Positions 1 through 64,000 of a DNA stretch of 64,000 nucleotides are shown here, in pieces. Source of the stretch: an uncultured delta proteobacterium (lineage in GTDB: Bacteria; Myxococcota_A; Polyangia; Fen-1088); the NCBI GenBank assembly GCA_963824555.1, contig CAWGPW010000007.1, forward strand, positions 26,186 through 90,185. Direction: 5' to 3'. Made by a program: the position numbers and the translations under genes. The notes under the pieces were generated by a model. It was given only the letters and a program-made list of their open reading frames with translations. It had not been told where the DNA came from and made no database searches. The number at the start of each line of letters is the position of its first letter. Within the stretch, counting starts at the first letter, position 1.

Positions 1-369
1 GGACATGCTCCGAAGCTCGCGTAGAAGGTCCATACCCGGCAGATCGCGCAGCCCCATTTCCGAGATGACCACATCCACCAGCCCCGACTGGACCAACGCA
101 AGTCCATCCCGTCCGCGCGTAGCCAATGCCACGGCCGCGCCGGATTGACGAAACTCTTCCAGCAGCCAGTCGCCCAAGTCCGCGTCGTCCGCAAGGACAA
201 GAATGCGCCGCCCACACGGGTGGCGAGCCGCCCGGGCACGAGGCCGGAGCGATTCTTCCCCCGCACCGGTGCCCGCCGAGCTCGCCAGCCAAACCCCGGG
301 CGGCCGCACCCCGGGAAGGGAAACCTGATGTTCCACGCCCATGAACTTGTCTTGTTCTCCACCTGTCAT
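1..369 (-). CDS. Response-regulator receiver-domain protein, N-terminal part (gene runs off the window start)
   Basis: Hand translation of the minus strand from ATG 369..367 gives MTGGEQDKFMGVEHQ...GRRILVLADDADLGDWLLEEFRQSGAAVALATRGRDGLALVQSGLVDVVISEMGLRDLPGMDLLRELRSMS. This is a CheY-like receiver pattern (DD pair, PG.DLL). It is not in the ORF track because it stays open to the window edge. Confidence 0.7.
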   Translation of the reverse strand, partial: MTGGEQDKFMGVEHQVSLPGVRPPGVWLASSAGTGAGEESLRPRARAARHPCGRRILVLADDADLGDWLLEEFRQSGAAVALATRGRDGLALVQSGLVDVVISEMGLRDLPGMDLLRELRSMS

Positions 370-399
370 GACTTCCTCTTTTGCATCCCGTCGATCGGA

Positions 400-435
400 T
401 AGGCGAGAGGGTTCATGATGCGTTCCTCTCGCCTA
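400..435. promoter_or_regulatory. Perfect 11-bp inverted repeat (hairpin or operator candidate) just upstream of the response-regulator start
   Basis: TAGGCGAGAGG (400-410), 14-nt spacer, CCTCTCGCCTA (425-435). No U/T tract follows on either strand, so the function is unclear. Confidence 0.3.
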
Positions 436-552
436 CCCGATCTCCTCCGCCCGCCCCCACCCATAAGCGAGGCTAGGACCCTATTGCCAGTCCCGGTGCG
501 ATCGACATCTACGCGTGTCTCGGCTCTCTCGTCCACCGGGAGAACGGCCGTA

Positions 553-1026
553 TTAGTAGCGCAGCCCCAAGGCTTTGCCATAGGGACGAGTCTGTATTTT
601 TTCGGCGAGCAACCGGGCATCGCGGATGTTGGCGACGCGTGCGGGGTTCTCTAGAAGCAATCGAAGTACATCAGCCGCAGGCAGCCATCGGTAGCTCTCC
701 AAGACCGTGGCCGTCCGCCTGCGAGCTGGTATCTTGGGGTCATGTCGCTGCATGGTCGCGTTCAAGGTGGCCGAATCATCATTCAGGAACTTGTCAATCT
801 CCCGGAGGGGACCGAGGTTCGCCTCGAGATTATCGAGCAGGAGGACGACCGCGATGGACTCGACGACAAGGATCGGGCTCGCCTCGAAGCCGCGATGGAC
901 GAAGACTGATAGGAGACTCAGGTACGAACCTGCCCGCTGTAGAGTTGGCCCATGGATTACTCCCATCGCCATTCTTCCTGCCTCGCGCGTTACAATCGCA
1001 GCGCCAACGAGCAACTGCTCGGCCAT
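553..1026 (-). CDS. Hypothetical protein, family not recognised, in a visibly lower-GC patch
   Basis: 157-aa ORF from the track (…LREIDKFLNDDSATLNATMQRHDPK…VLRLLLENPARVANIRDARLLAEK…). Its first ~25 codons are antisense to the DinB remnant, so the real start may be the internal MAMGVIHG. The call is weak. Confidence 0.3.
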   Translation of the reverse strand: MAEQLLVGAAIVTREAGRMAMGVIHGPTLQRAGSYLSLLSVFVHRGFEASPILVVESIAVVLLLDNLEANLGPLREIDKFLNDDSATLNATMQRHDPKIPARRRTATVLESYRWLPAADVLRLLLENPARVANIRDARLLAEKIQTRPYGKALGLRY

Positions 1027-1207
1027 CTGGCAGCCTAACGACTTGCGCGGCCATCCCAGGCGCTACTACGTTGGGGACGCTCTCGACCACATGTTCAACC
1101 ACCACACGCACCACCGCGGCCAAGTCTCGCAAATCCTCGACGAGATGGGCGTTGCCCGCGATTTCTCGAACCTCATCAGCGTGGCGAAGATCCCGGCGGG
1201 AGCGTAG
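952..1207 (+). pseudogene. DinB-family (DinB/YfiT-like metalloenzyme) remnant, internally deleted and frameshifted
   Basis: ATG 952 opens MDYSHRHSSCLARYNRSANEQLLGHLAA*, the DinB helix-1 pattern Y-N-x-x-A-N. After a +1 shift near 1036 it reads NDLRGHPRRYYVGDALDHMFNHHTHHRGQVSQILDEMGV…*, which carries the HxxxHHRGQ motif. That is only ~85 codons against ~150-170 in intact family members. Confidence 0.55.
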
Positions 1208-1298
1208 CGAATCAGAAAAGCTTGGACGCCCGCGCCAGCCGTGGTGCGGCCAGAAGTTCAGGGAATTCCGGAACCTGACGAAGCCGTGTTGAAGCTGC

Positions 1299-2589
1299 AT
1301 GTTCCGCCTCCCAACAGGTCACCCAGAGCTCGTCTTGGGTCTTCTCGTCATCGTGGGCGGCTGCTCGGTAGACCTCAGCAAGTTGCGCGTCAAGAAAGGG
1401 CTTGATTCGGGTAGCGCATCGGAGGTTGCTCCGTACTTCGGCGATATGTTTATCCAGGATGCACAGGACGATTCTGGTCTCGACCGCGGCGGTCGACGCC
1501 TGGACAGACGCCAATGTGAACTCCGACAGCGTGCCGGTCCCCACGCAGGACGGTCGGAGCGAAGGCGATGTGACTTCTTCGGTTGGGGGAGACGTCGGTG
1601 GAGGAGGTGGCGGAGCGGGAGGAGGAGGTGGTGGTGCGGCCGATATGGGGGGAGCCGGAGGAAGAGGCGATGCTCTGGGCTTTGATGCCGGAATTTGGGT
1701 ACTGGCCGACGCTCCCCCAAGTTCGGAAGCCGACGCCCGCGACGTCGGCGACGTCTCTAGCGCCGAAATGGGCGCGGACACTCTTGGCCATGACGATGCC
1801 AGTGGCAAGGACGACGTGGCTGGCGGAACCGATAGCCTTGACCTCACTGCGGGGACCGATGGACTGTTGCCCGGCACCGGCGGATTGACGGGCACGGGCG
1901 GAGCGACGGGCACGGGCGGTGTAACGGGCACGGGCGGAGTGACCGGTACGGGCGGAGTAACGGGCACGGGTGGGACAACAGGCTCGGGCGGAATCGCTGG
2001 CTGCGGCGCCACCCAATCGACCTTTTCGCAGACCTACTCGTTCGCAACCGGACTTGGCGCCCTGACACTCAACCGCGATGTAATGCCGGGCGCCCAACTA
2101 ACATTCGTGACCGCTGGTCCCACCTCCAATCCAGCCCTCTGCTCGGCAAGCGCAGGCTGTGCGGCCTTGTCCGTGCCCTACGCCACTGGAACATCTGTGT
2201 CGGCCGGGTGGGCTACCGCCTATGAGACCTTCTCGCCAAGGGCAAGTCTGCTTGGAGCAACGGTCACCCTCAGCATTGCCGTCGACAATCCTGGCACCAA
2301 AGTGCCGATCCAGATTCAAGCCTTCGCCCTGGGAGATCAAAGCACGAACTACAGTGCGACAACGCCCACAACCGCGAGTGGGTCTGGTTTGACCGCTTAT
2401 GCGCCGATCAACGGGTTCAACGACATCAGTTTGGTGATTACGGATCATATAGGCTCGCCGGGCACCTTTTGCGCCTCGGCCACGGCCTTCATCGGGCTGG
2501 AAGTCCAGAGCACGACAGCAATCACCAGTGCGAATCCTGGCATGGTGACCGTGTACATTCGTCGCATCACCGTCACGCCACCGCCCTAG
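1299..2589 (+). CDS. Secreted (lipo)protein with an acidic/Gly-rich tether and a C-terminal beta-rich domain of unknown family; 5' end possibly frameshifted
   Basis: ORF 1402..2589 has (GGxTGTGG)n repeats followed by a ~200-aa domain ending …MVTVYIRRITVTPPP. There is no signal peptide in that frame. ORF 1299..1685 starts MFRLPTGHPELVLGLLVIVGGCSVD (lipobox-like) and would join at ~1485 if one C were removed. The 3' two-thirds is confident; the 5' end is speculative. Confidence 0.6.
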
Positions 2590-2634
2590 CTCTGGCCTAA
2601 AGTTCTGGCACAACACTTGCAGTTCGAGTCCCAC

Positions 2635-3171
2635 ATGAAGGTGCGCCTCACGTTTGTCACTTGGTCCGTGCTCTTTGCCGTTGTCGCCCCATCACGCGCC
2701 GAAGAGCCCATGCCTGCACCTGTCGCCGTATCGGAGCCGACCTCGCCGCCTTCCGACCGGCATTTCGTGGAAATAGAAGTAGGGAGTACGTCGCCCATGG
2801 CCTTGGTCTACCGTTATCGGCTCTTCCACCCCCTCTTCGTGGAAGTGGGCGGATTCGGCGCTCCCGAAGCTCTTGCGATATTCACTGGCGGGATCATCGT
2901 GGCGCTCCACCAATCAGACCGGCTGATGGTCTATAGCGGTGTGGGTGCCAGCGCTTGTTTGGTCGGTGATACATCGCTCTACTTCTTGTATGGCCGAGTC
3001 GGGTTGGGCGTGAAGCTAGGGACCAGCCGACGACAGATGCTTTCGGCCGACATCGGTGTGTGGTCGGGATTGCATCGCAAATACGACCACGAAACCGGCG
3101 CGACAACGACCGACGAACGCTTCACCATCCCGATGGCCGGCCTTTCCTACGGCGTCGGCTTTGGTCTCTAG
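2635..3171 (+). CDS. Small secreted protein, probable outer-membrane beta-barrel
   Basis: MKVRLTFVTWSVLFAVVAPSRAEE is a signal peptide. It is followed by alternating hydrophobic strands (…LYFLYGRVGLGVKLG…IPMAGLSYGVGFGL*). Confidence 0.7.
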   Translation: MKVRLTFVTWSVLFAVVAPSRAEEPMPAPVAVSEPTSPPSDRHFVEIEVGSTSPMALVYRYRLFHPLFVEVGGFGAPEALAIFTGGIIVALHQSDRLMVYSGVGASACLVGDTSLYFLYGRVGLGVKLGTSRRQMLSADIGVWSGLHRKYDHETGATTTDERFTIPMAGLSYGVGFGL

Positions 3172-3591
3172 GAAATCAGGCAACTATCGTATTCGACGTC
3201 TTCGCCATCGCCTCGCACTATCACCCAGGCTTCGTGCGAGCCTGGTGTTCGACGCGAGACCCTGGCTACCCACTGTCGCGTCCGCGACTGTCGCCATGAC
3301 AACAAACCGGGGTGCGCGGTGAAGGAAGCCATCCGCACCGGCGATGCGCCTGAGGATCTCCGCTTCGAACATGTGGGCCATACGTGAGCCGGTGCGCGCC
3401 ACGGGACCTGTTCCACCTTCCGAGCCGCCAGCAAGGAGGCCGTCACCCGTTGGGCCGAAGCGACGCGGGGAGGCGCTAAGCGCCTTGACGGCCACCGGAG
3501 CGGCAGCTCGGCGGCCACGCCATCGCTTGGCAATCACCCGAACGCGAGATGAACCAGCGAGAGCGTGTCTGCTCGACTTGATGGGATTTGT

Positions 3592-6500
3592 CTAGTTGCC
3601 GCCGAAGCCCGTCGCCGAATTAGCATTCAAATAGATCTGGTCCATGGCGCCGCCTCCAGAGCTGGTGGCGAAGCATTGTATGTCGATACTGTGCGCCCCG
3701 GTACCAGCCGTGGCAGTCTGTGGAGGGTCATCCGCCCAGGATGTGGACTCCGTCGGGCCGAGATTGAACCAATCGGGTCCAACGCCATCCCCCGAGCAGT
3801 TGGTGCCAGTATAGAACGACCCGATACATCCCACGTTGCCCTTGCCCTTCATTCCAAGGTAATACGTAGTACCCTCTATCGCAGACTTGAAACAGTATTG
3901 GACGCCCCCGCCGGCGGCGAAGGAAACCGATCCGGACGTGGAGCAGCCATCGGCGTCATCGCTGCCATTCCAACTCACTCCTGTCCCACCGCTAGTGGTG
4001 GTCCAATTGCCAAGGTTGGCGCTGCTGTTGAATCCGCCACCGGGTATCAAGTTCAGGCTTGACTGTTGGGTACAGCACTTGCCGTTCGTGCAGGACTGGC
4101 CGATCCCGGTGTTGCAGGCCTGGCCGCAGCCCCCACAGTTGGCGGAGTCACTGCTGGTGTTCGTACAGGTCCCGCTGCACAGGGTTCCCGAGCAGCTGCA
4201 GTTGCCACTACCTGAGCATGTCTGATTTGTCCCGCAGCCCGTCGTGCCGCCCCATGTGTAGCTGTTTGTACATTGCTGGTATTGTGTTGTGTTTGCGCAC
4301 TGTTTTGTGCCGGGAGTGCAAACGGCGCCACACTGTCCAATAGTGATGGTCCCGTTAACCCATACTCCAGCTACGCATGATTGCGGCGTGGTTCCCGAGC
4401 ACTGTGCCGCGCCAGGAGTGCAAACGGCACCGCACTGTCCCGCGGTGATGGTCCCATTAACCCACGTCCCTTGACTGCCGCACGTTTGCGGCGTGGTTCC
4501 CGAGCACTGTGTCGCGCCAGGAGCACAGACACCCGTGCATACTCCGGTTGTAGCTACACACGTCTGATTGGTGCACGCGACGGAGCTCCCCCATGATCCG
4601 GTGGAGCTGCACGTTTGATAGGCGTTGCCCGGCGCGCACTGGGTTGTTCCTGGAACGCAGCTGCCTCCGCACGCCCCTCCGCTACACACGTACGGACACA
4701 CCGTGCCTGACGTTGGCCACTTTCCCGTCAAATCGCAGATCAGCACGGTGTTGCCGCTGCAGGTCTTGTCCGTGTTCGGAGTGCAAACAGCACTGCACTG
4801 CCCCGGGGTGATGGTTCCATTGATCCACGTCCCTTGACTGTTGCACGTTTGCGGTGTGGTTCCCGAACACTGCGTGGCGCCGGGGGTGCAAACGCCCGTG
4901 CATGCCCCGCCTACACACGCCTGGTTGGTGCATGCGGCGGGGTTACCCCATGTTCCGGAGGAGCTGCACGTCTGAACGCCGTTGCTCGAGCACTGTATGG
5001 CGCCAGGGGTGCATAGGCCGGTGCATGTCCCGTTCACGCACGCCTGGTTGGTACACCCGGCGGGTGTTCCCCATGTTCCGGAGGAGCTGCACGTCTCAAT
5101 GCCATTGTTCGAGCACTGTGTGTTGCCGGGAACGCAGAGGCCGGTGCATGTCCCGTTCACACACGCAGAGTTCGTGCACGCGACGGGTGTCCCCCATGTT
5201 CCGGAGGAGCTGCACGTCTGAACACCGTTGCCCGAGCAAAGCGTGCTCCCCGCGATGCAGACGCCCGCACACGCTCCTGACACGCACGTGGCCGTGCCGC
5301 AGGACGAAGCGGCGCCCCACGTGCCGGTCGCATCGCAGGTCTGCACGCTGTTGCCGGAGCACTTTACATCGCCCGGCGCACAGGCTCCACTGCATGTTCC
5401 GCCGACGCAAGCCTGGCCCGCACAAGCCTTCGCCGTCCCCCACGCGCCGCTCTGGTCGCAGGTCTGCACGCCGTTGCCGGAGCACTTCACATCGCCTGGC
5501 GCACAGGCTCCGCCGCATGTTCCGGCGACGCAAGTCTGGCTCGTACAAGCCTTCGCCGTCCCCCACGCGCCGGTCTGGTCGCAGGTCTGCACGCCGTTGC
5601 CGGAGCATTGGGTGTCGCCCGGCGCGCAGACTCCCACGCACGCCCCGCTGACACACGCCTGTGCTGAACAGGCATTCGCAGGCCCCCAGGTTCCCTTTGC
5701 GTCGCAGATCTGGACGGCACTACCCGAGCACTGAGTCGCCGCTGGCGCACACGTTCCGGTGCACGCGCCATTCGCACAGGCGCGGCCGGTGCAGTCGCTG
5801 GCAGGACCCCAAGCTCCGGTTGCGTCGCAGGTTTGTACGCCGTTGCTGGAGCATTGGGTACTGCCTGGCGTACAAGTGCCAGTGCACGCGCCGTTGACAC
5901 AGGCTTGGTTGGTGCACGCCTTCGACGTTCCCCAGGTTCCGTCAGAAGCACACGATTGGACACCGTTGCCTGAGCACTGGGTCTGGCCCGACGCGCAGCT
6001 GCCCGTACACGCGCCGTTCTTGCAAGTGGCGTTGCTGCCACACGGGTTGGCCGTGCTCCACGCACCGTTGGGGGTGCAAGTCTGGACCCCGTTGTCGGCG
6101 GAGCACTGAGTGCTGCCGGGTGAGCACGCACCGGCGCACGAGCCGTTCACGCAGGCTTGATTCGTGCAAGCGGAGACCGTTCCCCAGGTTCCGTCCTGGC
6201 CGCACGTCTGAACGCCAGCGGCATCCGCGGAACACTGAGTGCTGCCCGGTGAGCACGCACCAGCGCACGCACCATCGATACAGGCCTGATTGCCGCAGGA
6301 GAGGACCGGCCCCCAGTTTCCCTTCGAATCACATGTCTGCACGCCGTTGGTCGTTGAGCATTGTGTCGTTCCGGGGGTACAGACGCCGGAAGTGGTGCCG
6401 CCGTCCCCGGTCGACGTCGAGCCGCCAGCGGCGTCTGAACCAATGAGTGCGCCGTCCGGAGAGCTGCCACCGCTCGTTTCGCCACCTGCCGCTGCTGCCC

Positions 6501-6759
6501 CGTCCGATCCGCCTGCTCCGCCTTTGCCACCCTGTCCTGACGATAGAGGTACGTCGGCGCCGCTGTCGGCGTACCCTTGGACGCAGGTGCCGGTGGTCGT
6601 GTTGCAGGTGGAACCGCTCGGACAGGTCGAGCTGCTGTTGCACTTGACCTTCGAGACATCCAGGGTCCGAAAGCAAGCCGCGGTGTTCAGACAAAAAGCA
6701 ACGACCACCCACAAGCCGACGCCTCGGCGAAGCACTTGCGAGACAAACGCCGTTTTCAT
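3592..6759 (-). CDS. Large secreted Cys-rich tandem-repeat protein with a C-terminal CBM4/9-like domain
   Basis: An AGGAGG RBS precedes ATG 6759, and the protein starts MKTAFVSQVLRRGVGLWVVVAFCLNTAAC. After a Gly-rich tether come ~18 repeats of ~41 aa with the pattern C.PG.TQCSGNGVQTC...G.WG....C..QAC.NG.C.G.. The C-terminus reads LIPGGGFNS…NWTT…, like a carbohydrate-binding beta-sandwich. Confidence 0.9.
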   Translation of the reverse strand: MKTAFVSQVLRRGVGLWVVVAFCLNTAACFRTLDVSKVKCNSSSTCPSGSTCNTTTGTCVQGYADSGADVPLSSGQGGKGGAGGSDGAAAAGGETSGGSSPDGALIGSDAAGGSTSTGDGGTTSGVCTPGTTQCSTTNGVQTCDSKGNWGPVLSCGNQACIDGACAGACSPGSTQCSADAAGVQTCGQDGTWGTVSACTNQACVNGSCAGACSPGSTQCSADNGVQTCTPNGAWSTANPCGSNATCKNGACTGSCASGQTQCSGNGVQSCASDGTWGTSKACTNQACVNGACTGTCTPGSTQCSSNGVQTCDATGAWGPASDCTGRACANGACTGTCAPAATQCSGSAVQICDAKGTWGPANACSAQACVSGACVGVCAPGDTQCSGNGVQTCDQTGAWGTAKACTSQTCVAGTCGGACAPGDVKCSGNGVQTCDQSGAWGTAKACAGQACVGGTCSGACAPGDVKCSGNSVQTCDATGTWGAASSCGTATCVSGACAGVCIAGSTLCSGNGVQTCSSSGTWGTPVACTNSACVNGTCTGLCVPGNTQCSNNGIETCSSSGTWGTPAGCTNQACVNGTCTGLCTPGAIQCSSNGVQTCSSSGTWGNPAACTNQACVGGACTGVCTPGATQCSGTTPQTCNSQGTWINGTITPGQCSAVCTPNTDKTCSGNTVLICDLTGKWPTSGTVCPYVCSGGACGGSCVPGTTQCAPGNAYQTCSSTGSWGSSVACTNQTCVATTGVCTGVCAPGATQCSGTTPQTCGSQGTWVNGTITAGQCGAVCTPGAAQCSGTTPQSCVAGVWVNGTITIGQCGAVCTPGTKQCANTTQYQQCTNSYTWGGTTGCGTNQTCSGSGNCSCSGTLCSGTCTNTSSDSANCGGCGQACNTGIGQSCTNGKCCTQQSSLNLIPGGGFNSSANLGNWTTTSGGTGVSWNGSDDADGCSTSGSVSFAAGGGVQYCFKSAIEGTTYYLGMKGKGNVGCIGSFYTGTNCSGDGVGPDWFNLGPTESTSWADDPPQTATAGTGAHSIDIQCFATSSGGGAMDQIYLNANSATGFGGN

Positions 6760-7604
6760 CAGAATCCTCCTGTCAACACGGCGCCCGCTTGGCCAGGGCC
6801 AAAGGCAGGCAAGATAGCAACGTTCGTCGACGAGCTTGCGCCGGCCTTCAGTCCAAAACCGAATAGAATTGCGCCAGTAGCTATGCAGGCCGCGCCTACA
6901 CCGTACCCTACCCAAGCCATGGTTCTATAGGTCTTGCTCTCGGAGTCCTTGGCTGCGGAGTAGCTGACGCTGGTCTCCCATTGATTGATGATGCTATTGC
7001 TCATGAGGTTGAAAACCACCCCAGCGGCCACCGCCGCGACGCCGACGGATGCCGTGACGATGCCAGCGACTCGCAGACCCGACCCGCCATGGGTGGGCGC
7101 GGGCTGCGCCTCGGGTTGCGCGGCAATCGAGGTGGACGGCTCCGGAATCGAGGTGGGCTCCGGAGGTGCAGCGGGCGGAGGCGGAGGCGGAATAAACGGC
7201 TGGGGCGCCGACGCTTGGGACTTGCTCGATTGGTCGGGGGGCAGCCGATCCTTGCAATCCGAGATGTGCTTTTCGGCCGAGGCTCGGTCCGCCGCATCCA
7301 GCTTTGCGTCGGGCACGCGCAAGTATTCCTCGAACCTGGAGATGGCGTCCTCGTACCGATGGTTCTGTTCGAAACAGCGGCCCTGATTGAAAATGTACGT
7401 GGGGTCCTTAGTATCGATGAACAGATCCGCCAGAATGTTGACACCTTTGTTGTAGTCGCCGCCAAGGCACGCCTTTCGGGCAGCGCGCTCCTGGGTGTGC
7501 TTGTTCGCCGCGAGAGCGGGCGTGGTCGCAAGTGCCACGAGAACGAAAGCGGCCGAAGGCACGCAAAGAAAAGGGCTGGCTAAGCGTTCAATAGGTTGGC
7601 TCAT
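6759..7604 (-). CDS. Secreted/membrane protein: TPR-like N-domain, Pro-rich spacer, two C-terminal TM segments
   Basis: Starts MSQPIERLASPFLCVPSAAFVLVALATTPALA (signal peptide). Then …RYEDAISRFEEYLRVPDAKL…, PPPPPPAAPPEP and GIVTASVGVAAVAAGVVF / WVGYGVGAACIATGAILFGFG. Its stop TGA overlaps the downstream start in an ATGA at 6759. Confidence 0.8.
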   Translation of the reverse strand: MSQPIERLASPFLCVPSAAFVLVALATTPALAANKHTQERAARKACLGGDYNKGVNILADLFIDTKDPTYIFNQGRCFEQNHRYEDAISRFEEYLRVPDAKLDAADRASAEKHISDCKDRLPPDQSSKSQASAPQPFIPPPPPPAAPPEPTSIPEPSTSIAAQPEAQPAPTHGGSGLRVAGIVTASVGVAAVAAGVVFNLMSNSIINQWETSVSYSAAKDSESKTYRTMAWVGYGVGAACIATGAILFGFGLKAGASSSTNVAILPAFGPGQAGAVLTGGF

Positions 7605-7690
7605 AGCGGCGAATCTTGGCCAGATCGATGGACGATTGCAAGCACTTCTTGGGAGCATAGTGGTTTCAAGCACCATTCCTTCTTGACCAG

Positions 7691-7722
7691 ACAGCCTCTG
7701 GAAAACACAGCCTCTGGAAAAC
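7691..7722. repeat. Tandem 16-bp direct repeat (ACAGCCTCTGGAAAAC x2) ~90-120 bp upstream of gene 6759..7604
   Basis: Exact duplication read directly at 7691-7706 and 7707-7722. Confidence 0.6.
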
Positions 7723-7890
7723 GCCGATAACGCCTGATCTGTCAACGACGCCGCGTCGCGCTCTTACTGTCCCCTCTACCACGCCCGTTGGTGACTCCAC
7801 CGCCACCAATCGAGAGCACGCCAGCCGAGAGCCCCGTCGCCATAGAACCGCAAAACGCTGCATCGTCGCCACCAACTCCCCTGTCGATAG

Positions 7891-8105
7891 ATCTTCGGTC
7901 TACAAGTCGACAAGTGCGCTGAGTGCGGGGGCACGTGAAACTGCGCGCCCTGGTGCGCGACCCCGAGAGCATCGAGCGCTTCTTGCGCCACGAGGGCCTG
8001 TGGTCCGAACCGCGAGATCCTGCCCGCGCCCGCGCCCCGCCAAACCGCGGCCCCATGCCCCGTCTTGCCCCCTGCAGCCAACAGGATTTCGGCTTCGACA
8101 CGTGA
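7891..8105 (+). mobile_element. IS91-family transposase C-terminal remnant (truncated, frameshifted)
   Basis: IFGLQVDKCAECGG then, after a frame change in the G5 run at 7927-7931, HVKLRALVRDPESIERFLRHEGLWSEP…APPNRGP…*. This matches the C-terminal CxxCGG…(R/K)L.A.I.DP.SI.R.L.H.G pattern of IS91-type transposases. A stop lies immediately upstream and no N-terminal part is present. Confidence 0.55.
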
Positions 8106-8419
8106 GCCCCGGCCCGGTCTCATCTGACTCAGTCCAACGCCAACCCCTGCTCGTCGTCCACAACTGTAGTCGCGCCCACGAGGAAACCGCAGTTCAGAAG
8201 ACCTCCCAGCCAACCGACCCGCCGGTTCAACGCTTGCCGCCCGCCGGAAATCACCAGCGTCACCCATGCCCATTGCGGCCGGAAAGTCGATCGTTTCAAT
8301 TACGGCCCAGAACACTACGTGTGCGGCGCCGCCACCCGCGAAAGCCAGGCCAGGCGTGCTCAAAGCCGTCGCCGAGAGCGACGACGCAAGCGACGCCTGG
8401 ATAAGAAGAAGGCGCGAGA

Positions 8420-9805
8420 TCAGAACTGCGAGATGAACGCCCAGGCCAGCGGTGGAATAAAGGCCTTCAGGCCATCATCCCCGCCATTGGTCCCGTCATC
8501 CACGGCCGACGGAGTGTGTGCGCCATCGAACGTGCACACCTTGACAGGATAACCCGTCTTGCACCCTTCGAAGTCGTAGCAGACGTATTTCTTGCTGCCA
8601 ACCGTCGCCGTCGGGAACGTTGCGGGAACCGTGCAGCCATTGTCCGTGGCGTGCTGAATAACGCATGCTTTCCCGCCAGCGTTCCACCCACACGTATTAT
8701 CGCTCATGCCGGTCGTACTCATGTACGCGAGGGGCACATGATTATTCGTCGGTTGAGACAAAACGGTATTGGTCGGTGCCATCGTGACAGCGGCGCGCAG
8801 CTTCGTCGCACGCCCCACCGACAGCGTATAGCTAAACATCGCTCCGTAGCTGAAGCCGGTGGTGAAGACCCGGCTCTCGTCGATGCACAGGTCCGTGGTG
8901 ACTAGGGCGAGCAGGTCGTCGAAGTAAACGCTGTCCTTGTTGTAATCCCATAGCCCGCCGATGGGATCTGTGTCGGGGGCTACGAAAATGGCGGGTTGGT
9001 TCGCATCGGTCGCTTCGCGATGGAGCCCGAAATAGGCATAGTCTTTTGCGTCGAAGTTGGGACCATTAAATGCGGGATATAGGCCAGTCGCATTGCCGGT
9101 GTCCGAACCACCCATCTGGCGCCAGGAAAAGATCAGACGATACGGGTGCGTCGCATCGTAATCCGCCGGAATGTCGACGATGACGTCGCGACTAATGCCG
9201 CCACTCATAACCTTGAGTCTGGTCGACGTGGGGAGAGCGCCCGTAACCGACGTGCCGCCGGTCGTCAGCGTTTTCGCACCATCCGTGACGCCACAGCCTT
9301 TGCTCGGAACCGGTGCGGAGAGGCCTCCGGTACCGCCGTCCAAGCCGGTCGTGCCACCCGAGCCAGTCGCGCCACCCGAGCTTGTCGCACCACCCGAACC
9401 GGTCGCACCGCCACTGCCAGTCGCGCCGCCCAAGCGTGTCGCGCCACCCGAACCGCTCGCACCGCCACCGCCAGTCGCGCCACCCAGGCTGGTCGTGCCG
9501 CCCGAGTTGGCCGTGCCACCTGAGCTGGTCGTGCCACCCGAACCGCTCGCGCCGCCCGAAACGGTCGCGCCGCCCGAGCCGCGGCCACCACTACCGGTCG
9601 CACCGCCCGAGCTGGTCGCACCGCCCGAGCTGGTCACACCACCCGAGCTGGTCACGCCGCCCGAGCTGGTCGCGCCGCCTTTGCCCTGTGTGCCGCCATT
9701 GGCGCTGGCGCCTCCTTGGCCGGCAGCACCTCCGGTTCCTGAGGAACACCCGAGGAACCCAAGAAAGAGCGGGAGAGTGACCACAGTGAATCGTGCTACG
9801 CGCAT
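8420..9805 (-). CDS. Lipoprotein esterase, PHB-depolymerase / feruloyl-acetylxylan esterase (CE1-like) family, with a long Gly/Ser/Thr tether
   Basis: GGAGG RBS, then MRVARFTVVTLPLFLGFLGC (lipobox) and ~130 aa of GGATSSGG repeats. The catalytic part reads SKGCG…RDVIVDIPADYD…IFVAPD…RVFTTGFSYGAMF (GxSxG) …CTFDGAHT. The longer 789-aa track ORF is an upstream artefact. Confidence 0.9.
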   Translation of the reverse strand: MRVARFTVVTLPLFLGFLGCSSGTGGAAGQGGASANGGTQGKGGATSSGGVTSSGGVTSSGGATSSGGATGSGGRGSGGATVSGGASGSGGTTSSGGTANSGGTTSLGGATGGGGASGSGGATRLGGATGSGGATGSGGATSSGGATGSGGTTGLDGGTGGLSAPVPSKGCGVTDGAKTLTTGGTSVTGALPTSTRLKVMSGGISRDVIVDIPADYDATHPYRLIFSWRQMGGSDTGNATGLYPAFNGPNFDAKDYAYFGLHREATDANQPAIFVAPDTDPIGGLWDYNKDSVYFDDLLALVTTDLCIDESRVFTTGFSYGAMFSYTLSVGRATKLRAAVTMAPTNTVLSQPTNNHVPLAYMSTTGMSDNTCGWNAGGKACVIQHATDNGCTVPATFPTATVGSKKYVCYDFEGCKTGYPVKVCTFDGAHTPSAVDDGTNGGDDGLKAFIPPLAWAFISQF

Positions 9806-9930
9806 GCGAACCTCCAGGCTGAAAGCATCGTGCTCTGCATGGAGCGCTCCATGCACTCCTCGTCGAACGCCGACTCCGACGCTGGCGCACCAAGCCTGAC
9901 CATGGCTACTCCGCAGAACATCTTCATCGG

Positions 9931-9959
9931 TTGTGCAGTGGCGCGAGCGTGGCGATTCC
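9931..9959 (-). promoter_or_regulatory. Promoter-like element (GGAATC-N17-GCACAA) shared with the ECF sigma gene at 26069
   Basis: The coding-strand sequence cGGAATCGCCACGCTCGCGCCACTGCACAACC matches cGGAAACGGCACGCTGTGGCCACTGCACGAGC (25881-25912) at 25 of 32 positions in my hand alignment. It lies ~125 nt upstream of ATG 9805. Confidence 0.3.
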
Positions 9960-10207
9960 GTCTTGGCCCCCGATCCTGATGTGACGGCTCCGACGAGAGC
10001 TGCGACGACACCAGTCTGCCGGCCGGTGACGGGACCAACTCTGGCGAATTCGTGGTCCGTGCAGACGGGCTGACGGTAACCGGGCTTTAGCCCTCTGTTC
10101 GCCCAATGGCTGTTGCGGGATATGGTGGGAGTGCGTTGACGGTCAATGGGTCCAGGGGCCACCAGGAAGGCTTGGACGCCCGCGTAAGCCGTGGTACCAC
10201 CTCCGCC

Positions 10208-10993
10208 GTGAGCCTCGGACGTCGCAAGGTCGGTCTCGATGATCCCGCGCGATGGGTGTTCAATCGCATGGCCGACGTCTACGGTGCGCGGCCCGCCTAC
10301 CCGACAGCGCTGATCGATGTGCTGGCCGAGCTGGCACCCGGCCCGCGCGTAGGGGATCTGGGCGCGGGGATCGGGCATGTGGCGTTGCCCCTGGCCGAGC
10401 GGGGGTTCGACATCGTCGCCGTCGAACCGGCGCAGGCGATGCTGAATCGGCTGCGCGCGGAGGCGCGCAAACGCCGGCTGAAAGTCCGCGCCGTCCACGC
10501 GGCGGCCGAGGCCATGCCTCTCGACGAGGCCAGCTTGGATCTCGCGGTGGTGGCGGACGCGCTGCACTTCCTCGACGCCGAGCTCATCGCCAAGGAGGTG
10601 GCGCGCGTGCTTGCTCCCGAGGGTGCGCTGGCCATCGTGACCTGCGAGCTCGCCAAAACGCCGTTCATGCGCGGCCTGGTGGAGATCATCGAAGCGGCGG
10701 TGCCGAGGCGGCCACGCAAGCTGGACCACAACCTGGTTCAGGTTGCGGCGATCACCGGCGTCCGCTTCGCGCACGCGCGCCAGTTCCACGACGAGACGCC
10801 GGTGGACGGCGACACCCTCGAACGCATCTTGCGCTCCATTTCGTTCATCGGGCCGGCCATGAACCCGGCGCGCTTCGCCGCCTTTGGCGCGCGCGTTCGT
10901 GCCCTGCCGGGCCGGCCGACTTGGGCGCGAACCTTCACCTTGCGCGCGGGTCGGCGCCAGCGGCCATCCGGGGGTATGCTACGGCGGCGATGA
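10208..10993 (+). CDS. Class I SAM-dependent methyltransferase (start uncertain, 10106-10208)
   Basis: …ADVYGARPAYP…VGDLGAGIGHVALPLAERGFDIVAVEP… is the GxGxG SAM-binding motif, and …LDLAVVADALHF… follows. The ORF track frame is 10106..10993. Confidence 0.8.
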   Translation: MSLGRRKVGLDDPARWVFNRMADVYGARPAYPTALIDVLAELAPGPRVGDLGAGIGHVALPLAERGFDIVAVEPAQAMLNRLRAEARKRRLKVRAVHAAAEAMPLDEASLDLAVVADALHFLDAELIAKEVARVLAPEGALAIVTCELAKTPFMRGLVEIIEAAVPRRPRKLDHNLVQVAAITGVRFAHARQFHDETPVDGDTLERILRSISFIGPAMNPARFAAFGARVRALPGRPTWARTFTLRAGRRQRPSGGMLRRR

Positions 10994-11586
10994 GCGAATC
11001 CCAGCAGCGACTACCGGCGAGGCGCATCGAGCCCGAAGCGCGCGAGCGCGTGGCGCACGCGCTGGCCCACAACTTCGCCGCGGACCACCTCGATGCCGAT
11101 GAGCTGGAGGCTCGCCTGGCACGCGTCTACGCTGCCACGACGGCGGAGGAGCTGGCGGCCGTCGTCGCCGACTTGCCGGAAGTCGTCCCGGACGCCGCGC
11201 TGGCGCCGGCCAAAGCTCCCGAGGCCCGCCGCATCTCCGCCCTCTTCTCGGCCCAAGAGCAACGGGTGACCGGGATGGTTCCGCGCCGCCTCGAGCTTCG
11301 CAGCAAGTGGGGCTACGTCGAGCTCGATCTCACCCGGGCGACGTTCGAGCCGGGGCTCACCGAGATCGACGTGCGCGCATTCATGGGCTACGTCGAGATC
11401 CGTTTCCCGGCCGACGTGCGGATCGAGAGCGGCGGCCATGCGCTGTTCGGGTTCTTCTCGCTCAAGGGCGGCTCGGGCGACACCCCCTCGCCCTGCGTGG
11501 TCAGGATCACCGGCCGCGCAACCTTCGGCTACGCGGAATTCTTCGTGAAGAGAGACAAAAAGGCGTTGCCGCCCACTTCGGAATGA
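10990..11586 (+). CDS. DUF1707 / LiaF-C-terminal-like (cell-envelope stress) domain protein
   Basis: MSESQQRL…AADHLDADELEARLARVYAATTAEELAAVVADLP is DUF1707-like. It is followed by …WGYVELDLTRATFEPGLTEIDVRAFMGYVEIRFPADVRIE…. The ATGA start overlaps the methyltransferase stop. Confidence 0.8.
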   Translation: MSESQQRLPARRIEPEARERVAHALAHNFAADHLDADELEARLARVYAATTAEELAAVVADLPEVVPDAALAPAKAPEARRISALFSAQEQRVTGMVPRRLELRSKWGYVELDLTRATFEPGLTEIDVRAFMGYVEIRFPADVRIESGGHALFGFFSLKGGSGDTPSPCVVRITGRATFGYAEFFVKRDKKALPPTSE

Positions 11587-11589
11587 GCC

Positions 11590-12744
11590 TCACATCGCCC
11601 GAACCGTCGGCGGATGGGCGGTGCCTGTCGCGGTGGCGACGATCTGAAACAGGTTGAGCGCGCGGGCGCGGAATTGGGCCGCGCTGGTCAGAAGGTAGAA
11701 CTTCCACATGCGGTAGAAAGGGTCGCCGTAGCGCGCGCGCAGGGTCGGCCAAGCCCGATCGAATTTCGCCCACCAGGCCATGAGGGTGTGGTCGTAGTCA
11801 GGACCGATGTTGTGAACGTCTTCGACAACCAAGAGGTTGTTCATGGCCGTCGCCAATTGGCCCAGGGTGGGAATGACCGCATTGGGGAAGATGTACTTGT
11901 GGTACCAAGGATCGATCTGGGCGCGCGGTTCTTGGCCGCCGATGGTGTGGATGAAGACGATGCCTCCAGGCGCAAGGCAGCGCGCCGCCAGGTCCATGTA
12001 CGCGCGATAGTTCTTGGGGCCGACGTGCTCCATCAGCCCGATGGAGACGACGGCGTCGTAGCTGCCCGTCGCCTTGCGGTAGTCGTCGAGGCGGATCTCG
12101 ACCGGCAACTGCGCGTGGCGCTCTTGGGAAAAGGCCCACTGCTCGCGGGACACCGTGTAGCCGACGACACTCGCCCCATAGCGTTCGGCTGCGAACGCGG
12201 CGAAGCCGCCCCAGCCGCAGCCAAGGTCCAGAATGCGCATGCCCGGGCGGGCGCCGATCTTGCGACAAACCAAGTCGAGCTTCGCTTCCTGGGCGGCGTC
12301 CAGGTTGTCCGCGTTCTTCCAGTACGCGCAGGTGTAGACCATGCGCGGGCCGAGCATGGCCTGGTAGAGGTCGTTGCCAACGTCATAATGGCGTTCGCCC
12401 ACTTCGAAAGGCCGCGCGGCCTGCAGGTTGCGGATGCGCGCCTTGACCGCATTCGCCAGCAGAACCCAACTCTCGCTCAGCACGAGGTCGAGCTGCGCGC
12501 GCGTGACCCGCTCGAACATCTGGTCGATGGCCTGACAGTCCCACCAGCCCTCGACGTAGGCCTCGCCGATCCCGAGCGTTCCGTCGCGCAGGGCACGCAC
12601 GTAGACGCGCTGGTCGTGGACCTGGATGTCCCACGGGGCGTCGCCGCCGATGGTGATGTCGGCACGCCGGAGAAGCTCGCGCATGGTTTCGGCCGCGCGG
12701 CGCTCGTCGAATACTGACAGCAACCTCCGTGCTGTTCCAATCAT
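11590..12744 (-). CDS. cfa: Cyclopropane-fatty-acyl-phospholipid synthase
   Basis: …HYDVGNDLYQAMLGPRMVYTCAYW…ILDLGCGWGGFAAFAAERYGASVVGYTVS…SIGLMEHVG…FRMWKFYL… are the classic CFA synthase motifs. Start taken at MIGTARRLL (12744). Confidence 0.9.
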   Translation of the reverse strand: MIGTARRLLSVFDERRAAETMRELLRRADITIGGDAPWDIQVHDQRVYVRALRDGTLGIGEAYVEGWWDCQAIDQMFERVTRAQLDLVLSESWVLLANAVKARIRNLQAARPFEVGERHYDVGNDLYQAMLGPRMVYTCAYWKNADNLDAAQEAKLDLVCRKIGARPGMRILDLGCGWGGFAAFAAERYGASVVGYTVSREQWAFSQERHAQLPVEIRLDDYRKATGSYDAVVSIGLMEHVGPKNYRAYMDLAARCLAPGGIVFIHTIGGQEPRAQIDPWYHKYIFPNAVIPTLGQLATAMNNLLVVEDVHNIGPDYDHTLMAWWAKFDRAWPTLRARYGDPFYRMWKFYLLTSAAQFRARALNLFQIVATATGTAHPPTVRAM

Positions 12745-13955
12745 GCCGAACCGTCCGCTGTGTGACCGCGCCCGAGCCACCGGTCGGCCCCGTTCAAGGC
12801 GACGTCGATGAGATGGGGCGCGGGCAGGCGGGCGCCCGAGAACAACCAGGCAAAGCCCGAGCTGACCGCGTGCCTGGATCTTCGCGAGAGAAAACTATCG
12901 GAAGGCGCCGCAGGACGCGCGGGCGAGGATGGCGAGAAGCGGCTGCGCAAGGAGCTGGCGGTCTCGCGCAGGCGAAAGACGCGCCGGTAGTCCGCCAGCA
13001 CCGGATGGGCGGCAAGACGAGTCGGATAGCTCGCGGGCTCACCGGCTAGAATCGCCTCGGCGAGCAGGCGACCCGAAAGCGCCGCGGGCAAGATCCCCTC
13101 GGCGGTGATCGGTTGCGCAAGTCCCAGGCTGTCGCCGATGAGATAGACACCGCCCTTGCCATCGTCGGAGACGCGCGCGGCCCCGCGTAGGTGTTCCGGG
13201 TGGTAGAGGAAGTACGAGTACCCTTTCATGGCGTCCAGCTCGGGGTCCGAGTCGGCGGGCACGTGGCCAGCGGCACGGAAATTCGCGCGTGCGCTCTGCC
13301 AGGCGGTCCGAACGTCCTTGGGATCCACGGTGCCGGTTCCGATGTTCAGCCAATCGGTCTTGGGCACGTTCCAGGAATAGCCGGACAGATCGTCATGCAG
13401 AAGCAGTTCGGGCTCGCCGTCTCGGCCCAGGCGCGTGCGGGCAATAGCAGCCGGATCGGCGCGAAACTCATGTTCTTGCACGCCAACGGGGCCCATCGGT
13501 CGCGCCGGCGGAAACCGGCGAGCGACCGGGCAGTGCGTTCCGCCCGCGCCCACCAGGTGGCGCGCACGGAGACCTGCGACCGACCACGATCCGTCCCCGT
13601 CGCGCGCGATTTCGCCAACCGGGGCGCCGAGATGCAGCTCGGCGCCGCTTGTGCGCAACAGGAAATCGTCGAATTCGAAGCGGCGGACGAACCACCCGTG
13701 GCACGGGATGGCGCGATCTTCCCCGCCGTAGCGAACGTGGCAGGTACGCCACTCCCAGCGCCCGCCTGGATAGCCGTACGGGGACAGCTCGAGTACGTCC
13801 CAGATGGGCGGCGACAGCCAGCCCGAGCACAGTTTGACCCTGGGAAATTGGGAGCGATCCACCACGGCGACGTGTAAACCGGCCCGGGCCAGGAAGCGCG
13901 CGCAGGTGCTCCCCGCCGGCCCGCCACCAACGACAATCGCATCGAGGACATCCAT
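12741..13955 (-). CDS. FAD-dependent oxidoreductase (geranylgeranyl-reductase-like family)
   Basis: MDVLDAIVVGGGPAGSTCARFLARAGLHVAVVDR is a GxGxxG Rossmann motif, and …YLIGDSLGLAQPITAEGI… follows. Its stop overlaps the cfa start in an ATGA at 12741-12744. Confidence 0.85.
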   Translation of the reverse strand: MDVLDAIVVGGGPAGSTCARFLARAGLHVAVVDRSQFPRVKLCSGWLSPPIWDVLELSPYGYPGGRWEWRTCHVRYGGEDRAIPCHGWFVRRFEFDDFLLRTSGAELHLGAPVGEIARDGDGSWSVAGLRARHLVGAGGTHCPVARRFPPARPMGPVGVQEHEFRADPAAIARTRLGRDGEPELLLHDDLSGYSWNVPKTDWLNIGTGTVDPKDVRTAWQSARANFRAAGHVPADSDPELDAMKGYSYFLYHPEHLRGAARVSDDGKGGVYLIGDSLGLAQPITAEGILPAALSGRLLAEAILAGEPASYPTRLAAHPVLADYRRVFRLRETASSLRSRFSPSSPARPAAPSDSFLSRRSRHAVSSGFAWLFSGARLPAPHLIDVALNGADRWLGRGHTADGSA

Positions 13956-14036
13956 GGTCCGAAATCTAGCTCACGCCGCGCGAATTCCCAGCTCCGAGCG
14001 CATTTCGAAAGTAACGTGGGTGTAGAATCGGGCAGG

Positions 14037-15629
14037 CTAGGGACAGACCTTCGCGCCGCCGGCGCTGCGATAGGCGTTCGTCTTGCTGACGAAGTTGCCG
14101 CCATCGGTTTCAGGCGTCGTCGGGCCGTCCGCGCCGGCGCCGAAGTAGAGCCCCACGATGTGCGCGGCCACGACTTCGTCCATGTGCCCGAAGAAGTAGT
14201 CGAGCCGGTTGTCCTGGTAGTGATAGTTCGTGTTGTCGAGGCTCATGTTGCCGACCGGGATCTGCCAGTACAGCACGGGCAAGCCGAGGCCCTCCGCGAC
14301 TGCCTTCGTCCAGGTGAACGCCTGGTGAAAATTGGGCAGGGTGGCGTTGGTGTCGTCCCACCACGTGTCCCGACCCTGCGTCTTTTCGTAAAAGCCGGCG
14401 TCGCGATCCGACACGTCGCTCACGATGAAGTCGCCGTCCTCGGCGCCGAGCGCGGTCAGGAACGTCACCATCTTCTGCGCCTCGCCCAGCACGTCCAGTT
14501 TCGCATCGCTGTTGCCGAAGACGTCCATGCTGGTCCCCCACGCCGACGCATGCAGCCCGACCTTGGCATTAGGCGCGTAGATGCGCACCATGTGGATCAT
14601 GCATTGGGCGACTCCCGCGGCGCTGTTCTCGTAGCCCGCGCAGTCGGTTGCGTTGGCGCTGGCCACCTTGGCCGGCACTTTGTGCGGATCCGAGCTCAGC
14701 TGTTCGACGTAGCCCCAGAAGTCCGGCTCGATATGCAAGAAGGCCACGTGCGTTCCGATCTTCTGCAGCACGAAGCGCCAGTCGGCCAGGTAGCGCGTGA
14801 GGAAAACCGCATCGTCGAGCGCGGCGACCTGCGCGGTTCCCTCGGTCAGGCCCGAGGTCTGCAGCTCCTCGTAGTAGGTGAACATCGGGATCTGATTGGG
14901 CGACGCTTTCTCGTTGGTGCTGACGAAGCTCAGGACGTATTGCCCGGGCGGATCTTGGTCGTACTGCCAGCAACCCCACCAAGCACACGCGCCGCCGACG
15001 CAAGAGCTCCCGCCCGCGGTGCACCCCGTGGCACAGGACGCGCAAGGCGCGCTCCCATCGAAGAGCCCGCCCGAAAGGTACAGGTATCTGCCGTCGAAGG
15101 GCGCCTTGGCCGCGGTCGCGTCCTCCATCGCTCCGCCGATGAGCACCGAGTCCTTGCCGAGCGACGAAAGGAAGGCCGAGCCGATGCAATCGCCTGGGTT
15201 GGTGGCGCCATCGATGCCAGTCAGCCCCCCGCTTCCCGTGGAGCCGCCCTTGTCGGCAATCCCGCCCGTACCCACGCCACCATCCACACCCGTGTTCCCG
15301 CCCTTCCCCGTCGCACCGCCCGCGCCAGTCTTTCCGCCCGCGCCCAGCACTCCGCCGGCGCCTCCACCTTTGCCGCCGCTGGCAATATTGGCATCGGCAG
15401 GGAGGGATGCGTCCCTTGCGCCTCCCGTGCTCACGACGCCCCCCGTGCCCGTGACGCCTCCCATCCCCGTAGCGCCGCCCGTGCCTCCAGTTTCCACCCG
15501 TCCACCTGCCCCGGCGCCACCCGGCGTCGCTGCATCGACAGTCCCGCCGCTGGACGATGAACAGGCGGCCCCCACGACGATGCTGAGACAGGTGAACAAG
15601 GCAGCGTGTTGAATCCGGTGACTCGTCAT
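14037..15629 (-). CDS. Lipoprotein with Gly-rich tether and a putative glycoside-hydrolase-like domain (family not assigned)
   Basis: GGGAGG RBS, then MTSHRIQHAALFTCLSIVVGAAC (lipobox) and a Gly-rich tether. Then …FLHIEPDFWGYVEQ…VGLHASAWGT…LYWQIPVGN…. The IEPD and HASAWG motifs vaguely recall GH6-type sites, but this is not firm. Confidence 0.8.
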   Translation of the reverse strand: MTSHRIQHAALFTCLSIVVGAACSSSSGGTVDAATPGGAGAGGRVETGGTGGATGMGGVTGTGGVVSTGGARDASLPADANIASGGKGGGAGGVLGAGGKTGAGGATGKGGNTGVDGGVGTGGIADKGGSTGSGGLTGIDGATNPGDCIGSAFLSSLGKDSVLIGGAMEDATAAKAPFDGRYLYLSGGLFDGSAPCASCATGCTAGGSSCVGGACAWWGCWQYDQDPPGQYVLSFVSTNEKASPNQIPMFTYYEELQTSGLTEGTAQVAALDDAVFLTRYLADWRFVLQKIGTHVAFLHIEPDFWGYVEQLSSDPHKVPAKVASANATDCAGYENSAAGVAQCMIHMVRIYAPNAKVGLHASAWGTSMDVFGNSDAKLDVLGEAQKMVTFLTALGAEDGDFIVSDVSDRDAGFYEKTQGRDTWWDDTNATLPNFHQAFTWTKAVAEGLGLPVLYWQIPVGNMSLDNTNYHYQDNRLDYFFGHMDEVVAAHIVGLYFGAGADGPTTPETDGGNFVSKTNAYRSAGGAKVCP

Positions 15630-15788
15630 GGGGCCTCCCGATGTGACTGGGCAGGTCGATCATCTCTCGCTTGCGCACACGATGACCAGCAAAATCTTGG
15701 TGGCGACAATTCAGGTGATGCACTTCCACGTGCGTAAGGTGAGCTATTTCCCGCGCCTGACACGACTGCGTCCACGAGGAATCTCAAG

Positions 15789-17156
15789 ATGAAAGTCACG
15801 CCCGCCTATCACCGGCCTTGCCGCGTCTTCGCCTTTGCCGGCTTCGCCCTCCTGATCGCGCATTCCGCCGGCTGCTCCGACGGCAATCAGAAGGGTGGCA
15901 GCGGGGGAGGCTCGGGCAGCAACACCGGCGGTTCGACCGGGGCCGGCGGCTCATCTGGCAAGGGCGGCATGGGCGGGGGCTCGGGCGCCGGCGGTTCTGG
16001 CCTTTCGACTGACGGAGAGCATGGCGGCGGTGGAGGTGGGATATCCGGCGGTGCAGGCGGCGCGGACGCCGGGACTGGCCATGGTGGTTCGGGTGGCGCC
16101 GGAGGTTCGTCTGCCAAGACCGGCTCGGACATCGGCTCGGGCGGCAGCGGCACGGGTGGTGCGACCGGCGGTGCGACCGGCGGTGCGACCGGCGGAAGCA
16201 ACGGAGGTCTCGATGGCGGGACGCCTGACGTCGGGTCGGGCGGCACGGGCGGCGGGATCGGCGACGGCGGTCCACAAGGAACCGATAGCGCCTCGGGCCC
16301 CGCGGACGGCGACTCGAGCGGAAGCGTCGGCTGTGCAAGTTACCCGGTGTGGAACTCGAAGGTGACCTACGATACGGCCGGCCAACTCGTCGAGTACAAC
16401 TGCAAGCTCTACCAAAACCAGGGTTTCGCCTACGACGTGAACCCCGAAACCAACAACGGTCAGTACTACCAGTGGCTCTTGATGGGACCTTGCAGCGAAA
16501 ACAACTGCGCCATGGGCGAGGGTCCGTGGATCGCGTGCGGAAGCTATGACCACTGGACCAGCGGCGCCTACGAGGTCTTCAACGACGTCTGGGGCGGAGG
16601 CGCCGGGCCTCAATGCATCACCGCCTGGGACGGAAGCCACTTCGCCGTGCAAAGCACCCAGCCCGCCACCAGCGGCGTCAAGTCCTACCCCAACAGCGGC
16701 TTCCTCAACGTCGGCAAGACCATCAGCTCCCTGGCCACGTTCACCAGCAGCTTCGACATCACGGTCCCCAGCGATGGCGACTGGGAAGCGACCTACGACA
16801 TCTGGGTCCCGACCGAAATCATGATCTGGATGTACACGGTCGGGAACGTCGGTCCCATCGCGACCTCCTGGGATTCGACGGGCCAGCCAGTCCCGAGCGC
16901 CACCGACGTGACCGTGGGCGGGCACACCTGGAACGTGTATCACCAGAACGGCGGCAGCAACGTCATCTCGTTCGTGCGCACCACCAACACCACCTCGGCG
17001 ACGGTCGACATCCTGGCCCTGGTGAAGTGGGCGATAACCCAGAGCTGGATTCCCGACGGAACCATCGGGGCGGCTCAGTTCGGCTTCGAGATCAGCGGAA
17101 CGAACGGTGTGGCGACCGACTTCACCTGCAACAGCTTCTCGCTAACGGTCAACTGA
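15789..17156 (+). CDS. GH12 endo-beta-1,4-glucanase/xyloglucanase lipoprotein with a CBM5/12-like module
   Basis: Lipobox LIAHSAGC and a Gly-rich tether. The module CASYPVWNSKVTYDTAGQLVEYNCKLYQ…YQW is CBM5/12-like. The catalytic part carries PTEIMIWMY (the GH12 E-[IL]-M-I-W nucleophile motif) and QFGFEISG (acid/base). Confidence 0.9.
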   Translation: MKVTPAYHRPCRVFAFAGFALLIAHSAGCSDGNQKGGSGGGSGSNTGGSTGAGGSSGKGGMGGGSGAGGSGLSTDGEHGGGGGGISGGAGGADAGTGHGGSGGAGGSSAKTGSDIGSGGSGTGGATGGATGGATGGSNGGLDGGTPDVGSGGTGGGIGDGGPQGTDSASGPADGDSSGSVGCASYPVWNSKVTYDTAGQLVEYNCKLYQNQGFAYDVNPETNNGQYYQWLLMGPCSENNCAMGEGPWIACGSYDHWTSGAYEVFNDVWGGGAGPQCITAWDGSHFAVQSTQPATSGVKSYPNSGFLNVGKTISSLATFTSSFDITVPSDGDWEATYDIWVPTEIMIWMYTVGNVGPIATSWDSTGQPVPSATDVTVGGHTWNVYHQNGGSNVISFVRTTNTTSATVDILALVKWAITQSWIPDGTIGAAQFGFEISGTNGVATDFTCNSFSLTVN

Positions 17157-17197
17157 CATCGACATCGCCGAGAACATCGACCGACCATTTCGCGCGT

Positions 17198-19597
17198 CTA
17201 CTTGACGACGATGGCATCCACCGCGACCGGTCCTGGTCCGCGATTGATGATGGCGATGGCGTGCTGTCCTGAAATCAGGCCACTCACCTCGGACACCATC
17301 TGCTGGGCCTGGCGCGCACCTGTTGAGGACAGATCCGCCGTCGCCTTGGATTGTCCATCGATCTGAATCTCAATGCTTCCATCCCCGGATTCTTTCGGAG
17401 CGTAGACCGACACGTCAGTCCCGGTGAATGTGGAAGTCCAGGTATCCCCAGTGTTGGTGCTGGTGGTGAGATCGTTGTTGTAGTCACCCGTGCCCAGGTT
17501 GGACTTGCGAAGCCATCCGGGAGCCGCCGCCCCCGGATCGTCGTCGTTGATCCAGCCCTTGTCGTGGGTGATGCGCAGAACGCGCATCTTCGACGCCACT
17601 TGCTGATCGGAGATCCCCGACAGCGCCGATACCGACCCGCTGGGCGTCACCGTTAGACCTTGACTGCCTTGAGTAAACGTCATCGCAACCGTGGAGCCGA
17701 GCAGCTCGACTTTGGACACCTTGCCCAAGGTTGCCCCCCCGGTCTTCAGCGCCGGGAGGGTGACCGCGCCTCCGTTCCAACCGAGGAGCGTGGCGTACAC
17801 ATTGCCGTTGTTGCGCGTATAGAGGACCGTACTGTCGCCGGAGACTTCAAAGGGACGGGATGCATACACGGCCTCGCCGTTGACCTTCAACCAAGCACCA
17901 ATGTCTTGGGCGATCTGGGTACACTGGGGGTCGAGATTCCCCCGGCCGTGCTGCGTGAGGTTGAGCAGCAAGCTGCCATTTCGGGAGACGTTCTGCATCA
18001 GCGTCGTGACCAGACTCCCGGCGCTTGTGTATCCCGCCCCGGTCATGTAGTGCCAGTTCCCGCCCTGAATGTCGAGCTCTGTCTGGAAGGGATAGGCATT
18101 GATGTCGGCGAGGGTAACCGCCTCCGTGCTCGCGACCAGGGCGCGCTGAACGTAGGGGATCAGGGCTTCATTGTCTTGGAAGCTATCGTATTGTCCGCCC
18201 ACACCCTTCATGTTCATCACCACGTCCATCTTCCCCTGATTCCAGGTCAAGGATTTGTTGTAGTAGTTTGCCAAGATCGTCGTTGCAATAGAACCCAGCC
18301 CCATATGGACGCCCAGATCCGTTTGGGAATCGCCGGCGTGGTCGTCGAAGTAGACGACGTCAGGATGATACTTGTTGATGGCGTCATCGACTCGATACAT
18401 GAACTGGGTGCCATAGGCCGAATTGTTGCACGAGTTGTTCGAACAGTCGGTGGTGTGCTTGGGCCCATAAAGATCAGCAGGATTCATGCCCTCCCACCAT
18501 TTGCCTTTGCCATCCGCTGTCGTTAGCAGCGCATCGTAGGGTCCCTTCGCGTCGCTGGTGTAACGAATCGGCATCCACTGACCCCAAGTTCGAGCTGGCG
18601 TGTTGTGGAAGCCGATGCCGAACCGCAGACCCTTTTGGCGCGCGATCGGCTCCCAGGTGCCCACCATGTCCTTCTGCACTCCGACCCGGACGGAGTTCCA
18701 GGGCTGGTAGGTCGAATCGAAGTTGTCGAAGTTGTCATGGTGCGCGCCCATAGCCATGAAGAACTTGGCGCCCATTTGCACGTACAGATCCATCAAGGCG
18801 CTGGGATCCCACAGGTCGACCACCCAGTTCTTGCAGATGTCCTTGTAACCGTAGACGGACGGATCACCGAAGTGGCTGACGTTATAGTTGAAGTCGGCCG
18901 AGCCCTCCTGATACATGTGATAGGCGTACCAGTCGCCTTGCTCGGGCATGGATTGAGGATCCCAGTGAGCCCACGCGCCGAATTTGGCGTCACGCCACCA
19001 CTCCGGCGTTGCGTAGGCCAGGCCGAGCGCCTTCCAGTCGGCGGTATACGGGCCCGTGGCCACGGGGAACTTCGGCAGGTTCCAAATGTCCGTGCCCGCG
19101 ACCGTTCCCCCCGTGCCCTGCTGGCCCCCGGTCCCAGGCGAGCCCCCAGCGCCGCCGGTCGCGCTTGTACTCGCACCGCCGGTGCCTCCGCCTGCTGCAC
19201 CACCGGTGGCGTTGCGGCCACCAGACGCAAACATGCCACCGCTTGCAACCCCGCCCCCTTGGCCACCGCCTTGTCCTTGGGGACCACCACCCGAACCGGA
19301 TAGCGTGCCACCGGACGACGAAGTCGTGGAACCGCCCGCATTGCTCGTGCCGCCACTCGCGGCCACACCCCCGCCTCCTTGGCTTCCGCCTTGGCCCGGG
19401 ATGCCTCCTCCCGAACTGGAACCACCCGCGCTGGTGGTATTGCCTCCTACCGCTAGGCCTCCGCTCCCGAGCCTTCCACCGCTGTTGACGCTACCTCCCG
19501 TGGCAGCGCCAGGAGAGGTATTCCCGCTGCAGGCGACCGAGAACCCCATGACGCTAAAAACAAGAACCATTGCCGTCTGCCTTGTCATCATCTTCAT
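17198..19597 (-). CDS. GH29 alpha-L-fucosidase lipoprotein with a C-terminal CBM-like domain
   Basis: MKMMTRQTAMVLVFSVMGFSVAC and a Gly-rich tether. Then …AKFGAWAHWDPQS…GDWYAYHMY…GAKFFMAMGAHHDNFDNFDS…, the GH29 pattern. The C-terminal ~140 aa form a beta-sandwich-like domain. Confidence 0.9.
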   Translation of the reverse strand: MKMMTRQTAMVLVFSVMGFSVACSGNTSPGAATGGSVNSGGRLGSGGLAVGGNTTSAGGSSSGGGIPGQGGSQGGGGVAASGGTSNAGGSTTSSSGGTLSGSGGGPQGQGGGQGGGVASGGMFASGGRNATGGAAGGGTGGASTSATGGAGGSPGTGGQQGTGGTVAGTDIWNLPKFPVATGPYTADWKALGLAYATPEWWRDAKFGAWAHWDPQSMPEQGDWYAYHMYQEGSADFNYNVSHFGDPSVYGYKDICKNWVVDLWDPSALMDLYVQMGAKFFMAMGAHHDNFDNFDSTYQPWNSVRVGVQKDMVGTWEPIARQKGLRFGIGFHNTPARTWGQWMPIRYTSDAKGPYDALLTTADGKGKWWEGMNPADLYGPKHTTDCSNNSCNNSAYGTQFMYRVDDAINKYHPDVVYFDDHAGDSQTDLGVHMGLGSIATTILANYYNKSLTWNQGKMDVVMNMKGVGGQYDSFQDNEALIPYVQRALVASTEAVTLADINAYPFQTELDIQGGNWHYMTGAGYTSAGSLVTTLMQNVSRNGSLLLNLTQHGRGNLDPQCTQIAQDIGAWLKVNGEAVYASRPFEVSGDSTVLYTRNNGNVYATLLGWNGGAVTLPALKTGGATLGKVSKVELLGSTVAMTFTQGSQGLTVTPSGSVSALSGISDQQVASKMRVLRITHDKGWINDDDPGAAAPGWLRKSNLGTGDYNNDLTTSTNTGDTWTSTFTGTDVSVYAPKESGDGSIEIQIDGQSKATADLSSTGARQAQQMVSEVSGLISGQHAIAIINRGPGPVAVDAIVVK

Positions 19598-19876
19598 AGA
19601 CCAGCCCCCCTGGCATTTCGGTTCAGCAATCGTGAGGGACTTGTGTCGTTTTCCTGGGCCAAGCGCGATGGCTCGTGCCGGCTCGGACTCAAGACGTGTC
19701 CATGAATGGACCCGTCTTGAACATTGTGCCCCCACCTGCGGCCGAGCCCTCGGCTCGGCAACTCAGCGCCCACAGACCTACACATTGTCCAACATCCAGT
19801 TTCCGCCAGAACCTGTCGATTTCTGACCCGGAATGCGCGGACACGCGGTCTATCATTGTGAAACTCGCCCTACGTC

Positions 19877-20500
19877 ATGCCAACGCTTCCTTCCCACGTG
19901 CCCCTGTCCTTGGTAGTCGGCCAAGACCGCCGTGCTGCCAGCGATGGTGATGTCGCGCGGGCGCTGAGCGTCGGGGAGGCGTGGGCCGCGGTGGAAACGT
20001 GGCGGCGGTTCGCGCCCATGGTGCTCACGCTCGCGAGGCGTACCTTGGGCTCTCATTCCGAAGCGGAAGACATTGGGCAAGACGTCTTCTGCCGGGTGTA
20101 CCGCAAGGTAAGAACCCTGCGCGAGCCCGATAGCTTCCGCAACTTCGTTTATACCTGCGCCCTGCGGGTGATTCAGACCGAGCTTCATCGCAAGAAGATG
20201 CGTTCCTGGCTATCCTTCGCGCAGCCTGGCTTGCTGGATTGCCAAAGCTCAGGAACGCTGGACGTGGAGTCGCGCGATCTGTTGCGTAGGTTTTATCGTC
20301 TACTAGAACGCCTGGCACCGCGCGACCGCATCGTGCTCGTCCTTCGGCGCGTGGAGTCGATGAGCGTGGAAGAGATTGCCGCCGCGACGAAGTCTTCGGA
20401 ATCCACGGTGAAGCGCTCGCTGGCACGCGCTTCAAGCCGCATGTCTCGCTGGATGAATGACGAGCCACGATCGGCTGACGGAAAAAGGTGGGGACGATGA
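19877..20500 (+). CDS. ECF (group 4) RNA polymerase sigma factor
   Basis: Region 2 reads EAEDIGQDVFCRVYRKV. Region 4 reads MSVEEIAAATKSSESTVKRSLARA. Confidence 0.9.
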   Translation: MPTLPSHVPLSLVVGQDRRAASDGDVARALSVGEAWAAVETWRRFAPMVLTLARRTLGSHSEAEDIGQDVFCRVYRKVRTLREPDSFRNFVYTCALRVIQTELHRKKMRSWLSFAQPGLLDCQSSGTLDVESRDLLRRFYRLLERLAPRDRIVLVLRRVESMSVEEIAAATKSSESTVKRSLARASSRMSRWMNDEPRSADGKRWGR

Positions 20501-21793
20501 GAAGTACGATTGGCGAACCCAAGGAATCTCCCGCCCTGACCAAGGCGACCGACCTTTGCCGCAACACCCTGGGGCCGCCGACCCCGGCGGAGCTTGAGCT
20601 GGGACTCGACAGTTTCCTTGCGCGCATTGCCCCGAACAAGGAGCGCCCTCGGCGATTTCGATTTGTTCGTTGGTCACTGGCGGGTGCTACGGTGGCACTG
20701 TGCACCTTGGTTGCCTTGCAGATTGCTTCAGTCTATCGAACGCGCTGGTCTACTGGTAGGGCGCCAACGCTTGCTTACCGGGTCGATGGAGGCAGTGTTC
20801 TCGAAGGGGGCTATCTGCGTGAATCCGGTCACGCGGGCATGAACGTGGTGTTCAACGAGGGAAGCCGATTGACGCTCGCGCCGGGAACACGCAGCCGGCT
20901 CCGGGTGGTCGACCGCGACAGTGCCCACGTGGCCATCGAACGTGGCCGAGGATCTTTCCAGGTCGTGCACAAAAGCAATCGGCGGTGGTTGGTCGATGTC
21001 GGCCCATTTTTGGTCACGGTCACGGGAACCGTCTTCACGGTCTCGTGGGATCCGGTGCGCGAGGAGCTCGAATCTCAGGCTGCGAGAAGGCAGCGTCTTG
21101 GTCAGTGGCCCCGTCTCGGCGGGAGAAATAGCGTTGCGGGCTGGCCAGCGGTTGGTCGCAAACCTGGCAAGAGTCGAGACCGTCATCACGGAAGAGACGC
21201 CGGAGCAAGCGAGCAGTGAGCCACCCAGTTCTCCCCCTGCACCAGCCGTGGCTCCACCCGGACTGCAGCCGTCGACCCCTGGTCCCTCCCCAGCACCCGC
21301 TGCATCCACGGTCGCCAAGCTCGCGGGTGACCATCAATGGGGCCTCAAGTTGGCGCGGGGCCAATGGGACCGCATTCTCCAGGACGCCAACCGTATCGGC
21401 GTTGAGGCGACCCTGAGCGAAGCGTCCAGCGAAGACCTTTTCGCTCTTGCCAACGCGGCTCGCTACCGACACCGTTCCGATCTGGCTCGGTCCGCCCTGC
21501 TTGCCGAGCGTCGGCGTTTTCCCGAGTCGCCGCGTGCGCTCGAAGCGCTCTACCTGCTTGGTCGCGTGGAGGAAGGCCGGGAAACCGGGACTGCTCAGGC
21601 CATCGCGTGGTACGATGACTATCTCACCCGCGCGCCGACCGGCCCGCTCGTGGGAGAAGCTTTGGGACGAAAGATGACTCTCACCGACAAGCTCGAAGGC
21701 CCGGCCCGGGCGCGCTCCCTCGCGGAAGAATATCTTCGTCGCTTCCCCAAGGGGAACTATGCTGGATCGGCGCGCGAGCTTCTCGTCCCGTGA
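20497..21793 (+). pseudogene. FecR-domain anti-sigma factor with a C-terminal TPR-like domain; apparent +1 frameshift near 21073
   Basis: The ATGA start overlaps the sigma stop. Sequence: MRSTIGEPK…, TM WSLAGATVALCTLVALQIA, FecR core …NEGSRLTLAPGTRSRL…VTVTGTVFTVSWDPVREELE. It continues only in the frame of ORF 20921..21793 (LRLREGSVLVSGP…RFPKGNYAGSARELLVP*). May be a sequencing indel. Confidence 0.8.
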
Positions 21794-22840
21794 CCCAGGC
21801 CCATTGAACCGCCTGCGCCTTGCCCTCTGTCTTGTGGCGTTCCTCGTAGGGACGGTGCCCGCCCATGCGGCCACCGTAGCCATCTTGTGGCCGCCGACAC
21901 CTTCCGCCGATGTGACCCAGGCGTTGACTCTTCTGCGTGGAGAGTTGTTGTCGGTGGGCCTGGAGGTCACGGTGGCCGACCGAGCGGGCGCCCGCAGCGT
22001 TGGGGGAACCGATTCGGTGGCTTGGCTCGAAGCCTTTGCAGCACGGGGTACCAGCGCTGTCATCGACGCTGTCGGGGGCGATGTGCTGGAGGCGGTCGAT
22101 GTATGGATTTAAAGACGCACCCACGACGATTCGAGGTTACTCGAGTTGCCATCGAGCCCAATGTTCCACGACAGCCGGAAATGCTCGCACTTCGTGCCGT
22201 TGAGGCCTTGCGCGCAGGCCTTCTTCAGATCGATTGGGCAGAACGAAGGCGACGCTACGGACCCATCGCAGAGCCAGCCATGGCCGTAGCGCCCGCGGGC
22301 GAGCTAGAGAGGCCCACGAGCCGTGGCGAACGCGTTGGCATCGAGGTTGGCGCGGTTGCAGTGATGAGCACGGACGGCCTTGGCCCTGCGGTGTTGCCGA
22401 CCGTGCGCGTGGGCTGGGCGGCTCGCCCCTGGCTCGTGATGCAGGCTTCGGCGGCAGGCTTCGGGAGCCGGTCCGCGGTTGCGACCGCGGCGGGCAACGC
22501 GCGGGTTGCCCAGCAATACGCCATCCTGGGCGGGTTCTATCGCCTTCGCTCGGCCAAGCGGCTGTGGCCCTTCTTCGGCCTCGCGGCCGGGGCGCTGCGC
22601 ACGTCGGTCGAAGGGCAGGACGGCTGGGGCACGGGGGGCCACACCGCGGAGCAATGGTCGGGTTTGATCGACGTGAGCTTGGGAGCGGGGTTTCGCCTTT
22701 ACGGCCGCTCCTACTTGACCTTGGCCGCACATGCGCAGGTGGCCGTGCCCTACGTGGTCATTCACATCGTCGATACGGTCGGCGCCACCTCTGGGCGTCC
22801 CAATCTCCTCCTGACCCTCACCGTCGGAGCCTGGCTATGA
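21759..22840 (+). CDS. Signal-peptide protein with a C-terminal OM beta-barrel-like domain; either one gene with a -1 frameshift at ~22104-22110 or two overlapping ORFs (21759..22112 and 22103..22840)
   Basis: The first ORF has the signal peptide LALCLVAFLVGTVPAHA and ends …LEAVDVWI*. The second frame continues DLKTHPRRFEVTRVAIEP… with no signal peptide of its own and ends in barrel-like strands …LLLTLTVGAWL*. Restoring one G (TGG GAT) fuses them. Confidence 0.7.
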
Positions 22841-23943
22841 AGGCGAGCAAGTCGGGATCGACGATCGGACTGCTCTGCGTGTTGGGCATGCTGACCAACA
22901 CCGCCGCTTGCTGGCATATCGACGTTTACGCGGTGACACCCAGTGGCGGCACGGATGCCGGTTCAGGCGAGACAGGGACTGGCGAGGCGACTGGCGCAGG
23001 GGGCAGCTCTGGCGCGGTGCCGAGTGCGGGGTGCGGAAAGACCTCGGCGCTCACCTTCGGGGCGATCCCGAATCAGGACCCGAACGCGGCTCCAGGCTCG
23101 GGGAACACGGTGGGCCACGGCGTCGGCGGCTACGTTACGATTCAGAGCAGTGGGAAGACCCGGACCTTCACCATGAGGCTTCCCGATAACTACGACCCAA
23201 ACCACCCCTACTGGTTGAGCTTCACTTTTCACCCTGCCGGCGGCAACACCTACGGAATCGACAACGGCGGAAACAATGGGTACACCATGGCCTATTACGG
23301 GCTCCAGAAACTATCGAACAACGGCGCGTTCTTCGTCGCGCCCGACGGGTTGAACAGCGGCTGGGCGAATTCCAACGGAGAAGACCTGCAACTCGTCGAC
23401 GACATGGTCAAGCTGATCGAGGACAATTACTGTGTCGACACGACGCACCTTTTCGCCCAGGGGTTCGCCTGGGGCGGTGGCATGACCTACGAAATCGCGT
23501 GCGCCCGGGCCAAAGTCTTTCGTGGGGTCGCAATCTACGAAGGAGCGGTGTTCAGCGGGTGCGACAATGGCAACGACCCTATCGCGTATTGGCAGATGGT
23601 CGGACTTACGGACACCACGTGTACCATCGACATGGCAAGACCGATGCGCGACCAGTTCGCTACCAACAACGGCTGCACCATCCCCCAGACCGAGCCGCCC
23701 GAGCCGCCTCAGCCACCCCCCTATTTGAACCCCGGAGGGCACGTCTGCACTGACTACACCGGATGCTCGAGCGGTCACCCCCTGCGTTGGTGCGTGCACC
23801 AGTCAGGTCTCGGCAACGCCATCGTGGATGGAACCTCGGACCTCTACAATTCGTGCGCGACGGCTCCCAAGACCTGCTCGACCACCTGCCCTTGTACCTG
23901 GGTTCCGGAGGACGTGTGGTCGTGGATGACAAGAAACTTCTAG
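22837..23943 (+). CDS. Lipoprotein esterase-fold paralog lacking the catalytic Ser and His (pseudo-esterase)
   Basis: MKASKSGSTIGLLCVLGMLTNTAAC, short tether, then SAGCGK…FTMRLPDNYD…FFVAPD…. The nucleophile elbow is GFAWG, where the paralogs have GFSYG / GFSFG. The ATGA start overlaps the upstream stop. Confidence 0.85.
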   Translation: MKASKSGSTIGLLCVLGMLTNTAACWHIDVYAVTPSGGTDAGSGETGTGEATGAGGSSGAVPSAGCGKTSALTFGAIPNQDPNAAPGSGNTVGHGVGGYVTIQSSGKTRTFTMRLPDNYDPNHPYWLSFTFHPAGGNTYGIDNGGNNGYTMAYYGLQKLSNNGAFFVAPDGLNSGWANSNGEDLQLVDDMVKLIEDNYCVDTTHLFAQGFAWGGGMTYEIACARAKVFRGVAIYEGAVFSGCDNGNDPIAYWQMVGLTDTTCTIDMARPMRDQFATNNGCTIPQTEPPEPPQPPPYLNPGGHVCTDYTGCSSGHPLRWCVHQSGLGNAIVDGTSDLYNSCATAPKTCSTTCPCTWVPEDVWSWMTRNF

Positions 23944-24045
23944 AACGTCGGCGGGTAGAAGCTCGACGAGGACCGGGCGAGGCGAGGGCTCCGCTCCCTG
24001 TCCCTCTCCCTCAGGAGCCTGCTTTGGCGAATCGCGAACGGTGAT

Positions 24046-25596
24046 TCAGTTCGTCGACACAACCCCTGTTGCAAGGTTGATGGACCACTGCGCGGAGTAG
24101 GTCAAGTGCCAGGTCGTGCCGTCAAAGGTGAACGGCAGCCACAGATATGTCGACAGGCTCAGGTTGCTGGAGTTCCAGATGTCGCCCGCGTAGATATAGG
24201 TCGTCGTCTGGCTGCCGACGATCGGAATAACATAGGTGGGCTGAGAGCTCCAGGTGGAGCCATTCGCACCGACGGCCACGAAGCTACTGCTCCACGGTCC
24301 GGTGATCGATCCGGTGGAGGTCAAGTACGCTGCCTGGTTCGGAGCCCAGCCGGTCTGGGCCGAGCTGATGCCGTAGTACTTGCCATTGTCCTTCCAGAAA
24401 GCATAGGCTTCACGGGTCGTCGAAGCCCAAATCTTGGTGGTGTTCTGGACATTGAGATAGTCGCTCGAGAGCTGGTAGACCTCTGTGTCGCGAAAATCCC
24501 CGCCCGCGTTTCCGCCCGGTCCCCCCGTGGATACAAAGTAGGCGGTTCCATCCGGCTCCTGCCAAAGCGTGCAGTCGCGCGAGCTATTGCCGCCCCCAGG
24601 CTGGAAGTGTTTCACGTACGTGTAGTTGCCGTCCACCGTGGGACTGGTGAAGACGACCGCCTCCGAGTCACAATAGCCACCGCTCGCCCCAGTGCAGGCC
24701 TCCATATCCCAGTGGGCCCACATCACGTACAGCTTTGTGGAAGCGTTGTAGATAACTTTGGGCCGTTCAATGATCAGATTGACGTTGCTGAGCACCGGAT
24801 CCGTACTGGTCGTGACGACCGAGTTGCGATGCTCCCAGTTGGCAAGATCCTTGGAGGCGTAGCAGCTGATAGCGTGGAAGTTGCCCGTCCCATTCGTGTT
24901 CAGGGTCTTGTCTTCGCCGAACCAGTACCACGTATCGCAGACCTTGATCAAGCCACCCCCATGGGCCTGAATGTGCTTGCCCGTAGTGTCGTTCCAGGGG
25001 CCGCTGTTGCTGATGCTGCCTGTGATAACCCCGGCATCCACGGGTGGACAAAGGTCGTCTACCGTTCCGCCGGCTCCCGTGGTACCGCCAGCCCCGGCCG
25101 CGCCGCCGCTCCCATTCACGCCACCCGAGCCGTTCGCCGCGCCACTATCCGTCGCGGCGTCCGGGTGGGGCGTTCCCCCCGAGCCGCTTGCACCGCCGTT
25201 GCCGGTTGCCCCGCCCGAGCCCCGGCCACCAGTGCCCGTCACGCCGCCGTTGCCGGCTACGCCGCCACGGCCACTCACGCCCCCCGGGCTGGTCGCACCT
25301 CCGGAGCCAGCCATGGAGGTTGCCCCGCCCGAGCCGGTCACGCCGCCCGAGCCGATTGTTCCGCTCGATCCCGTAGCCCCGCCCGAGCCACGACCACCAC
25401 TACCGGCCACGCCGCCATAGCCGGTTGTGCCACCATTCCCACTCACGCCACCGCTGCTGGTCACGCCGCCGCTGCCCGCGGTACCGCCACTGCTTGCTCC
25501 CCCTCGGCCGGCAGCTCCTCCCGTTCCTGATGCCCCACAGCCTAACGGGCCAAGAAAAAGGGAGAGAGCGACACAATGGAATCTTCTTACGCGCAT
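24046..25596 (-). CDS. GH43-family (five-bladed propeller) glycoside hydrolase lipoprotein
   Basis: GGAGG RBS, MRVRRFHCVALSLFLGPLGC and a ~170-aa Gly-rich tether. Then …GPWNDTTGKHIQAHGGGLIKVCDTWYWFGEDK…KLYVMWAHWD…, as in GH43 exo-galactanase-type enzymes. Confidence 0.85.
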   Translation of the reverse strand: MRVRRFHCVALSLFLGPLGCGASGTGGAAGRGGASSGGTAGSGGVTSSGGVSGNGGTTGYGGVAGSGGRGSGGATGSSGTIGSGGVTGSGGATSMAGSGGATSPGGVSGRGGVAGNGGVTGTGGRGSGGATGNGGASGSGGTPHPDAATDSGAANGSGGVNGSGGAAGAGGTTGAGGTVDDLCPPVDAGVITGSISNSGPWNDTTGKHIQAHGGGLIKVCDTWYWFGEDKTLNTNGTGNFHAISCYASKDLANWEHRNSVVTTSTDPVLSNVNLIIERPKVIYNASTKLYVMWAHWDMEACTGASGGYCDSEAVVFTSPTVDGNYTYVKHFQPGGGNSSRDCTLWQEPDGTAYFVSTGGPGGNAGGDFRDTEVYQLSSDYLNVQNTTKIWASTTREAYAFWKDNGKYYGISSAQTGWAPNQAAYLTSTGSITGPWSSSFVAVGANGSTWSSQPTYVIPIVGSQTTTYIYAGDIWNSSNLSLSTYLWLPFTFDGTTWHLTYSAQWSINLATGVVSTN

Positions 25597-25881
25597 GCAA
25601 ACCTCCAGGGTGAACCTCCCGTGTTCTGCAGGGAGAACTTAGCGGACCTCTCGTCGGATCTCGATGTCGAGACTCGCGTGCCGAAACAGACCATGCAAGG
25701 TCACCATTTGTGCAGTGGCGCAAGCCCCTCATCTCCGTGTTGTCGCTGCGCGCGCTGACCATTCTTAGGCTTCCATGCCTGCGCACAGGCTTCCCGTGGT
25801 TTTGGGCCTGATTTGGATGTTGCCCGAGACCGTGCCAACTGGGGCACCGCGCCGCAGATGCTCCCGCTGAATCGCCGTGAC

Positions 25882-25910
25882 GGAAACGGCACGCTGTGGC
25901 CACTGCACGA
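25882..25910 (+). promoter_or_regulatory. Promoter-like element GGAAAC-N17-GCACGA upstream of the ECF sigma gene 26069
   Basis: Matches the element upstream of esterase gene 8420..9805 (see feature 9931..9959). A partial copy (GCGCCACTGCACAA) also lies upstream of the GH43 gene at 25708-25721 on the minus strand. Confidence 0.3.
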
Positions 25911-26068
25911 GCAATAGCGGATTTTTTTTAAGCCAAAGAGGACGGTAGGGATGACATCTGGACGCCAAGCGTAGCGGACGGGCGTCAGAGTCGGGCTTCA
26001 AAGAAATCGCTACAAGAAGGGCGGCGTCGAAACAGTCTCTGCTATGGAGACTTCCATGGGGGCGACAG

Positions 26069-26680
26069 ATGATTGAAAGCAATGCAAATGCCATTGTTCC
26101 CATCGCCCTGTCTCGTGCAACGGTTGGCTCGTGGCTCTCGACGTCGCCTCTGCCTCGCTTCGAGAACATCTACAAACAATTCTTCGACTTCGTGTGGTCC
26201 TCGGTCAGACACTTTGGCGTCGAAAGAGATGCCGTCGACGATGTGGTTCAAGATGTCTTCGTCGTGATCCATGCCAAGCTTGCCACGCTGCAACGGCCGG
26301 AGTCTCTACGGAGCTGGATCTACGGCATCGTACGCCGCACCGCGAGCGACCACCGGCGGTCAAGGCGGACGAGAGATGCCGCGCATGCGAGGCTCGGCAC
26401 CGAGCTCAAGTGGAGTCAGCCGGCCCGACCATCGCCTTTCGAGCTGGCCGAGAGGAATGCCGAGCTGGACCTGCTCGAGAGCATCCTGGCGGACATCGAT
26501 GAACCTAAACGGGAGATCTTCGTAATGGTGGAGGTTCTAGGCATGACAGTCCCGGAAGCGGTTCAAGCACTCGTGATACCCCTGAACACCGCCTATTCCA
26601 GGCTTCGGTTGGCGAGGCTGTCCTTCGAGAAAGCACTCGCCGAGCGTGAAGCGCTCGCCGATGCGAAGCAGCCTTCGTGA
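26069..26680 (+). CDS. ECF RNA polymerase sigma factor (no adjacent anti-sigma gene)
   Basis: …ERDAVDDVVQDVFVVIHAKL… is region 2. …MTVPEAVQALVIPLNTAYSRLRLAR… is region 4. Confidence 0.85.
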   Translation: MIESNANAIVPIALSRATVGSWLSTSPLPRFENIYKQFFDFVWSSVRHFGVERDAVDDVVQDVFVVIHAKLATLQRPESLRSWIYGIVRRTASDHRRSRRTRDAAHARLGTELKWSQPARPSPFELAERNAELDLLESILADIDEPKREIFVMVEVLGMTVPEAVQALVIPLNTAYSRLRLARLSFEKALAEREALADAKQPS

Positions 26681-26688
26681 GCACGAGG

Positions 26689-28308
26689 CTAGAACGCGAC
26701 GTACGGCCCTTGGCCGCCGGGGGTGTCTTGCTGCTCGATGGCCGTGTAGACCGTGCGACCGTAGAAAAAGGGGAGTCCCCAAAGGAAATCAGGCACGCTC
26801 GATGTCCCCGACGAGGGGAACCCCGGCATTTCTGCTCCGAGAGTGCCCAAAGCGGAAATGGTCGCGCTGATCCTGCTGGCGCTGGCGATGGTGAAGGTCG
26901 CGAGCGCGCTCGCGTTGTTCCCGCCGAAAATGGTGGCGCTGAGGTTCGTCGAAGTCGCGGGACAGTAGAACGATGACATCGCGGCCGAGGTGCACAACGC
27001 CAGACCCGACGTGGCCGAGTTGAGGAAGGTGTAGGTGTTGGTGCCGCTGTCCATGAACCCGGTGTATTTCGTGCCGCCGACCGGATAGGTGGTTCCCACA
27101 TTGCCGTAGTCATCGACCGGCGTAATCACCGTCGCGCTCCCCAGGCCGTTGTTCGCCTGCGTGCCGATGCCGAATATCAACTTACCCGTCGTTGAAGCCA
27201 GTCCGCCTGCGGGCACGCTGGGCAATTGAATGACAACGCCATTGTTGTCGACCGGGAAACTCACGATGGGGTTTCTTACCTGGGACTCGATGGAAACCGC
27301 TGTCGTCTTGCAGCCGCCGGCTTGGTTTGATGTGCAGGCAAAATACATTCCCGGGTTGTTGCGGCCCGTCTGCGCACATGCTGTGCCGCAATCCTGCTGG
27401 CCGATACCCACGCCGATGATTCCATTCGCCATCAAGGATTGCAGGTCGGTGATGGCCGGGCCACTCGAACAAAGGCCGGAGGTGGGCATGGGATAGGTCT
27501 TCTCGCCAATGGCTTGGATCGGGAGCGCGGCTGCTGTCTCGCCACTGATCTTGACGTCGGCGCTTAGAATCGGCCCCCAGGCCGTGCCATCCACGAATTG
27601 CGTGCAGGAACCCAGCGGGTTTCCAGAGGCGTCCTTGACGGCCGGCAAAACCGGCGTGATTGCACTCTCTAGCACCCGCAAACCATACGACCCGGTATCG
27701 ACGAGAACGTGATCAATCGATTGGCAGGTGCTCGTACCCGGTTGGCACAAAGTCACCGTGACGAACAAGCCGTTGATGTAGCCGATGTTCTGTGGCCCCC
27801 GATCGACGACCGCCTGGATGGTATTATTTTCGCTCCCGGACGAACCGCCGGAAACAGTGACACCGCCGCTTCCACCCGATGCCCCGCCCGCAGCAGTCGT
27901 GCCGCCCCCGCCCGCAGCGCCGCCAGCGCTCGTCGTGCCGCCTTGGCCGATGGCGCCGCCCGTGCGCGACGAGCCTGCGGCGCCACCCGCGCCCCCGGAA
28001 TCTGTTGCGCCCCCTAGGTGAGACGCCCCCCCGGAACCGGTCACGCCGCCGACTCCCGATCCCCCTCCGGAACCGCCAGCAAGCCCCGAGCCTCCCGAGG
28101 AGCCCCCGGAACTGTCGGCACCGCCCGCACCCGACGAACCGCCCGAACCGCGCGCGCCGCCTGTATTGCTGGCTCCTCCCGTGGCTGCACCTCCGCTAGC
28201 CGCACCCCCAGTCGATCCATTCCCACCGGCGGCGCCTTGGGTGCGTCCGCTGCCGGTGCAGTTGAGGAACAAGATGGAAGCCATTGCAATGGGAAGTAGT
28301 CTGCGCAT
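26689..28308 (-). CDS. DUF3443-family lipoprotein with a bilobal pepsin-like aspartic-protease signature
   Basis: MRRLLPIAMASILFLNC (lipobox) and a Gly-rich tether. Then …HVLVDTGSYGLRVL… and …TGFMDSGTNTYTF…, which are DTG and DSG motifs about 190 aa apart. Confidence 0.85.
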   Translation of the reverse strand: MRRLLPIAMASILFLNCTGSGRTQGAAGGNGSTGGAASGGAATGGASNTGGARGSGGSSGAGGADSSGGSSGGSGLAGGSGGGSGVGGVTGSGGASHLGGATDSGGAGGAAGSSRTGGAIGQGGTTSAGGAAGGGGTTAAGGASGGSGGVTVSGGSSGSENNTIQAVVDRGPQNIGYINGLFVTVTLCQPGTSTCQSIDHVLVDTGSYGLRVLESAITPVLPAVKDASGNPLGSCTQFVDGTAWGPILSADVKISGETAAALPIQAIGEKTYPMPTSGLCSSGPAITDLQSLMANGIIGVGIGQQDCGTACAQTGRNNPGMYFACTSNQAGGCKTTAVSIESQVRNPIVSFPVDNNGVVIQLPSVPAGGLASTTGKLIFGIGTQANNGLGSATVITPVDDYGNVGTTYPVGGTKYTGFMDSGTNTYTFLNSATSGLALCTSAAMSSFYCPATSTNLSATIFGGNNASALATFTIASASRISATISALGTLGAEMPGFPSSGTSSVPDFLWGLPFFYGRTVYTAIEQQDTPGGQGPYVAF

Positions 28309-28317
28309 GGCGGTTCC

Positions 28318-28803
28318 CTAGCGAATGTCTTCTGGGTGGAAACCTTGTGGCAGGAGGTCGGTGAGATACGCGTGTCCGAAGAAGGCGCGTTGGTGCCCAC
28401 CCATGACCACAACCAGGCCGGGGATCTCGATGCGAAGCGGGCCCCGCCCCATACGCTTCTCTTTGGCGGCGGCAAGATAGCGATCGTAGTGTTTGCCCAT
28501 GAGCGCGCGCAGATTGGGGCGCCAGCCACCCGACCAGGCAATCCCGAACACCTTTCCACTCTCGTTGACAAACTGGCGAATGTTGCCGCCACTTGGCACC
28601 TGCAATTCGTGCATGGTGCAGTTTTCCCTTTGCACAACTTGCAGGTTCGCGTGCAAGCGGATCTGGTCGGCGGCGACCGAGTCAGCATCTTCACCAAGCG
28701 CAGCCTGGGCACCGGAAGAGAAAGCAAGGCTCGCTGCCAGAGCACCCATGATGCCAAGCGCGCGGCAACCCCTGATCAACCTGCTGGACGCAAAAAGGTT
28801 CAT
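28318..28803 (-). CDS. DUF2844-family secreted protein
   Basis: MNLFASSRLIRGCRALGIMGALAASLAFSSGAQA (signal peptide). Then …GKVFGIAWSGGWRPNLRALMGKHYDRYL…GLVVVMGGHQRAFFGHAYL…. It ends 10 nt upstream of the DUF3443 gene. Confidence 0.75.
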   Translation of the reverse strand: MNLFASSRLIRGCRALGIMGALAASLAFSSGAQAALGEDADSVAADQIRLHANLQVVQRENCTMHELQVPSGGNIRQFVNESGKVFGIAWSGGWRPNLRALMGKHYDRYLAAAKEKRMGRGPLRIEIPGLVVVMGGHQRAFFGHAYLTDLLPQGFHPEDIR

Positions 28804-28958
28804 GACAATCCGAGAGTATATCGAGTCAAGCGTCAATCGCGCTAGGGGAAAGGAGCAGGACACCGCTGTAGCTTGCACAAAGTGCCCGAACCACGCCGTG
28901 GGCAGCACACACGAATCGATAGACACGTCTTGAGCCAGGCACGGAGGGATGAGGGAAA

Positions 28959-30299
28959 TTAGAACTGTGTGATGAACTTCCAGGCTTCCGGTGGATTCCA
29001 GCTCGTTGTCTGGCCGGGATCGATTGGATCCCACCCGTGCGGACCGTTGAAAACGCAGTATTCGGTCGGGTGCCCCGCCGAGCAGCCCTTGTAGTTCGTG
29101 CAAGTGTGCGGCTGGCCGCTGGCTGGGAACGTTGTGGACGCAGGCTCTGGCGTGCATCCATTGACAGCGGCGAACTGGGCTTGCTTCACTTCTCCGAGCA
29201 TGGGCGAAGTGGTCATCCCCGCGCTGTCCTGGCTGGCCTGCGACGCATAGTACGCAATCGGCTTGGTTAGCGTCGTGGGGCAGGAATTGGTGAGATCCGC
29301 CCCCGAGAAAAACGCGACGGCGCGGAACACGTCAGCCCGCGTGCACGCGAGGGCCATGGCCATGGCCGCTCCAAAGCTGAATCCGGTCGCGAAGACTCGA
29401 GTGGTGTCGATGCAGAGGTCGCCTTCGACTTGGGCGAGGATTGCATCGGTAAACGCCACGTCTGTGTTGCTCCAGGACCCGGCCCCGTTGGCAGCGTCGG
29501 GCGCGACGAAGATGGTGTTCTTGCTGTCCAAAGTCGCCATCGTGAAGTAATTCCGGTCCGCAACGGACTGGGCCGATGACCCGGACTCGGCGAAGGCGAG
29601 GACCAGCCGATAGGCGTGGCTGCTATCGTAGCCGCCGGGCACGTCCAGAATGTATTTTCGCGAGCCGTTGCTCTGAATGGTGAGGGTCCCGTTCTGGAGT
29701 GTCCGTGATTTTCCGCAGCCTGCGCTTTGCGCCACGCTGGCGTCTGCTCCCGAGACGCCCGAGCTGCCGCCCGAACCTGGCCCGGTCGCGCCGCCGGATC
29801 CTGGTCCGATCGCACCACCCGATTGAGAGCCGCTCGTGCCGCCCGAACCGGAAATCGCCGAGCCGCCCGACCCAAGGCCACCGGCACCGCCCGATGCTAC
29901 GGTACCGCCCGAAGCGCCAGGTACCGTGCCTCCGGTGGCGGTCGATCCGCCATCGACGGCACCTCCCGATCCCAAGCGACCTCCCGTGCCCGTTCCGCCG
30001 CTTCCCGGGCCGATGCGCCCACCACTGCCACTCGCTCCACCTGTTCCGGGCTGTGCGGTACCACCGCTTCCCATCGTTCCCCCCGGGCTAAACGCGCCCC
30101 CGGTGCCATCCGCTCCACCCGTTCCCGATTTTCCACCGCTTGCCGTCGTTCCCCCTTGGCTGGGCAATCCGCCGGTGCCATTCGTGCCACCGCTTCCCGC
30201 CGAAGAAGGCGAGCTGCGCGATGAACAAGCAGCTGCTAGAACTGCGAGCACCGCCGCCATCGAATGGACACGCAACCCTCCGAATGCAGAAGACATCAT
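28959..30299 (-). CDS. Lipoprotein esterase, PHB-depolymerase / CE1-like family (third paralog)
   Basis: MMSSAFGGLRVHSMAAVLAVLAAAC and a Gly-rich tether. Then SAGCGKSRTL…YILDVPGGYD…IFVAPD…RVFATGFSFGAAM (GxSxG)…CVFNGPHGW…. Confidence 0.9.
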   Translation of the reverse strand: MMSSAFGGLRVHSMAAVLAVLAAACSSRSSPSSAGSGGTNGTGGLPSQGGTTASGGKSGTGGADGTGGAFSPGGTMGSGGTAQPGTGGASGSGGRIGPGSGGTGTGGRLGSGGAVDGGSTATGGTVPGASGGTVASGGAGGLGSGGSAISGSGGTSGSQSGGAIGPGSGGATGPGSGGSSGVSGADASVAQSAGCGKSRTLQNGTLTIQSNGSRKYILDVPGGYDSSHAYRLVLAFAESGSSAQSVADRNYFTMATLDSKNTIFVAPDAANGAGSWSNTDVAFTDAILAQVEGDLCIDTTRVFATGFSFGAAMAMALACTRADVFRAVAFFSGADLTNSCPTTLTKPIAYYASQASQDSAGMTTSPMLGEVKQAQFAAVNGCTPEPASTTFPASGQPHTCTNYKGCSAGHPTEYCVFNGPHGWDPIDPGQTTSWNPPEAWKFITQF

Positions 30300-30584
30300 T
30301 CCGAGCAGTGGGATCAGGGATCGAGTTCCGTCACGTTGACTCGCGTCAACGTAGGGGGCATGGCCGATGACGCTAAGAGCCACCTCCTCTGTACGCAAGC
30401 GCAACAACACCGGAACGAGCACGTGAGATTTTACGACAAGTTTGGTCGTTGGAAAACTAGAAGAAACGACACCCGAATCATAACTTCGGCATGAAGGAAC
30501 AGCGCGCGAAATGGTGAAGATGCAACACGACGTGTTCGGAGCCGTGTCGGGCTCCAACGCCTTGCTGGAGGCCCTGCAAGCCGC

Positions 30585-31448
30585 GTGAGCGGAGACACGG
30601 CGTCGTCATCTTGGAAGGCGTCGCTGGCGCTGACCTTCGCCGCCAGGCAGGGGGCGACCCGGTTGCTTCGTCGCGGCCACTTTGGTCCCCTGGTGGTACA
30701 GCGACCGTTCTTTCCCGAGGGCCCCAAGGCATGCCACGCGTACATTCTGCATCCGCCCGGCGGCATCGTGCCCGGGGACACCCTCGGGCTGGACATCGCC
30801 GTCGAGGACGGAGCGCACGCGCTCATCACGGCCCCCGCGGCGACCAAGATCTATCGCAGCGACGGTCGCATTTCTCGCCAAGTGCAAACCGTTCGAGCAG
30901 CGGCGGGCTCGATCGTCGAGTGGCTGCCCCAAGAAACCATCCTCTTCGAAGGCGCCCGCGCACACCTCGCAACCCGAATCGACTTGTCCGGCTCCGCCGC
31001 GTTCATCGGCTGGGACATCCTGTGCCTTGGCCGGGCCGCGTGCGGCGAGCGTTTCGGCGCCGATTCCCTTTGCCGACAGCATTTCGAGCTGTGGCGCGAT
31101 GGCCGGCCCCTGGTCTTGGAACGGACGCGCTACGAAGGCGACGTTCAAGATGCGACCTGGGGTCTGCGGGGCGCAACCGTCACCGGGACGCTGCTTGCCG
31201 CTTTGCCGGGATTGACCGACGAAGGCCCGGCTCACGAAACCAAACAAGCCCTGCTGCACGCCTTGCGCGGGCTCGGCGAACGCGAAGGCGAGCGCATCTC
31301 CGCCAGCGAGGTCGGTGGCGCCTTGGTTCTTCGCTACCTTGGAAACGGCGCCGAGAGTGCCCGCATCCTATTCGAGAAGGCTTGGCGCATCTTGCGACCG
31401 ACGCTTCTCGGTCGTCCGGTTTGCCTTCCTCGCATCTGGTCAACCTGA
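30585..31448 (+). CDS. ureD: Urease accessory protein UreD
   Basis: GTG start. …[43 protein letters not shown]… is the typical UreD/UreH pattern. Confidence 0.9.
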
Positions 31449-31462
31449 TTCGTCGGAGATCC

Positions 31463-32092
31463 ATGGACCTACTTCCTCGTGAACAAGAAAAGCTTCTCCT
31501 CTTCGCGGCCGGCCTTCTCGCCGAGCGCAGAAAGGCCCGCGGGCTGAAGCTGAACTATCCCGAAGCCGTGGCGTACATCTCCGCCGCCATTCTCGAGGGC
31601 GCGCGCGACGGTCGAAGCGTGGCCGACCTGATGACCTACGGAACCCAGCTCCTCGGCGCCGACGACGTGATGGAAGGCGTGGCCGAGCTGATCCCCGAGG
31701 TGCAGGTCGAAGCGACGTTTCCCGACGGCACCAAGCTGGTGACGGTTCACCAGCCCATTCCTCTTTCCCATTCCGTTCCCGGCGAAGTGACGACCGCGCC
31801 GGGCGAGATCGTCCTCAACGAGGGTCGGACCACCCTCACCCTAGAGGTGGCCAACACCGGAGACCGACCCATCCAAGTGGGATCGCACTATCACTTCTTC
31901 GAGACCAATCCCGCCCTGCGTTTCGATCGCCCGAAGACGCGAGGCTTTCGTTTGAACATTCCCGCCGGCACTGCCGTGCGCTTCGAACCCGGGCAGACCC
32001 GCACCGTCGAGCTGTGCGCCTTCGCCGGCGACCGCGTGGTGCAGGGGTTCCGCGGCGAGGTGATGGGCCCACTCGACAAAGGTGCGTCATGA
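31463..32092 (+). CDS. ureAB: Urease gamma-beta fused subunit (UreA-UreB fusion)
   Basis: [39 protein letters not shown]… (gamma) continues without a stop into …[44 protein letters not shown]… (beta). 209 aa in total. Confidence 0.9.
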
Positions 32093-33801
32093 GACGCATC
32101 GATCGGCGCGCCTACGCCGACATGTACGGCCCCACCGTTGGGGATCGCGTGCGCCTCGGCGACACCGACTTGGTCGTCGAGGTCGAGCACGACCACGCCA
32201 TCTATGGGGAAGAGGTGAAGTTCGGCGGCGGCAAGGTCATCCGCGACGGCATGGGACAAAGCCAGCGCTTCGGCGCAGGTGTCGCCGATACCGTCATCAC
32301 CAACGCCGTGATCGTCGACCACTGGGGCATCGTCAAGGCCGACATCGGCATCAAAGACGGCCGCATTTCCGGCATCGGCAAGGCCGGCAATCCCGACGTG
32401 CAACCGGGCGTGACCATCGTCATCGGCCCCGGTACGGAAGTCATCGCGGGGGAAGGGTGCATCGCCACGGCCGGCGGCATCGATTCGCACATCCATTTCA
32501 TTTGTCCGCAGCAGGTTGACGAGGCGCTCATGTCCGGCATCACGACCATGATCGGCGGCGGCACCGGTCCCGCTGCAGGCACCAACGCGACCACCTGCAC
32601 GCCGGGGCCCTGGAACACGGCGCGCATGCTCGAGGCGGCCGACGCGCTGCCGGTGAATCTGGGCTTCCTCGCCAAGGGGAATGCCAGCCTGCCAGGTGGG
32701 CTGGTCGAGCAGATCGAGGCCGGGTGCATGGGTCTCAAACTGCACGAGGACTGGGGGACCACGCCGGCCGCCATCGACAATTGCCTGTCCGTGGCCGAGG
32801 CGCACGACGTGCAGGTGGCCATCCACACCGACACCTTGAACGAATCGGGCTTCGTCGAAGACACCATCGCCGCCTTTCGCGGCCGCGCCATCCACACCTA
32901 CCACACCGAAGGTGCCGGCGGCGGGCACGCGCCGGACATCATCAAGGTGTGCGGCGCCGCCAACGTGTTGCCGTCCTCCACCAACCCGACCCGGCCTTAC
33001 ACGATCAACACCGTCGACGAACACCTCGACATGTTGATGGTCTGCCACCATCTGGATCCGAGTATTGCCGAGGACGTGGCCTTTGCCGAGTCGCGCATTC
33101 GCCGCGAGACCATCGCCGCCGAGGACATCTTGCACGACCTGGGCGCCTTCAGCATGATGTCCAGCGATTCGCAGGCCATGGGCCGCGTGGGGGAGACCAT
33201 CACGCGCACCTGGCAGACCGCGCACAAGATGAAAGAGCAGCGTGGCCCCTTGCCAGCCGACGCCGCCGCTGGGGGCAAGAACGACAACTTCCGCGTGAAG
33301 CGCTTCATCGCGAAGTACACCATCAATCCCGCCATCACCCACGGTATTGCGCACGAAGTGGGTTCGCTCGAAGTGGGCAAGCTGGCCGACATCGTGCTGT
33401 GGAAGCCTGCCTTCTTCGGCGCCAAGCCTGCCCTGATCGTCAAAGGCGGATTCATCGCAGCCGCGCCCATGGGCGATGCCAACGCCTCCATTCCCACGCC
33501 TCAGCCGGTGCGCTTTCGCCCCATGTTCGGCGCCTTGGACGGCCCGCGCCAGAAGACCAGCGTGACCTTCGTCTCGGCGGCGGCGCTTGCGGCCGGCGTA
33601 GGCGAGCGACTGGGGCTACGCAAGCGCGTGGTCGCAGTCAAGGGAACCCGAACCATCCGCAAACGGGATCTTGTTCACAACGACTATCAACCGGTCATCG
33701 AAGTGGATGCACAAACCTATGCCGTGCGCGCCGATGGCCAGCCGCTCGTTTGCTCGCCCGCGCACAAGTTGCCGCTCGCGCAACGTTACTTTTTGTTCTG
33801 A
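32089..33801 (+). CDS. ureC: Urease alpha subunit
   Basis: [28 protein letters not shown]…[14 protein letters not shown]…[10 protein letters not shown]…. The ATGA start overlaps the ureAB stop. Confidence 0.95.
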
Positions 33802-33813
33802 AGGACGGGCTTC

Positions 33814-34290
33814 GTGTTGAACCTGCGCAGAAGGATCGGTGCAAGACCCGCCATCGAAGGTGGAGAGAGGATGGCGTCGCTGACGCTTTCGTTCGAGGCT
33901 CGGCGAAAAAGTCGCCTGCGCGCCAGTCTCGACGACGGTCGCGAAGTGGCGGTGTTTCTTGCCCGGGGAACGGTCCTGCGCGAAGGGGATTGTCTTTGCG
34001 ACGATGACGAGAAGGTGCCGGTCGTGGTCAGGGCCATTGCGGAGACCTTGTCCGTGGCGCGCACCGCGGATCGCCACCTCTTGGCTCGCGCCGCCTACCA
34101 CCTTGGCAACCGGCACGTCCCCTTGCAGATCGGTCCGGACTGGCTGGCCTACGGACACGACCACGTGCTCGACGACATGGTCCGCGCGCTCGGCCTGGCT
34201 GTGGCCGTCGAGCAGCGGCCCTTCGAACCGGAGGCCGGCGGATACAGCCATGGGCACGGGCATGGGCATGAGGAACAACATGGGCACTAG
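33814..34290 (+). CDS. ureE: Urease accessory protein UreE (His-rich tail)
   Basis: GTG start. …[19 protein letters not shown]… followed by the C-terminal tail [14 protein letters not shown]. Confidence 0.9.
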
Positions 34291-35012
34291 TTCTGCAGCG
34301 CAAGCGGAGCCTGTGCCGGCGTCGGCCTTCTCACCGGGTGTCGCGGGCGTGCCGCTTCTGCATCTCATGCACCTCGCAAGCTCCGCTCTCCCCATCGGGG
34401 CCTTCGCCTACTCGCAAGGGCTCGAACAAGCCATTGCACTTTCTTGGGTGAACGATGAGGCGTCCGCGGCCACCTGGATTCTCGGTCTGCTGTCGAATGC
34501 CGTGGGAAGATTGGATCTTCCAATCCTGGTTCGCTTGCATGAGGCGTTCGCGCGCGAGGACGATGGCGCCGCCCAGCGCTGGAGCGATTTCCTCTTCGCC
34601 TCGCGGGGAAGCTTCCGAGCTGCAGGCGGAAGAGCGGCACCTGGGCGGGGCGCTGGCCAAGGTTCTCGACGGTCTGGGCGTGGACGGCGCCCGCGCCTGG
34701 CTGGCGGAGCCGCACGTCACCCACGCCACCATGTTCGCCCTGGCCGCGGTCCGCTGGGAGATCCCCGTGACCTCGGCCGCGGCGGGATATGCCTTCGCGT
34801 GGACCGAAGCCCAGGTGGGCGCGGCCACGCGACTTTGTCCCCTCGGCCAAGGGACCGCGCAGCGGATCCTGTCTCGATCCCTGCCGGTCATCGACCGCGC
34901 GGTGACGAACGCTCACGCTTTCCCCGACGACGACCTTGGCACATCCGCGCCCGCCCAGGCCATCGCCAGCGCCTTGCACGAAACCCTCTACTCGCGGCTT
35001 TGCCGATCCTAA
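34280..35012 (+). pseudogene. ureF: Urease accessory protein UreF, disrupted by a 1-nt insertion in the G4 run 34605-34608
   Basis: Frame A reads …[24 protein letters not shown]…[10 protein letters not shown]. Frame B (ORF 34455..35012) reads [20 protein letters not shown]…[11 protein letters not shown]. Removing one G gives [16 protein letters not shown], the UreF consensus. May be a sequencing indel. Confidence 0.85.
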
Positions 35013-35023
35013 GGAGATCCATC

Positions 35024-35671
35024 GTGAACGAAAACCAACCCTTGCGCGTCGGTGTGGCAGGCCCTGTCGGGTCGGGCAAGACCGCCTTGGTCGATGCCCT
35101 TTGCAAGCAACTGCGCGATCGTTTCGACATCGCCGTCGTTACCAACGACATCTACACCAAGGAAGACGCCCAGTTTCTCGTCAAGAGCGGCGCCTTGCCC
35201 ACGGATCGCATCGTGGGCGTGGAAACCGGCGGCTGTCCGCACACGGCCATTCGAGAGGACGCCTCCATCAATCTGGCTGCCATCGACGACCTCATCCGGC
35301 GCTTTCCGCGCCTGGACATGATCCTGGTGGAAAGCGGCGGTGACAACCTGGCCGCCACCTTCAGCCCAGAGCTGGCGGACATCACCATCTATGTCATCGA
35401 CGTGGCCGGCGGCGACAAGATCCCGCGCAAGGGCGGTCCCGGCATCACCAAGTCGGATCTCCTGGTGATCAACAAGATCGACCTCGCCTCCTACGTCGGT
35501 GCGTCGCTCGAAGTCATGGATCGCGATGCACGCGTGCAACGGGGAACCCGGCCATTCCTGTTCACCAATATCAGGCAAGGCATTGGGGTGGCCGCGGTGG
35601 CGGACTTCGTGGTACAGCAGGGGCTCATGGACGTTTCACAGCGACGACCCGAGCAACGTAGCAACGTGTGA
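35024..35671 (+). CDS. ureG: Urease accessory GTPase UreG
   Basis: AAGGAG RBS and a GTG start. …[15 protein letters not shown]… is the P-loop. …VESGGDNL…VINKIDLA… follows. Confidence 0.95.
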
Positions 35672-35794
35672 CGCAATACCATCACCCTGAACGGAGCAGG
35701 GGGATACGACCTGGATGCGACCCACGAGGCTCGCTTGATCCGGGTACCTTCAGTAGGGCTGGTGCAGACGACGTGTAGACTCCCCTCACGCGAG

Positions 35795-37849
35795 CTACTT
35801 CCCGTACCCGGCCGCCACGATGTTCGCTTGCACCGCGTCTTCCACCGCATCCGTTGGGTAGCCGGTGACAATCGCACCTTCGAAGAAGATTCCCGAGCTG
35901 GCATTGGAGCCACAACCCGCGCACGGCTTGCAACAGTCGCCACCGCAGCCGAGGATGAGGGCACCTTGTTTCTTCATCGGGCTCCATCCTCCGGGGAGGG
36001 CACCTTTGTAGTAGGTGCTCAGGCTGCCGGTGGTCGCGTCGCTGCCCCTGAGTGCGTATTCCGTCGTACCATTGTTCTTCAGGACGGCGGTGACGAACGG
36101 GGCTGTCTGGGTTGGATCGTTCGCATTCTTGCTGGTGCTGCCTTGGGCGAAGAGTCCGTACTCGAGATCGGCCATCACCCACGGACCGGATCCCGACCCC
36201 GAGCCCCAGGCCGTGGTGGTGCTGAAGTTGAGAGAATCCATGGCACCGGCTCCATCGGCACTTCGGTCGGTTTCGCTGTTGCCATAGTCGAAGCAACACC
36301 CCGCGTTGGCGTGCCTGCTACTCGTCACCATGTACATCCCCTCGGGTTGGCTACCGGTTGCCATGCCTGACGAGGAACCGTCGTGCCAATAGCAATTTCC
36401 TGGACTGATATAGACCGAGTAAACCTTGTGCCCGCCGACGTTCACCGGATCGGTGGTTGCCTTCGCAGGGACGCTCGACGCTGGAGCGGGGACCTGGGTC
36501 GATCCCTGGTACCATAGGTCGTTTCCTTTCCCAGACTGGTCGTAGACCACGGTGAGGACACAGGTAGAACCGGCGCAGAACGTATCTTCGGGCGCTGTGT
36601 CGGCGATGCCACCAGGCGCCAGGGGCAAGATGTCCTTCGTGGTGTTGTCCGAGCGCCGGACCTGATAGAGCTTCCCGTTGTAGGCGCCGTAGAGTGCCCG
36701 CACCACACTGTGCGCGGCAACGCATGGCGCATTGGCGGCCGCATAAATATCGCAAGGCCCCGTGGTGCCGCCGGAGGCGGCGGACCCGCCTGAGCCGTTC
36801 ATTCCGCCCGAAGCGCTCTGCCCCGCTGCCCCGCCTGAGCCGCTCGTGCCACTGGCCCCGGCCAAGCCACTGCCCCCCGAACCACCCTGTCCCGTTGCAC
36901 CGCCGGCACCGCCCGAACCAGTGACGCCGCCCGCGCCGCCCGTGCCGCTCCTGCCCCCTACACCGGCCTGCCCAGTTGATCCGCCTACGCCTCCCAGGCC
37001 GGTGGCACCGCCTGCGCCACTCCTGCCACCCGAACCGACCTGCCCGCCGCTACCGGTCGCGCCGCCCGAACCCGTGTTGGCGCTCTTCTGGAGCACGATG
37101 GTTCCTGTCATGGTCGGCTTTGTACTCTGAGGGGTCATGGTCATCTGGTTTCCCGAAACGCAGTACGAGTACTTCGTGTCGCCCGAGTCGCCCGTGAGGG
37201 TCACCACGTTGTCGGAGATCGTGTAATTGCCGCTTGTCGACGGCGCCATGGACAGGAGCCCAATCCCGCCCGTCTGTTTCGCGATGGCCGAGCAGTCGCA
37301 CCCGCCGCCCGCAGCAGACGGGCAATCGAGCGAGGCATAGCCTAGGACGCTGGCTAGGAGGTTCGCCGCGCCGTCGCAGGTGACGGGTGTAGACGAAATC
37401 ACCAGGCAAGACGCCGCCAACGTGATCTGCTCGTCGCCCGTCGTGACCGTGTTGTCCGTATAGGTCCCGTTTGAGTTGGCGATCCACGTCCCACTTGTCT
37501 GGAGGGACCCCGTGACCGGCCCGGACGGGCAACCCGCACCAACCAACGACAGGTCCAGCTCGCCCGTCACCTTCAAACACGACGGCGTCACGGTCCAGGT
37601 TCCGACCACATCGCCACCGCATGGTGCCACGTCGGGCGTCACGTCGGAGCAGGACGCTCCGCCGCTGCCGGAGCTTCCGCCCACCTGTCCGCCACTGCTG
37701 GAGCTTCCACCGGTACCTTTGGCGCCCCCGTTGCTGCTGCTGCCGCCGCTCCCTGTTCCCCCGCCGCCGGAGCTTTGTTTACAGCCAGCGCTCACCATGG
37801 TCGAGGCGATCACCAACGCGCTTACGAGCCCGACAAGTATGCTTCGCAT
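35795..37849 (-). CDS. GH54 alpha-L-arabinofuranosidase lipoprotein with an extra N-terminal Cys-containing domain between two Gly-rich tethers
   Basis: GGGAGG RBS, then MRSILVGLVSALVIASTMVSAGC. The order is tether, ~190-aa unknown domain, second tether, then PCDIYAAANAPCVAAHSVVRALYGAY…CCFDYGNSETD…GPWVMADLEYGLF…VQANIVAAGYGK. The last part is the arabinofuranosidase B catalytic-domain pattern. Confidence 0.9.
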   Translation of the reverse strand: MRSILVGLVSALVIASTMVSAGCKQSSGGGGTGSGGSSSNGGAKGTGGSSSSGGQVGGSSGSGGASCSDVTPDVAPCGGDVVGTWTVTPSCLKVTGELDLSLVGAGCPSGPVTGSLQTSGTWIANSNGTYTDNTVTTGDEQITLAASCLVISSTPVTCDGAANLLASVLGYASLDCPSAAGGGCDCSAIAKQTGGIGLLSMAPSTSGNYTISDNVVTLTGDSGDTKYSYCVSGNQMTMTPQSTKPTMTGTIVLQKSANTGSGGATGSGGQVGSGGRSGAGGATGLGGVGGSTGQAGVGGRSGTGGAGGVTGSGGAGGATGQGGSGGSGLAGASGTSGSGGAAGQSASGGMNGSGGSAASGGTTGPCDIYAAANAPCVAAHSVVRALYGAYNGKLYQVRRSDNTTKDILPLAPGGIADTAPEDTFCAGSTCVLTVVYDQSGKGNDLWYQGSTQVPAPASSVPAKATTDPVNVGGHKVYSVYISPGNCYWHDGSSSGMATGSQPEGMYMVTSSRHANAGCCFDYGNSETDRSADGAGAMDSLNFSTTTAWGSGSGSGPWVMADLEYGLFAQGSTSKNANDPTQTAPFVTAVLKNNGTTEYALRGSDATTGSLSTYYKGALPGGWSPMKKQGALILGCGGDCCKPCAGCGSNASSGIFFEGAIVTGYPTDAVEDAVQANIVAAGYGK

Positions 37850-38019
37850 GAGACCTCCCATGTAGCCTGTCGATAGGAGCCCACTTGTGTAACGGAATCT
37901 GGCCTATCCTTCGCCGACTCCCAATCCTGCTTCAATGGTGAGGGTCATGGAGCTGTGTGTTGCACTGCCCTTCCCGCGGGCTCGAAATCCTGAAGATGGC
38001 CGGATCGACGGCGTCAGGT

Positions 38020-39054
38020 TCATCGCGCGGCTGCCGTCGCCTCTTCTAAGACGACCTCCGAGGCGGCCTTGTCCTCGCGCAAGCCGAGAAAAGTAGAATG
38101 GCGAAGCAAACCGTCCTGGGTGAATCCCGAGAAGGAAACCTCGGCCACGAGCTCGGGCTTGACCCAGTGGACAGCGCGCGCCTCGGCGCCGGTCGGCGCA
38201 TGCACGAGATCGGGTTGCTGGTCGCGCAGGAAAGAAAGCTTGGTGTGGAGGGTGCACAGAGAATTTTCGCTGAACCCGGTGCCGACACGTCCTCGGTACA
38301 CGAGCTTCCCTCCCGTGTGCGTGGCCAACAACAGCGCCCCGAGAAGCGTGCGCGAGCCCTTCGGATCGGTGAACCCTACCACGACAAACTCCTGGCGCTG
38401 GCTGCACTTCGTCTTCAACCAACTGCGGCTGCGCCCCGAGCGATAGGGCGCGTCCAGTCGTTTGGAGACGATTCCCTCCAGACCCATGCGGGCCGCCTGG
38501 GCGAGAAAGGCCGGTCCTTGCCCAATCACGTGGTCGCTCAGGCGAATCGTGTTGGCGAAGGGAGGTGGAACGCGGGTGAGCAACTCCGCCAGCAACGCCT
38601 TGCGCTGGGCAAGGCCCATGGCTTGCAGATCGACGCCGTTCAAGTACAGCAAGTCGAATGCGAAGTAGACGAGGAGAGCGTCGCGCGCGCCACCCAGCGC
38701 GTCCTGCAGGCGCTGGAAATCGCTCACCCCACGCTCGTCGAGGACGACCATCTCGCCGTCGAGCAAGACTGTCTCGGCCGGGATGCTTTCCGCTGCTTTC
38801 GCCAAAGTGGGCATGCGATTCGTCCAGTCGTTCCCTCGGCGCGAAAGCAGCGTCGCCTTGCCTCGCTTGACGCTCGCCAGGATGCGGTAGCCGTCGAATT
38901 TGATCTCATGCAGCCAGTCTTGTCCGGACGGGGGTGCGTCCGCGAGGGAGGGCAACTCGGGCTCGATCCGCTCGGGCAATGGCCCAATGGTCGCGCCGGA
39001 AGCCTTCGCAGCGTCGGTGCCGTATTTGCGACTTTTGGAGGGCGCGCCCGTCAT
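38020..39054 (-). CDS. Standalone ATP-dependent DNA ligase (LigD-type ligase domain with OB fold)
   Basis: Motif I WLHEIKFDGYR, motif III LLDGEMVV, motif IV LEGIVSK and motif V SWLKTKC are all intact. Confidence 0.9.
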   Translation of the reverse strand: MTGAPSKSRKYGTDAAKASGATIGPLPERIEPELPSLADAPPSGQDWLHEIKFDGYRILASVKRGKATLLSRRGNDWTNRMPTLAKAAESIPAETVLLDGEMVVLDERGVSDFQRLQDALGGARDALLVYFAFDLLYLNGVDLQAMGLAQRKALLAELLTRVPPPFANTIRLSDHVIGQGPAFLAQAARMGLEGIVSKRLDAPYRSGRSRSWLKTKCSQRQEFVVVGFTDPKGSRTLLGALLLATHTGGKLVYRGRVGTGFSENSLCTLHTKLSFLRDQQPDLVHAPTGAEARAVHWVKPELVAEVSFSGFTQDGLLRHSTFLGLREDKAASEVVLEEATAAAR

Positions 39055-39064
39055 GGTCGACGTC

Positions 39065-41233
39065 TCACCCGCGCCCGCGCTCGAGAGCTGCTCGCGCGGC
39101 CTTGATCTTGGCCGCGGTCAGTTTCTGGCGGACACTCCCGTAGCTCGCCCAGGGATCCTGTTCCGGGTACCAGCGGTCGACATCGCCGACGTGAAATGCG
39201 TCGTCGCGGGTTCCGAATCCCAGGGCATCCCATGCCACCGGCACCGAGACCGTCGCGGCTGGTTGTGCGCGCGACGAAAAGACGCTGACCGAGGTCGCGC
39301 CCCGGCGATTGCGAAGGTAGTCGACGAAGATCTTGTCGGTGCGGGGGGCCTTGGCCAAGCCGGCGGAGAAGCGCGCTGGCTCGTAGCGCGCCAGCGCCTG
39401 GGCCATGACCCGTGAAAACTCGAGCGTGTCCTCCCAAGTCGCGGCAGGGGTCAGGGGAACGACCACGTGCAAGCCCTTGCCGCCGGTGGTCTTGACGAAG
39501 CTCGCGAGATCGAGCGTCTCGAGCACGTCGCGCACGCGCCTCGCGCCGTCGACGATGTCCGACCACGGAACCTCCGGCCCTGGGTCGAGATCGAAGACGA
39601 TCCGGTCGGGCCGCTCGAGGTCGCGGGTGCGGGCGTTCCAGGGGTGGATCTCGAGGACGTTCATCTGCGCCAGGGTGACGAGGCCGCGCACATCGTCGAC
39701 GATCATGGCGGTGCCCGCGCCCGTGCCGCCGATGATCTCGAATTGCCTCAGCTCGGGCGGCGCCCAATCGCCGGCGTGGCGGACGAAAAAGCGCTGGCCG
39801 CCCATGCCGTTCGGAGCGCGTACCAGGGTCAACGGCCGGTCTACCAGGTGGGGCAGCATGCGCTCGCCGATGCGTTCGTAAAAGCGCGCGAGGTCGAGCT
39901 TGGTGATGCCGACGTCGGGATAGAGCATCCGCCCGGGGTGGGTCAACTTCACGCCCGCGATGCGCGGTTGGTTCAACGCCGGCTTGTCGGCCAGCTTCGG
40001 CGATGCCTCCGCCACGGACGCATCCCTGCCCTTGCTCGCGCCGTTCGTTCGGCAGCGGACGATTCGCCAGGCCGATGCGGGCGGCGGATAGCGGCTGTCG
40101 ACCTTCTTCGACACGATCCCCGCCGCGCCAAGTGCGCAGGCCTGGACGAAGATCTCGCGCCCTCGCCCCACGACATGGTCCGCGAAACGCAGCGCCGGCT
40201 CGGCCTTTACAACCAGGGAAGCGAGCGCGGATTTCCGTTCGCCGAGCGGAACCCGGGTCAGGTCGTGGCCGTCCAAATACGGCAGATCGATCGCGTACAG
40301 CGTGTCGGCCGGGCCATCCGCCCCCGAATGTCCGTCCGGTCGCAACGCCGTGGCGATGCCGTCGATCAAAGCCTGGCCTACGGGCAGGCTCCGGACCGCG
40401 CCGACCACGCCCACGAGCGCGGACGTGCGATCGTGCCCGTCGGCGCCGAGCAGTTGAACGCGTCCCCCATCCACGCGGGCCACGACCCGTTCGCCCACGA
40501 TCTCGATCTCGTGCAGCCACTCGTCCCCGTCGGGGACCGTGCGCGCGAGCCTGGGTCGCGCCGGGCGGATCCCTTCCGGCATCGGCGCCGCGCGAGCACC
40601 TAGCAGTGCGCCGGCGTCGCTCCGCCCGCGGTTGGAATGCCAGACGCGGTCGGAGGCCGCGGCGATGGCGTCCAGATCGCGCCCCGTAACCACGCTTTCG
40701 GGGCGAGCCTCGGTCACGCTCCATTCGGCCTCGGGACGCGCGTGCTCGTCGCGATCCTTGACCAGCAGCCAGCTCCGGTCGTCGCTACCGTGGCCGGCCC
40801 GCCCGCGTGCCTTCAACCGGACCAGTGCCCAGCGTCCGCGCAGCTTCTCGCCAAGCAGCTCGAACTTGAGGTGGCCGCTGGCGAGGCCCGCCCCCGGATC
40901 GAACAGCGGCTTCCACGTTCCCTTGTCCCACAGCAACACCGTGCCACCGCCGTATTGACCGGCGGGGATGATGCCCTCGAATCCACCGTAGTCGATGGGA
41001 TGATCCTCCACCGCGACCGCCAACCGCTTGGCCGAGGGATCGAAGCTCGGCCCCTTGGGAATGGACCAACTCTTGAGAACGCCGTCGAGCTCGAGGCGAA
41101 AATCGTAGTGCAATTGGCGCGCGGCGTGCTTCTGCACCACGAAGCTCCGGCCCGTCGGCGTCGCGCCCACGCGGGCCGGGGGCTCGGCCGTGACCGTGAA
41201 GTCGCGCTTGCGCTTGTACTCGTCGAGTGCCAT
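39065..41233 (-). CDS. ligD: Multidomain LigD: phosphoesterase, degenerate ligase-like module, polymerase/primase
   Basis: The N-terminal PE domain reads FVVQKHAARQLHYDFRLELDGVLKSWSIPKGPS…. The middle module has WLHEIEIVGER where KxDG is expected. The C-terminal Pol domain reads …FFVRHAG…IVFDLDPGP…FVKTTGGKGLHVVVPL…. Confidence 0.9.
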   Translation of the reverse strand: MALDEYKRKRDFTVTAEPPARVGATPTGRSFVVQKHAARQLHYDFRLELDGVLKSWSIPKGPSFDPSAKRLAVAVEDHPIDYGGFEGIIPAGQYGGGTVLLWDKGTWKPLFDPGAGLASGHLKFELLGEKLRGRWALVRLKARGRAGHGSDDRSWLLVKDRDEHARPEAEWSVTEARPESVVTGRDLDAIAAASDRVWHSNRGRSDAGALLGARAAPMPEGIRPARPRLARTVPDGDEWLHEIEIVGERVVARVDGGRVQLLGADGHDRTSALVGVVGAVRSLPVGQALIDGIATALRPDGHSGADGPADTLYAIDLPYLDGHDLTRVPLGERKSALASLVVKAEPALRFADHVVGRGREIFVQACALGAAGIVSKKVDSRYPPPASAWRIVRCRTNGASKGRDASVAEASPKLADKPALNQPRIAGVKLTHPGRMLYPDVGITKLDLARFYERIGERMLPHLVDRPLTLVRAPNGMGGQRFFVRHAGDWAPPELRQFEIIGGTGAGTAMIVDDVRGLVTLAQMNVLEIHPWNARTRDLERPDRIVFDLDPGPEVPWSDIVDGARRVRDVLETLDLASFVKTTGGKGLHVVVPLTPAATWEDTLEFSRVMAQALARYEPARFSAGLAKAPRTDKIFVDYLRNRRGATSVSVFSSRAQPAATVSVPVAWDALGFGTRDDAFHVGDVDRWYPEQDPWASYGSVRQKLTAAKIKAARAALERGRG

Positions 41234-41297
41234 CGCTTCAGCGACCGTTCCTTCTCGCGACGTGAATCCCCACGGCTTTCGTGTCAGAAGCAGGAGC

Positions 41298-42005
41298 GTG
41301 AAGACCTGGATCGGAACCAGCGGCTTCAGCTACCCCGCGTGGCGCGGAAGCTTCTACCCGGCGAAGATGCCGCCGGCGAAGATGCTGGCGTATTACGCCG
41401 AGCGCCTGACGACCGTCGAGATCAACAACACCTTCTATCGCATGCCCAAGGCCGAGATGCTGGCGGCCTGGGCCGCGACGACGCCGGCCGCGTTCCGCTT
41501 CGCGCCCAAGGCGCCGCAACTGATTACGCACCGACAGAAACTGGCCGGCGCGGCCGACGCCCTCGCCTATTTCCTGAAGGCGCTCTCGTCGTTCGGGGAG
41601 AAACTGGGGCCCATCCTGTTTCAGCTGCCGCCGTTCTTGCGCAAGGATGTCCCGCGCCTTGCGGACTTTCTCGCACTCTTGCCCCGCGAAACCCGCGCCG
41701 CCTTCGAATTTCGCCACCCCTCTTGGTTCGACGATGCCGTCTACGAGACCCTGCGCGCGCACGGCGCGGCCCTGTGCGTCGCCGACGCCGAGGAGCTGGC
41801 CACGCCGTTCGTGCCCACGGCATCGTGGGGTTACTTGCGCCTGCGCCGCACCGACTACGACGACGCCGCGCTTGCGGCCTGGGCCAAGAAGCTCGCAGCG
41901 CTGGAGCCCACCTGGGCCGACGCATTCGTCTACTTCAAGCACGAGGACGCGGGCCTCGGCCCGAAGCTCGCCGCGCAGTTCGTGGAAAAACTGTCCCAAG
42001 GTTGA
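41298..42005 (+). CDS. DUF72 (YecE-like) family protein
   Basis: AGGAG RBS and a GTG start. VKTWIGTSGFSYPAWRGSFYP…YYAERLTTVEINNTFYRMP…ILFQLPPF…FEFRH.SW… is the DUF72 signature. Confidence 0.85.
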   Translation: MKTWIGTSGFSYPAWRGSFYPAKMPPAKMLAYYAERLTTVEINNTFYRMPKAEMLAAWAATTPAAFRFAPKAPQLITHRQKLAGAADALAYFLKALSSFGEKLGPILFQLPPFLRKDVPRLADFLALLPRETRAAFEFRHPSWFDDAVYETLRAHGAALCVADAEELATPFVPTASWGYLRLRRTDYDDAALAAWAKKLAALEPTWADAFVYFKHEDAGLGPKLAAQFVEKLSQG

Positions 42006-42132
42006 TTGGATGTCGACCGAGCGTTGACGTCACGAGTTGCGAGAGCCGCCCGACGCTGCACGGCGCCATGGTACCGGACTCAAACAGTCCTTTTTTTGGC
42101 ATCGACCTCATTTCGGGATCAGAATTTGCTGC

Positions 42133-43092
42133 ATGGCGCGCGCAATTTCGACCGGCACGATTTCCTTCGGACTGGTATCGATTCCAGTCAAGCTCTACTC
42201 CGCGACCCAATCCTCCGCGGGGATTTCCTTCAACTTGCTGCACGGCAAGTGCGGCTCGCGGCTCAAGCAGCAGTACGTCTGTCCCGTGGACAACGAGGTC
42301 GTCTCGCGCGACGAGATGGTCAAGGGCTATGAGTTCGCGAAGGATCAGTACGTCACCTTCACGCCCGACGAGCTCAAGGCGCTGGAAGAAAAGACGACCC
42401 AATCCATCGAGATTGCCCAATTCGTCCCGCTCGAGAGCGTCGATCCCCTGTACTACGAAAAGGCCTATTACCTCGGCCCCGAGAAAGGCGGCGAAAAGGC
42501 GTACCGGCTCCTTGGCACGGTGATGCGCGAGGCGAATCGCGCCGCCGTGGCCCGCTATGCGGCGCGGGGCAAACAGTACATCGTCATGCTTCGTGTCTCC
42601 AACGACGCCCAGGGCGGGATTGGCCTCATCATGCAGACCTTGCTGTACGCCGACGAGGTTCGGCCCTTTTCCGAGGTTCCCATCCCGGATGCCGACGTCA
42701 AGGAATCCGAGGTCAAGCTGGCCAAGCAGCTCGTCGACCAAATCGGATCGGAGACGTTCAACCCGGCGGACTACGAAGACGATGTCCGCAAGCGAATCCA
42801 GGCCGACATCGAGCGCAAGGTCGCGGGCAAGGAAATCGCCACGGCGCCGACCGCGTCCGAAACCGGCCGAGTGATCGATTTGATGGAGGCCTTGAAGGCG
42901 AGCCTGGGCGAGGGGCGTCCGGCTGCCAAGGCCGCGACCGAGAGCGCCGACGCTGCGCCCATTGCGAGCCTGGCGAAGGCGGCGGAGGCGGAAGGCGTTC
43001 TCGAGCGCAAGCCCGCCCGGCGCGCCAACGCAACGGAGGATGCCGGGCCAGGTGCGAAGGTCGAGGCACGGAAGCGCGCGAGTAGACGGTGA
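42133..43092 (+). CDS. ku: Ku protein (NHEJ DNA-end-binding)
   Basis: MARAISTGTISFGLVSIPVKLYSAT…VVSRDEMVKGYEF.KDQYV….E…YY.EKAYYLGP is the bacterial Ku pattern. A basic C-terminal tail follows. Confidence 0.9.
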   Translation: MARAISTGTISFGLVSIPVKLYSATQSSAGISFNLLHGKCGSRLKQQYVCPVDNEVVSRDEMVKGYEFAKDQYVTFTPDELKALEEKTTQSIEIAQFVPLESVDPLYYEKAYYLGPEKGGEKAYRLLGTVMREANRAAVARYAARGKQYIVMLRVSNDAQGGIGLIMQTLLYADEVRPFSEVPIPDADVKESEVKLAKQLVDQIGSETFNPADYEDDVRKRIQADIERKVAGKEIATAPTASETGRVIDLMEALKASLGEGRPAAKAATESADAAPIASLAKAAEAEGVLERKPARRANATEDAGPGAKVEARKRASRR

Positions 43093-43159
43093 CCCACCCG
43101 GGCGGCCGGCACCGAAGGATCTTCACCTTGCCCCGCGAGGCGAGAGGATCGGATCGGTG

Positions 43160-45316
43160 CTAGGGCGGCGCTGGCCCTTCGGTCGGTGATGATGCGGGCT
43201 CGGCAGTCAGCAGGCGGGACAGGGTCATCCGCAAGTCGCGTAGTTGATAGGGTTTGGGCAGACTGCCGTCGAATCCGAACTCCTGCGGGCGGGCCAGCAC
43301 ATCGTCACCGGCATAGCCGCTCGAGGCCAGCACGCGAATCGTGGGATCCAGCCGTTTGAGCCGGTGAACCGTTTCCTTGCCGCCCGGGCCGCCCGGGATC
43401 GTGATGTCGAGGATGGCGGCGCGAAAGGGCCGGCCCGCGGCCAGGGCCGCGCTGGCCAGGTCCACAGCCTGCTGCGAGCTCTTGGCTTCAATCGATTGGT
43501 AGCCACAGCGGTGCAGCATGGCGCTGGCGACCTTCAGCACGAAATCCTCGTCGTCCATGACCAGCACCTGACCATGCCCCCCGTCGCCTTCGCTGGTGGA
43601 CGCATCCGAGCTCGCGATCGTGCTCGCCGCCCGCGGTAGCCAGACGTGGAACACGGAACCAACCCCCAGCTCCGATTCAACCTCGATGTGACCGTCGTGC
43701 TTGCGCACGATGGAATAGCTGGTGGCCAAGCCGAGCCCGCTGCCTTGCGCCTTGGTGGAAAAGAACGGATCGAAGATGCGCGGCTGGTGCTCACGTGGGA
43801 TGCCGACGCCGTGGTCGTGGATGGAGACGTGCACGTGGTCCGCGGCGGGCAGGTGCGCGGGCATGGCCGCCGAAGGAACATTCCTTATCCGCACCTCGAT
43901 GCGTCCACCGTCCGGCATGGCTTGCTTGGCGTTGATGACCAGGTTGTCGACAACCTGACCCATCTGGTTTTCGTCAACACTGGACAGCCATTTCGTCTTC
44001 TCGAAATCGAAAGACGCCTCGCAGTTCGATCCGGTGGTCGCGAAAGTGACGGACTTCCGCACCAGCTCGCCCACGTCTTGGATCTTGCGCAGGGGCGCCC
44101 CCCCCTTGGCGAAGGTCAGAAGTTGCTGGGTCAGGGCGCGGGCGCGGCCGGAAACCGAGAGCGCATCGCGCACGTTCTCCTCTGCTTCCTTGATGGTACG
44201 CTCGCGCAAGGCCTCCTTGGCCAATTCGAGATGGCCGAAAACACCCGCCAGAAGATTGTTGAAGTCGTGGGCGATGCCGCCGGCCAACACGCCCAGCGCT
44301 TCCAAACGCTGCGCCCGGCGCAAGACATCCTCCATGGCTTGTTTGGCGGTGACGTCCACGAGGGCACTGATGACACATGTCTCTTGACCGACGACGAACA
44401 CGCTCGAGGACAGGAGAACACGGATGATGGTGCCATCCTTGCGGCGAACATCCCCCTCGACCCCGCGCACGGTCTGTCGCTCCGCGAGCTCAGCCGCCAT
44501 ACGCTGGCGCAGAGAGGGATCGACCCAGAAATTCAAGTCGTCCTGCAATGCGCTGCGACCCAAAATCTCGTCCAGGACGTAGCCGGTCAGGGACAGGAAC
44601 GCATCGTTGGCCTTGAGGCACAGGCCGTCCGACAAGCGCGAGATCAGCAACGCATTGGGGCTGAGACGGAACATGGTCACGAAGCGCTCCTCGCTGCTGC
44701 GCAGGGCCTCCTCGCTCCGCTTGCGATCGGTGATGTCTCGCACGGCGGCCACGACGTATCGCTGGCCGCCCTCCGAGCCCGCGCCCAAGCTCACCTCGAC
44801 CCAAAAACAACTTCCATCACGACGTTGTGCGCGCCATTCGAAGCGTTGCGCCCCCTGCGCGACGCTCTCGTTCAGCCACTCCATGGCGCGACTCTGAGAG
44901 TAGCCCGTTTCATTGTCGGAGATCTCGCCGATGGACATGCCGATGAGCTGTTCGTGCGCGTAGCCGTAGATCTCGCAGGCGTGCTGGTTGCAATTCAAGA
45001 TGCGGCCCGACTGGGCCTCGTGGACGAAAATGGCCTCGTTCACCGTATTGTAGATGGCCTTGAGCTGCTCGGCGCCAGCCTTCATCGAGGCTTGTCGCTC
45101 CTCGATGGCGTGGTCACGTCGCCGGAGCGCCCCGTACAGTAGCAACGCCGTCGTGGCCACGAAGAGCCAGCCCTTGCTGGTACTCAGCTCCTCCACCACG
45201 GTGGGATCCCTCGAGATGCGGCTCACCAAGTGGTCGGAGGACACGATCCACAGTGCGGAAACGACGACGTAGGCTCCGACGATAAGTCGCAGATTGGAGC
45301 GCAGTGAGTCCTTCAT
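43160..45316 (-). CDS. Hybrid sensor histidine kinase / response regulator (2 TM, 2 PAS, HisKA, HATPase, REC)
   Basis: Starts MKDSLRSNLRLIVGAYVVVSALWIV…. Has PAS-like segments, the H-box GGIAHDFNNLL, G-boxes DHGVGIP…GSGLGLA, and a C-terminal receiver VLVMDDE…AAILDITIPGG. Confidence 0.9.
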   Translation of the reverse strand: MKDSLRSNLRLIVGAYVVVSALWIVSSDHLVSRISRDPTVVEELSTSKGWLFVATTALLLYGALRRRDHAIEERQASMKAGAEQLKAIYNTVNEAIFVHEAQSGRILNCNQHACEIYGYAHEQLIGMSIGEISDNETGYSQSRAMEWLNESVAQGAQRFEWRAQRRDGSCFWVEVSLGAGSEGGQRYVVAAVRDITDRKRSEEALRSSEERFVTMFRLSPNALLISRLSDGLCLKANDAFLSLTGYVLDEILGRSALQDDLNFWVDPSLRQRMAAELAERQTVRGVEGDVRRKDGTIIRVLLSSSVFVVGQETCVISALVDVTAKQAMEDVLRRAQRLEALGVLAGGIAHDFNNLLAGVFGHLELAKEALRERTIKEAEENVRDALSVSGRARALTQQLLTFAKGGAPLRKIQDVGELVRKSVTFATTGSNCEASFDFEKTKWLSSVDENQMGQVVDNLVINAKQAMPDGGRIEVRIRNVPSAAMPAHLPAADHVHVSIHDHGVGIPREHQPRIFDPFFSTKAQGSGLGLATSYSIVRKHDGHIEVESELGVGSVFHVWLPRAASTIASSDASTSEGDGGHGQVLVMDDEDFVLKVASAMLHRCGYQSIEAKSSQQAVDLASAALAAGRPFRAAILDITIPGGPGGKETVHRLKRLDPTIRVLASSGYAGDDVLARPQEFGFDGSLPKPYQLRDLRMTLSRLLTAEPASSPTEGPAPP

Positions 45317-45513
45317 GGCGGGCGTCCGGCTTCCGAGTGTACTCCGACCTTTGCCGCGCTGCCGAGGGGAACCACGCACGGGTAGACAGGTGAAATCGTG
45401 TCGCTGCCAACCCCGCAGCCCGGACTGCATTTCCGCCGTAGCGCTGCCGGGGGTCTGGTGGGTATCATAACCCGATGAAGACTTGCGGCTTCTCTCGTCG
45501 GCAGAAGGATCCC

Positions 45514-46539
45514 ATGCGGAGATTTTGCGCCCTCGCGGCTGGGCTTCTCGCCTCGCTTGCGTTCGCGACGGGCGTGCATGCCAAGACCGTCGAGTACCTC
45601 TCGCAGCACCCGGTGCCGCACAAGTACGGGGGCGGCTTCTGCAACATCGAGGTTCCCCACGTGCACAACTATCCCCCTGACGATCCACGCATGTACCGCG
45701 AGACCAACGGCCAGCTCTACTTCGTCGGGGATCCTGCCCCCTTCGGCTACGATGGTCCACGCTATACGTACTACGGCGCCCATCCCGTGGTCGATGCCGA
45801 GGTTCGATTCGGTCGTCCGGTCTATTGCTACATCAAGGGTCCCCACTACCACTGGTACCAGCCGCCAGCCCAGGCCCAGTTCCAACTGTCGGGAGGGGCC
45901 TACTGGTACGTGGGCAGCTTTCCGCCCGCCTACTACGACGATCGGCCGCGCTACGCTGCAATCAACGATGCCTACGCCCCCTTGCCCTACACACGCCCCG
46001 TGGTCGACGTTCAGGTCGCGCCACCCTCGGTGCGCGCGGAGATCTCCATCGGTGGACCGGGCTGGCGGGCCAGCGCCGTGGTGGGCGGACCGCCCGCGCC
46101 CGGCTATGTGGCTCCGCCGCCGCCCCCGCCCGGACCGGCCCTGCAGATCGGCGTCGGCATCAACCTGGGTGGGCCGCCGGTGGTCGGCGGTCCCATGATC
46201 GAACGCCGCGAGATCATCGAAGACCGGCGCGACCACGACCACGGACGGCACGAGGGATGGCGAGAGCCGCCGCGTTTTCGCGACCACGGCCACCGTCCGG
46301 CGCCGGCCCGCTATGCGCCGGTCCGCGCCCCCGTCACCGCGCCCCTGTTGCATCGCGCAGAGCCGCGGCGGCCGGGTCCAAGCCCTCGCTTTGCTCCGGC
46401 AACCGCGCCGATGCGCGGCCCCGCCCCGAACCAACCAAGACGCGGCCCTGCCCCGACCCAACCCGGTCACGCCATGGGCCCGCCCACGCGCGGTCCAGCG
46501 CCGACGGCGCTGGCGAAGCACGACGACCGCCATCGTTGA
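45514..46539 (+). CDS. Secreted protein with two copies of a CxIxxPHxH module and a Pro/His/Arg-rich tail
   Basis: MRRFCALAAGLLASLAFATGVHA (signal peptide). The two copies are FCNIEVPHVHNYPP…YFVG…YDGPRY and YCYIKGPHYHWYQPP…YWYVG…YDDRPRY. The tail reads RRDHDHGRHEGWREPPRFRDHGH…. Confidence 0.75.
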   Translation: MRRFCALAAGLLASLAFATGVHAKTVEYLSQHPVPHKYGGGFCNIEVPHVHNYPPDDPRMYRETNGQLYFVGDPAPFGYDGPRYTYYGAHPVVDAEVRFGRPVYCYIKGPHYHWYQPPAQAQFQLSGGAYWYVGSFPPAYYDDRPRYAAINDAYAPLPYTRPVVDVQVAPPSVRAEISIGGPGWRASAVVGGPPAPGYVAPPPPPPGPALQIGVGINLGGPPVVGGPMIERREIIEDRRDHDHGRHEGWREPPRFRDHGHRPAPARYAPVRAPVTAPLLHRAEPRRPGPSPRFAPATAPMRGPAPNQPRRGPAPTQPGHAMGPPTRGPAPTALAKHDDRHR

Positions 46540-46552
46540 GGGAAGGTCATCC

Positions 46553-47002
46553 ATGCGACGAGCACCATTCTTTCTCCCCATCCTTCTCCTCCTTGCCGCG
46601 ATTCCCGCGTGCAGCAGGAACAAGGCTTCTGCGTCGTCCGCTCCGGCGACGCCGGCTGCCCACGTGCAAGGCACTCCACACACCGACGAGGTCCTGAATG
46701 CCTGGCGCAACGCCGGCTTGGCCCCCGAGGGTTTCGCGCGCGTCGACCCGGCGCCGGACAGCGCCGCCTACTGCGAACACGGCCAGGTTCACGGGGTCGA
46801 CACCCTGGTCTGCGAGTACGCCAGCGAGGAAGCGCTGACCAGCGGAACCCAGCAGGTGAAGGAAGGTTGGGCGCGCGTGGACGCGCACACCGGCGCGATC
46901 CTGCGCGCAAAACGCACCACGATGGTCGTGGTGGACCGAGAACGCCGCGAACCCAGCGGCAAGACCATCAACCAGATGGCCAAGGTCTTCGAGAAACTCT
47001 AA
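46553..47002 (+). CDS. Small lipoprotein, unknown function
   Basis: MRRAPFFLPILLLLAAIPAC (lipobox). 149 aa, 13 nt downstream of the previous gene. Confidence 0.75.
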   Translation: MRRAPFFLPILLLLAAIPACSRNKASASSAPATPAAHVQGTPHTDEVLNAWRNAGLAPEGFARVDPAPDSAAYCEHGQVHGVDTLVCEYASEEALTSGTQQVKEGWARVDAHTGAILRAKRTTMVVVDRERREPSGKTINQMAKVFEKL

Positions 47003-47015
47003 CGGCGAACAAGAA

Positions 47016-47708
47016 ATGGAACATTTCATCCTCGCGCTCGCCGCCCTGCTGGCGGCAAAGCACGAAAACGCCGCCGCCGAGCCTCGCCTCGAGGTGTGGG
47101 CCGGCCATCAGGTCTTGAACGGCAAGCGCAAGATTCCGCTTTACGGCGAAAAGGAGACCCACACCGAGAACTACATCATCGCGGAAGTGACCCGAACGGC
47201 GTCGCGCATCGACATCCGGCAGAAGCTGTGCCGCATCGACATCCGCCCCATCAAGGGCGTGCTGGCGAGCATGAAACCGGAAACCGTCGCCCACCTACCA
47301 AGGACGCGCATCACGTTCGATGAGAGCGCGGACGGATCGCTGGCCGCCACACCGTGGTCCACCGGCTGGGGCGCCGAGGACATCGACCTCGATGGCAAGC
47401 CCGGCGCCACAGTCAAAATTTCCGGGACAAGCTGCTCGGGCGACGTCTACGTTTCCAACCAGTCCGTGACGTCCCTGTTTTCCGGCCATGCCACCGACGA
47501 CGGCGCCGCGGGCGAAATCTCCGTGAAGCTCAAGCAGAAGATCCTCGGCGCCAGCGGCCTTTGCTTGAAGCTCATCGCTGGCGACAGCGATGAAACGCAA
47601 ACCGGCTGGTTCGCCTACCGCCGCGTCGAGCCCGGCACGACCTGCCGTTCCCTCGTGGGCAAACCCTGGCCGGCGAAGGCGGAACCACCACCGCCGGCTC
47701 CCCACTGA
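47016..47708 (+). CDS. Hypothetical secreted protein
   Basis: MEHFILALAALLAAKHENAAA is signal-like. 230-aa ORF, 13 nt after the preceding gene. No family recognised. Confidence 0.65.
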   Translation: MEHFILALAALLAAKHENAAAEPRLEVWAGHQVLNGKRKIPLYGEKETHTENYIIAEVTRTASRIDIRQKLCRIDIRPIKGVLASMKPETVAHLPRTRITFDESADGSLAATPWSTGWGAEDIDLDGKPGATVKISGTSCSGDVYVSNQSVTSLFSGHATDDGAAGEISVKLKQKILGASGLCLKLIAGDSDETQTGWFAYRRVEPGTTCRSLVGKPWPAKAEPPPPAPH

Positions 47709-47844
47709 CCAAGCCGGATCGGATGCCGAGGCGAGGTAGCCGACTTTTCCGACAATCATGCTTTTCGGAACGCGTTTGCCTGCATGCTCTTCCCGGCCAG
47801 GGGGCGATGGTGTAGACAGCTACCGTCTCAAAGGAGGTTCGCGA

Positions 47845-48537
47845 ATGATCTACTCGACAGAAGTCGAACACATGACGTGCGTGGCGAAAGGGCCGAACCA
47901 CGGTCCCGCGCCCATCCCGGAAGAAGGCCGCTGGGTCCAAGCCAAGGAGATCAAGGACATTTCCGGCCTCACCCACGGCGTGGGTTGGTGCGCTCCCCAG
48001 CAGGGTGCCTGCAAGCTGACCCTCAACGTGAAGGATGGCGTGATCCAAGAAGCCCTGGTCGAGACCATCGGCTGCTCCGGCATGACCCACAGCGCGGCCA
48101 TGGCCGCGGAGATCCTCTCGGGCAAGACCATTCTCGAAGCCCTCAACACCGATCTCGTGTGCGACGCCATCAACACGGCCATGCGCGAGCTGTTCCTGCA
48201 GATCGTCTACGGCCGCACGCAGACGGCCTTCTCGGAGGGCGGCCTGCCCATCGGCGCCGGCCTGGAGGATCTGGGCAAGGGCCTGCGTAGCACCGTCGGC
48301 ACCATGTACGGCACCGTGGCCAAGGGCGTGCGCTACCTGGAAATGGCCGAGGGCTACGTGACCCGCCTCGGGCTCGACGAAGGCGGCGAGGTCATCGGCT
48401 ACGAATTCGTCCACCTGGGCAAGATGATGGAATCCATCAGCAAGGGCGTGGAGGCCGGGGAAGCCTTGAAGAAGGCCACCTCGAAGTACGGACGCTTCGA
48501 CGAAGCGGCCAAAACCATCAACCCCCGCCACCAGTAG
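47845..48537 (+). CDS. NifU/IscU-like Fe-S scaffold homolog with a C-terminal extension
   Basis: AAAGGAGG RBS, then MIYSTEVEH…GWCAPQQGACKLTLNVKDGVIQEALVETIGCSGMTHSAAMAAEILSGKTILEALN…LVCDAINTAM. The three Cys sit at IscU-like positions. Confidence 0.8.
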   Translation: MIYSTEVEHMTCVAKGPNHGPAPIPEEGRWVQAKEIKDISGLTHGVGWCAPQQGACKLTLNVKDGVIQEALVETIGCSGMTHSAAMAAEILSGKTILEALNTDLVCDAINTAMRELFLQIVYGRTQTAFSEGGLPIGAGLEDLGKGLRSTVGTMYGTVAKGVRYLEMAEGYVTRLGLDEGGEVIGYEFVHLGKMMESISKGVEAGEALKKATSKYGRFDEAAKTINPRHQ

Positions 48538-48552
48538 CAGGAGACATCGATC

Positions 48553-49554
48553 ATGGCTCTGTTTGAATCCTACGAACGCAGAATCGGCCAGATCACCCCG
48601 GTGTTGGCCAAGTACGGCATCGCGTCCCTCGAAGACGCGAAAAAGCTCGTCGATGCCAAGGGCGTCGACGTGTACAAGATCGTCAAGGAGATCCAGCCCA
48701 TCGCCTTCGAGAACGCCTGTTGGGCGTACATTGTCGGCGCGGCCATCGCTCTCAAGAAAGGCCAGAAGAAGGCCGTGGACATCGCCTGCTCGCTCGGCGA
48801 AGGCATGCAGTGCTTCTGCATTCCCGGTTCGGTCGCCGACGATCGCAAGGTCGGCATCGGCCACGGCAACCTGGCCTCGATGCTGCTCAAGGAAGAGACC
48901 AAGTGCTTCGCCTTCCTGGCCGGGCACGAGTCCTTCGCCGCCGCCGAGGGCGCCATCGGCCTCGCCCGCAGCGCCAACAAGGCCCGCAAGCAGCCCCTGC
49001 GCGTGATCCTCAACGGTCTCGGCAAGGACGCGGCCCAGATCATCAGCCGCATCAACGGCTTCACCTACGTGCAAACGAAGTTCGACTACGGCACCAGCAA
49101 GCTCAACATCGTCCGCGAGATCGCCTATTCAAAAGGTGAGAAGGCGAAAGTCCGCTGCTACGGCGCCGACGACGTGCGCGAGGGGGTGGCCATCAACCAC
49201 CACGAGGGCGTGGACGTGTCCATCACCGGCAACTCCACCAACCCGACCCGCTTCCAGCACCCGGTGGCCGGTACCTACAAGAAGGAATGCCTCGAACAAG
49301 GCAAGAAGTACTTCTCGGTCGCGAGCGGCGGCGGCACCGGCCGCACCCTTCACCCCGACAACATGGCCGCCGGTCCCGCCAGCTACGGCATGACCGACAC
49401 CATGGGCCGCATGCACAGCGACGCCCAGTTCGCGGGCAGCTCGTCCGTGCCCGCGCACGTCGAGATGATGGGCTTCCTCGGCATGGGCAACAACCCCATG
49501 GTCGGCGCCAGCGTGGCCGTCGCGGTCGCGCTCGAGCAGGCGCAGGCCAAGTAG
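48553..49554 (+). CDS. GGGtGRT-motif protein (conserved protein of unknown function)
   Basis: 333 aa containing …KKYFSVASGGGTGRTLHPDNMAAGPASYGMTDTMGRMHSD…. To my knowledge this family is named after that motif and usually sits next to a NifU-like gene. Confidence 0.85.
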   Translation: MALFESYERRIGQITPVLAKYGIASLEDAKKLVDAKGVDVYKIVKEIQPIAFENACWAYIVGAAIALKKGQKKAVDIACSLGEGMQCFCIPGSVADDRKVGIGHGNLASMLLKEETKCFAFLAGHESFAAAEGAIGLARSANKARKQPLRVILNGLGKDAAQIISRINGFTYVQTKFDYGTSKLNIVREIAYSKGEKAKVRCYGADDVREGVAINHHEGVDVSITGNSTNPTRFQHPVAGTYKKECLEQGKKYFSVASGGGTGRTLHPDNMAAGPASYGMTDTMGRMHSDAQFAGSSSVPAHVEMMGFLGMGNNPMVGASVAVAVALEQAQAK

Positions 49555-49573
49555 TGACAGCTCCTCGCGGAGG

Positions 49574-49599
49574 CCGTAGTCAGCCATTGACTTCTACGG
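49574..49599. terminator. Candidate bidirectional stem-loop between convergent genes
   Basis: CCGTAGTCA-GCCAT-TGACT(TC)TACGG is an imperfect hairpin. It lies between the stop at 49554 (+) and the stop at 49643 (-). There is no clear T tract. Confidence 0.35.
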
Positions 49600-49642
49600 T
49601 CTCCGTCGAGGAAACCAGACCGCCCGAGAAGAGGCCCCTCGC

Positions 49643-50491
49643 CTATTTCTTCTTCTCTTTCTCTCGTTTGGGCGCGGTCGCTGGCGTAGGGTGCGCGGCT
49701 GGCGCTCCGTGCGCGGCAGGCATCGAACGCCCTGCGGGTGCCCCCGGACCATGCACGGGGCCGGGTGCCGCGTGCTCCATCCCCCTATGCTCTGCTTCGC
49801 GGTGTTCTGCCTCGCGATGTTCCGGTTCCCGATGCTCCATCTCCCGATGCTCCATCTCCCGATGCTCTGCTTCGCGGTGTTCGAGCCCCTCACGACGTTC
49901 AACCCCTTCGCGATGCTCCATTTCCCGTCGGTGCTCGATCCGGGGAGCCTCGCGCCAGCCACCTGGAGGCGCGCCAGGGGCACGTCGCCACGCTGTGCTA
50001 TGATTCGAATCAGCACGCCAGTACCGTGGCTCGTAGCGCGGACGCGCTACCCAGCCTGGAGCGATCATGCCCCCGCCGCCGTAGGCGTAGTCTCGATAGC
50101 CGTCAGACCGTTGCCAGTAGCCGCGGTAGTAGACCGGTTGACCACTCTCCCAAATGAAGCGTGGGCCGAAGTACGACCACCCAGGTCGCCCCTGAGCCCA
50201 GTATCCGTTGTTCCAGGCCCAATCGTAACCGGTCCAGTCCCAGTACCCGTTGACCCAGGTAAAGCCCCATCCGGGCGAAGGCGGTCGGTACTCCGGGATC
50301 GGATCCGGCGGCAGCGTCTCAGGGTACACGGTCGGACCGGCGACGTAGGCCTCGGGCGGCGGCGGCGCGTACTGCGCGTGCACTTCGCCGGCCTGAGCAA
50401 AGGTCAGGATGCCTCCCACGATCGACAGGCAGGCCGCGCGTCTCAGTCGTCGCGCGCTGACCGGCATGGATTTCGGCGTCGGTGTGCTCAT
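49643..50491 (-). CDS. Secreted WxxGxW-repeat protein with a C-terminal (E/M)HRE-x pentapeptide repeat tract
   Basis: MSTPTPKSMPVSARRLRRAACLSIVGGILTFAQAGEVHA (signal peptide). Then …FTWVNGYWDWTGYDWAWNNGYWA…, followed by IEHRREMEHREGVERREGLEHREAEHREMEHREMEHREPEHREAEHREAEHRGMEH. Confidence 0.8.
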   Translation of the reverse strand: MSTPTPKSMPVSARRLRRAACLSIVGGILTFAQAGEVHAQYAPPPPEAYVAGPTVYPETLPPDPIPEYRPPSPGWGFTWVNGYWDWTGYDWAWNNGYWAQGRPGWSYFGPRFIWESGQPVYYRGYWQRSDGYRDYAYGGGGMIAPGWVARPRYEPRYWRADSNHSTAWRRAPGAPPGGWREAPRIEHRREMEHREGVERREGLEHREAEHREMEHREMEHREPEHREAEHREAEHRGMEHAAPGPVHGPGAPAGRSMPAAHGAPAAHPTPATAPKREKEKKK

Positions 50492-50543
50492 CGTATTTCC
50501 TTTCCTAAGTTGATTTCGAAGGGAGCGTTCAAGGGCGGTTTTG

Positions 50544-50915
50544 CTAGGGCGTGCAGAGATCAACTGAGCCGAGGGTGCTGTCGAAGGTGAAACAGTCCTG
50601 GTCATAGGGACACGTGGTATTACCCGCGGGGCAGGTCAGGTAGCATTGGCTGTCGATGCAGACGGAGTTGTAGTTACCCACAAGCTGGAAGCAGTCACTA
50701 TCGTAGGTGCATCCGGACGTGCAAAAGAATCCCGTGTACCCCGACGATGCCGGAAGGGTTGTAGCCGCGCAAGTTAGGCCGTCCGAGCAAACGTCTCCCG
50801 CGTAACAAGTCTCGTAGGGGTCGTCGACCATGGGCGTGTCGTTGTTGGATTTGGTGCTACCGCAACCAGCCACCAGAACGGCCCCGAAAATTGTCCAAGT
50901 CAGAAGTCGCGACAT
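50544..50915 (-). CDS. Small Cys-rich lipoprotein
   Basis: MSRLLTWTIFGAVLVAGC (lipobox), then 13 more Cys in ~100 aa. The segment is visibly lower in GC. Confidence 0.7.
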   Translation of the reverse strand: MSRLLTWTIFGAVLVAGCGSTKSNNDTPMVDDPYETCYAGDVCSDGLTCAATTLPASSGYTGFFCTSGCTYDSDCFQLVGNYNSVCIDSQCYLTCPAGNTTCPYDQDCFTFDSTLGSVDLCTP

Positions 50916-51059
50916 ATCGATGCAAGCCTCCATGTTAGGTTGATGTCGATCAAGATGATTCCCAGAAAACAGGTTTGTTTGCAAGTGCTACGAGTGCAGG
51001 CTCAACTGCTTCGGTGCGCTCACCGTGGAGCAACGGGCGCGGCAAGTGAGGTAGGTACG

Positions 51060-52727
51060 TTAGTGAAGCGGACCGCAGTTCGGTACGCGTGTCGTGCCCA
51101 CGTGGTTGGCCGCCATGCCAATGTGATACATGCCGTCGCTGGTCAGGTACCGAATATCGGCCCCGGTGCCACCGAGAGCCGCAACGCTGGTTACGCCAAA
51201 GTCGGTAGGATAGGACTGATAGCCATACCCCCAACAAAGGAGCGTATTCGTGGTGGTCAGTGCGCAGAAGTTTGCGAACTCATTGTCGCCACCGTGCAGA
51301 TCGACGACATTGTCAAGTGCGGTCGTCCCGCCCATCAAGGTGACCAGCGCCGGGGACAACACGGGAGAGGTTGTCGTTCCGTTTCCAGTCTCGCCTTGAA
51401 CGTTGTAGCCAAAGCAGCGAACGTTGGTGCCGTCGAGAACGCAGGTTGTTCCTTCATAGTCATTCGCCAATACCTTGATCGGATTGGTGAACCCCAGGAC
51501 TTTGGTTGGGTAGCGGCGGGTCGTCTTATCCCCCAAGCCGAGGTTCCCGTTGGGGTTATACCCCCAGCACCAGACTTCCTTGGAGGAGACCCCTTGGACG
51601 ATGGCGCAGGCGTAGCTCCCGGCAGAGTAGAGGCCAACCCTCAGAACACCAGTAAATGGGGAAGCCCCGTCGGTGGTAATCGGTACGGCGTAGGCCGAAG
51701 TGAGCGCCGTGCCGCCGTTCGTGAGGTAGGTCAAGGTTCCCCAGCAATAGAGTTTTCCGTCCCCTGTCACCGCACACGCGCTGTCTCCGCCGTTCACATA
51801 AGGAACCTCACTGTCCGCGATGGCAACGACGTTGGTGAGAGGCGTGTTGGCTGCGGTGAGAACCTGCGTCGCCTGGAACGACGTCGTCAAAGAATCCGTG
51901 CTCCCGTTCCCAAGCTGCCCGTAGGCGTTGCCATTGGCACCCGTCCGCCAACACCAGGCTGTTTGCGACGAACCCTGTACCGCACAACCATGGTAGGTGC
52001 CTTCCTGAACTCCGGTCATGCCCACGAGCGGGAGACCGGTGGTGGCGTCAAGGACCGGCGTCTGGGCCGTCGATGTCGGGTCGGTTTCGTACAGAACAGC
52101 CCCATCCGCACGGACCAGATAGCGACCGTAGAGTGCCTTCGCGCAGCTGCAAGTCGTACCATTCAAGCAGCTGAGGCTGCTATCGCAAGTATTTCCAGGG
52201 CAACACGCTTGCGAGAGTCCGCCGCAGGTAGGCACATCCGGCCCACTCGCAGCGTCTGGGCTTCCGCTTGCGAGGTCGCCGACGGCCTGAGCATCCAAGG
52301 GGATGCCAGTCGGTCCATCTGCCGGATACGCTATATCCGGGCCATTATTGGATGGAACGTCACTGCTCCCTGGCCTGTCCGGCTCGGACGAAGAATCAAC
52401 GGATGACCCGGCAGGGAGATCTGTCGAAGAACCAATCCCCACATCCTTTCCGGCAAGGTCGTTGAGTACGACGGCGTCTGCAATTGTGGAAGGCCCGTCA
52501 ATTGCGAAAGGTCCGTCGGTGCTCGCGGGTCCATCTGGCAGTGGCAGGGAGTCGTGCGCGGTGCCAAGAGGAAGATCACTCGAAATCGCTGACGTGCTGT
52601 CCATCTTGGCGGAGTCCGCTGCAGCGTCTTGATTGTTGTTGGTACTGCTGCTGCTGCAGCCCCAGAGGAAGGATACTGAGACCAGCGACAGGAACACAGG
52701 CGTGACGAACCGAGCAAATGCGGCCAT
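51060..52727 (-). CDS. RCC1-repeat (beta-propeller) lipoprotein
   Basis: MAAFARFVTPVFLSLVSVSFLWGC (lipobox) and an acidic/Ser/Pro-rich spacer. Repeated …CWRTGANGNAYGQLGNG…, …CWGYNPNGNLGLGD… and …CFGYNVQGETGNG… are RCC1 blades. Confidence 0.85.
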   Translation of the reverse strand: MAAFARFVTPVFLSLVSVSFLWGCSSSSTNNNQDAAADSAKMDSTSAISSDLPLGTAHDSLPLPDGPASTDGPFAIDGPSTIADAVVLNDLAGKDVGIGSSTDLPAGSSVDSSSEPDRPGSSDVPSNNGPDIAYPADGPTGIPLDAQAVGDLASGSPDAASGPDVPTCGGLSQACCPGNTCDSSLSCLNGTTCSCAKALYGRYLVRADGAVLYETDPTSTAQTPVLDATTGLPLVGMTGVQEGTYHGCAVQGSSQTAWCWRTGANGNAYGQLGNGSTDSLTTSFQATQVLTAANTPLTNVVAIADSEVPYVNGGDSACAVTGDGKLYCWGTLTYLTNGGTALTSAYAVPITTDGASPFTGVLRVGLYSAGSYACAIVQGVSSKEVWCWGYNPNGNLGLGDKTTRRYPTKVLGFTNPIKVLANDYEGTTCVLDGTNVRCFGYNVQGETGNGTTTSPVLSPALVTLMGGTTALDNVVDLHGGDNEFANFCALTTTNTLLCWGYGYQSYPTDFGVTSVAALGGTGADIRYLTSDGMYHIGMAANHVGTTRVPNCGPLH

Positions 52728-52947
52728 TCTAATCTCCTGGTTACGTGGGCGTTACCCGCCAATGCACCTGCTGTACTCACTTTGAGTGATTGCAATGAAT
52801 TGTCAGGTATGAATTTCTCCTTCGATTCCCAACCACACGAAAGGTTTCGCAACAAAGTGTTCCCGGCCGCGAATCCATCCCAGCCAAGAACACGCGCTGC
52901 GTCGCTACGCTCGCAGGTCGTCGTGGATACCCGCTCGCCCGCTCTCC

Positions 52948-53070
52948 TCAGCCGACTTCCCTGCCGGGCTCAGCCAGGGCCTCGACATCGAGAAGATCCT
53001 GCGGACGGCCGCTTGCTCGCTTGCTCGTGATCAGGTCGTCCTTGCTGATGACCGAAACGGAGACGCCGTC
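52948..53070 (-). pseudogene. C-terminal fragment of a small nucleotidyltransferase-like (TA-module-type) protein
   Basis: The minus strand reads DGVSVSVISKDDLITSKRASGRPQDLLDVEALAEPGREVG*, with an in-frame TAG immediately upstream. The motif (I/V)S.EDLI..K.ASGR.KD..D.E.L is recalled from memory only. Confidence 0.35.
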
Positions 53071-53272
53071 CTAGCTCGCACGTATACGCAGGGCGAGGCA
53101 CGCGGAAAAATCCCCACCGGGAACGCCTTCCACCACGTCAATTCGGACTGGCCGACGTGGCCGACCGCTTGGCCTACGCTCCCCGAGCCTACAAGCGCTG
53201 GCGTCGGGCCGCGATGCCGGTGTCACCGGAGTGAGTTGACCGGGCAGGGGAACAGGACCGGACCCCTGCCTC

Positions 53273-54700
53273 CTAGGGGAACTTCAGCGATGTAAAGGCC
53301 GCTTGGATGTTCGCCATCATTGCCTGGATTTCGCTCGCGCTCATGACGTTATTCGTAAAGAGAGACTCGCGCATGAGGACCGGATCCGGCTGGCTCAAGT
53401 CGCCCCCGCCGCCAAGGTGGATGGCCGTCCCCGCGTTGAGCTTCCCCGCCTTGGGAGGCGATTTCGTAACCCCTTGGTTGCTGTTCAGGTTAATAATCAC
53501 AGCGTTCGCGGTCGGGTCGTACTGGGTCACGACCATGGCGTTGTCGACGGGTGACGTACCGTAGTCGTACATGTCGTTGTTTTCCTCCTCCTCTGCGCCG
53601 ACGCAATATTTGTTGGATGCTCCGCAGTTGGTGGCAATGCAGCAGCCGCCCGAATCCTTCCACCCGTACGCCAGGGCGAGCATGAAATCGGTCCCGGTGG
53701 TGTCGCTCGCGTTGTACTTGTGGGTAAGGCCGATGACGCCGCAACAATAGACTTGATTGGCGACCGGCTTTCCATTGTACATGATGCCCATGGCCTTCGA
53801 CCCACCGTTGATGCCGGTCGCAAAATTGTCGCCGGAGAGCGCATATTCCTGCGGCGAAACCGTCGTGAGGATCGGCAAGCCCGTCGCCGACTCGATCGTG
53901 AACTTCGCGGCGCAAGTGTAGCCGCCGGCGCTGCAGTCCGGCTTCCAGGGTGTGTTCCACACGCCCGGTACTAGATCGTTACTCCCTTTGTGGATCTGGG
54001 CGTAGATCTTCGAGACCACGCAATTCGACTGGCTTGAGCCGCAGTAGGCGCTCCAGGTCGTCATGTCCGCCTTGTGGTCGCTGGTCTGGCCGATATCGAG
54101 CGTCGCCGCTTTCGCGTCCGAGGCCTTTCCGAGCTGAAAGAGCGGCCCTGTGTAGCTCGCCGTCATGGCCCTCGCCACGCTGTACGCCTCCGCGCACCCG
54201 CTGCCGAGCACATCACAGGGGCCTTGGTAGGCCACTTGGGTGCCGCCTGCCCCGGTCTGGCCACCGCTTCCCGTGGTCCCACCGGAGGCCGTCGTGCCGC
54301 CGGAAGCTGTTGCTCCCCCGCGAGCAGTCGCCCCGCCCCCTCCCTGTTGACCGCCAGAGCTGATGATGCCGCCGGTGAGGGTGGCGCCTCCACTGCCGCT
54401 GGTGCCGGCGCTCGAAGTCGTTCCACCCTTGGCCGTGATGCCGCCGCTGCCGATCGCGCCGCCAGCTGAGCTGGTCGTGCCGCCGGCTGAGCTGGTCGTG
54501 CCGCCGGCTGAGCTGGTCGTGCCACCGGCCGAGCTGGTGGTCCCGCCGCTGCCCGAGCTGCCGCCGGCGCCACCCGATTGATCCTGTCCACCGCTACTCG
54601 TGGTGCCTCCTGATTGCGCCGCTCCACCCGGGGTGGTCGTGCTGCAACCTGAAAGAGCCAGGAGTGTGGCTACACCTGAGAAAAGAACACGAACTCTCAT
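53273..54700 (-). CDS. Lipoprotein with a divergent GH54-catalytic-like (ConA-fold) domain
   Basis: AAGGAG RBS, MRVRVLFSGVATLLALSGC and a Gly-rich tether. Then GPCDVLGSGCAEAYSVARAMTASYTGPLFQL…, which aligns with the PCDIYAA…ALYGAYNGKLYQV start of the GH54 gene. The CCFDYGN motif is absent. Confidence 0.8.
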   Translation of the reverse strand: MRVRVLFSGVATLLALSGCSTTTPGGAAQSGGTTSSGGQDQSGGAGGSSGSGGTTSSAGGTTSSAGGTTSSAGGTTSSAGGAIGSGGITAKGGTTSSAGTSGSGGATLTGGIISSGGQQGGGGATARGGATASGGTTASGGTTGSGGQTGAGGTQVAYQGPCDVLGSGCAEAYSVARAMTASYTGPLFQLGKASDAKAATLDIGQTSDHKADMTTWSAYCGSSQSNCVVSKIYAQIHKGSNDLVPGVWNTPWKPDCSAGGYTCAAKFTIESATGLPILTTVSPQEYALSGDNFATGINGGSKAMGIMYNGKPVANQVYCCGVIGLTHKYNASDTTGTDFMLALAYGWKDSGGCCIATNCGASNKYCVGAEEEENNDMYDYGTSPVDNAMVVTQYDPTANAVIINLNSNQGVTKSPPKAGKLNAGTAIHLGGGGDLSQPDPVLMRESLFTNNVMSASEIQAMMANIQAAFTSLKFP

Positions 54701-54880
54701 GTGACTGCTCCTTCGGCGGTTAAGACTCTCGGCGAGCTGCACTCGAGCCCTATCCAAACTATCCCCTCTACCCAAGGGAAGACAACCCCTATTTGCTCAG
54801 GTGGTTCCACTCTCCCTGCGAGCCGGGTGTGGAAAACTCCCGCTTGAATCGCGTGGGTCGAGCTTCTACGCTCTTGCCCC

Positions 54881-57009
54881 GTGCAGGCGAGGTACCCACG
54901 GAGCCCGGTCCCGAGCTCGGTCCGACGACGTTTCCGCAATGGCCGAGCGCCGCGGGTCGGCCTGACCTCCCTGGTGCTCGCCGGTCTTTGGGCCGGCAAC
55001 GGACGCGCGGCGCAGCCGGCACCGGTGGCCCAAGCGCCGCCAGCGGCTCAAACGGCGCCGGCCCGCGGCGGGCTCATGGTGGTCGAGGGGGGACGCTTCG
55101 TGGGCCAGACGACGCCCGAGAACGCGCGCCGGGACGGGTTCACCGTGGTCGATCTTTCGGATAACTGGCTGCAGCACATCTTCTCGGAGGAGCCCGGCAA
55201 ACCGCAGCCGCTGCGGCCCGATTTGATCGCCCTAGCCAACGGACGGCTGCCCGGGGAAAAACCTTCGCGCGCGCCCGCGAAGACCGTTACTTCGAAGCCT
55301 TCGGAGTGTTCCCCAGCCTGAACCTGCTGCGCCGGCGGCTGGCAGACAGCAAGCGCCACGCTTGCCACGACAAGGTGGCGGACAAGGCACTGGAACAGAT
55401 GTCCCCCAAGAGTGTGATCGTGCCGGAAGAGCCGGAGAAGTCCTCGAGCACCCCGGAAGACGGCGCACCGGCCGACCTCGCGCCCGCACCGGAGGCGCCG
55501 CCGCGGAAGCCCTTGAGCCCCGCGGCTCAGCGGGCGGTGATCGCGATGCAGGCGCACCTGCGCTGCGAAGGCCTGCTATTGCACGGGGCAAAGCGCGCCC
55601 GCATGGATCCCCGGACGGTCGCGGGCCTGCAGCTCTATCAGCGGATGCTCATGATCGCGGACAACGGACGCATCGATCTCGAGACCCGCACCGCGCTGTT
55701 GGCCGATAGCCGCGAGCACGACTTCCGGGCGCTGCTGCGCGCGCTTCGCGAGCGGGTTGTCGACGTCACCGGGCTGATCGAAGACGGCTCGGCCCTGGGT
55801 GTCCTCGGCGAGGTACAGGGGCGCGTGCTCGACAGCGCCGAGTTCCGGCCGCTGCCGGTAGAAGCGACCGGTGCCGGCACCAAGGTCACGCCGGCGCCGG
55901 ATCTGATTGCCGCGGCCACCCAGGCCGCCAGCCAGGCGCTGGGGTGGACGTCGCCCGACGCCGTCCTCGCGAGCACGCTGGTGGTGACTCCTGCGCCGCC
56001 GCCTGCCTCGCGACGGCCCCCACACAAAGTGGCCGCGTCCGGTGCGCTTGCGCCCTTGCCCACGGCCGTCGCCATCCGCCTACCGCCGCTGCCGGCCTAC
56101 CACGGCCCCAAGATGGATCTACGGGCGGAAATCGATCGCGGCGAAGTTGTCCTGAAGCGGCCGGCCCTCGACAAGGACGGCAAGAAGAAGTGGCATCCTC
56201 CCGTCGCCGATCGCCCGACCCTCACGTTGTACGCGCGCGTGGGCGAACGCGAGGTGGCGCTGTGCCGCTGGCCAACCACCATCGGGGGCTGGAAGACCAT
56301 CGAGCGCTCCGACGGTACTATGGCGCTCAAGTACAAAGAGTCCGTCACGGGCGAAGCCCTATGGCCCGAGATTCTCGCTACCCCGACCTGGCACCCGTCG
56401 TCGGGCCTGCCCACCCGCAGGCTGCTCGTCAAGCGGGGCGACGGCTGGGCGCCCAAGGCCGAGGTCATCGGCCCAGGCTACCGCGCGGCCTACGGGCTGG
56501 TGGCGATCACCCACCTGCAGATTGAGGGGCGCGACGAGCACGGCGAACCGCAGCTCATGGACCACCGTATTCGGACCCACGGCACACCCGCCTACCGATC
56601 GGTCAAACGCGGCGAGAGCAGCGGCTGCCACCGGCTGTACAACCACCTGGCCCTGCGCCTGGCCGGCTTCCTGGTGCGACACCGGGCGAACATTCGCCAA
56701 GGCCTCGTGCCCGAGGATTACGTGCGACACCTCCAATACAAGGGCCAGGAAGTGGACCTCGAGGACGACAACAAGGGCTACCGCTTCGAGCTCGTGCCGC
56801 CCGTGCCCGTGACCATCCTCCACGGCGACGTCCGCGGCAGCGCCAGAATCCGTCAAGGGCACGGTGCCGCTGATGGTGGAACCGTAGGGGCGAGTCGTGG
56901 ACCACGAGTCACGTGCCCTCGATTCATGAGCCGGCCTCCCGGCCTGACCGAAGGTAATGCCCCACCCTGGCCTCCCAGCCGGCCTCCCGGCCTCCCTGAC
57001 CGAAGGTAA
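54881..57009 (+). pseudogene. L,D-transpeptidase (YkuD-domain) protein; apparent -1 frameshift in the A5 run 55257-55261; 3' end runs into a repeat array
   Basis: ORF 54881..55321 has a signal peptide and ends …ALANGRLPGEK. ORF 55306..57009, whose frame is open further upstream, reads TFARAREDRYFEAFGVFPSLNLL…. A6 instead of A5 fuses them. The YkuD catalytic motif is IRTHGTPAYRSVKRGESSGCHRLYN. The last ~25 codons are translated REP-like repeats, so the true stop is uncertain. Confidence 0.8.
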
Positions 57010-57494
57010 TGCCCCACCCTGGCCTCCCAGCCGACCTCCGGCCTCCCTGACCGAAGGTAATGCCCCACCCTGGCCTCCCAGCCGACCTCCGGCCTCCCTG
57101 ACCGAAGGTAATGCCGGCCTCCCTGCCTCCCTGACCGAAGGTAATGCCCCACCCTGGCCTCCCAGCCGACCTCCCGGCCTGACCGAAGGTAATGCCCCCG
57201 GGCACGGTGCCGCTGATGGTGGAACAGTAGGTGCGGGGAACTACCTTGGTGAGACGGCACGATCTCGATTGAGCTTTCTCAGATCGCGCTCGTAGCACGG
57301 CTGGCTGCCCTGCTTGTCCCTGTGCAGGACCACCATCCTCTTTTCCCCTGCTCGCCCTACCGCTTGGTGATTTTCGGCCCCACATACGCCACCCCCACCC
57401 CTACCCCCACCCCGGTCTCCCTGACCGAAGGTAATGTGCGGCGGCCTTGACCCTTGGCGGACCGAAGGTAATGCGAATCGCGACCGACGGTAAT
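56944..57494 (+). repeat. Array of at least 9 REP-like motifs (CTGACCGAAGGTAATGC; core ACCGA[A/C]GGTAAT), all in the same orientation
   Basis: Core starts read at 56947, 56999, 57050, 57101, 57134, 57182, 57424, 57461 and 57483. Spacing is 33-52 bp within the main block. Confidence 0.85.
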
Positions 57495-57674
57495 GAAAGG
57501 TCGCATGACAAACGACAGGGGTGACAGCGGCTTCGGCCATGAGACAGGGGTCAGGAATGGCTGTGACACGCCTCTCACGCATGCGTCACGCTCCACAGGG
57601 TGGCATTTACTCTAGACATGAGTGCAGGCGCATACCGTGCCGAGGCGGCAAACCGACGATCAGCTCGCGACTGG

Positions 57675-58625
57675 CTATGTTGGCGCCGCGCGTCCTACAG
57701 GTAGCGCCGACGCCGTTCGCACGGTTTCGACGATATCGCACAGAACGCGCGCGAACTTGCGCATCCAGTAGGTGCCGCACGGGAAGCGCACGTCGGCGAT
57801 ACCAGCCATCCACGATTTGATCGCGAACTTGTAGCTCTCGAGAAACGCCTTGTTGCGCTGGATAGCCTCGATTCTCGACCACTTGTCTTTGGCTGCAATG
57901 CGCGGGCAGACACCGAAGCGGGGGGCGGCGCTTTGCGGAGAATCGAACGGCTTTTGCGCAAGAACCGCCTGCCGCCCTAGAACGCTTTTGGCGGCAACAA
58001 GTCGACGCTCGCGATGTTCCGCCTCGGCAGCACGCACGCGCTCGGCGACGAGAGCGTGCCATTCCTCTTCGGCCTGGCTGGCGAAGCCGCGCGGACGGCA
58101 GATGGGGACAGCGACGACCTCTGGCTGCTCCCCGTCTGGCCGGAAAAAGAAGGTGGGGCGTGTTGCTGTCATCTGGCATGTTGAGAGTGCATTCCGGAAG
58201 CTGCTGACCCCAGGCCATTCTTCAGCGGTGTCAACGAGGCCAGCAGCACAAGGGTTGGCGTAGGCGTAGACCATTTTTGCGAGGACATCGTCGGGCTCGA
58301 CCAGTCGGACAACAGACGTTGGGTCGGACGACCAGAATGCCTCGAAGCGGCCGAGATGGGTGTTCAGGCAGCGAGCAAGGAGAGCGTGAAAATGCTCGGC
58401 AAAGACCGGGAAATTGCCGTCTGGGTCGTGCACGCCCGCGTGATAGTGGTTGGACATTGCGACGACAAAAAGGATGTCGACCTTTGCCCGGCGGGCAGCG
58501 AGAGCAAGACAGTAGATGAATGCGTTGTTGGTTTCCTGGTCCGGAAGCAGGAAGAAGCGCCGCTCGGAACAGCGGCGAGTGATCATATAGTCGCAACCGG
58601 GCAGGACTTGGCGTGGGAGGGTCAC
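57675..58625 (-). CDS. REP-associated tyrosine transposase (RAYT)-like Y1/HUH transposase
   Basis: GTG start. …GCDYMITRRCSERRFFL…ILFVVAMSNHYHAGVHDP (HUH = HYH)…MVYAYANPCAAGLV (Tyr motif Y..NP..AGLV). 316 aa, flanked by inverted REP-like arrays. Confidence 0.85.
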   Translation of the reverse strand: MTLPRQVLPGCDYMITRRCSERRFFLLPDQETNNAFIYCLALAARRAKVDILFVVAMSNHYHAGVHDPDGNFPVFAEHFHALLARCLNTHLGRFEAFWSSDPTSVVRLVEPDDVLAKMVYAYANPCAAGLVDTAEEWPGVSSFRNALSTCQMTATRPTFFFRPDGEQPEVVAVPICRPRGFASQAEEEWHALVAERVRAAEAEHRERRLVAAKSVLGRQAVLAQKPFDSPQSAAPRFGVCPRIAAKDKWSRIEAIQRNKAFLESYKFAIKSWMAGIADVRFPCGTYWMRKFARVLCDIVETVRTASALPVGRAAPT

Positions 58626-58654
58626 GCTGGCTTATCGGTGGCCGGCACGGGGAA

Positions 58655-59175
58655 GTTGCTTGGGAATTACCGTCGTTCGGGGTTCCGGGAAAATTCCGTT
58701 GGGGTTCCCGGGAAAATTACCGTCGGTTGGGGTTCCGGTTGGAGGGGTCCCGCCCGGTTGGGGTTCCGCCGGGGTTCCGCCGGGAAAATTACCGTCGGTT
58801 GGGGTTCCGCGGTTCCTGCTTGGGAATTACCGTCGTTCGGGGTTCCGGGAAAATTACCATCGGTTGGGGTTTCGGGGTTTCGGGGTTTCGGGAGGGGTCC
58901 CGCCCGGTTGGGGTTCCGGCGGGGTTCCGCCGGGAAAATTACCGTCGGTTGGGGTTCCGCGGGGTTGGAAAATTACCGTCGGTTGGGGTTCCGGAGGAGG
59001 GGTCCCGCCCGGTTGGGGTTCCGGCGGGGTTCCGCCGGGAAAATTACCGTCGGTTGGGGTTCCGGGGTTCCGGGGTTGGAAAATTACCGTCGGTGGGGTT
59101 CCGGGTTCCGGGAAAATTACCGTCGTTTGGGGTTCCGGGGTTCCGGGTTCGGGGTTCCGGGGGTTCCGGGTTCCG
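58655..59175 (-). repeat. Array of at least 11 REP-like motifs (GGGAA(A)ATTACCGTCGGTTGGGGTTCC), the reverse complement of the left-array core
   Basis: ATTACCGTCG occurs near 58666, 58716, 58788, 58826, 58853 (variant), 58938, 58971, 59043, 59081 and 59116, with a degenerate copy near 58692. Higher-order ~70-160-bp duplications are visible. Confidence 0.9.
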
Positions 59176-59527
59176 GTTGGGGTCAGCCGAGCCCCAACGC
59201 TTGGTATCCGGCCAACCTCGCCGCACTCGTCGTGGGGAATTCCGAGCCCGCCGCGGGACGCTTCCTTTTCGGGTCCGGACACCGCGCGTTCGCCATGGCC
59301 ACACACGCCGAAGTCGCGTTCGCCCTCGCCGGCAACCTGTGCCTACTGGCGTCCTTGCTGAGGCGTCGGATGGGCGCGGTCCTTCATGACCTGGACCCGG
59401 CGGCACGGGACGTCCGCCACCCTAGCGTAGCGTTCGGCGCGGCGTCTCCCCTTGCCCGGCCAGTGAATCGACCCAAGCGCGAACGCGCGAGATCTCGCCG
59501 TCGAATACCGTTGGTGCGCATCGCTCC

Positions 59528-59557
59528 TTGACATGCAAGCGTTTACTTGCATATTTA
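59528..59557 (+). promoter_or_regulatory. Sigma70-like promoter (TTGACA-N18-TATTTA) overlapped by a 7-bp inverted repeat (ATGCAAG-N6-CTTGCAT), a candidate ArsR operator
   Basis: TTGACA at 59528-33, inverted-repeat arms at 59533-39 and 59546-52, TATTTA at 59552-57. The ATG at 59565 follows 8 nt later, which implies a leaderless or near-leaderless mRNA. Confidence 0.45.
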
Positions 59558-59564
59558 CCGCACT

Positions 59565-59912
59565 ATGAGCGACGCGGATTTGCTGTTCAAGGCGCTAGCC
59601 GACCCGGGGCGGCGCAAGCTCATGGACCGTCTGCACGCGCACGATGGCCAAACGTTGAGCGCGCTGTGTCGGCACTTGGACATGACCCGGCAAGGTGTCA
59701 CCCAGCACCTTGCCCTGCTCGAGGCGGCCAACCTGGTAGCAGTGCAGTGGCGTGGGCGCGAGAAGCTGCACTTCCTCAACCCGGTGCCGCTGCAGGAAAT
59801 CTACGACCGCTGGATTTGCAAGTTCGAGCGGCCACGCCTCAAGGCGCTGCGCGACTTGAAACGCCGTCTGGAGAAACACCCTGACAACAACCCAACATGG
59901 AGAACGCCATGA
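59565..59912 (+). CDS. ArsR/SmtB-family transcriptional regulator
   Basis: MSDADLLFKALADPGRRKLMDRLHAHDGQTLSALCRHLDMTRQGVTQHLALLEAANLV… is a winged HTH. The track ORF starts earlier at a TTG that lies inside the promoter. Confidence 0.9.
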   Translation: MSDADLLFKALADPGRRKLMDRLHAHDGQTLSALCRHLDMTRQGVTQHLALLEAANLVAVQWRGREKLHFLNPVPLQEIYDRWICKFERPRLKALRDLKRRLEKHPDNNPTWRTP

Positions 59913-60371
59913 ACACATCGAACCGAAGCCACTTCGTCTACGTCACCGTCATCCGCACCACGCCCGCGAAGCTGTGGGAGGCGCTGACCGAGCCGCAGTT
60001 CATCCGCCAGTACTGGTTCGGCACCACCATCGAGTGCGGCTGGAAGAAGGGGTCGCCCTGGAAAATGGTCAGCCCGGACGGAACCCTGACCGACATGGGC
60101 GAGATCCTGGAGATCGACCCGCCCCGGCGCATGGTCATTCGCTGGCTGCACGCGTGGAAGCCCGAGCTCAAGGCCGAAGGCCCAAGCCGCTGCACCTTCG
60201 AGCTCGAGCCCGTGGACAGCGCGGTGAAGCTCACTATCACCCACGAAAATCGACCGGCTGGAGTCCAAGCTCATCACCGCCGTGTCCGGTGGCTGGCCGC
60301 TCATTCTCTCCAACCTGAAGTCGTTGCTTGAAACAGGCGAGGTCGCCCTCACGACCCATCCCGCGCATTGA
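59909..60371 (+). pseudogene. SRPBCC / AHSA1-like protein; 1-nt insertion in the A4 run 60246-60249
   Basis: MNTSNRSHFVYVTVIRTTPAKLWEALTEPQFIRQYWFG…VKLTITHE, then a frame change to IDRLESKLITAVSGGWPLILSNLKSLLETGEVAL…*. Removing one A restores the family C-terminus GW..L..LK.LLE.G. The ATGA start overlaps the ArsR stop. Confidence 0.8.
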
Positions 60372-60500
60372 GGAATCGCACTCAGACCTTGGTCGGCGCG
60401 CTCGTGCCGGAAAATCCCCGGCGCAAACTGTGGATGGTGGAGCCCGGCCGCGTTCGCGAGCACGCCGTAACAGAGTAGCTCGGCCAACCGGAGCAGGTCG

Positions 60501-61193
60501 TCATGCCTCGCTCTCCACGATCTTGCCATCGTCCACATGGACCACGCGCTTGGCGTGCTTGGTGACCCGCGGGTCGTGGGTCGAGAACAAGAAGGTCACG
60601 CCCTTCTCTTGATTCAGCCGCTGCATGATGGCTATGATCTGCTCGCTGGTCTTGGAGTCGAGGTTGGCGGTCGGCTCATCGGCGAGCACGAGCTCCGGGT
60701 TGGTGATGAGCGCACGGGCGATGGCAACCCGTTGCCGTTGCCCACCGGACAGCTCGTCCGGGCGATGCTTGAGGTAAGGGGTCAGTCCCACCTCGTCGGC
60801 TAGCGCGTGCACGCGGCGACGCAGCGAAGAGGCCGACTCGCGCTGCTTGCGCATGAGGCACGGGAACTCGATATTCTCTACCACGTCGAGCACGGGAATC
60901 AGGTTGAACGATTGGAAGATGAAGCCGATGTTCTCGTTGCGCAGGCCGGCCAGCTTGTCGAAATCGCGGTCGCCCACATCGGTGCCTTTGAACTGGTAGC
61001 GTCCGCTGGTGGGACGGTCGAGGCAGCCGACGATGTTGAGCAAGGTCGACTTGCCCGAGCCCGACGGGCCCATGATGACGGTGAACTCGCCCTTTTCGAC
61101 ATGGAGATTGACGCCCTGGAGGGCGGGCACGCGGGTCTTGCCGAGGTCGTAGATTCTGGTGACGTCTTGCATGGATACGAGCGTGTTTGGCAT
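60501..61193 (-). CDS. ABC transporter ATP-binding protein (LolD/MacB-type)
   Basis: Walker A GPSGSGKST, signature LSGGQRQRVAIARAL, Walker B LVLADEPT. Confidence 0.95.
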   Translation of the reverse strand: MPNTLVSMQDVTRIYDLGKTRVPALQGVNLHVEKGEFTVIMGPSGSGKSTLLNIVGCLDRPTSGRYQFKGTDVGDRDFDKLAGLRNENIGFIFQSFNLIPVLDVVENIEFPCLMRKQRESASSLRRRVHALADEVGLTPYLKHRPDELSGGQRQRVAIARALITNPELVLADEPTANLDSKTSEQIIAIMQRLNQEKGVTFLFSTHDPRVTKHAKRVVHVDDGKIVESEA

Positions 61194-61223
61194 GGTGGTC
61201 CTTTCGTTGTCTTTGGATCGAAT

Positions 61224-61462
61224 CGCGTGGTCCGCGCCGAGCTATGCTCGGCGCGGACCATCGCGGGAAGGTTTGGAAACCCTCCCAGGGTTTCCATCTC
61301 AGCGCGTGGGGAGCCGCCGAGCTATGCTCGGCGCGAACCATCGCGGGAAGGTTTGGAAACCCTCCCAGGGTTTCCATTTCAGCGCGTGGGGAGCCGCCGA
61401 GCTATGCTCGGCGCGGACCATCGCGGGAAGGTTTGGAAACCCTCCCAGGGTTTCCATTTCAA
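61224..61462. repeat. Three tandem ~80-bp repeats, each with two strong hairpins, filling the intergenic space inside the ABC/LolA-like operon
   Basis: The landmark GAGCTATGCTCGGCGCG occurs at 61239, 61319 and 61399, giving an 80-bp period. Hairpin 1 is CCGCGCCGAGC-TAT-GCTCGGCGCGG. Hairpin 2 is GGAAACCCT-CCC-AGGGTTTCC. The array abuts the stop codon at 61459-61461. Confidence 0.9.
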
Positions 61463-62916
61463 TAGTACCCGCGCGCTTCGCAGAGCACGCGGAAGGCGTA
61501 GGGCACGACGCCGTATTCGCTGAAACTATCGTCCCCGACGCGAACCTCGCCGACGCCGAAGCCATGGACCGGAACGAAGCCGTAGAGTCCCAGGTTCAGC
61601 CACTCGCGGATGTTCCACGCCACCGACGGTGACAGAATCCCCGAGGAATCGCGCAGGCCTGCGATGAGCACCGCGCCAACAGTCCAGTCGTCCGCGATGT
61701 GCGGCTTGCTGTAGCTGACGATGAGGTAGTGCCGGCGCAGCGGATCGAAGGCGTAACGCTGAGGCAGGGCGCTGCCGGAGACAGCGCTGGTCACGCTCGG
61801 CTGGCTCTTGGCGTAGCTTTGAAGCGCGATCGCGTCGGCGAGCTCCTGGTCGCTGTAACCGTCGCGTTGGTAGTAGTACTCGACCGACAGCAGGCTTTCG
61901 TCGGCGAACATGCGCCGGGTGCCGGCGATCATGCGTGGGTAGAAGGCCGTGCTATCGGTCTTGCTGGTCGCGAAGGGCGCGCCGCCGGCGCACGCTGCCA
62001 GGTCCGCCACACACGCGTGGACCGGAAAGCTGCGCGCGGAGCCGCGGGTGAGCAACGCCTCGGCGTGCAGTTCGTAATCGGTGAAAAAGTAGCGCGACAG
62101 GCTGAGGCCCAGGCGGGACGTGTTGCGGAAGTCGTCTTGGTACGCGTTCGAGAAGTAGTAGATGAGATTCACGTCGGTGCTGGCCAGCAAGGCATAGAGC
62201 CGTCCCGCCAGGAGGTAGTGCGAGGTTTGATCGCGGGTATCCGCTCCAGTGGCCGGCGCGTAGCCCGGATAACGCATGAACGCGTAGGGTAGCCCGCTCT
62301 GCGTGTAGAGGGCTTGCGGTGCAAACAGCGCCGAGAGCGTGAACGTCTCGAACGGCAGCTCCACCCGTGCCAGCCAATTGCCGGCGCGCTGGTAGCTCGG
62401 GTCGGTGGGATCCTTGGGCGGATTGATCAAATCCGTTGGATTGAAGGCGAAACCGGCGCCCCAGGTGATGCGCTTCTTGCCGATGAGCACGTTCAACCAG
62501 GGCTTCGGCGACAGCGATAGATAGAGCTCGCTCGGCACCACCGCCGGGTGCAAGGCTGGCACGTCGTGGTTGGGCACCCGCGCGCGACCGCCGTTGCCGT
62601 CATCTTCGTAGAACAGCCAGCCGCCTTGGTACACCAGCGACAGATCGGCGTACGCGAACGAACCTCGTGTGCCCAAATTCACTTTCAGTTGCACGTTGGC
62701 CTCGGTAAGGGTGGCCAGGTTGGGCAGGTCCCGCGTGGCAATCGGCACGTCCGGCGTGATCTGTTGGTAGGCCGCGCGTTGGCTGATATAGCCGTTGACC
62801 TGGGCCTTCTCGTGCGGCGCCTCCACCTCTTGTACGTCTTGTGCAGAAACCGACGGAGACGAGAGGAAGACCAGCATGGCGATGGCTGCGCGAAGCACGT
62901 CAGCGTCCCAAATCAT
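61459..62916 (-). CDS. Outer-membrane beta-barrel (porin-like) protein associated with the ABC/LolA-like system
   Basis: Signal peptide …AAIAMLVFLSSPSVSAQD. The body is long, amphipathic and rich in aromatics, ending …GVVPYAFRVLCEARGYY*. No named family recognised. Confidence 0.8.
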   Translation of the reverse strand: MIWDADVLRAAIAMLVFLSSPSVSAQDVQEVEAPHEKAQVNGYISQRAAYQQITPDVPIATRDLPNLATLTEANVQLKVNLGTRGSFAYADLSLVYQGGWLFYEDDGNGGRARVPNHDVPALHPAVVPSELYLSLSPKPWLNVLIGKKRITWGAGFAFNPTDLINPPKDPTDPSYQRAGNWLARVELPFETFTLSALFAPQALYTQSGLPYAFMRYPGYAPATGADTRDQTSHYLLAGRLYALLASTDVNLIYYFSNAYQDDFRNTSRLGLSLSRYFFTDYELHAEALLTRGSARSFPVHACVADLAACAGGAPFATSKTDSTAFYPRMIAGTRRMFADESLLSVEYYYQRDGYSDQELADAIALQSYAKSQPSVTSAVSGSALPQRYAFDPLRRHYLIVSYSKPHIADDWTVGAVLIAGLRDSSGILSPSVAWNIREWLNLGLYGFVPVHGFGVGEVRVGDDSFSEYGVVPYAFRVLCEARGYY

Positions 62917-63628
62917 CGAGCACGAACTTCTGCGCTGGCGCCAGGACGCCCGCCCTCATGTCGACCATGGTCATTTCCGAGAAGCGCTTGGTGGCGAGCT
63001 CGTTGCGCATCACGATCCGCGCCGGTCGTTCCAGGCCATGAAAGGTCTTCGTGTTTTCGAAGGTCGCCGAGCGCAGCAGCTTGCCCGAGGCCGCGTAGTA
63101 CTCGGCCTTCACGGGTAGGCGCTTGGCCTTGCCGAGCCACAGTCGAATGCGGTCATAGCTGGCTTCGTTGCTCTTGGCGGAAAGCTCCACCGCCCACGCC
63201 GATGCGTCGACATCGGGCAAGAGCTTGGCGTCGTAGTCGGCCACGTAATTCACGCGCATGATGTCGCCGTTGTTGAAATCGCCGCCCTGGAAGCTCTCGC
63301 GCGATGCGATCCGCAGCGCGCGCTTGAGGTTCGGCATGTAGACCCACATGTTGTCGTCGACCTTCAGCATCTCTTGCCCCATGGCCGAGGCTGGTTCGAG
63401 GAACCACACGCGGGTTTTGTCGTTGCCAAGCTTGAGCACGCGGAGCTTGTAGCCGCGCGTGCTGCCGTCCTGGCGATGCGCGACCATTTCCATGACGGCC
63501 TCGAAGGTTTTGGGAGACATCACCTCGTCGTAGCGACGGACGAGCTCGTCGGCGGTCGGTGGGTTGGCGAGTGCGAGGCCGGTGGCGAGGACCAGGCACG
63601 CGAGGGCGAGACAGGGTGTTTTGATCAT
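62900..63628 (-). CDS. Outer-membrane lipoprotein-sorting (LolA-like) protein
   Basis: MIKTPCLALACLVLATGLALA (signal peptide). …DELVRRYDEVMSPKTFEAVMEMV…RVWFLEPASAMGQEML…MWVYMPNLKR… is the LolA-like family pattern. Confidence 0.85.
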   Translation of the reverse strand: MIKTPCLALACLVLATGLALANPPTADELVRRYDEVMSPKTFEAVMEMVAHRQDGSTRGYKLRVLKLGNDKTRVWFLEPASAMGQEMLKVDDNMWVYMPNLKRALRIASRESFQGGDFNNGDIMRVNYVADYDAKLLPDVDASAWAVELSAKSNEASYDRIRLWLGKAKRLPVKAEYYAASGKLLRSATFENTKTFHGLERPARIVMRNELATKRFSEMTMVDMRAGVLAPAQKFVLDDLGR

Positions 63629-63643
63629 GGTTGTGATTCCTTC

Positions 63644-64000
63644 CTAGTAGGCACGAAGTGCCTCGACTGGGTGCAGGCGCGAGCCTTTCCATGCGGGATA
63701 GAGCGCCGCGACCAGCGCGCCCAGGACGGCGAGCAGCACGACCGTAAGCAAGAAGCCGGTGCTGACCGCCGGGTAGTAGGTGACCGGCTCATTGGGACCG
63801 AAGGCGTGCGTGAAGCCGCCACGGCCGATGAGGTGCACCACCAGCGCGCCGAGAGCCGAGCCGCCGAGCGCACTGCCGAGCGCCATGAACACGGCCTCGC
63901 ACACGAACAGCAGGCGAATCTGACGGCGCCGAACCCCGACCGCGAGCATGGTGCCGATCTCGCGGATGCGCTCGTAAACCGACATCAGCATGGTGTTCAC
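63644..64000 (-). CDS. ABC transporter permease (FtsX/MacB-type), C-terminal part; gene continues beyond the window end
   Basis: …ERIREIGTMLAVGVRRRQIRLLFVCEAVFMALGSALGG…YPAWKGSRLHPVEALRAY* is the FtsX-like C-terminal TM bundle. Confidence 0.85.
   Translation of the reverse strand: MNTMLMSVYERIREIGTMLAVGVRRRQIRLLFVCEAVFMALGSALGGSALGALVVHLIGRGGFTHAFGPNEPVTYYPAVSTGFLLTVVLLAVLGALVAALYPAWKGSRLHPVEALRAY

Follow-up and report, generated by a model that had tools for sequence, protein, structure and literature searches.

The locus lies in the window, that is, the whole 64,000-nt stretch of DNA that was analysed, and comprises four consecutive genes on the forward strand: an ECF sigma factor gene (19877..20500; 207 aa, intact ORF), an anti-sigma factor gene (gene 2; 20497..21793, 1297 nt), a gene for an outer-membrane barrel protein (gene 3; 21759..22840, 1082 nt) and a lipoprotein gene (gene 4; 22837..23943; 368 aa, intact ORF). 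The four-gene cluster is real, and family scans, a structure model and alignments confirm the identities given to all four products in a preliminary description, namely an ECF sigma factor, a FecR/TPR anti-sigma factor, a small barrel and an esterase-fold lipoprotein. In that description each of genes 2 and 3 was also read as one uninterrupted ORF, which is incorrect: both are frameshifted in the window and split over two frames. Two of the start/stop overlaps that it proposed were read directly in the sequence: the sigma gene and gene 2 share ATGA at 20497-20500, with the ATG at 20497 and the sigma stop TGA at 20498-20500, and genes 3 and 4 share a second ATGA at 22837-22840. A further proposed overlap of 35 nt between genes 2 and 3 (21759-21793) holds only in part. 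The candidate ATG of gene 3 at 21759, with AAGGGGA just 5' of it, and the TGA at 21791-21793, 35 nt downstream, are both present, but in the alignment several distant homologues begin, with Met, at the position of a TTG at 21806. Gene 3 may start at either ATG 21759, which has a good RBS, or TTG 21806, and the overlap is uncertain for this reason.

The sigma factor contains the Pfam domains Sigma70_r2 (E=4.5e-13) and r4_2 (E=2.5e-13), scores 76.8 bits with NCBIfam TIGR02937 against a cutoff of 42.9, and shows a dN/dS of 0.13-0.28. Its best other NCBIfam matches are generic ECF models below their family cutoffs. The product of gene 2 consists of a short cytoplasmic N-terminus, one transmembrane helix (around residues 57-80), a FecR domain (PF04773; it scores 26.9 bits, above the cutoff of 24) that runs on across the frameshift, a Pro-rich linker and a C-terminal TPR-like domain, for which Pfam TPR_16 gives 32.3 bits against a cutoff of 32.7. 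These scans support the originally described combination of FecR with a C-terminal TPR-like domain, and the orthologues, of 421-433 aa, are all intact. The cytoplasmic part, of about 55 aa, is short in comparison with a classical anti-sigma domain, which counts against the explanation favoured below.

Gene 3 is predicted to encode a signal peptide, an alpha/beta periplasmic N-domain followed by a long helix, a linker and a C-terminal small beta-barrel of about 170 residues. The structure was predicted for the orthologue P0121 rather than for the frameshifted window product; with this AF2 model (pLDDT 80.5), Foldseek retrieved OmpA-TM, OmpW, NspA, OmpX and Ail at E values of 1e-7 to 1e-4 (E=1.3e-7 for the OmpA model), with TM-scores on the target of 0.6-0.74 against the NspA, OmpA and OprF barrels. 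The barrel is modelled with 8 to 10 strands, with low confidence at residues 337-344, and on this model may be too narrow to thread the lipoprotein to the cell surface. The N-domain, modelled separately (pLDDT 87.5), had no significant structural match, the best being anticodon-binding/TolB-N/PelC-like at E=1e-3. Its identity as an STN signalling domain was considered and rejected, as the model is not STN-like. The Pfam scan found no match to Plug, TonB_dep_Rec or STN in any of the four module products, and the gene 3 product matched no Pfam or NCBIfam model at E<=0.1; the precomputed Pfam entry was '-' for 120/120 homologues. At E<=1e-10 the family comprises 695 clusters of 50% identity. AF2 and Foldseek thus bear out the earlier view of the outer-membrane partner as a small non-TonB barrel with a periplasmic N-domain.

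The product of gene 4 is predicted to be lipidated on the basis of its lipobox (...GMLTNTAAC), in which the Cys (Cys25) is invariant in alignment A4 and position -3 is an atypical Thr. Cys25 opens a post-Cys motif, CWHIDVYAVT, followed by a feruloyl-esterase-like alpha/beta-hydrolase domain that is matched by the feruloyl esterase PDB 8jh8 (E=4e-59, profile positions 94-325); matches to NCBIfam esterase_phb are weak and below cutoff. The nucleophile Ser is replaced by Ala (GFAWGGGM in the window, GFSFGGGM in 8jh8; active paralogues and 8jh8 have GFSYGGG or GFSFGGG). The catalytic His, whose position was assigned through the family alignment rather than through a structure of the gene 4 product, is replaced by Leu (SGLGNA against SGHGNA or SGGHDP, the latter found in 8jh8), and the catalytic Asp is kept. 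The post-Cys motif is absent from all 86 paralogues that, within the set of 120 best homologues, retain Ser as well as His; all motif-bearing homologues with a readable His position, by contrast, have lost His, and nearly all have lost Ser. The dN/dS of the gene (0.15-0.27) is as low as that of the sigma gene, and the catalytic residues have been lost under purifying selection. The alignments with 8jh8 and active paralogues agree with the initial claim of an esterase-fold lipoprotein devoid of catalytic Ser and His; the protein may also, as proposed together with that claim, be surface-tethered and act as a ligand receptor, with feruloylated or acetylated hemicellulose as a possible ligand.

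Synteny of the four-gene unit in relatives, which the preliminary description proposed as a check, is strongly upheld. The sigma, anti-sigma and barrel genes are syntenic in 34/34 genome loci with flanking sequence, from Polyangia MAGs, plus 7 metagenome loci. Of 34 distinct loci with a readable downstream ORF, 31 continue with a translationally coupled gene 4 that encodes a lipoprotein with the post-Cys motif, and the other three (L036, L037 and L041) showed no lipoprotein-like ORF downstream. All carriers are uncultured MAGs, with up to 3 copies of the module each. The module is conserved and Polyangia-restricted; it represents a widespread type of four-gene signalling unit, previously undescribed, in uncultured soil myxobacteria. 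The post-Cys motif, C-x-R-x-D-V-Y-A-V-T, is module-specific: in a six-frame translation of 490 kb, its strict form occurs 20 times, 20/20 at the N-termini of module lipoproteins. The C-terminal domain of the lipoprotein is drawn from three CAZyme families, feruloyl-esterase-like, PHB-depolymerase-like (class B) and GH141-like (class C), and nearly all members miss a catalytic residue. Class B proteins, which are Esterase_PHB-like, carry GV[L/G/A]TGGGM and no His, and keep Ser only in L033; in class C, the position of the BT1002 nucleophile D523 is occupied by Gly or Ser in 7/7 members. Active-looking paralogues are located adjacent to the modules, and the modules always sit inside CAZyme gene clusters.

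Adjacent to the sigma gene, on the reverse strand, lies a gene for a GH29 alpha-L-fucosidase-family lipoprotein (17198..19597; Pfam Alpha_L_fucos, E=1.2e-66, plus Fucosidase_C), with a likely start at ATG 19597 (MKMMTRQ...FSVAC) and a longest ORF reaching 19735. An ECF-type promoter motif, TGA(A)CC-N18-GGTCTA, precedes both genes. The putative autoregulated promoter of the sigma gene (19815..19852, forward strand; GTCGATTTC-TGACCC-N17-GGTCTA) ends 24 nt before the sigma ATG. The putative GH29 promoter (19597..19625, reverse strand; TGAACCGAAATGCCAGGGGGGCTGGTCTA; PWM score of 37 bits) has its -10 element abutting the ATG, so a leaderless mRNA, or one with a very short leader, would be required. 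The pattern has 2 matches in the window against 0.36 expected, and the PWM finds only two sites above 12 bits there, upstream of the sigma and GH29 genes. The sigma promoter is conserved in 8 class A loci, but as the motif was built from the sequences preceding sigma genes, these sites match by construction, and only those at target genes are independent. Among the latter, the motif precedes GH29 in L001, L004, L006, L012 and L014, where GH29 orthologues adjoin class A modules, GH78 in L009, and intact esterase lipoprotein genes in 10 class B loci. It recurs in orthologous loci with a different gene order, and matches to the regular expression exceed expectation (18 where 3.6 were expected, and 31 where 13.7 were). 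Judging from the sequence, the GH29 gene is a probable regulon target, and the module probably activates an adjacent gene for a plant-glycan enzyme. A link to the surrounding hydrolase genes, for which control by the module was first suggested, is supported for GH29, which shares the promoter motif with the sigma gene, but not for the GH12, GH43 and active-esterase neighbours, upstream of which pattern and PWM scans of the window found no such motif.

The explanation favoured here, to which a probability of roughly 55% can be assigned, is that the module is a conserved trans-envelope signalling unit in which the lipoprotein senses and the sigma factor activates its own operon and GH29. The four genes would be transcribed as an operon from the ECF-type promoter, and the sigma factor would be held by the single-pass anti-sigma factor with its periplasmic FecR and then TPR domain. 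The outer-membrane partner, a small barrel of OmpA/OmpX type that is dedicated to the module and bears an alpha/beta N-domain on its periplasmic side, would work together with the lipoprotein encoded immediately downstream, which would dock onto the barrel or the TPR domain through the conserved post-Cys peptide. The CAZyme-derived domain, here of the feruloyl-esterase-like type in which Ala has replaced Ser and Leu has replaced His, would bind a substrate that it no longer cleaves, and binding would be relayed via the barrel N-domain and the anti-sigma factor, leading to sigma release. Free sigma would then act on its own operon and on the adjacent fucosidase lipoprotein gene from the TGA(A)CC-N18-GGTCTA promoters. 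Alongside the established domain identities, loss of catalytic residues under selective constraint, synteny, module-specific motif and shared promoter motif, we infer the physical contacts, the topology (cell surface or periplasmic face), the ligand and the direction of signalling. More tentatively, and at somewhat less than even odds, Polyangia would possess a modular receptor system in which a fixed sigma/anti-sigma/barrel core accepts interchangeable dead-enzyme lipoproteins via a single short docking peptide at their N-terminus. The receptors would have arisen at least three times by inactivation of CAZymes of the regulated kind (feruloyl-esterase-like, PHB-depolymerase-like and GH141), so that each module would respond to the substrate on which its active paralogues or partner enzymes act, and would induce these enzymes. 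If true, modular dead-enzyme receptors would provide TonB-independent cell-surface signalling for plant polysaccharides outside Bacteroidota.

In this particular genome, the module might instead be a decaying pseudogene cluster whose frameshifts are real, leaving the sigma factor constitutively free or the unit inert. Both frameshifts were mapped by DNA alignment of the window with the six closest intact orthologues, and both sites are intact in every orthologue examined. In gene 2, frame 1 meets a stop codon at 21217-21219 and the TPR part is encoded in frame 2, owing to an extra A at 21071/72 (CTCGAATCTC in the window against CTCG-ATCTC); in gene 3, frame 0 is closed by a stop codon at 22110-22112 and the barrel part is encoded in frame 2, one base being missing in the T run at 22108-22110. 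Decay would fit the location of the two changes within 1.04 kb in adjacent genes, the absence of both from the other six of the seven loci that were aligned base by base, the first being an A1->A2 change and not a long homopolymer, the clustering of substitutions around the second, and a window-branch dN/dS for genes 2 and 3 (0.34-0.35) slightly above that of relatives (0.19-0.29). These values are, however, far below 1, and the two genes carry no lesion besides these two +/-1 changes, each in a mononucleotide run. A one-base repair per gene yields stop-free, full-length products of 431 aa (gene 2) and 360 aa (gene 3), with ATTTTA at 22108-22110 restoring VWILKT (VWVLKT in the orthologue), and the sigma and lipoprotein genes are intact and constrained. 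Furthermore, the window contains two other homopolymer frameshifts, one at a GGGG run near 34604 within ureF, where the Pfam UreF domain is split into 1-53 and 54-149, and one in a gene at 55254-62 (GGGGAAAAA). Homopolymer frameshifts that hit unrelated conserved genes are a pattern typical of long-read assembly error. Comparable splits are seen in loci of this family from nanopore-derived MFD MAGs. The module frameshifts are therefore read as most likely assembly indel errors, in which case the expected sequence is CTCGATCTC at 21071 and ATTTTA at 22108, and a pseudogene cluster is considered unlikely.

Regarding the role of the lipoprotein, it could be an output or accessory component, a non-catalytic glycan-capture protein akin to a surface glycan-binding protein and made together with its barrel because the operon regulates itself, with sensing performed by the periplasmic FecR/TPR domain of the anti-sigma factor or by another protein. 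The barrel and lipoprotein genes lie within the sigma-controlled operon and are hence also products of induction, TPR and FecR domains are able to bind ligands or peptides directly, and in both FecIRA and Bacteroides PULs the regulon includes the outer-membrane components. This role is nonetheless unlikely, given that barrel and lipoprotein accompany sigma and anti-sigma at nearly every locus, with start/stop overlaps. Conservation of the post-Cys motif whatever the enzyme-derived domain speaks for a lipoprotein in obligatory complex with the conserved core and against a free binding protein, and the variable domain tracks the regulated enzyme type (dead with active esterases, dead GH141 with GH141 paralogues), the behaviour expected of a specificity determinant. 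An envelope-stress sensor comparable to RcsF-OmpA or sigmaE-RseA-RseB, in which the barrel and lipoprotein would monitor the integrity of the outer membrane or peptidoglycan and the dead enzyme domain would be a mere structural scaffold, appears highly improbable. A lipoprotein with a small OmpA-like barrel does recall RcsF-OMP complexes, many ECF systems respond to envelope stress, and the barrel N-domain is weakly similar to TolB-N and PelC; but genomes harbour up to three paralogous modules with different CAZyme-derived domains, invariably within CAZyme clusters, and the genes predicted to be regulated encode fucosidase, rhamnosidase and esterase lipoproteins rather than envelope-repair functions. 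In addition, the dead enzyme is still 65-70% identical to active paralogues, which argues for a preserved binding pocket.

The module resembles FecI-FecR-FecA in its ECF sigma factor, its single-pass anti-sigma factor with periplasmic FecR and an outer-membrane partner encoded alongside, the output, as proposed for the module, being transcription of uptake or degradation genes for the sensed compound. It differs in lacking a TonB-dependent barrel, plug and STN, the partner being an OmpA/OmpX-like barrel with an unrelated alpha/beta N-domain, in an anti-sigma factor that ends in a TPR domain, and in the lipoprotein as an obligatory fourth component. The sigma factor gave no specific FecI-family match among the best 25 of 92 NCBIfam matches. 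As in Bacteroidota PULs with ECF/anti-sigma pairs and SusC/SusD-like proteins, a barrel and a glycan-binding lipoprotein would report the glycan to an anti-sigma/ECF pair that induces adjacent CAZyme genes. SusC, a TonB-dependent transporter, has 22 strands and an STN domain, and SusD is an all-helical TPR-like binder, whereas the module has a small barrel, a dead enzyme as binder and a Myxococcota lineage.

With RcsF-OmpA/OmpC/OmpF the module would share the relay of an outside signal by an outer-membrane lipoprotein and a beta-barrel to an inner-membrane regulator; RcsF, however, is a small dedicated domain signalling to IgaA and the Rcs phosphorelay, and the Rcs side has no dedicated barrel gene, enzyme-derived domain or ECF sigma factor. 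The gene 4 product, clearly homologous in sequence, shares with 8jh8 and PHB-depolymerase-family (CE1-like) esterases the alpha/beta-hydrolase core, the Cys-rich C-terminal part and the triad Asp, but the module-linked clade has lost His to Leu and nearly always Ser to Ala, and has gained a lipobox and the putative docking motif. By its literature description, ECF267, whose function is given as unknown, resembles the module in its FecR-like/TPR anti-sigma context; as far as that description goes, it is set apart by a conserved Ser/Thr kinase neighbour, with no mention of a barrel or lipoprotein (Casas-Pastor et al., 2021; PMC7826278). No kinase gene was seen in the immediate flanks of the module in the window or in the loci of relatives. 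Taken as a whole, these sequence-level comparisons suggest a new variant of cell-surface signalling.

The module begins with a gene encoding an ECF sigma factor of 207 aa (19877-20500, + strand; Sigma70_r2 and r4_2 matches, TIGR02937 above cutoff), followed on the same strand by genes for a FecR/TPR anti-sigma factor (gene 2), a barrel protein (gene 3) and a lipoprotein (gene 4). The G+C content of the window is approximately 64%, and the MAGs most closely related to it come from uncultured Polyangia/Myxococcales, the best of them 85-88% identical. The preliminary description is exact on the two ATGA overlaps (20497 and 22837) and on the ATG at 21759. However, genes 2 and 3, which had been read there as continuous single ORFs, are each split between two frames. 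The FecR-bearing frame of gene 2 ends at a stop codon at 21217-21219, with the TPR part in a different frame, and the frame of gene 3 carrying the signal peptide and N-domain stops at 22110-22112, with the barrel part in a different frame. When the window was aligned at the DNA level with its six nearest intact orthologues, gene 2 showed one extra A at 21071/72 and gene 3 lacked one base of the T run at 22108-22110. After one-base repair, genes 2 and 3 encode products of 431 and 360 aa, respectively, free of internal stops and with lengths that fit those of the relatives (421-433 aa for the anti-sigma factor and 341-360 aa for the barrel protein). A second, unrelated ECF sigma gene (26069-26680, + strand) is convergent with a DUF3443 lipoprotein gene (26689-28308, - strand; E=2e-112).

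A clean assembly was suggested by a screen of adjacent same-strand ORFs, in which the pairs proved to be separate genes (CMAS/FAD oxidoreductase, LolA-like/FtsX, LigD parts and ArsR/AHSA1) and no split genes appeared, but this was overturned by a codon-bias frame scan that revealed two further split genes in the window. One is ureF, within a urease cluster (ureD, ureA-ureB fusion, ureC, ureE, ureF and ureG; 30585-35671), where a GGGG run near 34604 has gained one base, so that the Pfam UreF match changes frame between positions 1-53 and 54-149. The other (54848-57009) encodes a product that is secreted and weakly matched by PG_binding_1; its coding sequence is apparently in two frames, split at GGGGAAAAA (55254-55262), probably through another homopolymer indel. 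A two-gene LigD arrangement occupies 38020-41329 (- strand), with phosphoesterase, primase-polymerase and then a separate ligase.

All four lesions in the window are changes of +/-1 in a mononucleotide run. Moreover, the module genes of four loci from nanopore-derived MFD MAGs (L012, L019, L028 and L041) gave split tblastn matches, which probably reflect indel errors as in the window, and the L012 lipoprotein gene has two bases more than every other orthologue. The dN/dS of genes 2 and 3 on the window branch (0.34-0.35) is slightly higher than in the relatives (0.19-0.29) and far below 1. It is possible that the module frameshifts are real and represent a very recent inactivation; metagenome contigs provided zero matches to a window-specific 40-mer spanning the gene 2 frameshift, and hence no independent strain copy to decide between error and mutation. 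An exact-match search with the gene 4 lipoprotein likewise hit no recorded sequence. Considering the mononucleotide-run lesions, the split genes in MFD MAGs and the low dN/dS, assembly error appears the likelier cause, with a probability of roughly 0.7 as judged from sequence comparisons. Frameshifts in long-read MAGs can conceal operons of this kind from gene callers.

The preliminary description had treated the four genes as one unit, and this was largely borne out by synteny in relatives. Sigma factor, anti-sigma factor and barrel protein genes occur together in 7/7 metagenome loci and in 34/34 GTDB genome loci with flanking sequence, 33 of which come from Polyangia/Myxococcales MAGs, the exception (L041) being binned as Gemmatimonadaceae. 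A single MAG carries up to three module copies. Of 34 distinct loci with a readable downstream ORF, 31 have a lipoprotein gene directly after the barrel gene and overlapping its stop codon, and no lipoprotein-like ORF follows the barrel gene in L036, L037 and L041. The mature lipoproteins start with the conserved peptide C-x-R-[AT]-[DN]-[VL]-[YFH]-[AP]-[IVL]-T, here called the docking motif. Translation of 490 kb in six frames contains 20 occurrences of the strict motif, 20/20 at a lipoprotein mature N-terminus. The domain behind the motif varies between loci and defines three classes. Class A, to which the window belongs, has an esterase domain similar to 8jh8, a feruloyl esterase structure, with Ser->Ala and His->Leu replacements; class B has an Esterase_PHB-like domain with GV[L/G/A]TGGGM, in which His is absent and Ser is kept only in L033. 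Class C is GH141-like, with the Asp at the position of D523, the nucleophile of BT1002 (PMC10154630), replaced by Gly or Ser in 7/7 and D564 retained; GH141 paralogues keeping the Asp lie directly upstream of the sigma gene in L020. At another locus, L006, a DUF4215-annotated gene adjoins the module. In the window, 3592-6924 (- strand) encodes a protein of approximately 1050 aa with a lipoprotein-like N-terminus and about 20 tandem Cys-rich units (C-x-PG-x-TQCS-x-NGVQTC-x-GTWG...), and 49643-50635 (- strand) a secreted Trp/Tyr-rich protein with a long C-terminal run of EHRE(M/A)EHRE repeats.

The gene 4 product is a lipoprotein (Cys25) whose profile matches feruloyl esterase 8jh8 with E=4e-59. 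Alignment to 8jh8 and homologues upheld the loss of catalytic residues proposed from the sequence: the Ser of G-x-S-x-G is replaced by Ala and the His of SGHG by Leu, with the Asp retained. Both Ser and His are kept in 86 of the 120 best gene 4 homologues, and the docking motif is present in none of these 86; His is lost in every motif-bearing homologue with a readable His position, and Ser in nearly all. Identity between the dead clade and active paralogues is still 65-70%, and gene 4 dN/dS is 0.15-0.27. Gene 4 is thus best described, from these comparisons, as encoding a pseudoenzyme that is maintained rather than decaying, and its clade would offer a clean natural case of conversion from enzyme to receptor by mutations of the kind that biochemists introduce to trap substrate (Ser->Ala, His->Leu). 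A lipoprotein paralogue in the window (28959-30251, - strand) keeps GFSFG and the His (PHGWDP) and is presumably active, as predicted from these residues; it lacks the docking motif, and its upstream region contains no ECF-type promoter motif.

In the anti-sigma factor, a single TM helix follows a short N-terminal segment in the cytoplasm; beyond the helix come a FecR domain (26.9 bits against a cutoff of 24), a linker rich in Pro and a C-terminus resembling TPR_16/YbgF. Gene 3 had no match in Pfam or NCBIfam, although it belongs to a family with more than 500 homologues and approximately 695 clusters (50% identity, E<=1e-10). In the AF2 model of P0121, an intact orthologue (pLDDT 80.5), the signal helix is followed by an alpha/beta domain that includes a long helix, and a disordered linker connects this domain to a beta-barrel at the C-terminus. 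Foldseek matched the barrel to OmpA-TM, OmpW, NspA, OprF-N, Ail and OmpX, with E from 1e-7 to 1e-4 and TM-scores on the target of 0.6-0.74. These models agree with the outer-membrane partner described earlier, a small non-TonB barrel with a periplasmic N-domain. The N-domain modelled in isolation (pLDDT 87.5) gave only weak fold matches (anticodon-binding domain of aaRS, PelC and TolB-N-like; E>=1e-3), and an STN-like signalling domain was ruled out by Pfam and this search. Likewise, Tat export was dropped for the barrel protein (MLDRRAS...), the RR being too distant from the h-region and its spacing off consensus.

Upstream of the sigma gene, eight class A loci share the motif GTCGATTT(T)C-TGACC-N18-GGTCTA, located in the window at 19815-19852 (+ strand), where it stops 24 nt short of the ATG. 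The motif recurs as TGAACCGAAATG...GGTCTA (19625-19597, - strand), which directly abuts the likely start of a divergent GH29 fucosidase lipoprotein gene. The GH29-linked motif is also found in L001, L006, L012 and L014, and as a TGTCTA variant in L004, staying with the gene whether GH29 lies downstream or divergent, which differs by locus; in L009 the motif precedes a GH78 rhamnosidase lipoprotein gene. A PWM built from these sites and scanned over the whole window exceeded the threshold of 12 bits only at the sigma and GH29 sites, so that the GH12, GH43 and active-esterase genes, which have no motif upstream, are not predicted targets. The proposed control of surrounding hydrolase genes is therefore supported for GH29 but not for these neighbours. 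The genes for GH12 and GH43, with Gly/Ser-rich linkers of considerable length, lie on either side of the module at 15789-17156 (+ strand) and 24046-25596 (- strand). In class B and C loci, a variant, TGAACC-N17-CGACTGC, precedes the sigma gene and also neighbouring esterase lipoproteins that keep G-x-S-x-G intact. Motif matches were enriched over shuffles (18 vs 3.6 and 31 vs 13.7), and a sigma-70 promoter and terminator scan of 19500-24200 gave none above chance. Predicted class B targets are lipoproteins of approximately 450 aa with GFSCGG and GHGGD and no Pfam match (L017 8607-11898; L018, L023, L037, L038 and L041), which may constitute an undescribed esterase family controlled by module sigma factors.

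The analysis establishes which parts make up the module, that catalysis was lost under constraint, that the motif is specific and that the promoter is shared; we infer the contacts, topology, ligand and proteolytic steps of a mechanism in which the dead-enzyme lipoprotein, tethered through its N-terminal peptide to either the barrel or the TPR domain of the anti-sigma factor, would bind its cognate cell-wall fragment. Binding would be relayed via the periplasmic domain of the barrel and the anti-sigma factor, and the freed sigma factor would switch on the operon that encodes it together with the enzyme gene next to it. Every host is uncultured, and anything past sequence and structure prediction is our inference. 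The module provides a testable function for a barrel family without described relatives (about 700 clusters at 50% identity) and hints at the choice of plant cell-wall enzymes by abundant uncultured soil and peat myxobacteria; the docking peptide and compact promoter are possible parts for engineered glycan biosensors.

To our knowledge, cell-surface signalling to ECF sigma factors is known almost solely via TonB-dependent transducers, and the module suggests a second route, through a small barrel and a lipoprotein receptor. Neither the barrel-lipoprotein arrangement nor the module architecture turned up in literature searches. The sole related trace there is ECF267, presented in PMC7826278 as a small group of unknown function beside an anti-sigma factor that is FecR-like and carries TPRs. 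The module would work like FecIRA and like the SusC/D-linked ECF signalling of Bacteroides, but it falls outside both as they are defined because it has neither a TonB-dependent transducer nor an STN domain.

Follow-up and report, generated by a model that had tools for sequence, protein, structure and literature searches.

A LigD-derived protein with a predicted dead ligase domain and its stand-alone ligase neighbour in an uncultured soil myxobacterium

The assembly GCA_963824555.1 represents an uncultured soil myxobacterium (Polyangia) and is a metagenome bin of 44 contigs that is 84.6% complete. The window analysed here is a stretch of 64,000 nucleotides of its contig CAWGPW010000007.1, to which all coordinates refer. 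It contains a gene derived from ligD, a DNA ligase gene on the same strand and, on the opposite strand, a DUF72 gene and ku. The 722-residue product of the ligD-derived gene is made up of a 3'-phosphoesterase (PE) domain, a module of the ligase nucleotidyltransferase (NTase) type and a primase-polymerase (Pol) domain. The dead ligase NTase module of this protein and of its relatives is called pNT below. The features are as follows.

38020-39054, minus strand: stand-alone LigD-type ATP-dependent DNA ligase (NTase and OB domains), 344 residues (TIGR02779, PF01068, PF04679)
39055-39064, minus strand: intergenic spacer of 10 nt, read directly in the sequence; the flanking genes are in different reading frames
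39065-41233, minus strand: LigD-derived PE-pNT-Pol gene, 722 residues (list of open reading frames and translation, Pfam/NCBIfam, AlphaFold2)
39068-39913, minus strand: Pol domain, residues 441-722 (PF21686, TIGR02778, Foldseek)
39914-40045, minus strand: linker of about 44 residues in place of an OB domain (AlphaFold2, no OB profile match)
40046-40600, minus strand: pNT, the pseudo-ligase NTase domain, residues ~212-396 (partial TIGR02779 match, alignment, AlphaFold2)
40502-40504, minus strand: codon of Glu244, at the motif I lysine position (alignment to 1vs0 and 26 active ligase domains)
40664-41233, minus strand: PE domain, residues 1-190 (PF13298, TIGR02777, Foldseek)
41298-42005, plus strand: DUF72 gene, divergent from ligD and upstream of ku (PF01904, 222 bits)
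42133-43092, plus strand: ku (PF02735, 182.8 bits), its start taken at Met33 of the listed reading frame

The 722-residue reading frame runs without interruption to a TGA stop at 39065-39067, and the ligase gene starts downstream of it with an ATG at 39052-39054. As in a Ku-dependent non-homologous end-joining (NHEJ) locus, ku adjoins and the synteny is conserved. Indeed, the arrangement is repeated in the related genomes L003, L004 and L116, and the Ku proteins of L003 and L004, encoded at the same position, are 87-91% identical to that of the window. The DUF72 gene has the same position in L003, L004, L086, L088, L089, L090 and L116, and a DUF72 gene also lies beside the canonical LigD of another Polyangia genome (L114). 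It is a conserved neighbour and possibly an accessory component.

The domain order PE, ligase-like module, Pol, put forward in the original prediction, is borne out by Pfam and NCBIfam profiles and by structure matches. The PE domain (PF13298, 141.7 bits over residues 34-139; TIGR02777, 212 bits) has the catalytic His/Asp/Arg/His/Tyr set, with its metal- and phosphate-binding residues H36, H42, D44, R46, H78 and Y82, all of them invariant or near-invariant in a multiple alignment (A2), and its fold matches the Pseudomonas aeruginosa LigD PE domain 3n9b with a Foldseek TM of 0.95-0.97. The Pol domain (PF21686, 279.7 bits over residues 444-695; TIGR02778, 296 bits) is an AEP primase-polymerase with the catalytic aspartates of the DxD metal-binding motif, D548 and D550, which are nearly invariant in relatives, and it matches P. 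aeruginosa LigD Pol 2fao with a TM of 0.90. In the full-length AlphaFold2 model (mean pLDDT 90.5), the three domains match 2fao (Pol), 3n9b (PE) and 1vs0 (ligase); the arrangement of the domains relative to one another is not defined by this model (pTM 0.49).

The middle module matches ligase profiles only in part, with 27.6 bits for PF01068 (residues 312-386) and 83 bits for TIGR02779, of which the cut-off is 227.75 and only profile positions 7-175 of 302 are covered. It is related to nucleotidyltransferases, as indicated by 36% identity with the neighbouring 344-residue ligase (E = 7e-36) and by a predicted fold like that of the Mycobacterium tuberculosis LigD ligase 1vs0. Alignment to 1vs0 places WLHEIEIVGER of pNT over WAFEGKWDGYR, so that Glu244 occupies the position of the adenylatable lysine (EIEIVGER vs. 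EIKFDGYR in the neighbouring ligase). No lysine is brought to this position by alignment with 1vs0 and the 26 active ligase domains; the residue found there is E, A, T or D in 67/67 family members and K in 26/26 active domains. The other motifs are changed too, LDGE to IDGI, EGIVSK to AGIVSK and WLKTKC to WRIVRC in multiple alignments. Altogether, pNT has lost the K, D and Y of motif I, the R of motif Ia, the E of motif III, the F of motif IIIa, the E of motif IV and both K of motif V; the motif I lysine is replaced by E244, the motif I D by V, the E of motif III and the F of motif IIIa by I, the E of motif IV by A, and the motif V lysines by I and R. Hence, the NTase fold is present and the set formed by the motif I lysine (KxDGxR) and intact motifs III, IIIa, IV and V is not. 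The loss of motifs I, III and V, claimed when the sequence was first read, is confirmed to the codon.

The OB-fold domain (PF04679, motif VI) that follows the NTase domain in LigD is also missing. Neither PF04679 nor a custom-built OB profile has a match in the 722-residue protein, in agreement with the first reading. The linker found in its place is disordered (pLDDT 35-39 for residues 398-419) and leads directly into Pol. The OB domain is needed for step 1 of the ligase reaction, self-adenylylation. Judging from its sequence, the 722-residue protein is predicted to have neither self-adenylylation nor nick-sealing activity. It scores 400 bits with the LigD model TIGR02776 (cut-off 373), so annotation pipelines would name it DNA ligase D.

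Unlike pNT, the 344-residue protein aligns with TIGR02779 along the whole profile (345.3 bits, positions 2-301 of 302), and it also matches PF01068 (104.6 bits) and PF04679 (89.8 bits). All its motifs are intact (EIKFDGYR, LLDGEMVV, FAFDLLYLNG, EGIVSK and SWLKTKC, i.e., motifs I, III, IIIa, IV and V), and it includes the OB domain. The gene lying 10 nt downstream had been described as that of a complete ligase, and so it proves to be. This protein and pNT are the two ATP-ligase domains found in the source genome; as the bin is 84.6% complete, it may lack a further ligase or a canonical LigD. An intact ligase is encoded in every pNT-bearing genome examined. The arrangement of PE, pseudo-ligase and Pol plus a ligase, for which a search in related genomes had been proposed, does recur: a PE-pNT-Pol protein is encoded in 8 of 13 genomes of the same genus, with the ligase gene adjacent in six and elsewhere in two. 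In genomes whose PE-pNT protein has just these two domains, Lig-Pol or Lig genes are present. Two same-genus genomes have a canonical LigD instead, which means that the pNT design is not obligatory for the lineage.

More widely, proteins devoid of both the OB domain and the lysine form a family of 67 protein clusters (90% identity) with the same substituted motifs, found in Polyangia metagenome genomes with the architectures PE-pNT-Pol or PE-pNT. In a single multiple alignment, the lysine is absent from all 67 OB-less relatives (P0001, P0003-P0068) and present in all 26 OB-bearing sequences, namely the neighbouring 344-residue ligase (P0002) and its homologues (P0069-P0093). In a tree of NTase domains, all 19 OB-less domains taken from genomes group in a single clade with 100/100 support, and the PE domains of the OB-less proteins form a matching clade (SH-aLRT 100). 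Among the 150 best representatives at 50% identity, at least 25 have a non-lysine residue in motif I, and 16 of these 25 are PE-NT-Pol or PE-NT proteins. An independent OB-less, lysine-less PE-NT-Pol protein, L109, is nested within the canonical LigDs of other Polyangia, and its genome has a stand-alone ligase adjoining Ku. The same kind of loss occurred a second time, in another Polyangia family. Frameshifts are seen in the Pol region of some related long-read bins (L003, L088).

Modelled alone, pNT gives a confident AlphaFold2 prediction (pLDDT 92.8, pTM 0.88), and its best Foldseek matches are the M. tuberculosis LigD ligase structures 6nhx, 6nhz and 1vs0 (TM 0.78-0.81). In six pairwise comparisons, its dN/dS is 0.20-0.30. 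The values are 0.06-0.17 for PE, 0.11-0.26 for Pol and 0.13-0.26 for the intact 344-residue ligase, and the linker, at 0.26-0.82, is the least constrained segment. The substituted motifs are themselves conserved in the family, as EIEIVGER, DGxATA and WRxVRC. Homology to a parent enzyme and its fold, loss of catalytic residues and purifying selection are thus found together in pNT, which we infer to be a maintained pseudoenzyme domain rather than debris. The original prediction called the module vestigial, a term that is not supported in view of the 100/100 clade, the dN/dS values, the conserved substituted motifs and the confidently predicted NTase fold. The suggested role of a structural or DNA-binding spacer does not suffice either, because relatives have PE-pNT proteins without Pol; pNT is tied to PE and is more than filler between PE and Pol. 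The more general idea that a dead module was kept for a non-catalytic role is supported.

LigD is usually treated as a self-contained multi-tool defined by its ligase activity, and we found no published description of a LigD of the pNT type, with a dead ligase domain. Among the closest known systems is the canonical PE-Lig-Pol LigD (P. aeruginosa LigD, Agrobacterium tumefaciens LigD2; PRK05972, TIGR02776), which has the same domain order with ku adjoining, the same PE and Pol folds with their catalytic residues, and the NTase fold in the middle; the canonical LigD of L114 occupies the same position relative to DUF72 and ku. In the present protein, however, none of motifs I, Ia, III, IIIa, IV and V has survived, a disordered linker of about 40 residues stands in for the OB domain, and the ligase comes from a separate gene. 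In Mycobacterium smegmatis, as summarised in PMC5663958, a LigD mutant with disrupted ligase function continues to contribute to NHEJ, and about 20% of breaks are sealed by LigC. There too, a non-ligating LigD contributes its other domains while a separate ATP-dependent ligase seals, as is predicted here. That LigD is an engineered point mutant having the full NTase-OB and an inefficient LigC-type backup, whereas the pNT design is natural, old and fixed in its clade, without OB and with a LigD-type partner in the same apparent operon. In split NHEJ systems (Methanocella paludicola; Streptomyces; the "non-conventional NHEJ" of PMC7719229), the ligase is also on its own polypeptide near the other components, but these systems separate active domains, and none is described as retaining a dead ligase domain within the processing protein. 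In A. tumefaciens LigD1 (PMC1920237), a LigD paralogue likewise keeps a domain without catalytic activity, in this case a truncated Pol. The dead domain there is Pol, shortened at its C-terminus in a single paralogue of a single species, whereas here a ligase NTase with its full predicted fold is dead in a whole clade.

Public records name the pNT proteins "non-homologous end-joining DNA ligase" or "bifunctional NHEJ protein LigD". Since they pass the NCBI LigD equivalog threshold, NHEJ surveys that score domains would miscount them as complete LigDs. The survey of PMC7719229, for example, scored domains by profile matches only, and a text search of it does not find the word "catalytic".

A dead but folded and selected pNT, an adjoining ligase and a clade-wide design point to a natural split repair machine rather than to a decaying gene. 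We consider it probable that this is a split Ku-dependent NHEJ system, in which sealing is outsourced and pNT serves as a scaffold or docking module. The LigD descendant would process DNA ends through its intact PE and Pol domains and would be unable to seal them, the adenylatable lysine and the ATP-, metal- and nick-binding residues being gone and the OB domain deleted. Sealing would fall to the 344-residue ligase, probably co-transcribed. As a structural and docking module, pNT would keep PE (and Pol) within the repair complex; the contacts would most likely be with the C-terminus of Ku, with DNA or with both, by analogy with the active M. tuberculosis NTase. There, the Ku C-terminus is in contact with Pol as well as with the ligase NTase domain, and mutations of the NTase surface affect the affinity for Ku, the binding of DNA and the activity of the polymerase while intrinsic ligation is unchanged (PMC13717202). 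The Ku-contact residues of the M. tuberculosis protein map to S335/A336 and V285 in pNT; in this region, the pNT family conserves only a helix framework (L330, R333, K334, L337 and L340) that active ligases share. A docking role of pNT is suggested by analogy.

Several other readings have to be weighed against this split system. One might imagine that the feature is an error of sequencing or assembly, or a gene that recently became a pseudogene in a single bin, since the source is a 44-contig metagenome bin and related bins L003 and L088 show the Pol-region frameshifts. However, the 722-residue frame is unbroken, and dozens of independent assemblies, drawn from several data sources, show the same architecture and substituted motifs, by which such a reading is effectively refuted; we give it almost no credence. 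It is very improbable that pNT is a decaying, functionless remnant, kept because its deletion would disturb the PE-Pol fusion. Its evolution is about twice as fast as that of PE and Pol (dN/dS 0.20-0.30 vs. 0.06-0.26) and the OB half is already deleted, as decay would have it, but its dN/dS lies well under 1, close to the values for the intact ligase. Moreover, pNT is a single old clade with a long history, its substituted motifs are conserved in 67 clusters, its fold is confidently predicted, and it is kept in two-domain PE-pNT proteins where there is nothing to space.

Scarcely better placed is a ligand-binding or catalytic function retained through non-canonical residues, such as sensing of ATP, AMP or NAD, binding of 5'-adenylated or 5'-phosphate ends, or use of the separate ligase's OB domain in trans. 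Pocket residues R249 (motif I), D291 (III), D316 (IIIa), K376 (IV) and Y382 are kept in every member, and among pseudoenzymes in general there are known cases in which catalytic residues have been relocated (PMC10211241). Against this, the adenine-stacking Phe, the ribose-binding Glu, the motif V lysines and the DNA-binding Arg of motif Ia are replaced, mostly by aliphatic residues; the family has no new invariant lysine, only K334 and K376 being invariant and both common to active ligases; and the pNT protein lacks the OB domain. The main partner of pNT might also be the stand-alone ligase rather than Ku or DNA, the two paralogues being tethered so as to rebuild a non-covalent "LigD". The tight coupling of the genes (10-nt spacer, adjacency in 6/8 same-genus genomes) and the co-occurrence of an intact ligase with pNT in every genome checked would fit. 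We nevertheless judge this unlikely: partner ligases differ in kind (NT-OB, NT-OB-Pol) and in tree position, the rejection of their joint monophyly with the pNT clade (AU test, p = 0.013) argues against one co-evolving pair, and in several genomes the ligase is encoded elsewhere.

Returning to the split system with a docking pNT, its bolder form makes pNT an obligatory adaptor that recruits the Ku C-terminus and/or the outsourced ligase and gates Pol and PE action against sealing. We put this forward tentatively, as a possibility that we rather doubt. If true, end joining in these myxobacteria would rely on a machine of three or four proteins (Ku, PE-pNT-Pol, Lig and perhaps DUF72) organised by a pseudo-ligase. 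Together with the recurrence in L109, this would suggest that the LigD NTase fold has a general non-catalytic role, so far overlooked, when bacteria join DNA ends. Such roles have only begun to be addressed, by the M. tuberculosis point mutants (PMC13717202). The pNT clade would be a natural separation of function, keeping the ligase fold in LigD for a use other than ligation with sealing on another polypeptide, and hence a clean system for Ku docking, DNA binding and polymerase cross-talk of the NTase.

As for the origin of the system, duplication followed by subfunctionalisation, as originally proposed, is plausible, with one part of the evidence agreeing and another not. The NTase tree does not place pNT beside the adjacent ligase. 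In AU tests, neither the adjacent-type ligase (p = 0.27) nor the Lig-Pol type (p = 0.40) is rejected as the sister of pNT, whereas sisterhood with the two types together is rejected. The Pol tree does agree: Pol of PE-pNT-Pol and Pol of the Lig-Pol paralogues from the same bacterial family are sister groups (SH-aLRT 98), which fits duplication of an ancestral LigD and then complementary domain loss.

The window encodes a LigD-derived protein of 722 aa, in which a 3'-phosphoesterase (PE) and a primase-polymerase (Pol) flank a ligase nucleotidyltransferase (NTase) module devoid of an OB domain (hereafter pNT), and a stand-alone ligase of 344 aa, its 3' neighbour. From the ORF list and translation for the genes, and from Pfam for the domains, the features are:

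38020-39054, minus strand, gene for the 344-aa ligase
39065-41233, minus strand, gene for the 722-aa protein
aa 34-139 of the 722-aa protein, PE (PF13298, 141.7 bits)
aa 312-386 of the 722-aa protein, ATP-ligase adenylation domain (PF01068, 27.6 bits, marginal and partial)
aa 444-695 of the 722-aa protein, Pol (PF21686, 279.7 bits)

The coordinates of both genes and the 10-nt spacing given in the original prediction are correct: 10 nt separate the TGA stop at 39065-39067 from the ATG of the ligase gene. A single four-domain gene broken by a frameshift is ruled out, since direct reading of the sequence places the two ORFs in different frames and the relatives also have separate ORFs. No match to the OB domain (PF04679) is found by Pfam in the 722-aa protein. 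TIGR02779, the NCBIfam model of the LigD ligase domain, covers aa 230-385 with positions 7-175 of its 302 and scores 83 bits there (cut-off 227.75 bits); the 344-aa ligase matches it end to end with 345 bits and also carries PF01068 and PF04679. The catalytic residues of PE and Pol are intact in the sequence and in the family alignment. Strictly, two defining features of a LigD, the lysine of motif I and an OB domain, are missing from the 722-aa protein; it nonetheless passes the NCBIfam equivalog "DNA ligase D" (TIGR02776), with 400 bits for a cut-off of 373 bits.

pNT aligns with the neighbouring ligase at 36% identity across 205 residues (E = 7e-36). On the Mycobacterium tuberculosis LigD ligase structure 1vs0, WAFEGKWDGYR lies under WLHEIEIVGER, and the glutamate proposed to replace the adenylatable lysine is indeed found at the lysine position (Glu244, codon 40502-40504). 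A lysine missed through misalignment, an objection that the original prediction raised against itself, can be dismissed: pairwise, profile, multiple, and structural alignments agree that none is present in motif I. Column-by-column comparison of 67 OB-less sequences (the window's pNT protein, P0001, and its homologues P0003-P0068) with 26 active, OB-bearing ones (the window's ligase, P0002, and P0069-P0093) shows that the invariant Lys, Asp, and Tyr of motif I are all replaced in pNT, as are the Arg of motif Ia, the Glu of motif III, the Phe of motif IIIa, the Glu of motif IV, both lysines of motif V, and one conserved Arg before motif V. Framework residues are retained (W239, E242, G247, R249, D291, D316, R333, K334, K376, Y382, W389, and C394). 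Judged from its sequence, the 722-aa protein is equipped for end healing and gap filling but not for adenylylation.

The same replacements characterize a whole family. When only the middle module was scored, a search retrieved 94 proteins. P0003-P0068, mostly 700-780 aa long but including a 434-aa group made of PE plus the module, are without PF04679; P0069-P0094 are canonical LigDs of 810-916 aa with PF04679. In the joint alignment, the lysine is absent from 67/67 OB-less sequences (Glu in most, Ala, Thr, or Asp in a few), which have in common the replacement motifs EIEIVGER, DG[VI]ATA, xGIVSK, and WRxVRC, whereas KxDGxR, DGE, EGxxxK, and WxKxK are present in all 26 OB-bearing sequences. The named sources of the family are "Polyangia bacterium" metagenome bins, and no cultured organism was found among them. 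Together with the loci described below, this points to an uncultured Polyangia (Myxococcota) bin as the origin of the window. The relatives' records are named "non-homologous end-joining DNA ligase" or "bifunctional NHEJ protein LigD"; this is an annotation trap, as the proteins are deposited as ligases although their motifs would make that identity impossible. A profile search of 1.84 billion representatives at 50% identity yielded 25,873 ligase-domain matches; among the best 150 of these, at least 25 carry a residue other than lysine in motif I, with a PE-NT-Pol or PE-NT architecture in 16 of the 25. The representative search also returned P0195 (362 aa), a stand-alone NTase-OB ligase homologue with the motif I WLHEIEYDGYR, in which Glu replaces the lysine while the other motif I residues and the OB domain persist; inactivation may be at an early stage here, or the sequence may be in error.

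A scan of a genome collection with the pNT profile gave 9 OB-less loci with a dead motif I out of 80 (L003-L006, L009, L014, L016, L022, and L049), the remainder being dominated by canonical LigDs because the search pattern DLLYLDG is common to them. The relatives' genomes were therefore searched directly and the domains classed by motif. The pNT profile gave 188 bits for an intact ligase and 162-169 bits for divergent dead domains; its score thus cannot tell dead domains from active ones, and classification rests on motif and OB status instead. At all loci analysed, motif I is dead in the 19 OB-less domains of the main clade and in one further domain, L109, and the lysine is present wherever an OB domain follows the NTase domain.

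The arrangement singled out in the original prediction, PE, pseudo-ligase, and Pol accompanied by a ligase gene, recurs within the genus. Forty related genomes were surveyed, all of them metagenome bins, so that absences are to be read softly. PE-pNT-Pol occurs in 8 of 13 same-genus genomes (G000, G001, G003, G005, G006, G008, G010, and G011). The intact ligase lies directly downstream in six of them (G000, G001, G003, G005, G008, and G010) and is encoded elsewhere in the other two (L118 in G006, L113 in G011); two further same-genus genomes, G002 and G007, have a canonical PE-Lig-Pol instead. In other genera of the family, pNT is found in two-domain PE-pNT proteins without Pol (L105 in G018, L110 in G013, and L111 in G022), and these genomes encode separate Lig-Pol proteins (L104, L119, and L121, respectively), with an additional stand-alone NT-OB ligase in G022 (L120). 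More PE-pNT proteins without Pol come from other genera (L006, L014, and L022, each of 434 aa, and L016); at these four loci the gene adjoins a prolyl-tRNA synthetase-like gene and not ku. Within the 40 relatives, every pNT genome whose ligase matches were examined encodes one or more intact ligases. Just two ATP-ligase domains were found in the assembly to which the window belongs (84.6% complete, 6.48 Mb in 44 contigs), namely pNT and the 344-aa ligase, so that the neighbour is the only intact one found. At one locus of G010 (L089), the PE-pNT-Pol gene (814-3012) and the ligase frame that follows it directly (3016-3558) share one reading frame and are parted only by a single stop codon, unlike in the window, where the frames differ. 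In long-read bins (L003/L087 and L088), the Pol region is split over two frames, which is probably a homopolymer-type assembly error rather than a real pseudogene.

In a tree of 78 NTase domains (IQ-TREE, LG+C20), the 19 OB-less domains form one clade (100/100), outside all active domains, whose stem measures about 0.5 changes per site; this points to a single old inactivation behind the main family. A second, independent loss is indicated by L109 (G037:C122), an OB-less, lysine-less PE-NT-Pol protein with motif I ELGHEGLR and only 7 residues between NTase and Pol, since it nests inside canonical Polyangia LigDs (100/99) and lies among them in the PE and Pol trees too. Its genome, G037, has a stand-alone ligase directly after ku (L108, G037:C172). 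The window's 344-aa ligase clusters with its adjacent counterparts in L003 and L004 (100/99) and groups only weakly with a canonical LigD of the same genus (82/82). In the PE tree, all pNT proteins fall in a matching clade (SH-aLRT 100); in the Pol tree, the PE-pNT-Pol proteins are sister to the Lig-Pol proteins of the family (SH-aLRT 98), as expected if an ancestral LigD was duplicated and the copies then lost complementary domains. The proposal of duplication followed by subfunctionalization thus agrees with the Pol tree, but AU tests, on groups named after the tree was seen, choose no sister ligase for pNT: its grouping with the window-type ligase (p-AU 0.27) or with the Lig-Pol type (p-AU 0.40) is not rejected, and that with both types is (p-AU 0.013).

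Selection was estimated against six orthologues:

Simple pairwise Nei-Gojobori dN/dS, window versus orthologues (dS 0.5-1.9, distant pairs near saturation)
PE: 0.06-0.17
pNT: 0.20-0.30
Linker in place of OB: 0.26-0.82
Pol: 0.11-0.26
Stand-alone ligase: 0.13-0.26 (two comparisons)

Constraint on the dead domain is about that on the live ligase. The AlphaFold2 model of the whole 722-aa protein has a mean pLDDT of 90.5, with one disordered stretch (aa 398-419); its pTM of 0.49 suggests that the three domains, each well folded, have no fixed placement relative to one another. Foldseek matched its parts to Pseudomonas aeruginosa LigD Pol (2fao) and PE (3n9b) and to 1vs0. Modelled alone, pNT reaches pLDDT 92.8 and pTM 0.88, and its best matches are the M. 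tuberculosis ligase structures 6nhx, 6nhz, and 1vs0 (TM 0.78-0.81, rmsd 2.3-2.8 Å, about 188 columns). The dead domain is predicted to be folded, and the substitution rates indicate that it is kept by selection.

We propose a split NHEJ system in which Ku, the PE-pNT-Pol protein, and the 344-aa ligase would act together, sealing being carried out in trans and pNT serving as a scaffold or docking module. The role of spacer suggested in the original prediction seems too modest, because pNT remains joined to PE in genomes that carry Pol on a separate protein. Its partner could be the stand-alone ligase, the two forming a single co-evolved pair; the heterogeneity of the partner ligases argues against this. 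Ku and/or DNA is favoured instead, by that heterogeneity, by the retention of pNT on PE where Pol is separate, and by analogy with M. tuberculosis, in which the Ku C-terminus touches the Pol and ligase NTase domains and mutations of the NTase surface alter affinity for Ku, DNA binding, and the rate of the polymerase, leaving intrinsic ligation unaffected (PMC13717202). In the helix bearing the M. tuberculosis contact residues, L330, R333, K334, L337, and L340 are invariant in the pNT family. However, this framework is common to active ligases and the Ku-contact positions themselves vary, so that the helix argues only weakly for docking of pNT on Ku.

The 722-aa protein may be likened to a LigD minus its ligase, and would belong to a natural separation-of-function system. 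A laboratory analogue of sealing by a separate ligase exists in Mycobacterium smegmatis: a LigD mutant with disrupted ligase function is reported to participate in NHEJ still, LigC sealing about 20% of breaks (summarised in PMC5663958). Known split NHEJ systems, which carry active domains on separate proteins, do not match the window's case, nor does Agrobacterium tumefaciens LigD1, whose dead domain is a truncated Pol (PMC1920237). Full-text literature searches returned no description of a conserved dead or degenerate ligase domain inside LigD, and neither a LigD structural review (PMC8656161) nor a comparative survey (PMC7719229) mentions one.

The neighbouring genes are:

35795-37861, minus strand, secreted GH54-type alpha-L-arabinofuranosidase with Gly/Ser-rich tethers
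41298-42005, plus strand, DUF72 (YecE-like) gene, divergently oriented to ligD and separating it from ku
43160-45760, minus strand, PAS-containing hybrid histidine kinase

In the relatives examined, neither the GH54-type nor the histidine kinase gene is conserved beside the NHEJ genes. A promoter and terminator scan gave counts no higher than in shuffled sequence. DUF72 occupies the equivalent position in seven relatives' loci (L003, L004, L086, L088, L089, L090, and L116). In another Polyangia family (L114), a canonical LigD lies between DUF72 and ku, matching the window position, which suggests a complete LigD as the ancestral occupant of the site. For Tm1631, a DUF72 member, computation predicts a role as a DNA repair enzyme resembling endonuclease IV (PMC3828134), and the DUF72 protein may be an end-cleaning accessory of NHEJ.

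What the first reader, a model, noticed from the sequence alone, without database searches (positions are those of the whole stretch)
45514..50491. NifU-like + GGGtGRT gene pair embedded among secreted His/Cys-rich proteins
Five same-strand genes are packed with 13-136-nt spacers:
- a secreted CxIxxPHxH-repeat protein
- a small lipoprotein
- a secreted hypothetical protein
- a NifU/IscU-like protein that keeps three Cys at scaffold-like positions (GAC, GCSG, LVCD)
- a 333-aa protein with the eponymous SGGGTGRT motif

A convergent gene encodes a secreted WxxGxW protein with an (E/M)HRE-x repeat tract.

To my knowledge the NifU-like / GGGtGRT pair is a conserved module with no assigned function. 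Here it is linked to three or four periplasmic or surface proteins that look like metal binders. A urease (Ni enzyme) cluster lies ~10 kb away. A role in metal or cofactor handling is plausible but unproven.
Basis: partly seen in the sequence, partly recalled or inferred. Interest (0 to 1): 0.65.

Follow-up and report, generated by a model that had tools for sequence, protein, structure and literature searches.

The report
Iron-sulfur gene pair, candidate enolase substitute
The NifU-like/GGGtGRT gene pair is real but is not functionally tied to the neighbouring secreted proteins; it is a self-contained, extremely conserved module of anaerobes that genome comparisons tie to the enolase step of sugar breakdown, which makes the long-standing "missing enolase" puzzle of gut and rumen bacteria testable.

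Summary
The proposed link between the pair and the secreted proteins fails.

- **Pair versus trio.** g1-g2 occur in all 13 genomes of this Polyangia genus and g3 in 11. The pair occurs in 9, on other contigs in four of them. In two sister genomes an opposite-strand enolase separates g3 from the NifU-like gene. This genome has lost that enolase but keeps the NifU-proximal 5' region.
- **Conservation.** In 80 loci from about 8 phyla the NifU-like gene lies directly upstream of GGGtGRT in 73 of 74 cases. No other neighbour recurs in more than 9 loci, and none is metal-related. Both proteins are about 80% identical across phyla.
- **Context in the genus.** The pair lies beside enolase, PGK plus PEP carboxylase, or PFK in four of six contexts.
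- **Enolase anticorrelation.** In 201 Oscillospiraceae-level genomes: pair+/eno- 50, pair+/eno+ 17, pair-/eno+ 126, pair-/eno- 8 (p=4e-24). A Bacteroidales-level set repeats this (6 of 7 enolase-less genomes carry the pair).
- **Fluoride.** Fluoride riboswitches and CrcB flank close relatives.

Best reading (about 0.45): an Fe-S-dependent alternative to enolase, here alongside a riboswitch-preceded canonical enolase. No biochemistry exists.

The parts
45514..46539 (+). g1: secreted, Pro-rich protein with two CxIxxPHxH motifs. Part of a lineage-specific trio, not of the pair's unit.
   Evidence: ORF and motifs. No Pfam or NCBIfam family. DNA homologues in all 13 genomes of the genus, unlinked to the pair in four.
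46553..47002 (+). g2: small lipoprotein-like protein of the same trio.
   Evidence: lipobox-like AIPAC. No family. Present with g1 throughout the genus.
47016..47708 (+). g3: secreted hypothetical protein, last gene of the trio.
   Evidence: Found in 11 of 13 genus genomes, with 40%-identical homologues in two other families of the class. In sister genomes it is followed by a convergent enolase.
47709..47844 (.). 136-nt spacer, read as the scar of an enolase deletion plus the pair's own 5' region. 47739-47844 is nearly identical to the NifU-proximal half of the enolase-NifU divergent intergenic region of G010. It holds the inverted repeat TTCCGA-N12-TCGGAA at 47747-47770 and the ribosome-binding site AAGGAGG.
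   Evidence: Alignments. Sequence. No promoter, terminator or Rfam hit.
47845..48537 (+). g4: NifU/IscU-like subunit, 230 aa. An IscU-fold N-terminal half with invariant Cys49, Cys56, Cys77 and Cys106, plus a beta-rich C-terminal domain (about residues 150-225) with no known relative.
   Evidence: Pfam 22.3 bits against a cut-off of 22. NCBIfam scaffold equivalogs far below their cut-offs. PDB sequence match. AF2 model and Foldseek match to IscU (probability 0.99). Invariant residues in 31 sequences.
48553..49554 (+). g5: GGGtGRT protein, 333 aa, the presumed catalytic partner. Alpha/beta fold without a structural relative. The motif region 259-298 is predicted disordered in the monomer.
   Evidence: PF14057 at 650 bits. 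78-95% identity to 74 homologues from many phyla. AF2 pLDDT 80, pTM 0.81. No Foldseek or PDB profile hit.
49643..50491 (-). g6: convergent secreted WxxGxW/HRE-repeat protein. A lineage-specific neighbour, not part of the module.
   Evidence: No DNA homologue downstream of the pair in the closest genome G008. Other genes (a small membrane protein and a TauE/SafE-like protein, named by eye from the translations) follow the pair there.

Best explanation
The finding joins two unrelated units.

**Unit 1** is g1-g3. It is a Polyangia-lineage set of secreted proteins of unknown function.

**Unit 2** is the bicistron g4-g5. It is a horizontally acquired, self-contained two-subunit protein.
- g4 is an IscU-derived subunit. 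It would hold an Fe-S cluster on Cys56, Cys77 and Cys106, with Cys49 also invariant.
- g5 (GGGtGRT) would supply the substrate site.

**Proposed function.** Together they would act at the enolase step of glycolysis, 2-phosphoglycerate to phosphoenolpyruvate. The enzyme would be iron-dependent, probably oxygen-labile and fluoride-insensitive. It would be an analogue of the Mg-dependent enolase, not a homologue.

**In this genome.** The pair is a second system beside a canonical enolase on another contig, which is preceded by a fluoride riboswitch. It abuts g3 only because the enolase gene that follows g3 in sister genomes was deleted here.

**Shown**
- The unit structure, the strict pairing and the extreme conservation.
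- The lack of a conserved link to the secreted genes.
- The glycolytic and fluoride-related gene contexts.
- The anticorrelation with enolase.

**Inferred**
- Fe-S binding.
- The reaction catalysed.
- Fluoride insensitivity.
For: 1. **Unit structure.**
   - NifU-like lies immediately upstream of GGGtGRT in 73 of 74 loci, and the next most common neighbour cluster is in at most 9 of 80.
   - The trio and the pair are on different contigs in four genus genomes.
   - Enolase lies between them on the opposite strand in G008 and G010.
   - G000 retains 106 nt of that divergent 5' region.
2. **Horizontal acquisition.** PF14057 occurs in 9 of 13 genus genomes and in 0 of 28 genomes of other genera. 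The protein clusters with Geobacter, Solibacteraceae and Desulfobacterota sequences.
3. **Glycolytic context within the genus.**
   - Enolase A in G008 and G010.
   - Enolase B in G004 and in L018.
   - PEP carboxylase plus PGK in G003.
   - PFK in G012.
   - Across phyla the flanks include iPGM, TIM, Rpe and PMI.
4. **Phyletic complementarity.**
   - 12 of 50 pair-carrying genomes lack enolase, while 49 of 50 have PGK.
   - In 201 genomes at least 90% complete around Oscillibacter: pair+/eno- 50, pair+/eno+ 17, pair-/eno+ 126, pair-/eno- 8. Fisher p=4e-24.
   - In 201 Bacteroidales-level genomes, 6 of 7 enolase-less genomes carry the pair against 29 of 194 enolase-positive ones. p=1e-4.
   - The published baseline is under 0.5% enolase-negative isolates (PMC6118326).
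5. **Fluoride.**
   - RF01734 lies directly upstream of the pair in L051, with DUF190 and CrcB downstream.
   - In L022 a riboswitch is followed by PAP2 genes, CrcB, DUF190, a sulfatase and then the pair.
   - In L020 CrcB precedes the pair.
   - The genome's own enolase B follows a fluoride riboswitch.
6. **Iron and abundance.**
   - BT0173-74 fall 11- to 13-fold on iron depletion (PMC10434189).
   - The pair was hit in the same B. thetaiotaomicron screen as pfkA (bioRxiv 10.64898/2026.04.10.717545).
7. **IscU fold and ligand cysteines** are retained.
Against: - No biochemistry exists for any member of the family.
- All 13 genomes of this genus keep an enolase, so here the pair replaces nothing.
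- B. thetaiotaomicron insertion mutants grow normally on glucose, though that species has enolase.
- Extracts of enolase-less Butyrivibrio proteoclasticus B316 showed only a very low enolase activity (PMC2914790). The assay text does not mention anoxic handling. I did not verify that B316 carries the pair.
- The Hungate1000 comparison of enolase-positive and enolase-negative Butyrivibrio found no complementing function.
- GGGtGRT resembles no known dehydratase in sequence or fold.
- The motif region is modelled with pLDDT below 50.
- The 2x2 tables count genomes, not evolutionary events, and are not corrected for phylogeny.
- Only 3 of 80 loci have CrcB or a riboswitch nearby, and the window itself has none.
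Confidence: 0.45

Rival explanations
1. g1-g5 form one operon, perhaps with g6. In it, secreted His/Cys-containing metal binders feed a cytoplasmic NifU-like/GGGtGRT system for metal or cofactor handling, perhaps related to the nearby urease.
For: - The genes share a strand and have short spacers of 13, 13, 136 and 15 nt.
- No terminator is predicted after g3.
- g1 and g6 hold PHxH and HRE motifs.
- One genus genome (G007) has a ZIP metal permease directly upstream of the NifU-like gene.
- A urease cluster lies about 10 kb away.
Against: - The trio and the pair are unlinked in G003, G012, G004 and G007, and the trio exists without the pair in G001, G002, G006 and G009.
- An opposite-strand enolase separates them in G008 and G010.
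- g6 is not conserved next to the pair.
- 239 flanking genes in 80 loci show no recurrent metal-handling neighbour.
- g1 and g6 are only about 5% His.
- Unrelated genes lie between urease and the finding.
Confidence: 0.05
2. The pair makes enolase dispensable without doing enolase's reaction. It would catalyse a different step that bypasses enolase. Examples are a glycerate or phosphoglycerate dehydratase that gives pyruvate directly, or another route from triose phosphates to pyruvate or PEP.
For: - The same phyletic complementarity and glycolytic neighbourhoods apply.
- It would fit the very low enolase activity measured in B316 extracts.
Against: - Fluoride-riboswitch control is most simply explained by direct replacement of the fluoride-poisoned enzyme.
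- No conserved third gene accompanies the pair. A multi-step bypass would therefore have to use housekeeping enzymes.
Confidence: 0.2
3. The pair is not a metabolic enzyme. It would be a specialised Fe-S scaffold or carrier, or an iron/redox sensor. Its presence would correlate with enolase loss only through shared lifestyle (strict anaerobes of gut, rumen and sediment) or through maturation of some other enzyme.
For: - It has the IscU fold with all three scaffold cysteines.
- Expression is iron-dependent.
- Pair-positive genomes are 12-15% even among enolase-positive ones, and many genomes hold both.
Against: - The NCBIfam IscU, NifU and SufU equivalogs score far below their cut-offs.
- No LPPVK motif is present, and Lys replaces the Asp of the scaffold motif.
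- The top flanking-family tallies show no cysteine desulfurase.
- About 80% identity across phyla and high abundance in metaproteomes are more typical of a core enzyme.
- Lifestyle alone does not explain 50 of 58 against 17 of 143 within one family. It also does not explain the CrcB and riboswitch links.
Confidence: 0.2

Closest known systems
PF14057 'GGGtGRT protein' with its adjacent 'NifU' gene, for example Bacteroides thetaiotaomicron BT0173-BT0174
   Same: - Full-length family match at 650 bits.
- The same gene order and tight coupling (15-nt spacer).
- About 80% identity to homologues from other phyla.
- The published members are iron-regulated, and they were hit in a glucose-signalling screen together with pfkA.
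   Different: - This copy sits in an aerobe-rich phylum (Myxococcota), in one genus only, and was evidently acquired horizontally.
- Its flanks are lineage-specific secreted proteins.
- No member has a known biochemical function.
IscU / NifU N-terminal domain Fe-S scaffolds (PF01592; TIGR01999, TIGR03419, TIGR01994)
   Same: - IscU fold in residues about 38-125.
- Cysteines align with IscU Cys37, Cys63 and Cys106.
   Different: - It scores only at the Pfam threshold and far below the equivalog cut-offs.
- It has a fourth invariant Cys49.
- Lys stands where scaffolds have Asp, and there is no LPPVK motif.
- It carries an extra 100-residue C-terminal domain.
- Its partner is GGGtGRT, not a cysteine desulfurase.
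Canonical enolase (PF00113 / PF03952), Mg-dependent and fluoride-sensitive
   Same: - It is the proposed functional counterpart.
- It is adjacent to the pair in G004, G008, G010 and L018.
- It is anticorrelated with the pair in two large genome sets.
- Both appear in fluoride-riboswitch contexts.
   Different: - There is no sequence or fold similarity, so any relation is analogy.
- In this genome both are present.
[4Fe-4S] hydro-lyases such as two-subunit L-serine dehydratase or class I fumarase
   Same: A working analogy from established enzymology. A cluster held by three cysteines uses its free iron to remove a hydroxyl beta to a carboxylate. 2-phosphoglycerate is a 3-hydroxy acid like serine. 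These enzymes are two-subunit, oxygen-labile and iron-dependent.
   Different: No homology was detected by Pfam, PDB profile or Foldseek. The resemblance is inference only.
Fluoride-riboswitch regulons (crcB motif RF01734: CrcB, DUF190, antiporters, enolase)
   Same: Close relatives of this pair lie behind the riboswitch or next to CrcB/DUF190 (L051, L022, L020). The genome's own enolase follows a riboswitch.
   Different: No riboswitch or CrcB is near the pair in this window.

Membership tests
GGGtGRT protein family (PF14057) | Full-length match above Pfam's gathering score | tested here: met
   650.1 bits against a cut-off of 27, covering profile positions 1-327 of 327.
GGGtGRT protein family (PF14057) | The name-giving GGGTGRT motif | tested here: met
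   GGGTGRT at residues 259-265. Most of its positions are invariant and the rest at least 90% conserved in 75 sequences.
NifU-like/GGGtGRT two-gene module | NifU-like gene immediately upstream on the same strand | tested here: met
   15-nt spacer here. The arrangement holds in 73 of 74 loci from many phyla.
IscU/NifU/SufU Fe-S assembly scaffolds | Score above the curated family cut-offs | tested here: not met
   Pfam 22.3 against 22, borderline. TIGR03419 27 against 187.9; TIGR01999 22.5 against 192.4; TIGR01994 20.4 against 92.5.
IscU/NifU/SufU Fe-S assembly scaffolds | Three cluster-ligand cysteines | tested here: met
   Cys56, Cys77 and Cys106 align with the scaffold cysteines and are invariant.
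IscU/NifU/SufU Fe-S assembly scaffolds | Conserved Asp after the first Cys, the LPPVK chaperone motif, and a cysteine desulfurase partner gene | tested here: not met
   The sequence reads GACK. LPPVK is absent. The top 25 flanking-family tallies hold no desulfurase family.
Enolase (PF00113/PF03952) | Homology to the enolase fold | tested here: not met
   No Pfam match for g4 or g5. No structural match. Only functional analogy is proposed.
Enolase (functional equivalence) | Catalysis of 2-phosphoglycerate to PEP | not testable with these tools
   Only indirect evidence is available: phyletic complementarity and gene context.
Five-gene operon g1-g5 | Conserved co-occurrence and gene order | tested here: not met
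Five-gene operon g1-g5 | Co-transcription | tested here: inconclusive
   No terminator or promoter was predicted. The conserved divergent 5' region argues for a separate start.
Fluoride-riboswitch regulon | RF01734 aptamer upstream of the operon | tested here: not met
   None in the window. Present upstream of relatives in L051 and L022.

The most novel reading that the evidence does not exclude
The NifU-like/GGGtGRT pair is a previously unrecognised class of Fe-S-dependent, oxygen-labile, fluoride-insensitive 2-phosphoglycerate dehydratase. It would be the non-homologous 'missing enolase' of enolase-less gut, rumen and sediment anaerobes. In this Polyangia lineage it would serve as a back-up to a canonical enolase that is preceded by a fluoride riboswitch.
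Probability: 0.4. Interest if true: 0.92.

Novelty: new member of a known kind. Interest (0 to 1): 0.7.

Why it matters
Enolase was long held to be universal. The reason some rumen and gut bacteria lack it has been open since at least 2010 (PMC2914790, PMC6118326).

If this abundant, ultra-conserved pair does that step, three things follow:
- A core reaction of glycolysis has a second, non-homologous, iron-sulfur solution.
- Metabolic reconstructions of many anaerobes need correcting.
- Fluoride tolerance and iron limitation become linked to glycolytic flux.

This window adds a natural experiment in a single genus:
- The pair moves among enolase, PGK, PEP carboxylase and PFK loci.
- One enolase copy was deleted beside it.
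- The remaining enolase follows a fluoride riboswitch.

The window also shows that the apparent tie to secreted 'metal binders' is an accident of that deletion.

Tried and rejected
- **Promoter and terminator scan** of 45.2-50.8 kb gave nothing usable.
- **Rfam.** No RNA element lies near the pair, either in the region or in the whole window.
- **Structure comparisons for GGGtGRT.** The PDB sequence search, the PDB profile search and Foldseek found no relative.
I used a DNA search and ORF lists instead.
- **First neighbourhood pass.** Long antisense ORFs displaced the real genes. I fixed this by giving priority to g4 and g5 homologues.
- **Riboswitch patterns.** A strict pattern found nothing. 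A looser one plus Rfam found three loci.
- **Rejected: a urease or nickel link.** Unrelated genes lie between, and there is no conservation.
- **Rejected: the pair replaces a missing enolase in this genus.** All 13 genomes have one.
- **Left open: the split enolase frames in G003 and G008.** G003's PEP carboxylase is split as well, so these may be assembly indels rather than pseudogenes.


Full report
**1. Observation**

The ORF list and translations give five same-strand genes:
- g1 45514-46539
- g2 46553-47002
- g3 47016-47708
- g4 47845-48537
- g5 48553-49554

The spacers are 13, 13, 136 and 15 nt. A convergent gene, g6, lies at 49643-50491.

- g1 has two CxIxxPHxH motifs.
- g2 has a lipobox-like AIPAC.
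- g6 has two WxxGxW motifs and about nine HRE-type repeats.

g5 is a full-length PF14057 GGGtGRT protein at 650 bits. g4 touches the NifU_N threshold at 22.3 against 22 bits. It falls far below the NCBIfam scaffold equivalogs. It keeps the three IscU ligand cysteines. The urease cluster lies at 30.6-35.7 kb.

The only overstatement is 'His/Cys-rich'. g1 and g6 are about 5% His, hold 3 and 1 Cys, and are mostly Pro-rich.

**2. Is the pair tied to its neighbours?**

The window lies in a Polyangia MAG, going by source names. PF14057 is found in 9 of 13 genomes of the genus and in none of 28 genomes of other genera of the family and class.

A DNA search of the genus and a protein search with g3 show the following:
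- g1-g2 are in all 13 genomes and g3 is in 11, including genomes without the pair.
- The trio and the pair lie on different contigs in G003, G012, G004 and G007.
- In G008 and G010 they are neighbours, but a 431-aa enolase on the opposite strand lies between g3 and the NifU-like gene.
- The arrangement g1>g2>g3> <enolase recurs through the genus.

Alignments show that window 47739-47844 equals the NifU-proximal part of the G010 enolase-NifU divergent intergenic region. This genome has therefore lost about 1.5 kb holding that enolase. That loss brought g3 and g4 together.

g6 has no counterpart downstream of the pair in G008: there is no DNA match, and other genes lie there. The five-gene 'operon' is thus an accident of a deletion, and the pair very likely keeps its own start region.

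**3. The module across bacteria**

A scan of one genome per species returned 597 confirmed relatives, and the 80 best were kept. They come from Bacillota, Bacteroidota, Spirochaetota, Thermodesulfobacteriota, Acidobacteriota, Actinomycetota, Verrucomicrobiota and Pseudomonadota, and are 78-95% identical to g5.

- The NifU-like gene is the immediate upstream same-strand neighbour in 73 of 74 loci. The next most frequent neighbour cluster is in at most 9 of 80.
- Both proteins are about 80% identical across phyla.
- In a library clustered at 50% identity, the full-length relatives among the best 150 hits are nearly all 70% or more identical to g5; only one or two intact ones fall near 50-55%.
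- Pfam tallies of 239 flanking genes show no recurrent metal-related or secreted His-rich neighbour. They do show scattered sugar-phosphate enzymes: iPGM, TIM, Rpe and PMI.
- The tree puts the window's protein with a fen Myxococcales MAG. The next group holds Geobacter, Solibacteraceae and Desulfobacterota sequences, which fits horizontal transfer among sediment anaerobes.

**4. Structure**

- AlphaFold2 models g5 as an alpha/beta protein with pLDDT 80 and pTM 0.81. Residues 259-298, which include the GGGTGRT motif, are disordered.
- Foldseek, a PDB sequence search and a PDB profile search find no relative of g5.
- g4 has an IscU fold in its N-terminal half (probability 0.99). Its beta-rich C-terminal domain has no match.
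- Invariant residues in g4 include Cys49, Cys56, Cys77 and Cys106, and His19, His44 and His82.
- Invariant residues in g5 include Cys89, Cys118 and six histidines.

**5. What does it do?**

Within the genus the pair occupies six different contexts, and four of them are beside glycolytic genes:
- enolase A (G008 and G010)
- enolase B (G004; also the fen MAG L018)
- PEP carboxylase upstream and PGK downstream (G003)
- PFK upstream (G012)

I had read the pair as a central-carbon enzyme before consulting earlier scan notes. Those notes proposed the enolase step specifically, and I treated that as a lead to test.

*Test 1.* Of 50 pair-carrying genomes, 12 lack any enolase match, while 49 of 50 have PGK. 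The enolase-less carriers include Treponema, Anaerobiospirillum, Selenomonadaceae, Bacteroidia and several Clostridia.

*Test 2.* In 201 genomes at least 90% complete of the family around Oscillibacter sp. 1-3:

| | enolase present | enolase absent |
|---|---|---|
| pair present | 17 | 50 |
| pair absent | 126 | 8 |

The Fisher p-value is 4e-24. The eight double negatives are about what 90% completeness predicts.

*Test 3.* In 201 Bacteroidales-level genomes, 6 of 7 enolase-less genomes carry the pair, against 29 of 194 enolase-positive ones. p=1e-4.

The literature gives under 0.5% enolase-negative isolates and no known substitute (PMC6118326; PMC2914790).

*Fluoride context.* By established knowledge, enolase is the classic fluoride-poisoned enzyme.
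- A fluoride riboswitch lies directly upstream of the pair in L051, with DUF190 and CrcB downstream.
- A riboswitch heads a same-strand gene run that ends in CrcB, DUF190, a sulfatase and the pair in L022.
- CrcB precedes the pair in L020.
- In the window's own genome, the one canonical enolase (contig 23) follows a fluoride riboswitch about 375 nt upstream.

*Published data.* BT0173-74 fall 11- to 13-fold on iron depletion. They were hit in the same glucose-signalling screen as pfkA.

**6. Mechanism proposed, with its inferred steps marked**

The IscU-derived subunit would hold a cluster through three cysteines. GGGtGRT would bind the phosphorylated substrate. The complex would dehydrate 2-phosphoglycerate in the manner of [4Fe-4S] hydro-lyases such as L-serine dehydratase.

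This is analogy from enzymology, not homology. Fe-S binding, the substrate and fluoride resistance are all untested.

**7. Evidence against**

- Every genome of this genus keeps an enolase.
- B316 extracts showed very low enolase activity, though anoxic handling is not mentioned.
- The genome counts are not corrected for phylogeny.
- No fold resemblance to any dehydratase was found.

I put about 0.45 on direct enolase-type catalysis.

**8. Verdict**

The locus is a new member of a catalogued but functionally unknown family. Its interest lies in the function that comparative data now point to, and in the genus-level natural experiment around enolase.

Noticed in passing
L112:5274-5341 (= G000 contig 23, about 17273-17340); enolase at L112:5718-6997: The window's own genome has a fluoride riboswitch (RF01734, 40 bits, gathering score 34) about 375 nt upstream of its only canonical enolase, on the same strand and followed by a terminator-like stem.
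   Followed up: partly
L018:1207-1276 (-) and 1403-1470 (+); enolase at 3319-4596; pair at about 7290-9002: In a fen Myxococcales MAG whose GGGtGRT is 95% identical, two divergent fluoride riboswitches flank an antiporter-like gene on one side and a same-strand gene run that ends in enolase B on the other. This lies about 3 kb upstream of the pair.
   Followed up: partly
window 47747-47770: A perfect inverted repeat, TTCCGA-N12-TCGGAA, lies in the pair's 5' region. It is conserved with one mismatch in G010. It could be an operator.
   Followed up: no
L013 (G008) about 6766-8177; G003 contig 21, 309467-310328; L012:10882-13492: Two pair-carrying sister genomes have their only enolase split over two reading frames. 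G003's PEP carboxylase is split as well, so assembly indels cannot be told apart from true pseudogenes.
   Followed up: partly
L014 (G007): 9633-10448 (-): In one sister genome a ZIP-family metal permease lies directly upstream of the NifU-like gene on the same strand. I named it by eye from the translation; no family search was run. It is the only metal-related neighbour seen in the genus.
   Followed up: no
window 32241-32522 (-): An Rfam match to the '5_ureB_sRNA' family (108.8 bits) lies antisense within the urease alpha-subunit ORF (32014-33801). It may reflect conservation of the coding sequence rather than an sRNA.
   Followed up: no
window 38020-43092: A non-homologous end-joining cluster lies between urease and the finding. 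It comprises an ATP-dependent ligase (38020-39054 -), LigD with phosphoesterase and primase-polymerase domains (39065-41233 -), and a Ku-like ORF (42037-43092 +, named by eye).
   Followed up: no
genomes G088, G108, G123, G165, G255, G257, G280: Among Oscillospiraceae-level genomes that hold both the pair and enolase, several enolases score lower (347-395 bits against the usual 420-450). One has an in-frame stop and one is partial. This hints at decay or a divergent type.
   Followed up: no
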